Assembly (NCBI GenBank): GCA_965235115.1
Contig: OZ249436.1
Location: 10,852,001-10,912,000, forward strand
Source: Laetmonice hystrix
Taxonomy: Eukaryota
Reading direction: 5' to 3'
Length of the DNA: 60,000 nucleotides
Notes under the pieces: model-generated
Told to the model about the DNA's origin: nothing
Database searches by the model: none
The model's input: only the letters and a program-made list of their open reading frames with translations
Position numbers and translations under genes: made by a program
In this document: in pieces, positions 1 through 60,000 of the stretch
Layout of the letters: every line of letters begins with the position of its first letter
Numbering within the stretch: the stretch's first letter is position 1

Positions 1-246
1 GTCAGGTCACACCCATCCACTGTGTGGACACGGTCAGGTCACACCCATCCATTGTGTGGACACGGTCAGGTCACACCCATCCATTGTGTGGACACGGTCA
101 GGTCACACCCATCCACTGTGTGGACACGGTCAGGTCACACCCATCCATTGTGTGGACACGGTCAGGTCACACCCATCCACTGTGTGGACACGGTCAGGTC
201 ACACCCATCCACTGTGTGGACACGGTCAGGTCACACCCATCCACTG
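1..246. repeat. 32-bp minisatellite (GTCAGGTCACACCCATCCAYTGTGTGGACACG), ~7.7 copies, cut by the window start
   Basis: Near-perfect tandem units differing only at ACT/ATT. Explains the repetitive ORFs 22..315, 24..407 and 56..286. Confidence 0.97.
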
Positions 247-1116
247 CAGAGAAATTTCGGGCAAATCAACCCCGCTGCCCCCTTAACCAAAGAGTTCCCA
301 TCCGCCCATGTTTGAAACCAGCTGATTTGAGTATTTATAAGCGGAGCCGATTAATAAGAATGGTTATAAATAGGCAATTATATCATATAAAACGCATAAT
401 GACATAATCCGAACTGAAAGGTTATGGAGGTGACGCTAACCAAGCGCCTCCTGCCATGAAACCATAGAAACTCTATGTCATGACGCCAGTAAATCAATCA
501 CCCGGTGAGGTCACGTCACTGCTACATAAAGACCGAGCCCGTCTGTTGACAAGACCTGCGGTCAGCCGACACACTTCGGCTTGTTCTGGTGGCACTTGGC
601 AAAGTTTGACTGACGGAAGGCATTCTGTCGGTATTTGTGGTAGTAATCAGACCAACAATAATAGTTGGCAAACACCGTACACGCTAAACGCCATGCTTCC
701 TTCACATATCACTGTACTGAGTCTAACAGCTGCAAGTCTTGGCATCTCAACAGCCATCGATTCACGGTCGTGCCCAAAGGAAGTGTCTCAAAGGATATAG
801 AGACCTTGGTAAATCAATGGCAATCTGTCTATCCACGTACCGTACTATTACAGATAAACTTTCTAGCTTTGATTTGAATATACCTGAATACCTCAAATGT
901 ACAGTGAGACGGGATAATGCTTCCGTGAATTCATGCTTGACTTGTGATATACATGTAATCTCAATGTATATCCAACAGGAAAATATTTGGTCTTGTGTGT
1001 GTGTGGGGGGGGGGGGGGGTCTGAGTCAAGTGTCAAGATCCTTCATGATAGAGCCTCTCTGTCTAACTTACTTTTCTTTTAAGGTTGTGGTTTTCATTTT
1101 AGGATATCCTTGTTGA

Positions 1117-8935
<7,819 letters not shown>

Positions 8936-9207
8936 CAAATCACACCTCCTCATCCACCACCATCTCCCACAACAACATCCAAACATTCAATCAATCAGTC
9001 TGTCCTAGACCATTTAGTAATTCAACGTCTGAGCGCCTGCCTTCTGCATGCCAGCATCTGCCTGCACATCTCAACGTGTGCCTTGAGCGAGCCAGCAACT
9101 GCCTTGACGTTGGAGAGTGAATGGATCTTGTCTGAACCAATATGACACAAAGTGGAAGAAACAAGTGTGATATGCCACTGTTGCCTAACATTTATACCTG
9201 TTCTAGT

Positions 9208-9337
9208 GACCCGTGTATGTGAACTCCCTGTTATATTGACCCGTGCCTGGGTGTGGATGCTACCGGTACTGTATGTGAACTCCCTATTATATTGACCCGT
9301 GCCTGGGTGTGGATGCTACCGGTACTGTATGTGAACT
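9208..9337. repeat. ~56-bp tandem duplication in SH2D4 3' UTR
   Basis: TATGTGAACTCCCT(G/A)TTATATTGACCCGTGCCTGGGTGTGGATGCTACCGGTACTG occurs twice, plus partial units. Confidence 0.9.
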
Positions 9338-12300
9338 ATGATGATTACATGTACCGTAGATGATGGTTCACATGGCTGCAACCAATAATGAGACAAGGGA
9401 CTTGAACCATAACCAAGTAGCCTACATGGTAACACCTGTATATAAGATACTGTGATAATCATGACAGTCATAGCACTGGATCAAGGAACCGTATCAAGGA
9501 CTGATAGAATGTGACTGGATTTACTAGAAATATCTAAAAGTGTTCCAAGGATGTGAGGGTCATGTAATTTGTTGAAGAAAGTGTGCTGGTACGGAACAGT
9601 CATCAGTTTGACACTTTTTGATGATAGAAATGTGGTGCTTACTTTAAATTCATCAGCCCCGTCATATTGAGACATATGCCAATTTGTTACCGATTATTAC
9701 CTCGATAAAACCAGGTATTAATACATGCAAATACATGATATAAAACCTAATAGTGCAATGTGTGTCTACTATTTTATATCCATTTCTATCTACCTTCTAG
9801 TTTATTACTGTTTATTGACAGGAGTGTTTAGTTTTCTGTCTCAAGGGTAAATTAAAAATTAATTAATAAATAATATTAAGTTGTAGCTAACATTATCATT
9901 GCTTGGAAAATAACGGCTAGCTAATAGTGCTCGGAGATAACAACTCACCATAAACTAAGTTTTTCACAAGATTCGAGCAAGCTGCATTACACTCAAATTT
10001 TATGTTAAAAAATCTTACCGGTACTAGTGAAACTATAATGCACAAAGGATGCGTGGAGCGTTTTTCAATTGTAGAATATAACTTTAGGATGTATGCAAGA
10101 TTGACACACTTTAACTTCCTGTTAAAGTTTATGCATTCTGGTGAAGCAGCTTTAAGACATTGAAAAGAGAAAACCTCGTTTTAACAAAACTGAAATAGAA
10201 AATGGAAAGTGACATCTTGCCATTTTAACTGCGGTTAATCCAGAACTGTAATGAACCTTGGTTGCATACATTAGGTATTTAGCCGACTTCGTCTGTCATA
10301 TCTTGTGGCTTGGAACTGGCACAGAATTCTACAAGTGCTAAAGAGACGTAACGGGTAACCGTTTTAATTAAGTGTTCCTAGTATCACAACATAACAAACA
10401 GCGGGTACCCCGGTAAGCCTATGCTGATGATATCAAGAAATTCTCTCAGAGACATTTACTTATAAAATCGGAATGCGATCAGGACAGACTTTCCTTCTCA
10501 TATATGTAAATATAAATAGAGTAGATGTTGTAAAGAAAAGGTGCTGGAGTACTCGAGTCTTGTATGCGTGAATAATTAACGGAAGTACGTATTAAGGTGC
10601 TTTTTTCTATGGTAATAGATGACAAGTTGAATGAATGCAGTATTATATGTGATTATTTGGTCTCTTTCGCATGTGGCGGACTGTTGAAAACTGCTATTAA
10701 ATGGATTTCCCAGCCCCAACTTCTTTGACAAAACATGACAAGACTGGTGCTTCTAATACTGTAATTGTAAATCTATAGTGTGGTATTGATATGGTTCAAA
10801 CCTGATGCTGCTGGAGTAAATGAGCAAGAGAACCAATAAAGCTGTATGGTAATGATGTATTAGTTCCACCGGAGGATTTACAGTGTCACAATGGTTTCAG
10901 ATTAGTATTTGGAGGCCTGAAGAACATATCGTTCCTAACACCACGTACGCGTCATGAGTAATATGTCATAACTGGTAGGACAGTCATGTTCCATATTTAG
11001 CAGCAGGAAAGATTGAAGATGGTTGTGTTGCCATGCCGTCATGTGTAAGGTTCGTGCCATTATATTGTATTGCTGGTGGTTCAGCAGTTTAAGGAAACTA
11101 AGTGACAATGTTCAAAACTAGAATCCCTGCAGCGCCCGACTTTATGTAAGAAGAAAATCCATGAAGTCGCGTATTATTTGCCATTTAATTGTCCTGCGTT
11201 ATCTGAACCATCCTATGAAAGAATGTTGCATGCGAGTACAGGTAATAGATTTCCTATACCTTCCAATACCGTTGAGAATTAAACATGTAGGTAGAGGCCT
11301 ATTATAGCAAGACTAATCAGAGTATTATTCCAATTGCATGATTGCTTTTGTAAGCCGTTCAGTAGAAGAAACTACTTTTTGTTACAAGCAAGATTTTAGA
11401 AACCACTTGTTAACCATTTGACTAATCCACTATTAAATGATGTTACCAGTGAGTTTCATTCCTAAGGTACTATAATAATATCCTTACTTGTTTACATTTT
11501 TAAAAACCTACTGCACAAGATTCTAGTCAGACCTATCATACTTAGTGGTGCCTATTATACTTTTGTACAAACTTTAATAGATGTACTTACAGAAGTAGAG
11601 AAGTACCAAACATTGTCCAAGAGAAGGCTTACACCAAAGTGTCATGGAATGGAACAAGATTTCAATAAATACGTATTATTCATGCCAATCGCTTTTCCTC
11701 AATTGTAAACATTTAAAGTTTGAAGGGGAATTCTCGGAATTAATTGAGTAGAACGTCAACGATTGATAGGCCTGAAGTGGCCCAAGTGCTGCCTTTAGAT
11801 TACAAAATTTTATTTATTTCACACATTATTTTCTTCGGGCATGGCCAGGGAGAATTTATTTATTTCACCAATTTTCCACCCGAAATTATTTATTTCCAAA
11901 AACACCCACGCCCCCTCCCCCTAAATATCTAATGGTCGCCCCCTAAGGAAAGATGTGGCAAGGTAATATTGGAATCCGCTATTATACCATAACTACAGAA
12001 CAAGATCAACTCGTTTTGGCATTGTAAATCATTTATTCACATAACTGTGAAAAAGTTTATATTTGTAAATTATCACAGACACACTCAATGTGAAAAGGTA
12101 CATCACTCAAGTACTGGTACCATTGATCTGATTTCAAATTGATTACATAAGCTGACCAGTGCAACCTTATCAAACACCAAGACATGTAGCGGATTGTGAA
12201 AATTCAAGAATATCTCGCACGTCGTGGCCGACATAGTGATCCAAAAATACTGCTTTCAAATGTGAAACCTTTTTTAAAAAAACCTTGGACACTTCAGTTC

Positions 12301-12934
12301 CTTTTATTGCACACATTTCAAACTATAAATCAATCCTACACGTTTCAATTGTACACAAACGTTTTCTGGATACCACACTTTTTTACACACTAGAGTGCAG
12401 AGTCGGTCTATTTAATTAAAACAATGAGTACTGCAAGCTATCAGGAATGGTGTAGCTTAAATCGGCTATCAATCGGATACAATATATATTTAAATATTAT
12501 ACAAATGTCAAGAAGAACACCAGGTAAATCTTAGAATGTCAAAACGGTTACTCAAGAAATGTTACTAAAATACTGTTTTCGGTAACTACAAATAAGTATA
12601 ATATACATGTGCCAGAATGCAGGCTAGATACAAATATTAGATAAAATAGGTGATGTGCTCGCCACTCTAAACTCTCCAGCAAAATTTAATACAATAATAC
12701 TGCGTTGTAAGAGAGGCAGTATGGACATAACCAACGTTAACACATGGAGACAAATACAAAAGTCCGTATACAGGGTACCGGTACTTAAATTACTGGGAAT
12801 ACATTTTGAAATCTTTCACACAAGTTTTTCCCTTATTCTTGGCAAAAGCAAAAGCCCAAACAATGTGAAACCATTAGTCCTGACGGTATATCTACATGCA
12901 ATGTGGCTGAGAGAACAATACAGTGTTGAGTCTA

Positions 12935-13299
12935 CAAGAGATGCCAACCTAGGATGAAAATTCCTAATGATTTCCACGTCTGAGAAAGAAAATTCCTAAC
13001 GATATTAATTCCTAAGGAGGGGAATTCCATTTGCCAAGAAAGAAGCCCTAATACACACTGTTACTGTTTTGCTGTCTCAATAATAAGTCGGCAACTAAAT
13101 TGAGTTACAATAAATCTATGAAATTTGGTGACTTTTGACAGATATGTTCACATTTCATCTAAAACAAGTTTTCAGTCTGCTATTATATCAGGGCTTTGAC
13201 TTGCAAAAATCGTAATTTTGGTTCCAATTATCCTAATGGCATAATGATGACCACAAAAGCGTAATCATTACGCCAAATTCCTAATGGTTGGCATCTCTG
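12935..13299. mobile_element. Non-autonomous hAT-like MITE with 5-bp TSD
   Basis: TIRs C(A)AGAGATGCCAACC / GGTTGGCATCTCTG, flanked by GTCTA on both sides; internal TTCCTAA repeats. Confidence 0.7.
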
Positions 13300-13569
13300 G
13301 TCTAACCTTGACAGGTCTTCATGTGACAGGATCAGATTGAAGTATCTTTCACCGTTCACGGCTTATGTCATGGTCCAAAGAGAACATACAATCTATATTA
13401 ACCACGAGTGACTATAAAACACAGATAAAATGTGTATTGGCATTAAATGGAAACAACAGCGTTCAGATAAAAATGACAAGGTAGCGTTTCTCTAGTGCAG
13501 GAATACAAAGGCCAGATTTCAATACTTTTTTTCAGTTCTGAGTCAAGTTTGATCATAAAGGACAGGTCA

Positions 13570-16500
13570 TCAATATTTTGGCTCAAGTATGCCACAATTG
13601 TAGTGTTCCTTAAATGCTGTTATTGGGCCCATGTAAAGATTATGGTCACGCAGTACCTTCTCTTCATGTTTCAAATGTCGTTGGATATGATTCCATGTCA
13701 TTGGGCGGGTAGGACCTTCTCGGGAGTGATCATACTGGGCCCGATCATAGGCTCGACCATGCGCGTTATGTATCCTGGTAACCGAGAAAACGTTACCTGT
13801 TCAGTACAACTATTACACATATGAAAATAGAAGTCATAAACAAATACTTTCAAAATTACAGTTACCATGTGCATTGAAAGTTATTGTTGATACCAATAGT
13901 AATTTCCTGTACCGGTAATCCAGTTATTCTGGCAGGCATCAGAGAACATTAACTACCTGCGGTATTGTTTTTCCATGCACAAAGATTATAAAATACCGAA
14001 ACAAAAGTAGCAAGGAAATGACATTTAATGTATCATTCATTGTTTCAAACAATGAACAACCACTTTGTCTCAAAATTTTAATACCAGTAACCTAAACTTG
14101 AAGCTACACTGCCTACTCTGCAAAGTGGTCCACATTGCAGCTCATATGTCCCCCACAAATGTTTGAAAACAGAGACTAAATTTAACCATTGCATTCATCT
14201 TTTTACCTTTATGATGGAACAATTCTTCATACCCCTTCTTTGATAGTTATTACTGCATAGGAGTCTTAGTTTATGTTTAAGTCTAAACCACAAGTAAGAT
14301 TATTTTTCCTACAAAACTGGAAAAAGTATGTCTTGTATCAGTATTTTAATGAAAGCTTTACAAAATTAGGTGTGACTAGACTTTGAAATGTTGTCGCCGT
14401 TTTGGCAGATCTCCCGGGTGGGTTTGGAAATTGTATACAGGAGGGTGCATGAGTTGTTGGACATGGTCAGGAAAGGAGTTATCAACACGTCGGTGCTTGA
14501 TGGGGTGGTCGTATCGGACGTTAGCAACAGGCCTGAAACATGGAGAACTCCAACTAAACCTACAGGCAACAAGCAGAAAAGCATGTAGTATAATTATTTC
14601 ACGTGTACCGAGATTGGCATCGAAAGTTCAGTAGGCCAGTAAGTTCAGTGCCAACTTATTAACAGGATAAGATGAATGAAGCAAACTGAAACAATTACCA
14701 GACCTTACACCAACTTTGGTATTAGTATGGCAGGTTCTACGCGTACCCATTGTTTGGTGGCCTCTTTGCGATACCAAGGATGGCGATACTGCCAAAACAC
14801 AAAGTTGCCGATTGCTTGTGGTGGACTGCCCCCATGAGGGCAAGCTACTATCAAGCATAGTTAACTGTGAAAGCCCTAGCCAAAGCTGAGTGGTGATTAA
14901 ATTAACATTTTGAAACATGTCGCCAAATGCTGTGGCAAAGCTGTGGCTAACACATCATGTGACATGGCTCATTGACTGGGTGCCGATGGTAGACACACAG
15001 TGCTGACACCTGGCGGAGATCACAAGAAATACTTGATTGACAGTTTAGCCAAAGTATTTCACAGTCCCAAGTTTGTAAGCTTGTCCACTGCACTTGGTTA
15101 CAATAATACAGTTATTAAAATAAACATTGCATTATCGAGTCAAGATATTACCGTACTCTAGGTTTTTTTTCATTAAAATAAATCTTTCTAAGCATATCTT
15201 TATACATCAGAAGGTTTTGTATCCAGAAGAACCACCCTGTTAAACTGGCCATTAACTCTCTTGTGTGCTTCATATTTTGATTCACTTGTATTTTTCCTCC
15301 TGTTGTTCCTCTGTTCATCACAAGTGTAATCACTATTATCAGTTCCTGGATACACAATTGCATACATTCTATCTACATGTGGTGTGTGGTCTTCTCGACC
15401 TCGATATCGATTTTTGAAGCCTTCCTCGTTCAGTCGAAACATTTCCAGTTTTTCCCTGCAAGGCCAGAAAGAATCATTTCTAACAGTTACCATATCTAAC
15501 TGGGTCCTTTTCCCCCCAATTATCTTATGACATTATGTTATAATATCTGAACCTACTGGCATTCTAGTTTTCCTCTCTACATTATGTGTTGTTATAACAT
15601 ACTGGTAAATTTTACATTTCCATGACTCAACATCACACAGACAAAATAATCAAAACTTTCTATGTGCAATTTTAGTTGCGTAAGAGGAATGGGGAGGGCT
15701 TAGACATGAAAGACAGACTGTGAGAAAGAAATGATGAATTTGTGGAACAAGATTTCAAGTCATCAGTGACGGTCTGCCACCATATGAGCCATGCCTATTG
15801 GTCATAAGACTGCAGAATTTGCAGTTCCACAGACAGTATGATCTCATGCAAACTTGTGTTTATGAATATGAGAATACAGAATATATTAAATTACAGATAG
15901 CTTTGCACAAAAAGAATCCTCAGGTTTTTTAACAATCAACCACTTAACAAAAATACACCTATACAGAATTGAAAAGACAGCACTTTTGGTAAAATGTGTT
16001 ACAAATTACAATTAATGGAGAACATGATTTATGCAAAGATATCTGGAAAATATATCATACACAACACAAATACATATAGGTAAAATATTTGAATGGGTCA
16101 TGACATCAAAAGCGTTAAGGTTAAAGACCGATCTACTATTTCATGCTCAGCATACCCCCCGGTATGCCATATGTGCCAACAAATTCATTGTACAATGAGA
16201 ATGGTGTGGATCTATGCTATACCACAGTAATCAAAATGTACGACTGATCAACTGCAAGCAATATGTAAACTTACATACGGGCAAGACAACATTAAATTGT
16301 CATAGTTATACCTGCCTATACTTCCACGGAATTGCTCAATCGTCATCTAAGAACTGGGGCGATGTGTCAAAAAGGTCACTGATATGGGTAGTTTTAATAT
16401 CATTGAAAACTGCATCTCTGAGTTGATCTGCACCAGGAAAATCAAAAGCTGGGGAAAGAGGAGGAACAGTGCCCTCAAGGACAGCGATGGGAGGAGTTTT

Positions 16501-18636
16501 GGTTCGCGAGAATGCCACCTGGTGGCCTACTGGCGAGTCAACTTCAACCCGGTCCTGATTTGGAAGAATGGGAGGAGAGGCAGAGGCCCTTGAGAGAGCA
16601 TTAGGATCGCCAAAGCTGGAACGACACACAAGAGAATTAAAAATTTTTTTTAGATTATTTCTATTATTATTAGTCATATTACACACATAAATTAGGAGAT
16701 TAAATTATCAAATTAGAAATACTTGTAAGACAAGCATATTAATTAAGCTATTAGATTTAGGAATCGTTCTGTCCCAGGGCTCAGTTTTAGTCAATTACAT
16801 TTCTTCACACAGATTTAAAATTCCCTTATCAAGACATTTTACGTAACAGCTTTTCAAGGGCTCTGAATTCATAAGGACCTTTAAGAAGCCATCATTTTGA
16901 GAGCTTTTCAAGGACCCGATAAACATGATATTGTAGTTACCATTATACAGCTAAAGTTTAAAAACATTTTTAGGTTTAGCTTGTGACAAAGCTTTTCACA
17001 CATCCTGATTTGCTGTTCTTAAAACCAGGCCTGGTGCAAAAATGCAGGCCAGTAAAAAACAGCTTGCCTCAGGCCTTGCTGTTTGACGGGCGCTTGCGCC
17101 CCTAAGCACCCGCAAAATCTGTTTTAGAAGCGCTATTTATCGCGCCCCTCAACTTCACTGACTGATGTGAATTTATTTGTTCCTCAGCCATGTCTGAGGC
17201 AACCTCAAAAACGCTCTCTGTCTCCCCCTTGTCCCCCAGTCATTAATGAGTCAATCATTTCCTAGACGGCTCCCAGGACCTCTTTAGCCTATGCCAAACC
17301 TTATAAACTACCCTGAGTTTACCTGGAAATACCCAAACGTGGGACAGGAACGATTTCTAGGGGAGTGATTTAGCTCTCCTCGGATAACTAAGGAGAGTGA
17401 TGGATCGCTCCCGTAAAGATTTCAAACGGCAAGCACTGTTGCCTATAGGCTAGATCAATGTTTTGTGGCCTAGGCCAGCCGTTTTTTTTAAAATGATCTT
17501 TCTAATCCAATTCCTCTAACCAATTCCCAGAGTAAGTATCCATGTAAGGGTCATCTGAGATGGACCTATAGGCTGGTCATATGAAGATAGTGGGCTATCT
17601 CTCAGAAACATGAAAAAGAATGAATTAAAGGCACGAAAGAAAAAACTTTTAATATGGACTCGCTCGCATTAAAACATTTAAGGCCTGTAACTAGTGTAAA
17701 ATGTGGCCCTTTTAACTTGTGACTTCACCAGAAATATCCCTCCTTATCCAGGCCTCAAATTAGAAGTTGAAAGGGGCACGGCAAAAACTGCCATCGATAC
17801 ATAAGAATCAACGTAAGATTTTTCCAGGGCACAGCGGGAAATTTACGATAGATGGAAAAGGCACGACAGCAAATGCTGTCGATGCCGTCGTGTAATTCAA
17901 GGCCTGCTTATCTATAGATTGGGTAATTCTAATCATGGGCTTGTCAACTTACCTTTTTTGTTCAGCAGCTAATGCAAATGTATCACTCATCTGCTCTTTT
18001 GTGCGCGCAGCATCACGGATGGCAGCCATGTTTGGTCCTTCATCATACATTGCACTCTCTACATCCTGAAAATACATTAAAATGAAGGTAGTGATTATTC
18101 TGCCGGCATATGAATTATGATACATCACATCAGGAGTGGCCGATTTTTTAAATTAATCACTTGCCACAGGACAAGTGGACTACAAAATTCCACTTGCCCC
18201 GCTCTGTAGGCCTAAAATATATGATAAATATGATCATTTAGACATTAATTTAGAGATTCTAGTTGGATGATAAAAATAACATCGTCATCGTCCAGAATTT
18301 AGGGGGGGGGCTGGGGCTGGAGCCCCCTTAGCCCCCCCCCCCCCCCCGGATCCGCCCAGCTCACCTAGCTCTGTGACTGTGGCTAGCCTAGAGAGATGGA
18401 GATTCCGTCTAGAGCTCACCCTGCTTGTAGTAAAATGGGCCCCCCTGCCGTGGTGGCTTGTTTATAAATTTCTGTCCGAGACTGGGCGATCGTCCTGGCC
18501 CTGGATTTTGGGAAAGCCAGGCTAAAAATTCTGTGTAACTTACGCGTTGTTGGTGCAGTTTCTGTTGTGCATTATGTTTGCGTTCCAATATTCTCTGCTT
18601 ACGCAGGGCTTCATTGTGCATTGCTGCATCAGCCAT
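13570..18636 (-). CDS. Uncharacterised small protein (~165 aa in the longest model) with alternative terminal exons
   Basis: Exons (minus) 18636-18544 (MADAAMHNEALRKQRILERKHNAQQKLHQQR), 18065-17953 (DVESAMYDEGPNMAAIRDAARTKEQMSDTFALAAEQK), 15455-15366 (REKLEMFRLNEEGFKNRYRGREDHTPHVDR) and 13774-13570 (MIHNAHGRAYDRAQYDHSREGP...CGILEPKY*). Splice sites are canonical and phases consistent. Alternative last exons at 16615-16336 and 14559-14376. Minus-strand AATAAA near 12032-12037. No family recognised. Confidence 0.7.
17749..17906. mobile_element. Short MITE with CAGGCCT TIRs and 6-bp TSD
   Basis: CAGGCCTCAAATTA...TAATTCAAGGCCTG flanked by CTTATC on both sides. Confidence 0.75.
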
Positions 18637-18759
18637 GACGAGATGTATACCGTAGATGTTTTTGACAAAGGAATGGACGTTGGAAACAAATCTATCCGTT
18701 TTCAAGCACCTGCCGAGCCACTGCTTTCACGGCTTCACTGGTTGTCAAGGGTTACCTAT

Positions 18760-19353
18760 CAGGACGCATGCGTGGACCGAATGATGGTGGTTTTCCCGCG
18801 GTTTCTGCCCATCAAACCAGTGTCCATCTCAAGTAAAAGTGGATGATAATTTTGATTTCTCTACTTTAAAGGTAAGAATGTTAACTAATAATTCTTGACA
18901 ACATTCGATAAAAATAAAAATAAATCTTTGAGAGATATTATTATATGGTACATAAGCGACCATCAGGCATCTTGGCCACCTACATCATCGTTAAAAATAA
19001 TAGGAAACTTTCACAAGTTATATTGTGTATGGAATAAAAAATAAAATTTGAAATATTCATTATTAAAATATCTTTCAACCTTATCAAATCAACCGGTTAT
19101 CGTTCTGCTTTTATTTTAGTAAAAGGTAATCCCAAGGCCTCTATTTCTAAGGGGTTCACACATTTCACACAACGGACAGGTTCTCATGCGTCGACAGCGA
19201 CGAAAGTGGACCAATACTGCGCAACGTGCATGTGCGGTGCAGATTGCAGTCACAGAATTCGTTAGTCTTAACCCGCATTAGTCTGCACTAATTCATTTTT
19301 CTAATGTCTTTCTAGTGTCTGTCCAAGCCGGAGTCCACCTAGTTTATTTTGAG
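18760..19353. promoter_or_regulatory. Probable bidirectional promoter and non-coding first exon of G3BP
   Basis: Locally CpG-rich region between the minus-strand gene start (ATG 18636) and a strong donor TTGAG|GTAAGT at 19353. The next G3BP acceptor is at 21683, just before the ATG. Confidence 0.6.
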
Positions 19354-20465
19354 GTAAGTTATGACAAGTCTGTTTGCGTAAATAAGCTTGATTTTCTACT
19401 TTTCAGTCGAAGCATGGCCGGCTTTCGGCTGCGATTCATTTTAGCCCGAAGAAAGACCTTCCGGATTCATGGCCGTGTGCTCCACACGGATATCATATCT
19501 TTCTTTATTCCAATTTTGGAACCAGTCGGGCCAATTTTGTTCCAGGTGCTTCCTACCAGATGTTTTAAAAAGCCATCGGAACAGAAAGATCAGCCAAAGA
19601 TTTTGTTTCTGTTGCGATGGTGGAGGGCCTCCTCCACTCGGGAACGGGCATGTTCATTGTTGACGTTCCTGACCTGGTTCGGGTTTATCCGAACATCGAG
19701 AGTCGCCGCAAATTCAGACTCTACGCCGAGTGAAAGTACTACTAGATTCTAGGGCCTAGGCCTCTCTGGATGTATAAATTAGAATTGGCACCTAATCTTA
19801 TTACTCTTGTTGTGTTTGAGTTCAAAGTGAAGCTCAGACAAATATGAAAACGCCGATTGCCCGCATGCTACCCTTCCTCGGTTTCGGTTTTCTATAATCT
19901 CATTCATTTGGCTAGCCGCCCCACATGGCTCGAGACGGCGGTGTCTCGGTAACCTACTCGGTTTACGCGGTGTGCACGGAAGGGCCTACATCGGTCTCGC
20001 GAACGCTACGACGTAATTGATATATCTGTGCATCTTTGGCAAGAGAATGATGCACTATTTCGAGTAAAATCTATATTTTTTGTCATGGTTTTGGTTTAGA
20101 TAAGTGCATCCGGAACTGGCGGCAGTAGCCTGAGTGGTACCGCCTGAGTAGGCTCGTCCCTTATCATTTCCATTTCAATTGCCAACTTCTCGAACAGGCA
20201 CTATAAGTCTATATTGTGTAGATCTAAAATAGAAAGGTAACTTTGGAAAATAAATAAAACTGCAAAATAATGTGAGCACTTAAATGTCTTGATAAAGAAT
20301 ATGGAAATTTAAACGGTATTTGCCAGGTTTATCCAAGCTGACCAAAGCCAGTATAGAGAAACAAATCTTGGCGCAAGCTTAGACTTGATACTTTATAGCT
20401 GGCCTCCTCATATGGTAGGCTTCTGCTTGCTGAAAATTTTCTGTAGCCAGAATTGCTAAACATTA

Positions 20466-20885
20466 CAGGGCTCGAATTTTAAATTTTTTAAAACAAGGCA
20501 AGTGTTGCCTTGGGTCCAAGCCGAAATTTTAGGGCACCAAGGGAAGTTTTAGAGGCACCAAACTTGACCAAAGCATTCTATTGCTGTGGACATATAATCA
20601 GGGCACTACGGCGAGTCAGGGCATCCGCCAGAGGGGGGACGGGGGGGATTTATCCCCCCCATGATTGGGACATGAGGGGGATATCCCCCCCATAAATCTG
20701 CAGAGCAGTGTTTTTTTTAAGCTATTCTCGCTCTGAGAGGCCAGGAAAACGCATCTCCGGAGTTCATGAAAAAAAAATTTCTGGGGGAGGGTCCCCCCAT
20801 TAATTATTTTCTGGCGGAAACCCTGCGAGTGGGAAGGGCAACCATGGCACTTGCCGTCGGTGCCGTGGCTTTATTCGAGCCCCAG
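20466..20885. mobile_element. MITE (CAGGGCTCGAA TIR) containing a nested MITE at 20617-20825
   Basis: Outer TIRs CAGGGCTCGAAT / ATTCGAGCCC. Inner element CAGGGCATCCGCCAGA...TCTGGCGGAAACCCTG is flanked by the 5-bp duplication CGAGT. Confidence 0.75.
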
Positions 20886-21706
20886 GATTGCCAAGTCCGT
20901 TGCCACATCACAATTCTGTAGGTCTTCTTGTTGATATTTAATGAGCATCCAAATTTTTCACGATATTTTTGCGGGTTGCCATTGTGGCGAGAGAGCATAC
21001 TTTTTATCTTGAAATTGAATTCCATTGCAGGCCTGAGAATGAGGGAAATTTGCTTAACCCATTTTCCATTCACCTGAAAAGTGACAACATGATAACCCTT
21101 CGTTCCGGTTACCTGAAAATTTTCCTAGGGAACCTAAAGGTTACCTCATGGGTTACACAGAATTTTAATTTATAAACCATAATATTCACTTGTGTTCCAT
21201 GTTATATGTCCATATTGTATGTAGGGGCTCGTAACATTGTTTGTGGAATTAGGGTTTCTGATTATAGGCCTTTTTTATTTTGTGCTACTGTTTGCTACTG
21301 TATTCAGAATTCAACTGGCTAGATGTAGGCTCTGGCAGTGGCAAACGAACACTGGACTAAAGTGACTGCCAACTCACATTGTCCCAAGGGCCTGCCCCAT
21401 TCACCCCCACCCATTCTCCAGGCCTGAGATTAAGGGAAATTTGCGTAACCCATTTTTCGTTCACTTTTTTTTAAACTTTAGGTAACCAAAAGACGAACGA
21501 AACTCAGGCTTGGATTGTCACTTTACATTGTACATGTATTGTAGTTTTTGTCAAACTAAATAGAATCTTAATTGAGTAAAGCAAAAGGGAATTGGAAAAA
21601 GAAATACACTGGACAATGCTCTGTAGCAGGAACTGATTTTGAGATTGTTTACTAATTATGTAATGCTCATTTGTGAATTTCAGATTGCCCACAAGCTATC
21701 GCTGTC

Positions 21707-24700
21707 ATGGTCATGGAACAGTCACATCAGCTGACCAGCGAACAAGCACCCTCCCCACAAGGTGTTGGGCGGGAGTTTGTCAGGCAGTATTATACTGTCA
21801 TGAATGAGGTGCCAATGCACCTCCATCGGTAAGTATTGGGCATTAAGTCATGCAGATAGTTGTAAACTACATAATAGGCAGTGCTTGGTGTTTGAGATAG
21901 ACTACTTATCATTTTCCCAGGTTTATCCATTGGGTGCTAAATTATGTAAATTATTACTATTTTTAGTTTTTTCAGTTGAAGGTCTGGATTTTATTGACAT
22001 ATACCGTTAAAGACATAATGTCTGTCTATTAAATTGTGGAAAGTTGTAATAAAATTGAACATGCGGTATGCAAAGTTAAAGGATGCAGTGCACTAAGTGT
22101 TATAAGAGCATCTTCCCACAGGCTATCTCCAAGGCCTATTATCTGAAGGGGCCATTTGGTGTAAAGAATTGCATCCATAATTTTTTCTGTATTAGAACCA
22201 TTTTCTTGTAAATATATAATCAATAAATACCAGTTAATTAAGGCACTAGAGTGTTGCCAGAAGTTGGTTTCCATGTGCTGCAGGAATAAGGGGCTCACGA
22301 TTTATTATTTGATTTGAAAATTTAGTGGTAGAGTGAAGTTGGCCTTGCAATGATGTTGTAATTTGCGTCTGATAGTAAGTATGGTGATGGTTGCCTACCA
22401 TCATATAGCCATCTTGCTGAACTGACGAGACTTGTGTCTCTGAGCAAGCAATACATTTTAAAAGATTTAATAAGGAAAATCAAAAAATATTCAAGAGCTC
22501 TACACTTTGCATTTTGTCTAAATGCGATAACCAGATTGTAACTTAAGTTTATGATCATAAATTTGTGCACTCTAACTTTAAATGTGACAATCGAATCTCA
22601 AATAAGACACCAGACAGACTACCAGATTTTCTACCCCTTGGGGATCGGCTTCTTTTTGGCCCTTTCTCTTTAAAAAAAGAAGAAATTCTCACCACCATGT
22701 GCTGTAGTAATATACCTGGGCTCCAGTTGCTACTGTTTGCCATTGTTGCCAGTTTAGACAAAAAATATTTCTTTGGCGACTCGGACCAAAGGACCAGTTG
22801 GCGAATAATTTGGCGCCCAGTTTTTTTTAGATATATTTTTTTTATCATCCTATCCATTTGGTGCCAAAAATGGCTCCTACCTTTTTTTGGACTTTGTAAA
22901 CCGACTTTCGAAAGAAATTATATGCATATTTGTTTCCGTGGGAAAATCCTTAATTTCGATCCCTGAATATAGTGAATGTTGATAACAGTACATGTATAGT
23001 TTAGTGGTAGAGTGAGTTGGGTCTTGCAATGATGTTGTAATTTGCGTCTGATAGTAAGACTGGTGATGGTTGCCTTCCATCATAAAGCCAACTTGCTGAA
23101 CTGACGAAATTTGTGTCTCTGAGCAAGCAATAGTTTTAGAAAAGTTCTAGGTAATTGCATAAAACTACACTTTGCATTTGCATATTTATACCAGTTGCAA
23201 AGTGATATCAGGAATGTGGGTTGAAGTCATACCTCTGCTGTCAACATTTAAATGTGAATACAATTCAATCCTTAAATATTATTAACATTCCAGTTTCCAT
23301 GACCTAATCAGGGTTCTCACCAGAAATCTAGCGTCGTGCCTACTAGTGATCAAACCAAGGGAAAACCCTGGTTAGGGCTACAGCCAGTACAGGAGGGGCA
23401 AAGCCCCCTCCCCCTCCCAAGCTCTGGTAATTTAGGCTATTTTAGAGCTCTTGTAATCTAGATAGTCAGATGAGAAAGGTTTGCTAACCTGGACAGTAAA
23501 CGAGCGACATTTTACTGGTATTCCTGTGGGTTCTGTTGAATTTAGACAAGTTTTTGCTGCTGCGCTTGTCAAGAGACAGTATAGTGTCCTCAAAGACAGC
23601 GTAGCAGCCTAAATGCACAGCGTAGCGGCCGCTACATAGATGCAGAAAAAGGATGTCGAGAACACTACGAATGGGGCAGGGTGGGGGTGGGAGTTTCTTT
23701 CATCCAGTCTTTTTAGGGGGGAGAATTCTGATGTAGCGACCATTCTTGAAGGCATGCAAGCATAAGTTTGTGCAGCATGGTCCACCAACAGTAAAGTATT
23801 TTCCATTTTTTTCCATGATTTAATTTATTTCAACAGGTTAAGTAAAATATACTAGTAGTAGTAGCCCTCAAATGACAAAAATGGTCTTGCAGTGATGTTA
23901 TAATTTGCGTCTGAAAAGGGATTCTGGTGATGGTTGCCTACCATCACGAAGCCAGGTCGCTGAACTGACGAGAATTGTGTATCTGAGCAAGCACGTTAGG
24001 TTTTTTTTGTAAAGGAAAACCAAAAAGGTAACCTGAAAGCCTGATTGATCAGAGCTCACGAATATTTCTTTCTGACAGTAGGGGTAGGCCGTGATGTAAC
24101 CTGAATGTGGACAAGACTGTTGGAGTAGGAGGCCACCACCTGTAGAACTTTTCAGAGAAACTTAAAAGGCATGACATGCTGTCGACATCAAATGATGTCG
24201 ACATAGAACACGGCAAATTCAATCCACATGCAAAAAATGATGATGACCAGTTACCTGCTCAGGGTTTCCGCCAGAAAAAAATTAGGGTACGGACCAGAGG
24301 AGGGGTTAGGGTTCGCCTAACCCTAACTGCTGTTACAAATATGTGAATTAATCAAATAAAGACTGCATATCTGTACAACGTTATATTTGATTCCTTCAAG
24401 TTGCCCAAGGCATCAGCAGGAGGTTTTTATCACTTCATGGAAAAAACGATTTGGAGGGTACGGATCCGTACCATGGAAATATTTTAGGGTACCCATTTTA
24501 CCTGCTGGTGGATACCCTGCTGCTGTAATTGGGAAATGGCTTGCCAAACTGATGAGACAGTTGTGTTTCAACAAGGCATATTCTTTGACTAAGATGGGTT
24601 TGGCTTTTTTTGTTTACCCAGAGCACACTCTCACATGGGCACAGTGAGCAAGACACCATAACTAATGATATATGACGGAAGTTTATTGTCATCACTCAGA

Positions 24701-27700
24701 TATGACATCACAGTACTTTTGGAACTGTTCTAGACTTAAACAATAGGGCCTCATTTCTAACGTCACAATAACGCCTTTTACCTGCCTGTGGCACTGCCAG
24801 GGGACACAGTGGACACTGTCAAAGCATTTTCAGCAACAGGCTGCTCTAGAAATCCTTTTAATTTCAGAAACGATATTTGCAGGTTTCTAAAGATCAACAT
24901 TCCACTTCCTGTGGTTAAAATAAGTAAAAGAAAGGAAGAAAAAAATTATGTAAATTTGAGTGAAATTCTCCCTTGCTCACCACACCGTGAGCATCCTCCT
25001 TAGCTGTCTCAAGTCTCACGGAAATTTTGTGAGCAAATCTCGCGAAAAGTGCTGCTCACAAAAACAAAAAAATGGCGTGCTGTGCTCAGCCTGGGTCAGC
25101 TCACGTAAATGCTGCTCAGCTCGCGAAAAGTGCTGCTCAGGTCACAAAAAATAAACAAAAAACTGGGTCCTGATCCATGGGAACCCTGTTAGCACCTGAT
25201 TCAGGTTTTTTTTTGGTATGATCATTACAAAAAGTTTTACCACTGGCTCATATTGATTATATATAATTGACAGATTCTACAGTAAGCACTCCAGCTTTGT
25301 GCATGGTGGCGTGGAGAAGCCTGGAGAGGAGCAGCCACCTGCTGTGGGTCAGGAGGTAAGTTGTTGGCTTTCTGCGGCAACAAACTTTTATCTTCGCATG
25401 ATACCATGATTTTGCACATGGTAACAAGATTCTGGTTGGTGTAACTTAGAACAATATCAATAAATCGCAAGAAAATTTGTTGAAACCCTTAGTTTTCATA
25501 TAACACTTATTTAGTAAACACCATTTGAATAAGAGTAACATTCTTGTAGCCATGCTGGTGAAATGTAAAGTTCTTTAAAATGTAAGCCATGAAAGTAAAC
25601 TTTTATGAGTGAGTTTATGTGCATCACCTTTCTGCCTCAAACAGAAAGAATGTTACAAGTACTCAAGTCTATTTTGGTTTTGATTTTGTAGCAAATCCAC
25701 AAAAAGATTTGTTCCCTGAACTTCAAAGATTGTCGTGCCAAGATACGTCAGGTAGACTGCCAGGCTACTGTAGGTAATGCAGTTCTTGTCCAGGTAAATT
25801 CAACACCAGTTTTTTATACTTTTTCACACCACTCAGGGATCTCTCTAGGGTAGAAATAAAGTGCTCACCTTTGGCGCGCCCAAGAGTATAATGGCAATCG
25901 ATGCATCTAATTTCATGGCCAGGGGTTCGGGGGCCCTGAAAACTGGGGGGGTAAAGATGATCTGCCACTGAATTTCCTGTATTTTCCTATGGTTAAAGCC
26001 GGGGAATGTTCATTTTCTTGGTTAAATAAAAGGATGAAAAAAATAACGACGATAATTGATTTTCAAGACTAATTTTGAGAGGGTGTCACTTGCGCTGAGT
26101 AGCATGTTGCTGAAACTGAAAGTGAGCTGCAAAATACAAGCAGACTGGCGATAATTTTTAGAAGCGTGTTCGGCGCAACACGCAAAAGCACCTTAGTGAG
26201 GTCCCTGACACTAATTGGCAGATTGAAATGTAAAATTAAATGAACCAAAGTTGGTAAATTTCTAGCAGTATACCTACTGATGATCCTTAAAGTACAAAGG
26301 ATAAAGAATCATAAATGCATGATAATGCTATCTCCCCACATCCTGATATTTATATTCTAAATAAAGAATTAGACTTTTTTTCTTTGCATGGAAAAGTTCT
26401 GATCAAATAGTTAACAATATCCAGAAAAATGTTTCTTTATTGATATGTTGAAAAAAAAATCTTCTCAGTATTGGACCTGAGCTTAACCCAATTTAATGCC
26501 ATTTGTTTAAGGTTACGGGAGAGTTGTCGAATGCTGGCCAGCCAATGCGCCGCTTCATGCAGACATTTGTGCTGGTACCGCAGGCTGCCAAGCAGTACTA
26601 TGTACACAATGACATCTTTCGCTACCAGGATGAAGTTTTCCATGACAATGATACGGACACTGAACCCCAGGAGGAGTCTGTTGGTATGTATCAGCCTTTG
26701 TCCGTGGCACTCCAATAATGCATGAAATCATTATCATTTAGTCTTACATCCTATTTTTGAGAATGAAACATTTTTGTAAAACATAGAGGAAGTGCAGCTG
26801 ATTGGTTAATATACACTGTATAACAAAAGATTACAATATTAGATCAATTATATAACATTTTCTGAATCAAATATGTCATCCAGTCCAAAGTTGTAAATAA
26901 TTGACCAATCAATTGTACTTCAATTTTAAAGTTGAAATGCATTGCTTGTAGTGTTTGGTGAATTTTATATTAGAAAAATTACATGGCTATTTGAAAGTTT
27001 AAGTACCTAAGATAGATGTGGTAAAGAAAAAGTGTCTGTATGGTACCGTGCCTGCTGTTGTGATTTTGAAATCTTGGACTGCAGTGTATTTATAAAGCAT
27101 GACATTTTCATAATAGAGATGTAGTATGTCTTGTGTAGTTGATATATAACTGCAGTGTGTGGGTGGCGGTGACTACAGCAGCAATAGAGGCATCATTGCT
27201 GCAATGTTTTGTGATTAACAGCAAGTTGTGTGTGTAACCCCCCATGTGCCTGTCCTCTTTTTCAGACTCTGACCTGTCTGTTGCAGACTCGGATCTGGAC
27301 GATGCTGTAGAGACCAGCACCGGACAGGAAAGTGCCCAGAGCCCCACTGTATCAAATCCTTACTTTGAGGCTCCTCAGGCAACACCCATGAGGTATGTGT
27401 TTCAGCACGATGCCAGCGGGTAAGTTTTCTACAAACTAATGTGGGACTGTCAGCAAGTCTCGCCATTCACGCTATCGATGGAATAACATGGCTCATGCAC
27501 ACACCTGACATACTGTGGTGGTGAAACACCCATTTCATTCTTACTTGAATTCTGGTAGGAAAGTTCTATGCTCTCCAACTAAATTTAACACGTCAAATAT
27601 AAAACAATATTTAAGTAAGATTTTTTTGCTGCACACCTGAGATCTTTTCTAACCCTTTTCAGACACATATATGCAGTCACATGGTGTCGGGCTAGACCCA

Positions 27701-30700
27701 GAAAAATTCCAAAAGTAAACTTTTTCTAAAGAATAATTGACTAAGGAGCCTGCAAGTCGATAAATGCATAACCTGACTTTGACAGTCCTTACAAAGAGTA
27801 TGTGCAGAAGAAGATAGTTGCATTGGTGCCTAGCAAACAGTTGCAGTTCATGGTATGCCTTTAATTTTGAAACTGACGTCCAGATTTAGAAGAAGATAAC
27901 GAAAAATCTATTAAAATTAGGTAGTGGATTGAGAGTAGAAAAATAACTGAAAAAAAGTCTTGTAGTTCTTCTTGCATAACATTTCATGATATGACTGCAG
28001 ATGAATGTTCAACTTTGGAGTTTCATGAATGAAGGATTCTGGTCGGATAGTGAATTGTTACTGTGAAAAATCTAACCAAAAGTAATGGTCACTTGATTAA
28101 TTTTACTTTTAAGTTAATCTTTTTCCATAATTCTTTTAATGTTCGTTAGAAAAACACTAAACAAATTAACCTAGTTTTGAAGTATGTTAATGTATGATTT
28201 GCAGATTTTAAGTTTGGTTTGAGTATCATGTTAACCTATCTTAAGCTATGGTATCAGCAAGTATAAAGAGGGAATATCGATCTTTTCAATGTTTTTGTCA
28301 TTTCTAAGTTAAATACCTGTAATAGTGCCTGTTTCTTTGAGCCAGTCTGACCTCAAAGGGCTGAAAAAGCCATTGATCAAGGCTTGACACTCGCATTTAT
28401 AAAATTGTTGGATTGGTTTGTCTCAGTAAGGACTTTTGTTTTAGTCGAATGAACCCATTTGTTGTTGTTGCAGTAATGGCACAGCACATGTTGACGAGCG
28501 TGTGGAGTCTCCTCCCCCAAAACCAGTTGAAGAGCCTCCCAAGGTAGAGGAGCCACCGCCTACAGAGGTGTTTGAACAGAAAGTAGTGGAAAAAATTCCT
28601 GAACCGGAGCCTGCACCTGCTCCTACAGGTATGTAGAGGAATCTAAATTGAAATCAAAGTCATTGTTGTGTCCAGTTTAAAAAAAAGCCCCTTAACTCTC
28701 TTAACATCCACAGACACTGATATCTGTGACCATGTGTACTTAAAAGAATACAGATACTGATGTTATAAATAGGATAAGGGAATGATGAGATTTTCACTTG
28801 GAATGTTTATGTGTACATAGCAACATGGTTATAAGGTGCTCTTCTGTTGATAATTTAAGGGCCTCCTGTCCGGGTCAGCTTTGCCGCTATGTTGAGCAAA
28901 CCGGCATCTGGTGGCGTGGCACAACCTGCCGGGCCACCACCCGCTGCGCCAAAGCCAGTCTCGGGACCTGTGGTGAAGATTGATGTGAAGAGCCCTGAAA
29001 GTACAGCGCCAGCTACCGGACCGCAGCCGCAGAGAACACCACGGTCAGTTTTCAGAAGTTACCTTTGTCAGTTTTTCCATACTTTCAGCCTCCTCAGTTA
29101 GGTCAGCAAGTAATTCATATGTTCTGGCATATTATTTTTTGGTAATATGCTTTGAGCTCAGAGTGCAGGCACTGGAAAAGTGAGCACATTAAAGAGGGTT
29201 CCAGACAGTAAGTCCATTTTTATTGTCCAGGTTAATAGCTGAGGCACTGTCAAATTTCAGACTCGCAGAAGAAGGCCTTCCCCAAAGGTAAGGCCCGCTG
29301 AATGAATGCCTAGATAAGAGTTCACGAAGTTCTGCCAAGAAACTAACAAGCTTCACTATTCTGTTACAGTGATTACTAAAAACCAGTGTCGGGCTACCAT
29401 ACATTTCATTAGCTTCTCAGTTAACCATCCTTGTTCCATGTTTCTGCATCACAGTTAAAAATGGCTGACCTGTACTCTACCGTAAGGTGTAGTGTTATTG
29501 ATAACATGATCCAGTTGGTTGGGTTTATCAAACCTGACCTTTTGTATCGTTCCATTAAAATATACCCACATCCTAATATTCGTGTAACAGTGAGCAAGAG
29601 TTTAACTCTATCTCCACAGCCTGATGAAGGGCTGAATGAATATAGGGCACTACAGGGGTTGGCCTAGATCTAGATCAATGGTTTACCGGTCATTGCTATG
29701 TACCGCTATAGTAGATGAGGATAGCAAGTTTGTGACACCAGAGTGTTGGATCAGCTCTGTCATTGGGAGGGCCAAATGAAGGCACCTTGGGGGTGGGTGG
29801 GGTGGGTGGGTGGGTTTAATACACAAAAATTTCTCATATTTTCCTTCAACCTGACTGGCATCTCTGATGATCATGGCAGTAATCCACAGCTCCCCAATGT
29901 CCTGTCATCACGAGAGTGATAACTCTTGTGAAACAACTTGGCCATGTGCAGGATGCCCCCTCGAACTCGATGTTAACTAAGGGAGTAAAAGTATGATTTT
30001 AAAAGTTAAGCCTCTAGAGAAGCATTATTTACCCATAGATACAGGTATCAAACACAGTATGGAACTTTTTATCCACCTTAATCTAGTTTTTAAGTGTCCC
30101 ACTCCACCAACTCCTGACCTATAGTCATAAAAGGACTCTCGCATTTTAAAATTTATGAGAGGGGACGGGAGCAAGAGCAATTTCGCTTCCATCTATTTGC
30201 AGGGTCTGCATTTTTATCAGAACTGAAGGAAAAGACATTCTGACAAAATTAGCAAATGCTTCCTGTAATAGAATAAGTTTCTGACATGCTCTATTAGTAT
30301 TGTAGGCCTACCTATCCTATATCTGTTTCGAACAAACTGCATTTCTTTGCCTCTCTTGCATCTTGATCTGTTTTTTTTTATACACCTGCTTCATATAACA
30401 ATACTTCAGTTCTGCCCAGGTAACACTCTCAATGAAGTTCACATTTACTGTAAAATTTTGTTTTATGTTCATCGCAAAGTTATCTCAATATATCCAATGT
30501 AGGATTAGACATGTTCCGAATAAAAACTTGCCTTTGATGCACAGACCAGATGGACCCAATTGAACTTTCCAGTCAAAGACCATAAACAGAGATTTGATTG
30601 CCTTTCAGACCAGCACGTGAGCGTACAACTCGCGAGTCGCGGGATGGAAGCCGTAACCCAGGTGACGGAGAAGATTCAAGACGACCTCGTCACCCAGACA

Positions 30701-32665
30701 GCCACCAGGTGTTTGTTGGCAACCTTCCTCACCAGATGACTGATGACGACCTTCGGTCATTCTTTGAAGGTATACCTAAACTGTCTCTCAATATGGCAGG
30801 GTTCCCACGGTCATGAAAAGTCATGGAAAATGAAATTTGTTTTTTTCGGGCCTGGAAAAGTCATGGAAAATAGAAAAACGAGGGAGAGTCATGGAAAGGT
30901 CATGGAATTTGAAATTTCCTTTGAACCACATTTCAGTTTCTGCATGTTAGGTCCACGACTTACTATATAGGGGCCAATTCTGGGATTTTAATGTATTTTG
31001 TTACTTTTATCCGGAATTGGTTTGGAAAAGTCATGGAGAAGTCATGAAATTTCAGTATAGCCAACCTGTGGGAACCCTGTATGGGTCCGAGCATTATCAG
31101 AACATGGTGAAGATTTAGTCTTGAGTGGACAATAATTTGACACTCTTTAGTGAAAAAAGGGTCCGGATTTTTAGTAATGATCTGGAATTTCGGAATTGTA
31201 AAGCAACAACTTATTTTTAAGCCGAATTTAAAACTGATATAAGTAATGAATGCTCTGTGAAAGATCAACATACAGGCATGGCCGATTCTTATTGACCGAT
31301 GCCTGGGGCAAGTTGATAGAATGGTCAGGCTAGACAATAGCCCAAGGGCATGTGGATGTCGGAGCCGGGCAAGTGGAATTTTGTAATCCACTTGTCCTGT
31401 GGCAAGTGATCAATTTGAAAAATCGTTCACCCTTGACATATTCAGTGGATAGGAGTAGATTTATTGCACCAAGCCTTAAGCAGAGAATGGCTAAGTCGGG
31501 CTTTGTTAAACAAAATGTGACTATATAAGTGCAAAATATAAACGTTTTCATACTAGCTAACATATTATGTTGTATTTTTCTTACAGTCTTTGGCAAGGTA
31601 GTGGATCTGCGAATCAACAAGAAGACGGCACTTAATCCAAATATACCTGTATGTATAACTTGTAGTGTCTGTTAAGTTTATAACCAGAGGGGGGAAGATT
31701 AATCATAGCTGAATCTCAAAGGACCCAAAATGTCCCCTATTTATATCAGATGGGGCCGCACTATGCTGGCAACCTAGTATTGACCATGCATTCTCACAGA
31801 GGCTATGAAAGAGTGGCCCATACCGAATGTAATATACTGTTGTTAAATTTATGCAAACTATTCTACCAGTCCTCACCCCCACGCTAAAAGAAAAGAACCT
31901 GAAAAAGATCAGCCCATACATTTGTATTTGATAGAAAATATAAGATTGTGACAGAAATGCGTCAGGAGAGACTAGAGCAGACCAACCGCAGTGTGCCGGA
32001 AATTCTTTACAAATGTTTACAGATGATGCTTCTGAAAACGATTTTAAGGTATGATAGAAGTCTACATCTGTTAATAATTCTATATATTTTAATTCGTTTT
32101 TTAATTGTTGCCTTTTCATTGCAGAATTACGGTTTCATTGTGTTTGATGATTACAAAACTGTTCAACGTGTGCTTGGGCACAAAGGGGTAAATATCTTTG
32201 AAAACATAACCTTTTGATATTATCAAATCCTGAAAGAAAAAAGACTCAGATTCAAAGAAGCTTAGATTCAAAGAAGCTGTGTTTTTATTTGGACCTGGAT
32301 GTAAATGTAAAATATTTTTCCTTATAATCGTCAGCTTTTGAGTTTATTTAGTTGCCCTGTGTCTTGGTGCCCTACCAATTTGTACTGAGCATGATCAATG
32401 CCTTTTTCAGGGTTTTACACTGAAAGGCGGACATCGGTTGAATGTTGAGGAGAAAAAGCAGCGAGGAGAGAGTGGCCGGCCGGGAAGTGGTACCCGTGGG
32501 GGTGGGCGTGGTGGCAGCACTGGCCCAGGCCGTGGTGGACCCCGTGGCGGTGGGCGCGGTGGTCCAGGTGGCCCAAGACCAGACAACAGAGAGCGGTCTG
32601 GAGACCGACCAGCTCGTGGAGGTGGAGGTGGCGATAGGGGAGGGTTCTCCGGGCCACGCCGCTAA
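21707..32665 (+). CDS. G3BP: Ras GTPase-activating protein-binding protein G3BP (G3BP1/2, Rasputin ortholog)
   Basis: Exons 21707-21828, 25274-25355, 25692-25793, 26512-26683, 27266(or 27287)-27392, 28474-28628, 28860-29043, [29261-29287 optional], 30609-30769, 31587-31648, 32125-32187, 32411-32665. Domains: NTF2-like ([19 protein letters not shown]...RRFMQTFVL...[12 protein letters not shown]), acidic/Pro-rich linker, RRM ([23 protein letters not shown]), RGG tail. AATAAA near 34040. Confidence 0.96.
22344..22448 (+). ncRNA. SNORD16: C/D-box snoRNA U16 (SNORD16) homolog, copy 1
   Basis: Terminal stem CTTGC/GCAAG, box C ATGATGT, guide GTAATTTGCG complementary to conserved 18S CGCAAAUUAC, D' CTGA, internal TGATGG-TTGCCTA-CCATCA hairpin, C'-like TGACGA, box D CTGA. 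Matches the recalled vertebrate U16 start TGCAATGATGTCGTAATTTGCGTC and end CTGAGCA. Confidence 0.9.
23023..23127 (+). ncRNA. SNORD16: C/D-box snoRNA U16 (SNORD16) homolog, copy 2
   Basis: Same boxes, guide and terminal stem as copy 1; the flanks are also duplicated. Confidence 0.9.
23886..23991 (+). ncRNA. SNORD16: C/D-box snoRNA U16 (SNORD16) homolog, copy 3 (more diverged)
   Basis: CTTGC-AGTGATGT...TAATTTGCGTCTGA...GTGATGG-TTGCCTA-CCATCAC...CTGACGA...CTGA-GCAAG. Confidence 0.88.
24260..24519. mobile_element. MITE with CAGGGT TIRs and 5-bp TSD
   Basis: CAGGGTTTCCGCCAG...CTGGTGGATACCCTG flanked by CTGCT; same TIR family as the element at 20617-20825. Confidence 0.8.
30797..31079. mobile_element. 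MITE with CAGGGTTCCCAC TIRs and 5-bp TSD
   Basis: Perfect 12-bp TIR, flanked by TATGG, with internal AGTCATGGAA repeats. Confidence 0.85.
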
Positions 32666-35419
32666 ACTTGTTTCTTTTGGTGCTTTGTGAAAATGTATGA
32701 AAGTATGCAATTCTGAGGATTGGATAAGATACAACAAAACGATGATGGCAGATGCCCAGCGGAGGAAATTCCACCACATGTCAACGTCTTGTACTGTAAC
32801 ACAGGTGCAATTTATGGTTCAATCAGCTGTGATTCTAGCATGTATGTTGACAAATTATTGGAGGCTTCTTCCTGGCTTAACAAAAGTGTATTATACATCG
32901 TGATACTGAGCTTTAAAATATTGTATATTAGCCAACAAACATTGAAGCTCCAGTGGAACAAGACTCAATATCATTCCTCGATTAGGAATTAACAACCAAT
33001 GTAACCAATACCTTTTATACACGTCTAATGTACATATAAACACAAGAGCTGAACGGGTCGCAAATTGGTTTACATTGGTCGTAAATTTTGTGTAGGAATA
33101 TACGAGTAGTTAATTAAATTATTGCTGTTTGTTTTTGTTTACCCCATCTGTTGGATACATACACAGAATTGCATATTTTCGGGAACGACGTACAGACTTT
33201 TTGTAAGTGTATTTGTGTTCAGAATGTGACAAGAGCAACTGGATAATTTGGCTCAAAGAAGTACCATCAGTGGAACGACGATGACAGGGTGGCACCTCAC
33301 CTTCCCTACTGTCATCACCTTCGCCTCGTGTTGGCATGGCAACTGTGGCATCAAAATGGGCTCAGTGTGGACTCGGACTTCTACAGACACTAAGCATGTG
33401 CTGGCTTACATGTGCAGCACGTGTTTCCCGGCAGACAGACCTTAGAAAAAAAAAGACATGTTCATATGTGGTCGAAAGGCGACGTACATGGAACGTGTCC
33501 TTGTGACAGCCGTCACAGGGGACATCGACTACAGATGATGAAGAGACAAAAATATATATCAGGACTATGCAAGCTCGACAACGTGGCTTGTTTTATAAAT
33601 AAAATTATGAGAAACTGTGCGGTTAGATGTATTCGCATCAAGATGACAGCTTCATCATCCAGTTCCGATACTAACCTGAACCGTCTCCAAATGCACGGAT
33701 TCTGTATGACTAGGTTGAGACTGGACTTCATGGATACATACCACATTCACATGAATCAATCGAATCGGTCACTACACTTTTTAAGCAGCTTCAGAGAGTC
33801 GTTTTCTTAGGAACCAGTGGCTCTCATTGGTTAGTGATAGTGGAGTTGGACAGAGAACTTGTGTACAAGGCATGGCACGTCTGTGGCCCCTCTGAGTTAA
33901 ACTCTACCCTCCTACGGTACCAAACTGTATCTTGCAATCAGAGTAAGAGGATGCTCCTCCAAATGTCAGTAACCTGGGAAGATCTTGCGTGCCTGTCGTC
34001 CGTCAATCGTAACTTTGATGGAATTCAATCATGATATTTAATAAAAGAAGTTTTATATTTTAGATGCTCAGAGGATTATGGCAATATTTTTGACAGTATT
34101 TTTCTTAAGATACTTCCAGGTACTGTCTGGCCCTTATAGAGATTGTCATTGTGTTTCAAGGATCTCAAAAATTGGGAAAGGTGGATCACTGGAACTTTGG
34201 CCTTTTTGTACAGTACTTTGAAAGTATTATAACTTTTAGAAAAAGTCTTATGTACAAGCTAGTCTCTGCCAGTGTTCCAGGTTCCATCCATTTTCTAAAA
34301 TTTGGGGGAGTAGTCGCTCGATTGTTGCATGAGATAAGGGTTCATAGCGTATTTCTGCCCAGTTTAGTTCTCTCAAGGATATGTCGATCTCTAGAATGCT
34401 TAGTTGTGTCTTCACCCTGACAAAAGAACGGACCTGTGTTATGGTGCCTACAAACTGTTACCCTCCCAGATATCACCGGCTGGTTGTAGCTGCAAGGACG
34501 TGTATTCTCTGACTGCACATGTTTTCAAGAGAAATAATAAATATATAAAAGAAAAAAAATGAAAAAAAATCAGGAAAACTCTTCCGAAAAACATAAATGG
34601 TGATGTCCTTGTCCATGTCTTTAGTTTGTGGCCCTTTTTATGACTGTAATGCTGCAGTTCTCGAATGGAAATTGAGAGGGTGGGGAGGGAAATTCGATTC
34701 TCAAGAAATGTGAGGATTTCTTTATAGGATGAGCATAAATAGTTTGTGTCCATATAATACTGTTATATTAAGCCTTCTGCTGCCCACTGTCTGTAAGAAA
34801 TTAGTAACGCCTCTAACAATAGGACGTGGTCTACCATCATTGGGGTGTTTTTATATTTAATGCCCCCTTCCCAGGGACACGAAGGACATCGAATGAAAAG
34901 ATTGGTGGACAGGGTAGGAATATCGTGTTTTCCCATTTAACTACATGCACGTGTTCAGCAATATACGGCATAGGCCTAGCGCCTACTGCCATTTTTTACC
35001 GAATTTTTAAAGTAAGGCATTACTAGTCTTTTAATATAGAATAAAGAAATTATCCTTATCGTATATGATGGGTTGTCTAATTCTATGTAAAGGCCTCAAT
35101 CGGCTAGTACAATTAGGTCTAGGTATGTGAGGAGGATCCTCCTGTTGGGGTGTTTTACTGGTGACGTGCCCGCCATCTAGCGGATTTAAATTGAACTAGG
35201 CCTACTTTTTGATAGGCCATAGATCTCCTACACATCTATGGATAGGCCCAGTAGGCCTATCTCAGCTTAGCCTTTCCCTTTGTTGAAACGTCCACTACTT
35301 GAAAATCGAGAATGTTATGGGTCTTTTAAGCTGTATTCATCTGTGAATCAACGTTGCCGTGTTGCAGCGGCTTTAGATCAACGATTTCCACTTTCTCAAA
35401 GATTTCCAAGTTCAGTCAT

Positions 35420-35661
35420 CATCACGTGAATTAAACTCCCGGCAGAGGGCATGTACGCTACCTGCGTTGGTTAGTTTAGTTTGATATGTCCGTACGGAGC
35501 GTGCAGAGTATTTCCGGTTAGCCTGAGACTCTTCCGGTTCAGATTCAGACCGAACAGCCTCAGTCATGTGCGTTCATTACATGATTATGTAGCCTACAGA
35601 CAGTACAAGCGTAACAAGGGGGGAGGATCTCGAGTCGTGTTTCCACACTCCCGTATACCAG
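35420..35661 (+). promoter_or_regulatory. Probable MFSD12 promoter and non-coding exon 1
   Basis: CpG-rich. TCACGTGA at 35422-35429, ETS-like TTCCGG at ~35512 and ~35532, AGTCATGTGC at 35562-35571, donor CCAG|GTAAGG at 35661. Next acceptor at 37299. Confidence 0.55.
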
Positions 35662-35764
35662 GTAAGGTGTATGTCTAGGTGTATGTATGTCCACCACGAG
35701 AACGGGTAGTGATTCATTCACTGGTCTGATGCCGTAAGGGTCTGCGTGTAACAAATCGGCATTA

Positions 35765-36020
35765 CCTACTTCTACTACTACTAGTACTAGTAGTAGTAGT
35801 ACTACTAGGCTAGTATAAACAAAGAACGTCTACTGATATCTTTGGTATAAAACTACTACTACTACGGTACTACTACTAGTACTACTGTCTACTACTAGTA
35901 CTACTGACCTGTGGCTGTAGTGACTAGTGTAGTTTTAGACTCCAGTTTTAGACTCCAGTAGGCCTACTGGCAGTAGTACTACTAGTACTATCAAGGATAG
36001 TAGTACTAGTAGTCGGTAGA
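35765..36020. repeat. Degenerate (TAC)n/(TAG)n microsatellite
   Basis: Alternating CTA and TAG runs in MFSD12 intron 1. Confidence 0.85.
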
Positions 36021-36081
36021 GTAGAGACAGAGAGGTAGAACACAGACAGTCACAGTCAACACATAACAGGGGCGGATCCAG

Positions 36082-36302
36082 GGCCGGGTTGCACTAACGG
36101 TCCTACGGATTAGGACTGAATTTAGGACCAGTCCTACATTCAACAGGGGCCAATATCCATAATTTAAATGTAATTCGTCAACTTTTATATCTCAAGGGCT
36201 ATTGAAACTCAGATAGATATGAAGTGCTTGGGGGGCATGACACTCAGTACGACTGGTCCTAAATTCAGTCCTAACCCGTAGGACCGTTAGTGCAACCCGC
36301 CC
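36082..36302. mobile_element. Harbinger/PIF-like MITE with ~50-bp TIRs and CAG TSD, nested in the left TIR of a CAGGGGCGGATCCAGG-type element (36067-36662)
   Basis: GGCCGGGTTGCACTAACGGTCCTACGGATTAGGACTGAATTTAGGACCAGTC and its near-perfect reverse complement, flanked by CAG. Removing it restores CAGGGGCGGATCCAGGATTTT, which pairs with AAAATCCTGGATCCCCGACTG ending at 36662. Confidence 0.85.
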
Positions 36303-37477
36303 CAGGATTTTTTGCAGCGGGGGTGAGTGGGCAAAAGGTGCCCGTGCCGAGGGGGATGGGCTCTCTGACTGAAAATGTTTAGGAATAGGCCTAGGGCCAT
36401 AGATAGATGCTATTGCGTATTGGCTGGCTTCTCAGCCGAAAACTGAAGTGAAGAGTTTTCGGTGCAGACCTTTTGGTCAAAATTAATGTATTAATCAGTG
36501 GGGCAACCAGGGGGGCTTGGCCCCCCTTATATATATATTCCTTTTTTCTATGAAGATGCATTAGTACCATCAAATGAAGTCATGATGCGTGGCGAGCGTA
36601 GCGAGGCCAAAAATTTTTTAGGTGGGCCCCACCCCCTTACCAAAATCCTGGATCCCCGACTGATTAATGCATGTTTATTGGAAAGGGGGGAAAATCCTGG
36701 AAGTAATCTTCATACCCCTTGTCAGATAAAGTTAGCGAGCCTGGTTATGAGCCTAAATGGGGCCATTTCGGTTCACCTGAATTTTTGGGTAATCCAAACT
36801 TTTTCGGGTTCGGGTTAAGTGGAACTAAGTGTATAGGGCCTTGATCTAAGATTAACCTACAGCTGCTTAGAACTACCATATAAAGATTAGGTATTGGAGG
36901 AATGATTTATCTCGGTTGATTAAGTGCAGCACGTGTTCATGTCCAGGATATCACAAGATGACAGGTGACCATGAGGGTCAATTGAAGCTGTCACAAGATA
37001 GAAGTATCAATACCCAGAATTGTGTGCTTGCCTGGTTAACATAGCAGAGCAGCAAAGTATACATACATACCGGTCCTTTCCATGAAGTCAATGGTTCTTG
37101 AGTACATGTTTAGCTGGGGTAGGTCTGTGTCTGTTATACTTTGCCATGTGGTGGAGTTATGTCAGCCCGGGCTCTATGTGCTTGTGATGAGGCCAAAGTC
37201 TGTTCACAAACGATTTCTTTTAGTGCAGTGTCATGCCCCATGTGCACTACACTGATAGATCAAGCAATGGTGTTTATATACTGCATTTATTTTTTTCAGG
37301 ATCTGTTGTGATTGAAGTCATGTGATTAGTGAAGGGACCATGCACCAGTCTACCCTCCCTGATTACAGTCTGTAGGAGGCCATCACTTACCAACCAAGAC
37401 AACCATCTATCCATCCATCTCCCCTTCCATCCATCTATCCGTCCATACATACAGACTCACACACAGACACTCACAGG

Positions 37478-40400
37478 ATGCCTGAACCGACTTACAGGTT
37501 ACCGTCGTGGCGACGGGCAGGTTATGGTGTGGGACACGTTCTCAATGATCTGTGTGCTTCCATTTGGTTCAGCTACTTCCTCCTCTACTTCCACTCCGTG
37601 CTCAATTTTAGCAATCAAAATGCTGGCTATCTCATGCTCATAGGTCAAATTGCTGATGCGATTTGTACCCCACTTGTTGGATATGAATCTGACAGGACTG
37701 CAGGATTTTTTCGCTACACCAAAAGAAAAAGCTGGCATCTGATCGGTGAGTATTTATTTGACAGAGGCTCAAGAAAGTGAAGAGTACAGGTCCAAGTCTC
37801 GGTTGTTATTTTGCTGAATCCATAATGGCAGTTAAATATTTCCGTTTTTCAACATTTATTTCAAAAATCTGTCTAAGTTTCTAATGATATACATTTATCA
37901 TATTGTTTGAGATTCTCATTCTCATTCTCAGACTCCTAGGGATCCAGGTTTAACGCAGTTGATGAAAACATGCTTAACGAATATCAAGTGAGAGAATTAT
38001 GTGTTGTCACCGGAGAAGTCCTTTAGTTGTTCGTTTTCTACCATTTCAGGTACCATATGTGTGGCATGCACCTTCCCGTTTATCTTCATGGTGTGCCTGG
38101 GATGTTCACACTCACAATCCTGGGCACAGTTCCTTTATTACGCCCCCTTTATCGCCATCTTTCAGTTTGGCTGGGCATCGACACAGATCTCTCACCTCTC
38201 TCTCATCCCCGAGTTAACACCAAACGGGAGTGAGAGGGTTGAATTAAATGCTATAAGGTGTGTGAACTGTTAGTGCAATCTTTGTTTGAATTGGCAAGTA
38301 ACAGCCATCATTTTTCCTCATTGTCAGTTGCCCTCCGTGATACTGAATATCATTTTCCTGATAGCGACACATTGTTTTCTCTAGGTATGCCCTAACTGTG
38401 TGCAGTAACATTGCTGTGTATGTGATGGCTTGGTTGCTGCTCAACCAGGATAAAGGATCTGCTGAACTTGGTCCTGAAGATGCATCCAAGTTTAGGGTAA
38501 ACAACTCTGAGATTACATTTAATATTAAAGGTGCTATTCGTGAAAAAAAGTTCAATCTTTTTATTTTTAATTTTGTTGACGTTTATGTGATCCCACCTAT
38601 CATGGAAATAGATTCAGAACAAAGGAAATCAAAATTTTTCATGGATAACGGCACAAATGGGGCTCTCTCAGAAGGCCTGTGGAGACCCTGACACGCCCCA
38701 CCATAGGAAATGGCTCTATCTCGGTGCGCACCGAGATAGGTTTTAAATGCTGCACACAAACTAATAGAAGGTTTATCAGGCCAATGGTATCGGTAGGAAT
38801 TTTTTCTAGTACTATGTGCACAATGTATGATAGGAGAAATGCCATTCTGTGCGAGACGAATAGCACCTTTAAGGGACAGCAAATCCCAGTTTGTTAACAT
38901 CTTTAAGAGTGGAGAAAATCAGTATATGATGCATATATAATAGCGAGCCCAATGTAATCTTGTATTTATTAGATAATTGTTGGATTGAAGACCCCAGAGA
39001 TTGTCACATGCTCCCAGACATTTTGGCAAAATCTCAATCTCAGTAACATAGGGAAACAAATCCCTTTGAGTGGAACTTTTTAACCTTCTCATAGCAAACT
39101 GTATATTGCTGTTTTGAATATCATCAGAAGTGAAGTATGTGAACCATGCCTGTGTTGCAGATTTTAGTGTTGATGGCAGTAGGCATAGGTCTTTCGTTTT
39201 CCCTATTTTTTCACCTGTTGACACAAGAGAGGCATGAAGTAGATCGGCCTCGTGGTCTTTACTCCACCCTGAGTCTTCACCAAAAAATGCAGTGGAAAGA
39301 CTGGCTAAAGGAGCACCAGTTTTATATGGTATGTAGAGAGCACTCGGCAGGATGGTTAGTTATTTTTATAATTTTTTTGATAGATTTGTAGTGAGTTTAA
39401 CCAAATAATTTCATAAGAACTTTCATAAGGACTTTTTTGGCTTGTAATTTATAATTGCTATTTTTGTACAGGTATGATATTTGTTGAAAGGCTGCATGAA
39501 TTTGCTTTAATCATGTGATGAACAAATAATTTTCACTTTATGTACATGTGCTGACCAATGTTTTCCAGATTGCCTTTTTGTACATGTGTACACGGTTAGT
39601 TGTGAACGTCTCCCAGATATACCTACCCATGTATGTGATCGACAGCCTCAAACTTAACAAAGTAAGTCTAAGAAATCAAAGCCTTACTCCAAAGAAACCT
39701 GGCTTTCTGCTATTTCTATGTTTTTTTCCTGAAAGTTTCCCAGACATGTTTTCAGTAAGAAAAAAGAACATAGATCAGGTATTAACAAATAATTTGGTAG
39801 GTGGGAAAACAGTACCTCCCTGAATGAAATGAATGAAAAAAAAGGAGATACAAATGTTGTATCCAAAAGCATCTCTAGATAGACACACTTCCTGATATGA
39901 CATGATTTAACTTGTCTTTTTTTAATCCAACAGGTATTCATCGCAACTGTGCCATTATCAGTGTTTGTCAGTGGATTTCTTACTGCCTTCATTATGAGAC
40001 CTCTCAATAACTTGGCAGGTAGAAAGGTATGCATTGAACTACTTTCCTGATTTGCGTGACTCAAAAGAGATACAATATTTGGAGCAAATTTGTTTAATTA
40101 ACACAGCCACAAACTTGTTTTATTGGACATCAACATTTTACACTCGGATATACGGTACCCCGTCTTTCTGAAGTCTTTCTGATTTCTGCCAATGTGGTGC
40201 TTTACTTTCCAGACATCCCTGTATGAAATACAATGTAGTTTTTGATTTGCTTTAAAGGTGCTATTCGTGAAAAAAAGTTAAATTTTTTTATTTTTAATTT
40301 TGTTGACGTTTATGTGATGCCACCTATCATGGAAATAGATTCACAACAAAGGAAATCAAAATTTTTCATGGATAATGGCACAAATGGGACTCTCTCAGAA

Positions 40401-42339
40401 AGCCTGTGGAGACCCTGACACGCCCCACCATAGGAAATGGCTCTATCTCGGTGCGCACCGAGATAGGTTTCAAATGCTGCACACAAACTAATAGAAGGTT
40501 TTTCAGGCCAATGGTATCGGTAGGAATTTTTTGTAGTACTATGTGCACAATGTATGATAGGAGAAATGCCATTCTGTGCGAGACGAATAGCACCTTTAAA
40601 GGTCATGAACTTAATTGATTTTTGGGTGTGTCCCACCTCTAGCAGTCATTATCCAAGGTGTTACCTGTTTCAGGTGACCTACCTGATGGGGATCTGCCTG
40701 GTCCTTGCAGCTTGTGTCTGGATGTTCTTTATCAGACAAAGCTCCGCCCTAGAGGTGTTTGGTGCTGGCATTCTGATTGGTGCAGGAGGATCAACAATTC
40801 TTGTCACCTCACTCTCCTTGACAGCCGATCTCATAGGGGATAGAACGGTATGGTTTTAATAACATCATTAAACATTAAAAATGTCGTTTCCAGATTCAGA
40901 TGGCGGAAATAGTTGTGGGCTTCCAACCGATTTTTATTACAATGGAAATTTACCGTACTTGCCACAGTCTATGAAATGTTGCGAATATTTTGGTATGAGA
41001 TCTTATTGCTTAAATAATAATTTCAAAGGCTATCAAAATCATAATAACATGAACATGAAAGGACATTGAGCAGCTGAATTGAAACCAAATAAAGTAAGTT
41101 GTGAACTTACAAATGCCAGTTTTAATTTTCAGGAGAGTGGAGCCTTTGTATATGGGGCCATGAGTTTTACTGATAAACTTTCCAATGGAGTGGCTATCGT
41201 CTTAATACAGCACATGCACCCCTGCAAGTAAGTGTTGTGACTCATTAGCCAGGCACGGTTCACGCTACTGATCTATTGACCTTTTGGGTGCCTGTTTGTA
41301 CATGTTTGTGAAGTGAAACTGATGTGTGACTTTAGAATTCTGACTGTGGGCTAGAGAGGCGATCTTATATGGTCCACACAATACCTAGAGAATTTATGGA
41401 CGGAATCATGAAAAAATGTATTCTGATATGATGTGTGTTAAAAAGTGTGTAAAAAAGGTTGGTTTTTTTTCTTCTTCATCTTCTTTTTTAATTTTTTTTT
41501 TGACAGAACGAGCGCATGTTGCCCAGCGTGCACGTGGTACTACCGGGACATGATGGTGTTTGTTGTAGGGGGCGTTGCTATACTTGCTCTCGTATGCCTC
41601 ATCCTTCTAGTTCCCCAGAAGATAGGTAGATTACGAAAATGTTTAGGTACAGTATATTCCAAGAAATCTGTATAACTAAAGAAAAAAAACATGAATTTTG
41701 GTAAATATTGGGTTAGTTTTAATGAGAGAGAGGCGTCTTAGATGAAAAAAGTGTATCAAGTAATGCGTGGAGTTCACTGCACTCGTCTTACCCGGGTTAA
41801 TTGCCGTTTTATTTGCGAAGTCCTAGTGTTAATGTATGATGAGCAGACTAACCAGTTGTTTTACCCAAGCAGGTATGCCGGATGATGAAGACGAGACCAA
41901 GTCACTGATGACGCCCAGGAGTGACCCGGAGCTGACCTCATCCTCAGACGACTGCTGCAGCTATCTGTGCTGTGTGAACTCGAGCCGTGAAGCACAGGTC
42001 CACCAGGCCGTGGTTTGTGGGGCGTGTGGCCAGGTGTCCTGTGGCACGCTCTGTGCCAACACTGCCACGGACGGCCGCTCGGCCCCACACATGTACGAGA
42101 GCATCGACTCACTGGTACGGGCGGCGGCCCAGCAGAACCCCGGCACATCCAACCAAGGCCATCCCTCCCCAGAACCCGTTTCCAGCAATGGGAAACTACT
42201 AGCCGAGCGGGAACTGAAAAATTGTATTGACTGTAAAGACACTGCAGCTAATGGAGAAACACTCTCGCAACTGGCAGACGAAACAGACAGATCGAGGGTA
42301 AAATTGAAAGTTGATGTCGATGTTCATGCCAAAAATTAG
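37478..42339 (+). CDS. MFSD12: Major facilitator superfamily domain-containing protein 12 (MFSD12-like), 10 coding exons
   Basis: Exons 37478-37745, 38050-38257, 38385-38496, 39161-39328, 39569-39661, 39934-40026, 40674-40847, 41133-41227, 41507-41646 (alternative donor ~41624), 41870/41873-42339. Family motifs [99 protein letters not shown]. Confidence 0.95.
38529..38868. mobile_element. 340-bp MITE with TTAA TSD (Kolobok-like), copy 1
   Basis: TTAA|AGGTGCTATTCGT...ACGAATAGCACCT|TTAA; near-identical to 40256-40595. Confidence 0.9.
40256..40595. mobile_element. 340-bp MITE with TTAA TSD (Kolobok-like), copy 2
   Basis: Same TIRs, TSD, length and orientation as copy 1, with only scattered substitutions. 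Confidence 0.9.
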
Positions 42340-42541
42340 TGTCTAATAGCATAACACTACGGCTCTTTGCCCAAATATCTGTAGATAATGGAAGCCTTAA
42401 TACTCAGTCTAGAGAAAAAAAAAGTTGGGCTTACATGGGGCGTCTGGAATCTTGTATCAATGTTTTATCTGGTCTTTTTGATATAAGAATGTACTGAAAA
42501 ACATTTCCACTGAACCAGAAAAGTTGTGAGAGTACCGGTAG

Positions 42542-43019
42542 CAGGGTGCCCAGCACTCCTATATTTCCTATAAAAACATTTTTCTTGCCATTCTATAACT
42601 TCCTATATTTCGAGAAAATTCCTATAAATTCCTATATTTGAACATTTCTGTAAGCCTGTACATGTTGATATGAGACGTTTCATTGTGGAAACATAGAAAG
42701 TACTTACTTAATAATTTACTCAAGGCTGATTATCCATTGGTGGTTTTTATCTGATTCTAACTGGATCAACTTTATGTATATTAAAAAGTGGTGGGGGTGA
42801 AAGGTTGTAGGGTTAGGGGAGGCCTTCTTGAATGTATACAAATGTGTTTATTTGCCATTTTAGAAGCTACCATATACCTCAATCTTGCCTGTGATAATCG
42901 CCTGTATACGTGTACATGTACACGTAAAATGACAAAAATTGCTCATATATTCCTATAATTTTGGTTTGAAAATTCCTATATTCCTATAATATTCTGTGTG
43001 TAAACTGCTGGGTACCCTG
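42542..43019. mobile_element. hAT-like MITE with 6-bp TSD in MFSD12 3' UTR region
   Basis: CAGGGTGCCCAGCA...TGCTGGGTACCCTG flanked by CGGTAG, with subterminal TCCTATA repeats. Confidence 0.85.
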
Positions 43020-45629
43020 CGGTAGTTGACTCCATTTTGAACAGAAATTGATGAATTGAAAATTCCGCCCTGATATTTTAGGACTAATTTGTGATATTTT
43101 TAGAATGACCTCAGGCCCTGTACTTTATAAGTAATGTATGGTCGTTATAATGAGGAGAAAGTATTGTTTGAAGATGTATTGTATTACATTAATCATTCCG
43201 AGCTAAGACAATGCTGGATTGCTCTCAGTTCATGAATGCTGACTGCCGTGTGGATGCGTGAGGTGCATGCACGGTGTAGATAAGGAACCTGCGTCTGACT
43301 AGACAGAGGTTTTTACAAACTACTATTGAAGAGTTAAATGTCCTGTGACCTCAGAAACAGAAATTTGTCGAGTAGATATAAATATATACTTTACATGCTA
43401 ACGTATATAATATAATATTGAAGCTTTATCCGTTGCAGCACTTGATTGTCATGTGATACTAGGTGATAATGCAATGTGAAAAGGTATGCGGCGGCAAGCC
43501 TCTTAGGTTAACCGCTAGGTGTCAGCACCCGGGATTCAACAACATATAAGGCACAGGTATGTCGTGTTTTAAATGTGTCTTAAACACTGCCATTGTGCTG
43601 TTTAGTAATTTCTGACACGTCTGAAAATATCCTTTTAAACCGTAACAGAAAAGAGCCCTACAGATGTTAACTTAAGGAATCTGTGGATATAAGGAAAATA
43701 TTCTATATTGTACATGGTCTAACAAGTAATATTTTAAAGAATGGTTTCTTGTTTCATTTATTTATCGTTTCCTCTTTCATCTGGAAACAAAAGGTGCAAT
43801 AAATGCTTTAATACCTCAGGAAGGACTATAGCAGTAGGGCTCGCCAGTTCTTGTGTCCTAGATATGTAAATGACGTAAAATAGCCTCAAACCACTTCGCT
43901 TTGGGGATGAATAAAATGTAACGTGACAAATTTCCCATAGGTTTAACATAGGCTCAGTAAACTCACTTTCTAAAATCAGGCTGTATTGTAACAATTATAA
44001 CTTCTTTCATGTAAAATGTACCTCTTCATTCACTAAACTAGTTAGTCATATCTGTAAGGCTCAAGATTCAAAGTGCCCCCATTGGGGAGTAAACATATTT
44101 TTAAGTTGACAGTCGCCAGTTCCTATGGGCGTAGCAATGCTAAGCTGACGAGACTATCCCACGTCTCGCTCGTTCTGGCATATTTACATATCTAGGAACT
44201 GGTCAGCCCTATACTCTGTTTTTAGCAGCATACTTTTCTCGGCAGTATTGTTAAATGCTGACATCATTTTTTAGGTATCCTACCCTAGTTAAGGTATTTA
44301 TTCTGAGGTTTTGACTTTATTGTGAACGAGGTGAAAAGTTTATCTTTGTGCGGTGTATCCAGGATGAGTTCATAGATCCCTAACCGGGTCACCAGATGGG
44401 AACTGGCGGTGTCAGCATGTGTTTGGGTGCAGGGTGGCAGGTAAACTTTTATGCAGTGTTCATATTTATATCCATGATAAGTCTATACTGGCGGCACATG
44501 GAAAATGGCAGGAATTTGTATACTTCTATATGTGATGAGATCAGTGTTTGCATGGATCTTGTGTGATCTTATCATATTGCGATATGGCAGGGTGGGGCGA
44601 GCTGTGTGCGGATTGTGGTCCCGTAATGAAGAAATGGTAAAGATGACAGCGATGTAAGGAATAAAAAGACTGACTTTGCAGAGAATATATACGTAGTTTG
44701 CTATGAGCGATATTATTTTTATAATTGTGGTGTATGTGGTCATATAGTGGTCCACATGAAGTCGTCAATAACTGGGAATAGAGTATTGTTTCTCTTTTAC
44801 TGAAGAACGATGATTGCTTCACACATTGAAATATTCTGCTTAAATAATTATCTGAGAATGAGATTGCTATGTTAACTGTGATGGAGAAATGAAGAGAGTG
44901 TAATTTACAACTGTAAATACTCATAAATTTGGTTGTGTGCCGGGTGCGATGGGGGCTCCTGTATTGAAGGGTGAAGCTTCGGGAGGGGGGGGGGGTACAG
45001 TCAAAATGGAAGTAGGGAGAAATCGTGAAGGAAAGTCGTCACGGGTTGACCTATAATTATAGGAAAAGGTGGTCATTTCACGCCATTTCTAGCGCCGAGC
45101 GTTTGCATTAAGTTTACAGTATAAAATAACAATGTGCATTATTCCTTTGAAAGGAAGTCTTCTCGTCGCCTCATATTTCAATAAAATATTTCAATAATGC
45201 TTACATTTTATTATCGCCATAGATGCCGTCTTGCATGTAGCAGTTTTCTTTAGAATTTGGCGTAATAAAAATAAATAAATAAAAAAAGAAAAATTTAAAT
45301 AGACGATGTGCATGTAGGTAGACATGCGATCCACCATCTGGAGCCACCAGCAGCCTCATTCCACTGATATATTAGCCCGTAACTTGAAACTGATAGGCCT
45401 AGTCTGGAATGAAATTACTAATCCAGATACTCCTAATAAGCATGAGTTACGTTGTACCATGCACATTTAAACGTAGAGGCCTACAGCATGCAATTAGGCA
45501 GTTCCCCTCATCCTTGTTGATATCGGATCGGTCAAAGTCGGGATGTTTCTCAAAGAAATTAACCGAATCGGTAATAGATTGCTTGTCAATAATGAATGTT
45601 GGTATGGGACCTTTGTTTTCAAGTTACAT

Positions 45630-47328
45630 TGGAAACTGAAGGTCGCCCGTGTTGGTCTATTCGCCTATATCCCACCGGAAACTGAAGGTCGCCCGTGTTG
45701 GTCTATTTGCCTAGATCCCACCGGAAACTAAAGGTGGGCCGTGTAGGTCTATTCGCCTATATCTCACCGGAAACTGAAGGTCGCTCGTGTTGGTCTATTC
45801 GCCTATATCCCACCGGAAACTGAAGGTCGCTCGTGTTGGTCTATTCGCCTATATCTCACCGGAAACTGAAGGTGGCCCGTGTTGGTCTATTCGCCTGTAT
45901 CTCACCGGAAACTGAAGGTCGCTCGTGTTGGTCTATTCGCCTAGATCCCACCGGAAACTGAAGGTCGCCCGTGTATGTCTGCCTATATCCCACCGGAAAC
46001 TGAAGGTGGCCCGTGTTGGTCTATTCGCCTATATCTCACCGGAAACTGAAGGTCGCCTGTGTATGTCTGCCTATATCTCACCGGAAACTGAAGGTGGCCC
46101 GTGTAGGTCTATTCGCCTATACCCGGTATCCCACCGGAAACTGAAGGTCGCCTGTGTAGGTCTATTCGCCTATATCCTAGCCTACTGGAAACTAAAGGTC
46201 ACCCGTACGTGTAGGTCTATTCGTCTATATCCTACTGGAAACTGAAGGTCGCCCGTGTTGGTCTATTCGCCTATATCCTACTGGAAACTGAAGGTCGCCC
46301 GTACGTGTAGGTCTATTCGCCTATATCCTACTGGAAACTGAAGGTCGCCCGTGTTGGTCTATTTGCCTATATCCCACCGGAAACTGAAGGTCGCCCGTGT
46401 TGGTGTATTCGCCTATATCCTACTGGAAACTGAAGGTCGCCCGTACGTGTAGGTCTATTCGCCTATATCCCACCGGAAACTGAAGGTGGCCCGTACGTGT
46501 AGGTCTATTCGCCTATATCCCACCGGAAACTGAAGGTGGCCCGTACGTGTAGGTCTATTCGCCTATATCCCACCGGAAACTGAAGGTCGCCCGTGTTGGT
46601 CTATTCGCCTATATCCCACCGGAAACTGAAGGTCGCCCGTGTTGGTCTATTCGCCTATATCATACTGGAAACTGAAGGTCGCCCGTACGTGTAGGTCTAT
46701 TCGCCTATATCCTACTGGAAACTGAAGGTCGCCCGTGTTGGTCTATTTGCCTATATCCCACCGGAAACTGAAGGTCGCCCGTGTTGGTCTATTTGCCTAT
46801 ATCCCACCGGAAACTGAAGGTCGCCCGTGTTGGTGTATTCGCCTATATCCTACTGGAAACTGAAGGTCGCCCGTACGTGTAGGTCTATTCGCCTATATCC
46901 CACCGGAAACTGAAGGTGGCCCGTACGTGTAGGTCTATTCGCCTATATCCCACCGGAAACTGAAGGTGGCCCGTACGTGTAGGTCTATTCGCCTATATCC
47001 CACCGGAAACTGAAGGTCGCCCGTGTTGGTCTATTCGCCTATATCCCACCGGAAACTGAAGGTCGCCCGTGTTGGTCTATTCGCCTATATCATACTGGAA
47101 ACTGAAGGTCGCCCGTACGTGTAGGTCTATTCGCCTATATCCCACCGGAAACTAAAGGTCGCCCGTATAGGTCTATTCGCCTATATCCTTAGACCCACTG
47201 GAAACTGAAGGTCGCCCGTATAGGTCTATATCCCACCAGAAACTGAAGGTCACCCGTGTAGATCTATTCGCCTATATTCCACCGGAAACTGAAGGTCGCC
47301 TGTGTAGGTCTATTCGCCTATATCCCAC
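45630..47328. repeat. 46/50-bp satellite array (~36 units) with a 430-bp higher-order repeat
   Basis: Unit CCGGAAACTGAAGGTCGCCCGT(ACGT)GT(T/A)GGTCTATTCGCCTATATCCCA. Rare variants recur at 430-bp spacing (TGGTGTATTC at 46401 and 46831; CATACTGG at 46661 and 47091). Confidence 0.97.
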
Positions 47329-50202
47329 AAAGTATTCAGCTTCCGGTCTGTATCAGGATGGAATTAACACAAGGCAGTGGCGGATTTAAAGGGGAGGGGG
47401 TTATTGGGGTTGCACCCCCCCCCCCCCCGCCCTGTTACTAAGTAACGTTTCTTTTTTTCGGGTTGAAAGGTTCACACCCCCCTCCCAACCCCTTGGCACA
47501 AAACCGGACCCGCCCCTGTTACATCATATTGTAGACAAAAGGTACTGCCAACCAAGTGCTGTAAAGTGCTGGCGATAATAGATCTACTCTCCGCTACTAC
47601 ACACACAAAGGTACTTGATGGACTGCGCATGGCGATATCGAAACGAGATATTCAGCAATTGTGTCGTGTACCGACTTACAATGAGGCGATTTTTAGATTA
47701 GACTGTAGGAATAATTTCTCGTTGCTTTCACCCGTTGATCTAAAGCAACATATCAAGCCCTGCCTATAGCTCCCAGGGGAATTAAAACATTGATTCCTTA
47801 CTATATATTATCGGCGAAGATGTCCATACGAGATTGTATGTGGATAAAGAATTCTTCTTCAAGATAACAAAAAAAAAAATCAACGAGATATAAATTACCC
47901 GACTTTATACATTTGCCTACAATCATTTTCCATATATCCTAATTTACTCTTTCCGTAAATCCCTCAGCCTTTAGCAAGCTGCATTCAAGTGTGTGCTGCC
48001 AACCAGATCAGACAGGATGTTGTACCACAATGGAGTACCGACCGAGTCCCAAATAGAGTTAAATATTTCTCCTTTTCAGGATTGCTCGCAGAACTGCTGC
48101 CCATGCATTTTTTTTAGTTTTCTTCTATTTTATATCATATCATTTCGTTTCGCCACCCCGAGGGAAAATACAAAGAAGAAGGCATTGTAGAAGGTATTGT
48201 CATTTATTATGTTTAATCATTTTCCATACTTTCCTGTCGCAATTCAAATGGGTCCGTATGCTACATCCGACAGAGAGTTTCTCATGGGACAATCGGACAA
48301 TCAGGCAGTGGCCTTTAACATGAAATATGGACGAAAGAGTCAGACTATATGACTCCCGGGAGGCTGGAATTTCATGCAATGTCATCTTTTATGTCTTAGG
48401 AATTATGTGAAGTCATCATACCGGCTGGAGAACAGGAGAGGATCTAGGGGAGCCCTGGGGGCCTCACCCTTACCGCATTTCTTCGTATTTTATTGGCATA
48501 TCAAAAGGTCCTTCGTTTATTTCTCATCATGCCCTATCCTATAGAACATCCTCCACCCGCCCCTGATAGTACATGGTAACGCTCACGGCGATAACGTAGG
48601 GAGACGAGTCACAGAGCTTTTGAAAAACACGTTATGTTGGCTGTTTCGTGACAGTGCACATCCCTGTCCAATCAAATTGTAGGGTCCCATTTTGAGAGTC
48701 AGCAAGTAAACATTCAGTTAACGCCCTGGCATGGTTGGGGCCATTTCCGCGTGGATCCAGGTCGAACGCCTATCACGCAACCCCTTTACATCAGTCCCTG
48801 CTTTTGACCAAGTAAACGATGTAGGACAATGCTGTATGCCTTTACTGCCTCTATCCAGGCGTTATTGGCAGCAAAATGACAACATTCAAAAGGTAACCAT
48901 GGTTTCCATGAGTGTTCGCCTTTATTAAATATCATTCATTTCATTCATTGGCCAGCTCAAGTACTTTTCTCACGTTGTTTGACCAATAATGTACCATTTT
49001 TTGGTTTTCTTTCGTTACTATGACATTTTCAAGCTTAGATCTAGAATAAGACATATCGTATCACATGATATCACATAATGCTGATGCAAATTATCATACT
49101 GTATGTAACAACCTAGAATTTATATACTACATATTATTTCTGTATCCTGAAATAACTTTAATTTTAAAGATGTACTGCCTTATTACCTCCGTTTTCGTAA
49201 CTCATTTAGACCTAAGTATTATGTTTGGTTATAAGCCAGACTTCATTTACGGTTCCACTGGCCTGCCTTTCCCCCTCCGTAAAGAAAACCTTTTATTAAG
49301 TTTAGACCCCTCAAAGCCCTTCAAGGTTTCAACTGCCAGTGACAATAATTGTCTGTTTTAATTTTTTTTTTACACTTTTTTGGTTCCAATCTCTACCAAT
49401 TAACCTATCACATAGGCCTAAGTCTGGCCTTAAATAAAAAGTAATAAAGATTTACTGAATAAAGGAGGATTAACATAACCATTTTGGCGAAATAGAAAAA
49501 GGCTTAATTGCCCTTTTGAAGGGCATAGTAAGTTAAGACTATATTAATCTTCTACGATTGGGATACATTTCTATCTATCAGCGATCTTCTACCATTTCTA
49601 TAGAAAGAAACCACATTTGTATATAACCGCTCTAATTGGTTGTTTTCTAACTATATATGTATTTTCATGAACTCGCTATTATAATTCATGCTGAAATCAA
49701 TAATTACGGCTTGCACTCCTGAATTAAAGAAACCGTTTATAATGATACAAAATATGAATAGATCTAGCCGCCTAAAGGCGAGCAAACTTTCACCTCTTTT
49801 TATTCACGAGAAATCTTCTTGATTACAACACGGCCAAGGATCAAACGATCAAAGTGCCCTCACTACTTAAATCAGAGAGGTTGATATAGGCAAGGACGTC
49901 CATTGCAATCATCCCTGTGCTATATGGCGTGACTAGCCTTGGCCAAGGTTTTCCAATTAGTCTCTGTCAGAGACACAAGCCCCTGACTTGTGCTGTAGAT
50001 GTCTATATCACGCTATGGTATTGACGACTCGTAGAGTGGGCCGCACCTGTCGTTCTCCCTGGATGTAATTATCCTTGCACAACCCCTGGATGTATAACCA
50101 GTGGCGGTTTATAACGGTGCCAGAGACAGCCGACTGGAGTGACAGATACTAACTGTCCGAAACAATCACATTGTGTCTGACAGCGGTGAACGTGAAGGAC
50201 TC

Positions 50203-53200
50203 TCATGATGAAAATGAACCGTACATCGGTTCATGGCGGGTGCTTGAACCCAATTTGGTGATGCTCGAAGTCTTCTTGTCTAAAAGCCTTTCCATGAGTT
50301 TAAGCTTTTCCTGTTGCAATAAAAGAATACGGTTATACATATGTTCCATATTTAACACTCCTTGATCAACATATGTAACGAATTAAAGGTTCAACGTGTA
50401 CACCTAACATACTTTCCTGTTAACTTTGAACTCCGTATTGCTGATCATATTAATAAAACAATTACAATGGTTTTCTGCAATATCGCTTCGTTCCCCAAAC
50501 TTACAGACTTCAATCACACGAGGTTCGGTAACGTTTTACACCTTGTCATAATTGGTGAGTGTAGTAAAGGACATGCCTTATGTTCTTCGTCCTTACGGAA
50601 TATCGTCCATCGCCGACGATGCGCCTACATGGGGGGAAAGGCCAAAATTCACTCTTAAAATTCACTCTTAATTTGACAATAAGAGAGGAAGGGAGCAGCG
50701 AGTATTCACCTTTATTTTATGGCTGCCGCACTTTCCCTGACCTGATTGGTCAGTTCCCTGTCACGTGATCACAGATAAAAACTAATATTGCACGGAAAAA
50801 GTAATATTGACCAGTCAATATTACTTTTGCGTTGCCGTCAAGTGTTTTCACCCCCTCGTGCAAATAGGCTCCTAGGCATTCTTAACATAAGTATAATAGA
50901 ACAGCCTGGGGGGGGGGGGGGGTGACAGCGTATGATAGCAAAGCGGAAACTACGCGAGGCTGAGTTCAGAATCTTGTATAGCCTTTAGTCTAGGCTAGCT
51001 CTAGGCCTAGCTAGATAAAGCAGTCGTGAACACAATGGATCCCTGTAGCCTATCTAATTTCCCGACATGAGAAGTTTATGTGGTGACTGATTGTTAATTG
51101 GTCATGGTTTTGATCATGGTTTACTGGTAGAATTGTGAGTATACTGACGCACTGAGGCTCAGCATACCGGGAGGCCTAGATGATGAGTCCTATGGAGTAA
51201 AGTTAAACTGACTGTGCAGTCGTTGATGGGTCCTGGCATAGACAGGAAAAGTGCGGCAGTCATAAAATAAAACAAATATGGCACTTGGTATCGTGCAATA
51301 TGAAAATTTATGGCACTCTGGAAATTGATATTGCACTCCGCTTCACGTCGTGCAATATCAGTTGCCATCGTGCCATAAATTTTCATATTGCACTCAACCA
51401 AGTGCCATATTTGTATAATATTGAACATATTATATTGTACATATATTTCCCTTTTAACGTGAATTTCCGGAAACAAATGGATAACATGTGATGTAATAAT
51501 AACATATACACATTCCACAAACCTTTTTTCCATTCAATGCAGCTACAACGTAAATTCATAAGGCCTACTGTTAATACAATGCAGGTGAAATATGTACCTG
51601 ATATTTATAGAACTCGAAAAAACGTAAGAAAGAGAAAGGCAAAGTATGACACACCGCGCAGAATATCCACGTGAAGAAGAAGGCGTGAAAGAAGACGTAG
51701 AGAGAGCCGAGGACGATGAGAGCAGCTTGGTCAGCCACGTCACCGGGACGATCCTTGATGAGTGGTACAACCGAGTGCCAGACACACACCAGGCACAGAA
51801 TGGTCATCGACGTCAGAATGTATTTGTCCTGGCAGCAACAGTCGACGGCGCGTGGGCAAATCAAAGGCAAAGCTCAAGGTCAGTGAAGGATCATACGGCT
51901 CCGTTTACTGTAAATCAGGTATTTTTCGCGTGTGTTTTAATTTCGCGATTTTCGCGTTTTTAAAAAAAAACCGCCAAATAATTAAGAAACGCCAAATAAA
52001 CACTTGGAACGGCGCATTTCCAGTAATATCCGCTTACAAAACAAAACAACACTTCATTACCTTCTTTAACTTTGCAGTTGCTTACTAGCTCTTGCTGTAT
52101 TTGCGTGGTGGGGAATTAAAACTGTTGAATTTAATACATGTCTTTACTTTTAGATGGGGATGCCATTGCCTAAACGCGAATTTAAGAAACGCCAAAACAG
52201 CCCAGAATGAAAAAAAACGCGAAATTTTAATCACGCCAAATGAAAGTGATTTACAGTAATTACATACAAACGTGATATATATAATCTCTGGACCCACAAA
52301 TGGTGCACGGAAGAGTTGCATTTCAATATATCTGATCTTGGCCGGTTTTTTAATAAAGCTTCAGTCGAAATTTACTACCCAAGTTCATGAGCTGTAGGCT
52401 TGAAAGGTTTACTCCTTACGAACAGTAAATTTTGAGTCAAACTCTACTTAAAAAACCGGGCCCTGGACTTGTGCATGACGCGTTATAAACATCAAACGTG
52501 TTACGGAGAATGTATAGGTCACTGATATTATCTCCCTCAACATAAAATTACATTATATAACTCTAGGTACCACTGAGATGTTGTGTATGCATTCACTGCC
52601 CGATAATCTGAACAACGCCTCAGGAAGACATGGATAAATCAAACCCAGAATGTCTTTCATATTGCTAGGATTCTGTGTGGTGCCACCTATTGACTGCATG
52701 CGGAGATCACCCATTTCTATGTGTAGGTTACCGCTGAAAGGATCAAAAGATCTTATACCTTTGACGAGCATCTTCTTTTAAAATATCCAAAGCAACGCGT
52801 GATCATATATTATACATCAGGTCAGAGGACCAGTAGCACCAAGGACGTGGCAAATGTAATGCTACAATCACACTTCTGGCAAGCAGACCCTATTTAGGCC
52901 CTGATATAATAATATAGACTGCACTGGCATGACTGGGCGTATCCCTTTCTGTCTCTCGCTGTCCCTGTCTGACCTTCTCTGCCTATCTATCTGCCTCTGT
53001 CTCTCTTCATCTAGAAGGTCATTTGATCATGCATCCGCCAGAAACCTTTCTTGGAGAGCCCTGCAATGAGGAGCTTTATAAGGGACAAGAATGAGAAAAA
53101 AGTTAAAATGGGATAAAGCTGCGTTCGAACGCAAATTCCTTTCGTTCAAACGAAAAGCATTTGCGTTCGAACGAAAAATGTTCACGTTCGAACGGAAATG

Positions 53201-56200
53201 TTTCTCGTTTAAACGAAAAGCATTTGCGTTAGAACACAAGTACTTGCGTTCGTAAAATATAGATCAATCTATTTTTCGTTCGAACACAAATATTTTTAGT
53301 ACGAACGCAAATATTGTTCGTTCGTTCGTTCGTTGCGTTGCGGAAATACCCCATTTTGCTTTTCCCTTATAACGCTGCGTACTGCCCCATAGAACCGCGC
53401 AACATAATATAGTACCTGAAAGCGTTCATTGAGACGTGTGCACGTGTGTGATTGGTACTGATACACAGTACACAGAGAGATGACAGGTAGTGAGACCTAC
53501 TAGGTATGTGAGATACGATATCCGTGGTAGACTCTGGTTGACGACAAACTTGAATGTGATGGTTGTTAGGAGGAGGATGAAGCTGAGCTGGAGGCGATTC
53601 TGGGGCAGTTCTCGGTCCACGGCAAACGTGGCAAACGCCAGGCTGCAGATAAACAACTGCAAGACAAATCACGGTTTTACTCAAATAAACCGAAACGTCA
53701 TCAGTGATAGGACACCGTGTCGGTATGGGATGTTAGTGAAAACAAGCGATGGTAACATTACCCCTCAGAGAAAGTCACCACTCGAACGACCTATATGTAA
53801 CATATCATTCTACATTACGTACCACTTTCTTGTACTCGCGTATTTATCACTGTACCATGACGTTCATTGTACGCACCAGTATCCTAGTTATCTCTATCTT
53901 ACCTGCACTATACGCTATACCGACGTGTATTATACTTTCGTTGCACTGTGTGATAATTGATATGCCCAGGCAAAATGCCATCAAATTTACTTTTAGCAAA
54001 AACTCATGTTGTTAAAAAGGAAACGCACCATTACGAAGAGTATATTCCATATGAAGAAGCCGGGCCTCCTGGAAGCTTTACAGGCTACCGATAAGGCTGC
54101 GTGCTTGAATTTCTGATTGTGGAAGACCTTTGTGGTAACCTTGCGCCATGTTTCTACGTGGTTGTGCAGTCTCCATTCCTGCATTGACGAAATATTGAAA
54201 AGTTTAATCAGTCATCATCTGCCGGTTTTAAAAGACATACATGGCATTGGGTTATAGGTTTCGTGATAACCAATATCGATTTTCATCGGTGATCAGATCG
54301 ACGTTAAAATGACTGAACTTGAACCTCGGTCCAGCCACAGTTTGGGTCCCATGTGAGACTTCATAATTCTTGTCATGGCCAGGCCGATATCTACTCTTTT
54401 ATCAGGGCTCTTTGTCTTCTCGGTGATATGGATAATTCGACTGGATTTTTCGAAACAATTGATTTTTCCTTTTCGGGTGGGGTGGAGAGTGGGGATGGGG
54501 TTGGGAGGGGGAGTGGGGTGGGGTGGGGAGTGGGGGTTGGGTGCTGGGTGCTGGGTGCTGATAATGACAAATATATCCGCGGCTATAATTGACGAAGCCG
54601 TAGGTGGAGTTGAAACAACGAAACCGATCAAATTCAAGATGCCATTTTTTCCTTTTGATTCGTTCAAGGTAGGCCTAGTACAATTTTGTTATAAAATGTC
54701 TGAAACTTTGTGTGCGTTTTTGTATCGCAAGTCTAAAGCCACAGTAGGCCGCCATGCCGGCTCGAGCACGGATGCTTGATTACAGACGTGTTTAACCGCT
54801 GAAACATGACTCTGTCCATGTTCACTCGACCGCTGCACAAACATTATGTATCACCGCCTGGTCGCTCTGTCCTGCATGTTCACCCGACCGCTGCACAAAC
54901 ATTATGTATCAACGCCTGGTCGTTCTGTCCTGCATGTTGACCCGACCGCTGCACAAACATTATGTATCAACGCCTGGTCACTTGGTGCAGATTTCTGTGG
55001 CGACGTCAGACCGGCTCCGCCCCCGATCTAATTTTTTTTCTGATTGGTTGATGAGGTTGAGCACTTTATCGATTCGCATAGATCGTTAATATATATCACG
55101 ATATATATTTCCAGCTGTGTACAATGAATTCCCCCTTTAACGGCCTCGACGTTTCCTGCGTGCTATAATATATACCGTGTTTCTGCGTACTGCACACAAA
55201 AGAAGAAGTATGATGGAGCATGTTAGATCTCATCTGTGCGACGTTCACGAGACTAAAATGACAAAATAGATGCACAGAAAAAGAACACATTAGTGATCAC
55301 TATTCGCAATGTGCAGTGATATACGTCGAGCTGTTAAAGTTTGATCGCTAGCGGCCGTACATTGGTCACACAGATGAGGTTGGTAGTTTTACCTGTTCGT
55401 CTGCAAACGACTGCACGTTGATTCCACAAATTTCGCTGTGGTCTTCTTCTAGGTTCACTTCCGGTTCTGATCTCTCGGTTGTGATTGTGATGGTGAGATC
55501 CTTAAAAAAAGGAAATTCTACAGATGATTCGTGTCTACTAAATGGATTAGTCTCTATTTAAACCTGTGCCAAAACGATATCCACCTCAACATCGGCAACA
55601 AAGAGCTCAAAAATCATTTATAGAAGCACGAAGTAAGTCATTACTCAGCAAACTGTTTGATCCACAGTGATAATAGTTAATCTTCTAATGTTATCTTCTG
55701 TAACAGTGTAATATTCTTCTGTTCGCGAAGAACTGTAAAAGTGTAATGTCATACTGTTGACGAAGAACTGTAACAATGTAATGTTCTACTCTTCACGAAG
55801 AACTGTAACAGTGTAATGTTCTACTGTTCACGAACTGTAACAGTGTAATGTTCTACTGTTCACGAACAACTGTAACAGTGTAATGTTCTACTATTCACGA
55901 AGAAAGACTTCGATTTACTGATGGCTTCCCATGATCAGTCCATCTACTGCAAAGTAAGCAATGCAATAGGCTGATCTCAACTCCCTCACGGCTGTAGTCA
56001 AATTAACAGACGCATCGACGTATAGCGGAGATGATTATATTTGGGCCATAGGGCGACAGGCCTACATTTCCTACATTTAGCCTCACTTTTTGACCGAGTA
56101 ACTTAATCCATTTCGTAGCTATATTTATAGATTCTGCTGATGTGTTTTCTGCCAGTTAGCAATATAACCCGATCTACGAATCACTTTATTAATAGGTCCC

Positions 56201-56645
56201 GTGGTTGTTCTGGGTTTGATGGGGGTTGCCCCTATATATCAACCTTGATGGGGGTTGCCCCTATATATCAACCTTACTGTATCAACAACTCTTTGTAATC
56301 ATTATCTCACTTCGCCCACACCATTAATGACTGTCCATAGCGGTTAATGACACAGACTATACCTATAGGTTGAGATAAAGGTATCTACAGCTATTGTGTT
56401 AAAAGTAAATGGTTTAGCATCAGATGGCATGCAGAGGGTATGCTGACCTGTGTGTCGAAGGGAAACTGCTCCAGCTCGAGGTACTCGAGGAAGGTGCCGT
56501 TGATACGCCGTTTCTCATACACCGTACATAATTCGTTCTCGTCGAACGACAACATGTACCAGCTGTTCTCTCGTGGTTCTCCTAACAGGTTCTCCACGAA
56601 CAACATCGGGTTCCAGTACTCGTCCCACTCCACGGCTTCTGCATC
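50203..56645 (-). CDS. Cys-less (Pro-loop) pentameric ligand-gated ion channel subunit, 5'-partial
   Basis: Exons (minus) 56645-56448, 55500-55393, 54178-54029, 53656-53501, 51828-51655, 50624-50577, 50310-50203, all phase 0. Motifs YWNPMLFVEN (loop A), GTFLEYLELEQFPFDTQDLTITI (Pro-loop without the two Cys), EWRL, RRPGFFIWN (pre-M1), M2 NRLQLSFILLLTTITFKF, SLPRISYLTYLDKY, very short M3-M4 linker. The last two exons are less certain. Confidence 0.88.
51272..51414. repeat. ~143-bp near-perfect palindrome (foldback non-autonomous element)
   Basis: ACAAATATGGCACTTGGT...TGCAATATGAAAATTTATGGCAC is mirrored by GTGCCATAAATTTTCATATTGCA...ACCAAGTGCCATATTTGT around a short CG-rich centre. Confidence 0.85.
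51908..52256. mobile_element. MITE with TA TSD (Tc1/mariner-type)
   Basis: TA|CTGTAAATCA...TGATTTACAG|TA with subterminal CGCG/CGCC-AAA motifs. Confidence 0.75.
53078..53370. repeat. Repeat element with internal GCGTTCGAACG motifs and short ATAAGGGA/TCCCTTAT inverted ends
   Basis: Many palindromic CGTTCGAACG-like units; weak TIRs. Confidence 0.55.
54810..54979. repeat. ~57-bp tandem repeat, 3 copies
   Basis: CTGTCC(TGC)ATGTTSACYCGACCGCTGCACAAACATTATGTATCAMCGCCTGGTC occurs three times. Confidence 0.9.
55697..55902. repeat. ~32-35-bp tandem repeat, ~6 copies
   Basis: AACTGTAACAGTGTAATGTTCTACTGTTCACGAAG units. Confidence 0.9.
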
Positions 56646-59600
56646 CTGAAACCAGAGAACACACGGTCGTTTCATACTGAATCATACAGACGGAATGGAG
56701 ATGATTGCTGCTCTAACAACATCTTGCCAATCGACAAAGAGCAGCGGAAAGGATCGATTAATAGCTGAAGGTGTTACGGGGATGTGTAACAGAATCTAGA
56801 CTCGAGTACTCTGTTCACCATATCTTCACCATCTATAATCAATCGATTATTTTTCTTTCCAATGACGCGTTTATTAGTACGGATAGGAAGAACGTGGATC
56901 TCACATTCCAGGAATCCCATATTTATATTTTACAAAGAATCGGTCGATATGGATAGACGCTATAACGGCCCTACATGATGGATGTAGATAGAGGATTTAA
57001 TTCCATAATCGTCCTTAGACGATTCTTTTTCTGCAACTGCGGAACAAATAGATGTAGGTGCACGTATACACGTCTATTAATGGAATCTGCTGCAATAGTA
57101 TTCAAACACATTAACCACATTAAGTGTATTCTCCATGGAAACACTTTCTTCACAGAGAACTAGCCATTGCATACTGGAGTGACAAGAGACCACCATGGTT
57201 AGTGAGACCACCCTACCAGATGACTCTGACCATCAAGAGCCGGTTCCCGCCACCGAGCCTGGATAAACACGTCTGCTGCGTATTTCTCCTTCAATGTGTC
57301 TATCTCACCAATCTTCATGAAGACCACCCGGATATATACAGTCACCTGGTAAACATGGACAATAAACGTTCCTATTACTTTTATCCAAAATAAGAATAGC
57401 TACTACATGAGCATAGAGTATAAAGCAATCTTACTAGTATTAAAATACATTAAAAAGGATGTTACATGTCATGTCAGACTACTTTTGAATGTGAAGCAAT
57501 GATTACCGACGTTCTTTTTAAAAATGCATAATTTCTTTTCATCCAGACGTAAAAGCAAACGCCTAAAAACATCATAACAACCATAAGTGCTTCCTCTGCC
57601 CTTTCTGGGCATGAAGTGACAAAGAGAAAACTATAGCACATGTGTTTCATTATAAATGCATGCAGAGTTTACTGTCTGCTGTCCGCCTGGATATGTCTAC
57701 TCATCAAATGTTGTGTTTTATATATGCGGTTGATGCATGCAGCTGTGCCATCCAAGCTAACAAGAAAGGGCGCGCCTGCCCGGCCATAAGCTTCGCTAAT
57801 ATGAGAGTATAAATTATACATGTAGGGACCACCTATGTATTATCCAGCATATTGTGAGAAAATCATAGAATACATATTTCCGACACAAAAATAAAAGAAC
57901 GGAGGAACTCTCTCTTGGGAGAGCTCATTTCCCGCAATAAATGGGTCAAAGGCAAAATTATTATGTGCCTGACATCTACATAGATGTCTGGGAATAAGGC
58001 TAAAGGCTGAGGTAACGGCGGCTTTGGCAAAACGGTGATTATAATGAGCGGGGATCAATTCTAGTATTATATAGCTCCTAGCTCTCAGAAATGACCCGCA
58101 GCTGGTGTCTGAGTAGGTGTATCAACTATTATACATGCTATCAATGCGTCTTCTTTCTGATGTCTTTCTCGAAAGTTTTACACCTATATCTGCCTATACC
58201 GAAGTTGTGACCATAAATTAGAAACACAAAACTTCATTCCACGTTTCTGTACTTACCACTTTCTTTAAAGGAAGATATTTTGTAAGATAGTTATAGGTAG
58301 GTGTAAAACTTTCGATACTCGGACTTATATCCCTGTTCAACATTAAATATTATCTGCAAAATAAGCATGAATATCTTTGATGTAAACTGAACATTATATC
58401 CCCAATGCAACGTAATCGACATTATAACGTTCAAACTTCTGCCGTGGAACCGCTAGTTGCAGCAGAAACTGCTCTACATTGCATTGGTCATTGGCGAATC
58501 CTTCTGTGTGTAAGCCTCAAAGTGAGTGACTGAGTGAATGGGAGATTTTACGCCCTGTCGACAGTGTTACAATCATAATTCAGGGCGATAGGAACCACTT
58601 TAAGCCTCAAGGAATTCTCTATTCATTATAGAACCATTACCATGATGTTCTGACAGGTCGTTTTCGGAGGCTGGCTAACCAATGATAAAATATACTCTTG
58701 AGGTTTGAGTGCGTCAGAAATACCAATATCTGATTACAGAGAGATCTCTGGGCCCAGCTGACCACAGCCTAATCATCCCACGCCTGCTTTAGTATCGAGG
58801 AATGCCATAGTGGTCCCAGTGTTCATTACCCGAATACACCAGGTCCATCACACGTCGACCATTCAACCTCCACCCGTAGTTAGGCGTTATATTTGTCACT
58901 TATTTTATATGACGGTACTTTTGGTGTCCATCTAACATTACGCTTGCGTCAGCATTCTTTTGTATAAGGCGTGCTTCAAAAGTATCTGTATCCTGATCAT
59001 ATTTGAAGATGGCAAAATAAGGCATGCACGGGGCATAGGCCTCCCGGTACTTGGAATGCACCCATGGGCAATGACAACCTTATTCTGTCAGGATTTCAGA
59101 TTCGGTATTATCTGACCAAATGTCCAGCCCCACACACACACAACAAAATGGATCTGAAATTAAGAGATATCTTGATCACACCTCAGCGCTCACTCCAGGG
59201 TAGGCCTATGTTTACAATATAAAATCTCTCTCTACACAACGTGAGATAAGTAAAATAAATTCCTGACGCTAAAGGCAGGGCGTATAACCTCCAATTTACA
59301 CCCACCCACCCACACCAAAGGTGCCCTCTAGATATTGGGTGGTATTCTGACAACACGAAATGATTAACGGTTTCTGGTTGTCGATGAACTGGTGGTGATT
59401 TTCTGGCCGCAAACGGCGGCCGTGAGTTGGGTTTGTCAATAAGTGTGATAAGTTTGATATCACTGATCCTTCTATACCCTGAACGTCACACACAAACATT
59501 AAACACTCCACTGTCGGAATCTGATCGGGTGTGGCCAGCAACATTTCAACATACAGTTGAGAGATCAACACAGCCGGACCTGTAATGTTTAGACATCACA

Positions 59601-60000
59601 GTAAAACTACCAGTATTTGAAAGACATATAAAGTTTGTTCTACTTGGTTAGCAATGATTTCAGCGGCAGATTCAGTAAACATGCGATCAATTTCATTTAT
59701 GCCCTTTTTATTTCGATTTCATTTGGGCTGGTTTCCTCATAGTAATGATATGGAATTGATCGCGATGGGAATAAAACTACAATTGACGGTAACGGATGAC
59801 CATATCGAAGGTTCTCCCTTGGGAACATTTAAATAATTACGAGGGACTCTGTCAGTTTGTTGTATCAGCATCCGTGCTACCTTTACAAAGAGATGTTAAC
59901 GTAGAACCTATTTCCTGATAACGTTATCATTAATGCATGCCCTAATCAATCTGTCCCCTACCAACCTCGCTGGACAATGCCTTATTTTTATGAAGAAAAT

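Follow-up and report, generated by a model that had tools for sequence, protein, structure and literature searches.

In animals, the usual view is that each box C/D snoRNA matures from an intron of its own, close to the branch point. Animals are described as having mainly one snoRNA per intron, with intronic clusters as an accepted class beside this arrangement (PMC11028025). In Drosophila, H/ACA genes cluster in introns and C/D genes do not (PMC3089462, PMC1821038), and the C/D snoRNAs of both Drosophila and silkworm have been reported one per intron (PMC3089462). A distance of about 70 nt from the 3' splice site is reported as optimal (PMC1821038), and a terminal stem can make up for a position remote from the branch point (PMC10234308). 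Same-intron pairs have been counted in human H9 cells, where they comprise 48 snoRNAs (PMC4234469). The family of interest here, U16/SNORD16, is hosted in humans by RPL4 (PMC7359415), which agrees with the vertebrate host named by the first-pass annotation of this DNA; human U16 is the guide for 18S A484, and 18S pairing beyond the guide has been described for it (PMC5612246). Studies of U16 processing in Xenopus led to XendoU, an endonuclease that releases intronic snoRNAs (PMC10557570, PMC11961692). Under the constrained-drift model, snoRNAs move among broadly expressed hosts (PMC3511168), a view with further support in PMC6984369 and PMC3412847, and RNA-binding and processing factors form a normal host class in Drosophila (PMC11014333).

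Against this background, a cmscan of the whole window (the 60-kb stretch of DNA analysed here) returned three matches to SNORD16 (RF00138, clan CL00046) and to no other family. All lie on the plus strand and cover model positions 1-100: 22346-22446, 23025-23125 and 23888-23989, with E values of 7.6e-14 to 4.7e-10 and scores well above the 45-bit gathering score. A permissive Rfam scan of 19000-34500 revealed no further snoRNA family even at E up to 1. The covariance model thus bears out the earlier assignment to U16, and the elements drawn at the time (boxes C, D', C' and D and a 5-bp terminal stem within spans of about 105 nt) are present in all three copies, at these positions:

22344..22448, plus strand: U16/SNORD16 copy 1 (Rfam 71.6 bits; boxes, duplex; fold z -2.7)
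22344-48 paired with 22444-48, plus strand: terminal stem of copy 1
22350-56, 22369-72, 22422-28 and 22440-43, plus strand: boxes C, D', C' and D of copy 1
22358-68, plus strand: guide of copy 1
22390-99, plus strand: extra 18S-pairing element of copy 1
23023..23127, plus strand: U16/SNORD16 copy 2 (Rfam 76.0 bits; fold z -2.4)
23029-35, 23048-51, 23101-07 and 23119-22, plus strand: boxes C, D', C' and D of copy 2
23069-78, plus strand: extra 18S-pairing element of copy 2, with 10 uninterrupted pairs to 18S
23886..23991, plus strand: U16/SNORD16 copy 3, the most diverged (Rfam 61.7 bits; fold z -3.2)
23892-98, 23911-14, 23965-71 and 23983-86, plus strand: boxes C, D', C' and D of copy 3
23933-42, plus strand: extra 18S-pairing element of copy 3

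Like human SNORD16, the copies fill the full model and share its boxes (box C with the final U of the Rfam consensus), D' guide, target and internal loop with extra 18S pairing. Unlike it, they reside in G3BP rather than RPL4, lie three between the same coding exons and 1.3-2.8 kb from the 3' splice site, have a perfect D' box and place the extra pairing four bases along the 18S. Their guides form duplexes of 11, 11 and 10 pairs (copies 1, 2 and 3) with the 18S of other eukaryotes, the last being one pair shorter because copy 3 has an A in place of G at the 5' end of its guide. The fifth position from box D' falls on the equivalent of A484, found at 432, 440, 432, 432, 440 and 420 in six fetched 18S genes, which Rfam confirmed as SSU_rRNA_eukarya and which belong to eukaryotes other than the window's organism. 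These loci were fetched with a pattern that includes the guide's complement and was built on a primer in PMC12345457; outside that pattern, the 16 bases upstream are identical in 46 of 52 loci. The target proposed from the letters of the window is retained. We regard identity and target as practically certain, and the copies likely direct 2'-O-methylation at the A484 equivalent. For 18S, a second guide at box D was considered and rejected, given that its best duplex has 5-7 pairs and the region is variable across 30 copies. About 350 stored stretches match the 18S pattern, and six prokaryote genome records among them (L053, L057, L062, L069, L087 and L090) hold full-length eukaryotic 18S genes, presumably as contamination.

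The auxiliary contact with 18S sits four bases upstream of its usual register in the window copies. Copy 2 forms it with 10 pairs (-19.4 kcal/mol, bettered by 0 of 162 18S windows), and copies 1 and 3 with one mismatch (-14.9 kcal/mol, bettered by 3 of 162). Two hairpin pairs are changed on both sides, and the hairpin is kept. The shift is relative to 24 of 27 other animal U16 copies; L023a shares it, and pairing is poor in the two copies of L032. In an alignment of 30 animal U16 copies, 92.8% of cells are paired and double changes occur at 11 of 14 pairs, figures that are inflated by related rows; no shuffle out of 500 matched this pairing, and slid controls pair at 22-56%. A conserved guide, covarying stems and a moved auxiliary contact together make the pattern expected of selection on a working guide, which would leave just such changes, and on these sequence features the copies look like functional local tandem duplicates.

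The host proposed earlier, G3BP, is borne out by the reconstructed gene, whose 11 coding exons, separated by GT..AG introns, give an open frame of 487 aa by DNA and protein continuity. The product has an NTF2 domain, an acidic and proline-rich middle, an RRM and an RGG tail (Pfam NTF2 and RRM_1 matched), its best matches are named G3BP, and over 433 columns it shares 58% identity with the Platynereis G3BP. A tree of 25 rows groups it with Platynereis (support 97/92), which points to an annelid-like animal. The gene and its U16-bearing intron are laid out as follows:

19300..19353, plus strand: predicted non-coding first exon of G3BP, its start provisional, with a consensus donor at 19354
21684..21828, plus strand: first coding exon of G3BP (ATG 21707; NTF2 positions 1-22, below the cut-off alone)
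21829..25273, plus strand: host intron, 3445 nt, GT..AG, phase 2, predicted from DNA and protein continuity
25274-25355, 25692-25793, 26512-26683, 27287-27392 and 28474-28628, plus strand: G3BP coding exons 2-6
28860-29043, 30609-30769, 31587-31648, 32125-32187 and 32411-32665, plus strand: G3BP coding exons 7-11
23412..23612, strand unassigned: high-copy repeat with a strong hairpin (-36.3 kcal/mol), between copies 2 and 3
24216..25220, strand unassigned: high-copy repeats on the stretch from copy 3 to the 3' splice site (1,600-46,000 in summed contig depth)

A pyrimidine word at 19307-19313 is the sole match, in the 200 nt before the first donor, to the TCT/5'TOP initiator typical of snoRNA hosts, and it is a weak one. 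Codons run without a gap across the intron within the NTF2 domain (...LHR/FYS...), and the flanking exons are codon-contiguous against Platynereis G3BP, so that no coding exon is missing between the copies and all three lie between the same two coding exons, as the multi-copy cluster described at first reading had it. On this predicted structure, "single intron" is an accurate term for the protein-coding splice form. From the ends of copies 1, 2 and 3 to the 3' splice site there are 2825, 2146 and 1282 nt, distances due in part to high-copy repeats; the one at 23412-23612 reaches a summed contig depth above 12,000, against about 25-70 in unique stretches. A 23-nt inverted repeat (83%, 22212-22234 and 25242-25264) would pair the region upstream of copy 1 with the branch-point region and would enclose all three copies. 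Around G3BP, Pfam identifies an SH2-domain gene upstream (8134-8409, plus strand) and an MFS transporter gene downstream (37376-42339, plus strand), and a possible minus-strand gene lies head to head with it near 16300-19100.

How unusual is this host? One pattern scan of metagenome contigs gave 48 U16-pattern loci, many from the same or close species; Rfam, run on 40 of them, found SNORD16 in 29. Flanking exons place 21 of the 48 in RPS23, as confirmed by Pfam, 10 in a two-RRM hnRNP-like gene, 3 in RPL6 and 1 in RPL12, the last three names being assigned from the translations. Four loci have a U16 copy and no assigned exon, and nine match the pattern only, with neither a full-length copy nor a host exon, and were dropped from the host counts. 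G3BP was the host in none of the 48. Nine G3BP proteins searched by tblastn against these loci gave weak RRM-region matches at five, all of them hnRNP-like, and no orthologous G3BP intron. In two loci (L020 11668-11706, L028 11667-11705), about 3.8 kb separate RPS23 from a downstream exon of the hnRNP-like host, a layout in which the two U16 hosts may be neighbours in those animals. The RPL6 and RPL12 loci (L013, L014, L025 and L032) have one U16-like copy per intron, and in L013 the distance from the copy to the following exon is about 80 nt in both cases, in keeping with the classic rule. The first-pass annotation was right that the host differs from RPL4 but overstated the point, given that U16 occupies at least four further hosts and host mobility is published. 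We therefore consider the switch to G3BP ordinary. Finding U16 in RPL4, RPS23, the hnRNP-like gene, RPL6, RPL12 and G3BP is the free movement that constrained drift describes (PMC3511168). A term search of PMC13736004 met none of G3BP, SNORD16 and annelid. Our literature search met no report of G3BP as a snoRNA host; supplementary snoRNA tables could hold cases.

Whether the intron is also undivided at the RNA level is a separate matter. If a minor splice form included non-coding or poison exons, or zero-length (recursive) ones, each copy would sit in an intron of its own and the standard lariat route would be open. One per intron is, after all, the main rule in animals (PMC11028025, PMC1821038). 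Three candidate elements in the intron bear on this:

21976..22065, plus strand: candidate stop-containing (poison) exon upstream of copy 1 (splice score 21.0; in-frame stop)
23009..23017, plus strand: consensus-type donor 11 nt before copy 2 (7/9 consensus matches, background density)
23817..23842, plus strand: AG/GT at 23836/23837, 55 nt before box C of copy 3, a weak candidate zero-length exon (acceptor 5.6 bits, donor 6/9)

Under a splice model trained on the G3BP gene, the candidate poison exon outscores every one of the 10 real internal exons (11.3-19.7) and ranks first among 15 intron stretches. It suggests unannotated splicing in the host intron and could, through NMD, uncouple snoRNA output from G3BP protein, but it does not separate the U16 copies. 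Between copies 1 and 2, the donor at 23012 and an acceptor at 22830 (5.7 bits, real acceptors spanning 1.5-11.2) could delimit an exon, and between copies 2 and 3 there are AG/GT sites at 23150 and 23836. The best pseudo-exons in the two spacers reach 8.4 and 9.3, lower than any of the 10 real exons and near the bottom of the 15 stretches, which favours an undivided intron; the same model under-scored the consensus donor at 23012, so these low scores overstate the case. Donor-like sites occur at background level, with one in 573 nt of the first spacer and four in 757 nt of the second, where control introns have 1.9 per kb. The 23012 donor has no equivalent at the corresponding position upstream of copy 1, and just 11 nt separate it from the stem of copy 2. 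As for recursive splicing, the first spacer has no AG/GT site, those in the second are weak, and the sites are not conserved in relatives. Taken together, hidden splicing seems to us unlikely, if still a serious contender.

Relatives offer a parallel to the undivided intron. Seven distinct RPS23 introns are spanned from exon to exon, and three have two U16 copies, the other four having one. The exons to either side correspond to Pfam positions 23-62 and 63-109, and as they abut at 62/63 there is no coding exon between the members of a pair. Such pairs occur in four lineages (L008, L019, L022 and L010+L027), the fourth being represented by overlapping contigs without the downstream exon. Among lineages with differences at 16-24 of 74 third codon positions, the first copy and the second each retain flanks of their own. 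A U-rich block with an acceptor-like site stands about 80 nt before the second copy and is 62-67% conserved, other flanks being at 40-65%. This block, too, speaks for hidden splicing, for it may be a hidden exon, which would remove the parallel; an AG/GT site, in turn, occupies the aligned place before the second copy in only two of the four lineages. Intronic clusters in Drosophila (H/ACA) and rice likewise hold several snoRNAs in one host intron (PMC11028025), whereas the window has box C/D genes in an animal, with spacers of 0.6-0.8 kb. Reports of same-intron C/D arrays in annelids or other invertebrates did not surface in the literature we searched; supplementary tables could hold cases. 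The triplet is thus uncommon, but of a known kind.

In a tree of 30 animal U16 copies, the three from the window group as one clade (support 100/100). Copies 1 and 2 are 93% identical, and copy 3 is 84% and 83% identical to them. The spacers have only pieces of 14-22 nt in common, for the most part those of copies 1 and 2, a pattern that suggests an older duplication giving rise to copy 3 and a newer one giving rise to copies 1 and 2. An ancestral U16 would thus have entered the G3BP intron, duplicated once (copy 3 versus 1/2) and then again (1 versus 2). In contigs from three runs of one sample, possibly the same source as the window, each copy continues into a flank of its own, so a single locus has not been assembled in triplicate, although no piece spans the whole cluster. 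Recent duplication raises the question of redundancy: a single copy, or one per transcript, might be productive while the others decay or are homogenised by gene conversion. The closeness of copies 1 and 2 and their shared flank pieces would suit this, as would the longer branch and shorter guide of copy 3, and only about a third of annotated vertebrate snoRNAs are expressed (PMC10234308). Copy 3, however, is 16-17% diverged with unalignable flanks and has every box, the stem and each target-positioning base unbroken, and both members of the RPS23 pair persist in four lineages. The alleles among those listed also fall outside the copies, in 10 of 10 cases on the contig across copy 1, where the 82% flank makes the observation a weak one. 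We judge such redundancy to be highly improbable.

How might three guides leave one intron? In our leading reading, to which we give an even chance, one undivided intron would hold three intact tandem U16 genes, be trimmed from both ends and have its spacers cut or degraded, freeing guides of about 105 nt for A484. The genes would likely be co-transcribed with G3BP, and each copy, far from the branch point, would use its own terminal stem to take up the core proteins. Once the intron has been spliced out and debranched, exonucleases would trim inwards from both ends, and the unprotected spacers would be cut or chewed through, an EndoU-type cut being the nearest precedent. The resemblance to Xenopus lies in the family and in splicing-independent cutting around U16 (PMC10557570, PMC11961692). 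Xenopus U16 is single in its intron, whereas the window has three. Against our reading stand the 1.3-2.8 kb that separate the copies from the 3' splice site, compared with an optimum of about 70 nt, and the extended stems, which are modest (-7.8 to -10.9 kcal/mol). No conserved cleavage structure was found in the spacers; RNase III-type stems were rejected, considering that the sole strong hairpin lies in the repeat and that two of three control introns also beat all 12 shuffles.

The same lack of a cleavage element would suit a different outcome, in which exonucleases halt where copy 1 begins and where copy 3 ends and leave a stable, uncapped, non-polyadenylated sno-lncRNA of about 1.65 kb, or sub-forms of 0.78 and 0.97 kb, with or without monomers. 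Two snoRNAs in one intron are the stated prerequisite, C/D ends included (PMC4234469, PMC11028025), and all three copies have intact ends. The Prader-Willi (PWS) SNORD116 forms, LNC-SNO49AB and mouse RPL13A SNORD33/34 likewise have at least two snoRNAs per intron, as would the predicted coding splice form in the window; the mammalian cases often arise by alternative splicing, whereas the layout predicted here seems constitutive. The H9 cells with 48 same-intron paired snoRNAs, however, yielded seven detected sno-lncRNAs (PMC4234469). Moreover, the spacers are unconserved and carry a high-copy repeat, and a monomer fully accounts for the rRNA-guiding features on which selection is focused. A sno-lncRNA as the main product is, in our view, quite improbable. 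The first-pass annotation had offered endonucleolytic cleavage or unseen exons; both are possible routes, and the list omits the sno-lncRNA as well as release of whichever copy has assembled its proteins.

Release from the host would be unnecessary if each copy had its own promoter, for instance for Pol III, with the intron merely its location. A run of at least four T follows all three copies within 18 nt (background 15%, relatives 6 of 44), and words resembling the A box precede copies 1 and 2. Copy 3 has no such word, copies 1 and 2 are not independent, and every copy with an identified host lies on the sense strand of that host. Pol III boxes and a tRNA-snoRNA dicistron lack support, the copies having no B box in the right order and the window no tRNA. 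Independent promoters strike us as extremely improbable. Under co-transcription within one intron, G3BP would be simply a broadly expressed carrier. The regulatory coupling to G3BP suggested at first reading is unsupported: any intronic snoRNA needs transcription of its host, and snoRNA and host levels are mostly uncorrelated (PMC11028025). Nor does anything in the present analysis support regulation that would connect stress granules with rRNA methylation.

To a snoRNA family already known to be mobile, the locus adds G3BP as a new host and a same-intron triplet, and it offers a case of a guide RNA that moves its auxiliary rRNA contact while keeping the hairpin. If the intron is undivided, a triplet 1.3-2.8 kb from the 3' end would directly test how same-intron C/D copies are resolved, and such a test would separate an endonuclease from competition during assembly and from a sno-lncRNA. 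A broader reading, which we hold to be distinctly unlikely, is that annelid-type animals have true C/D arrays in constitutive introns (three in G3BP; two in RPS23, in other animals), resolved through U16-capped sno-lncRNAs or a dedicated endonuclease. If true, U16-capped sno-lncRNAs would be, as far as our literature search went, the first found outside vertebrates, and an endonuclease would bring to C/D clusters a processing step thought to be absent in animals.
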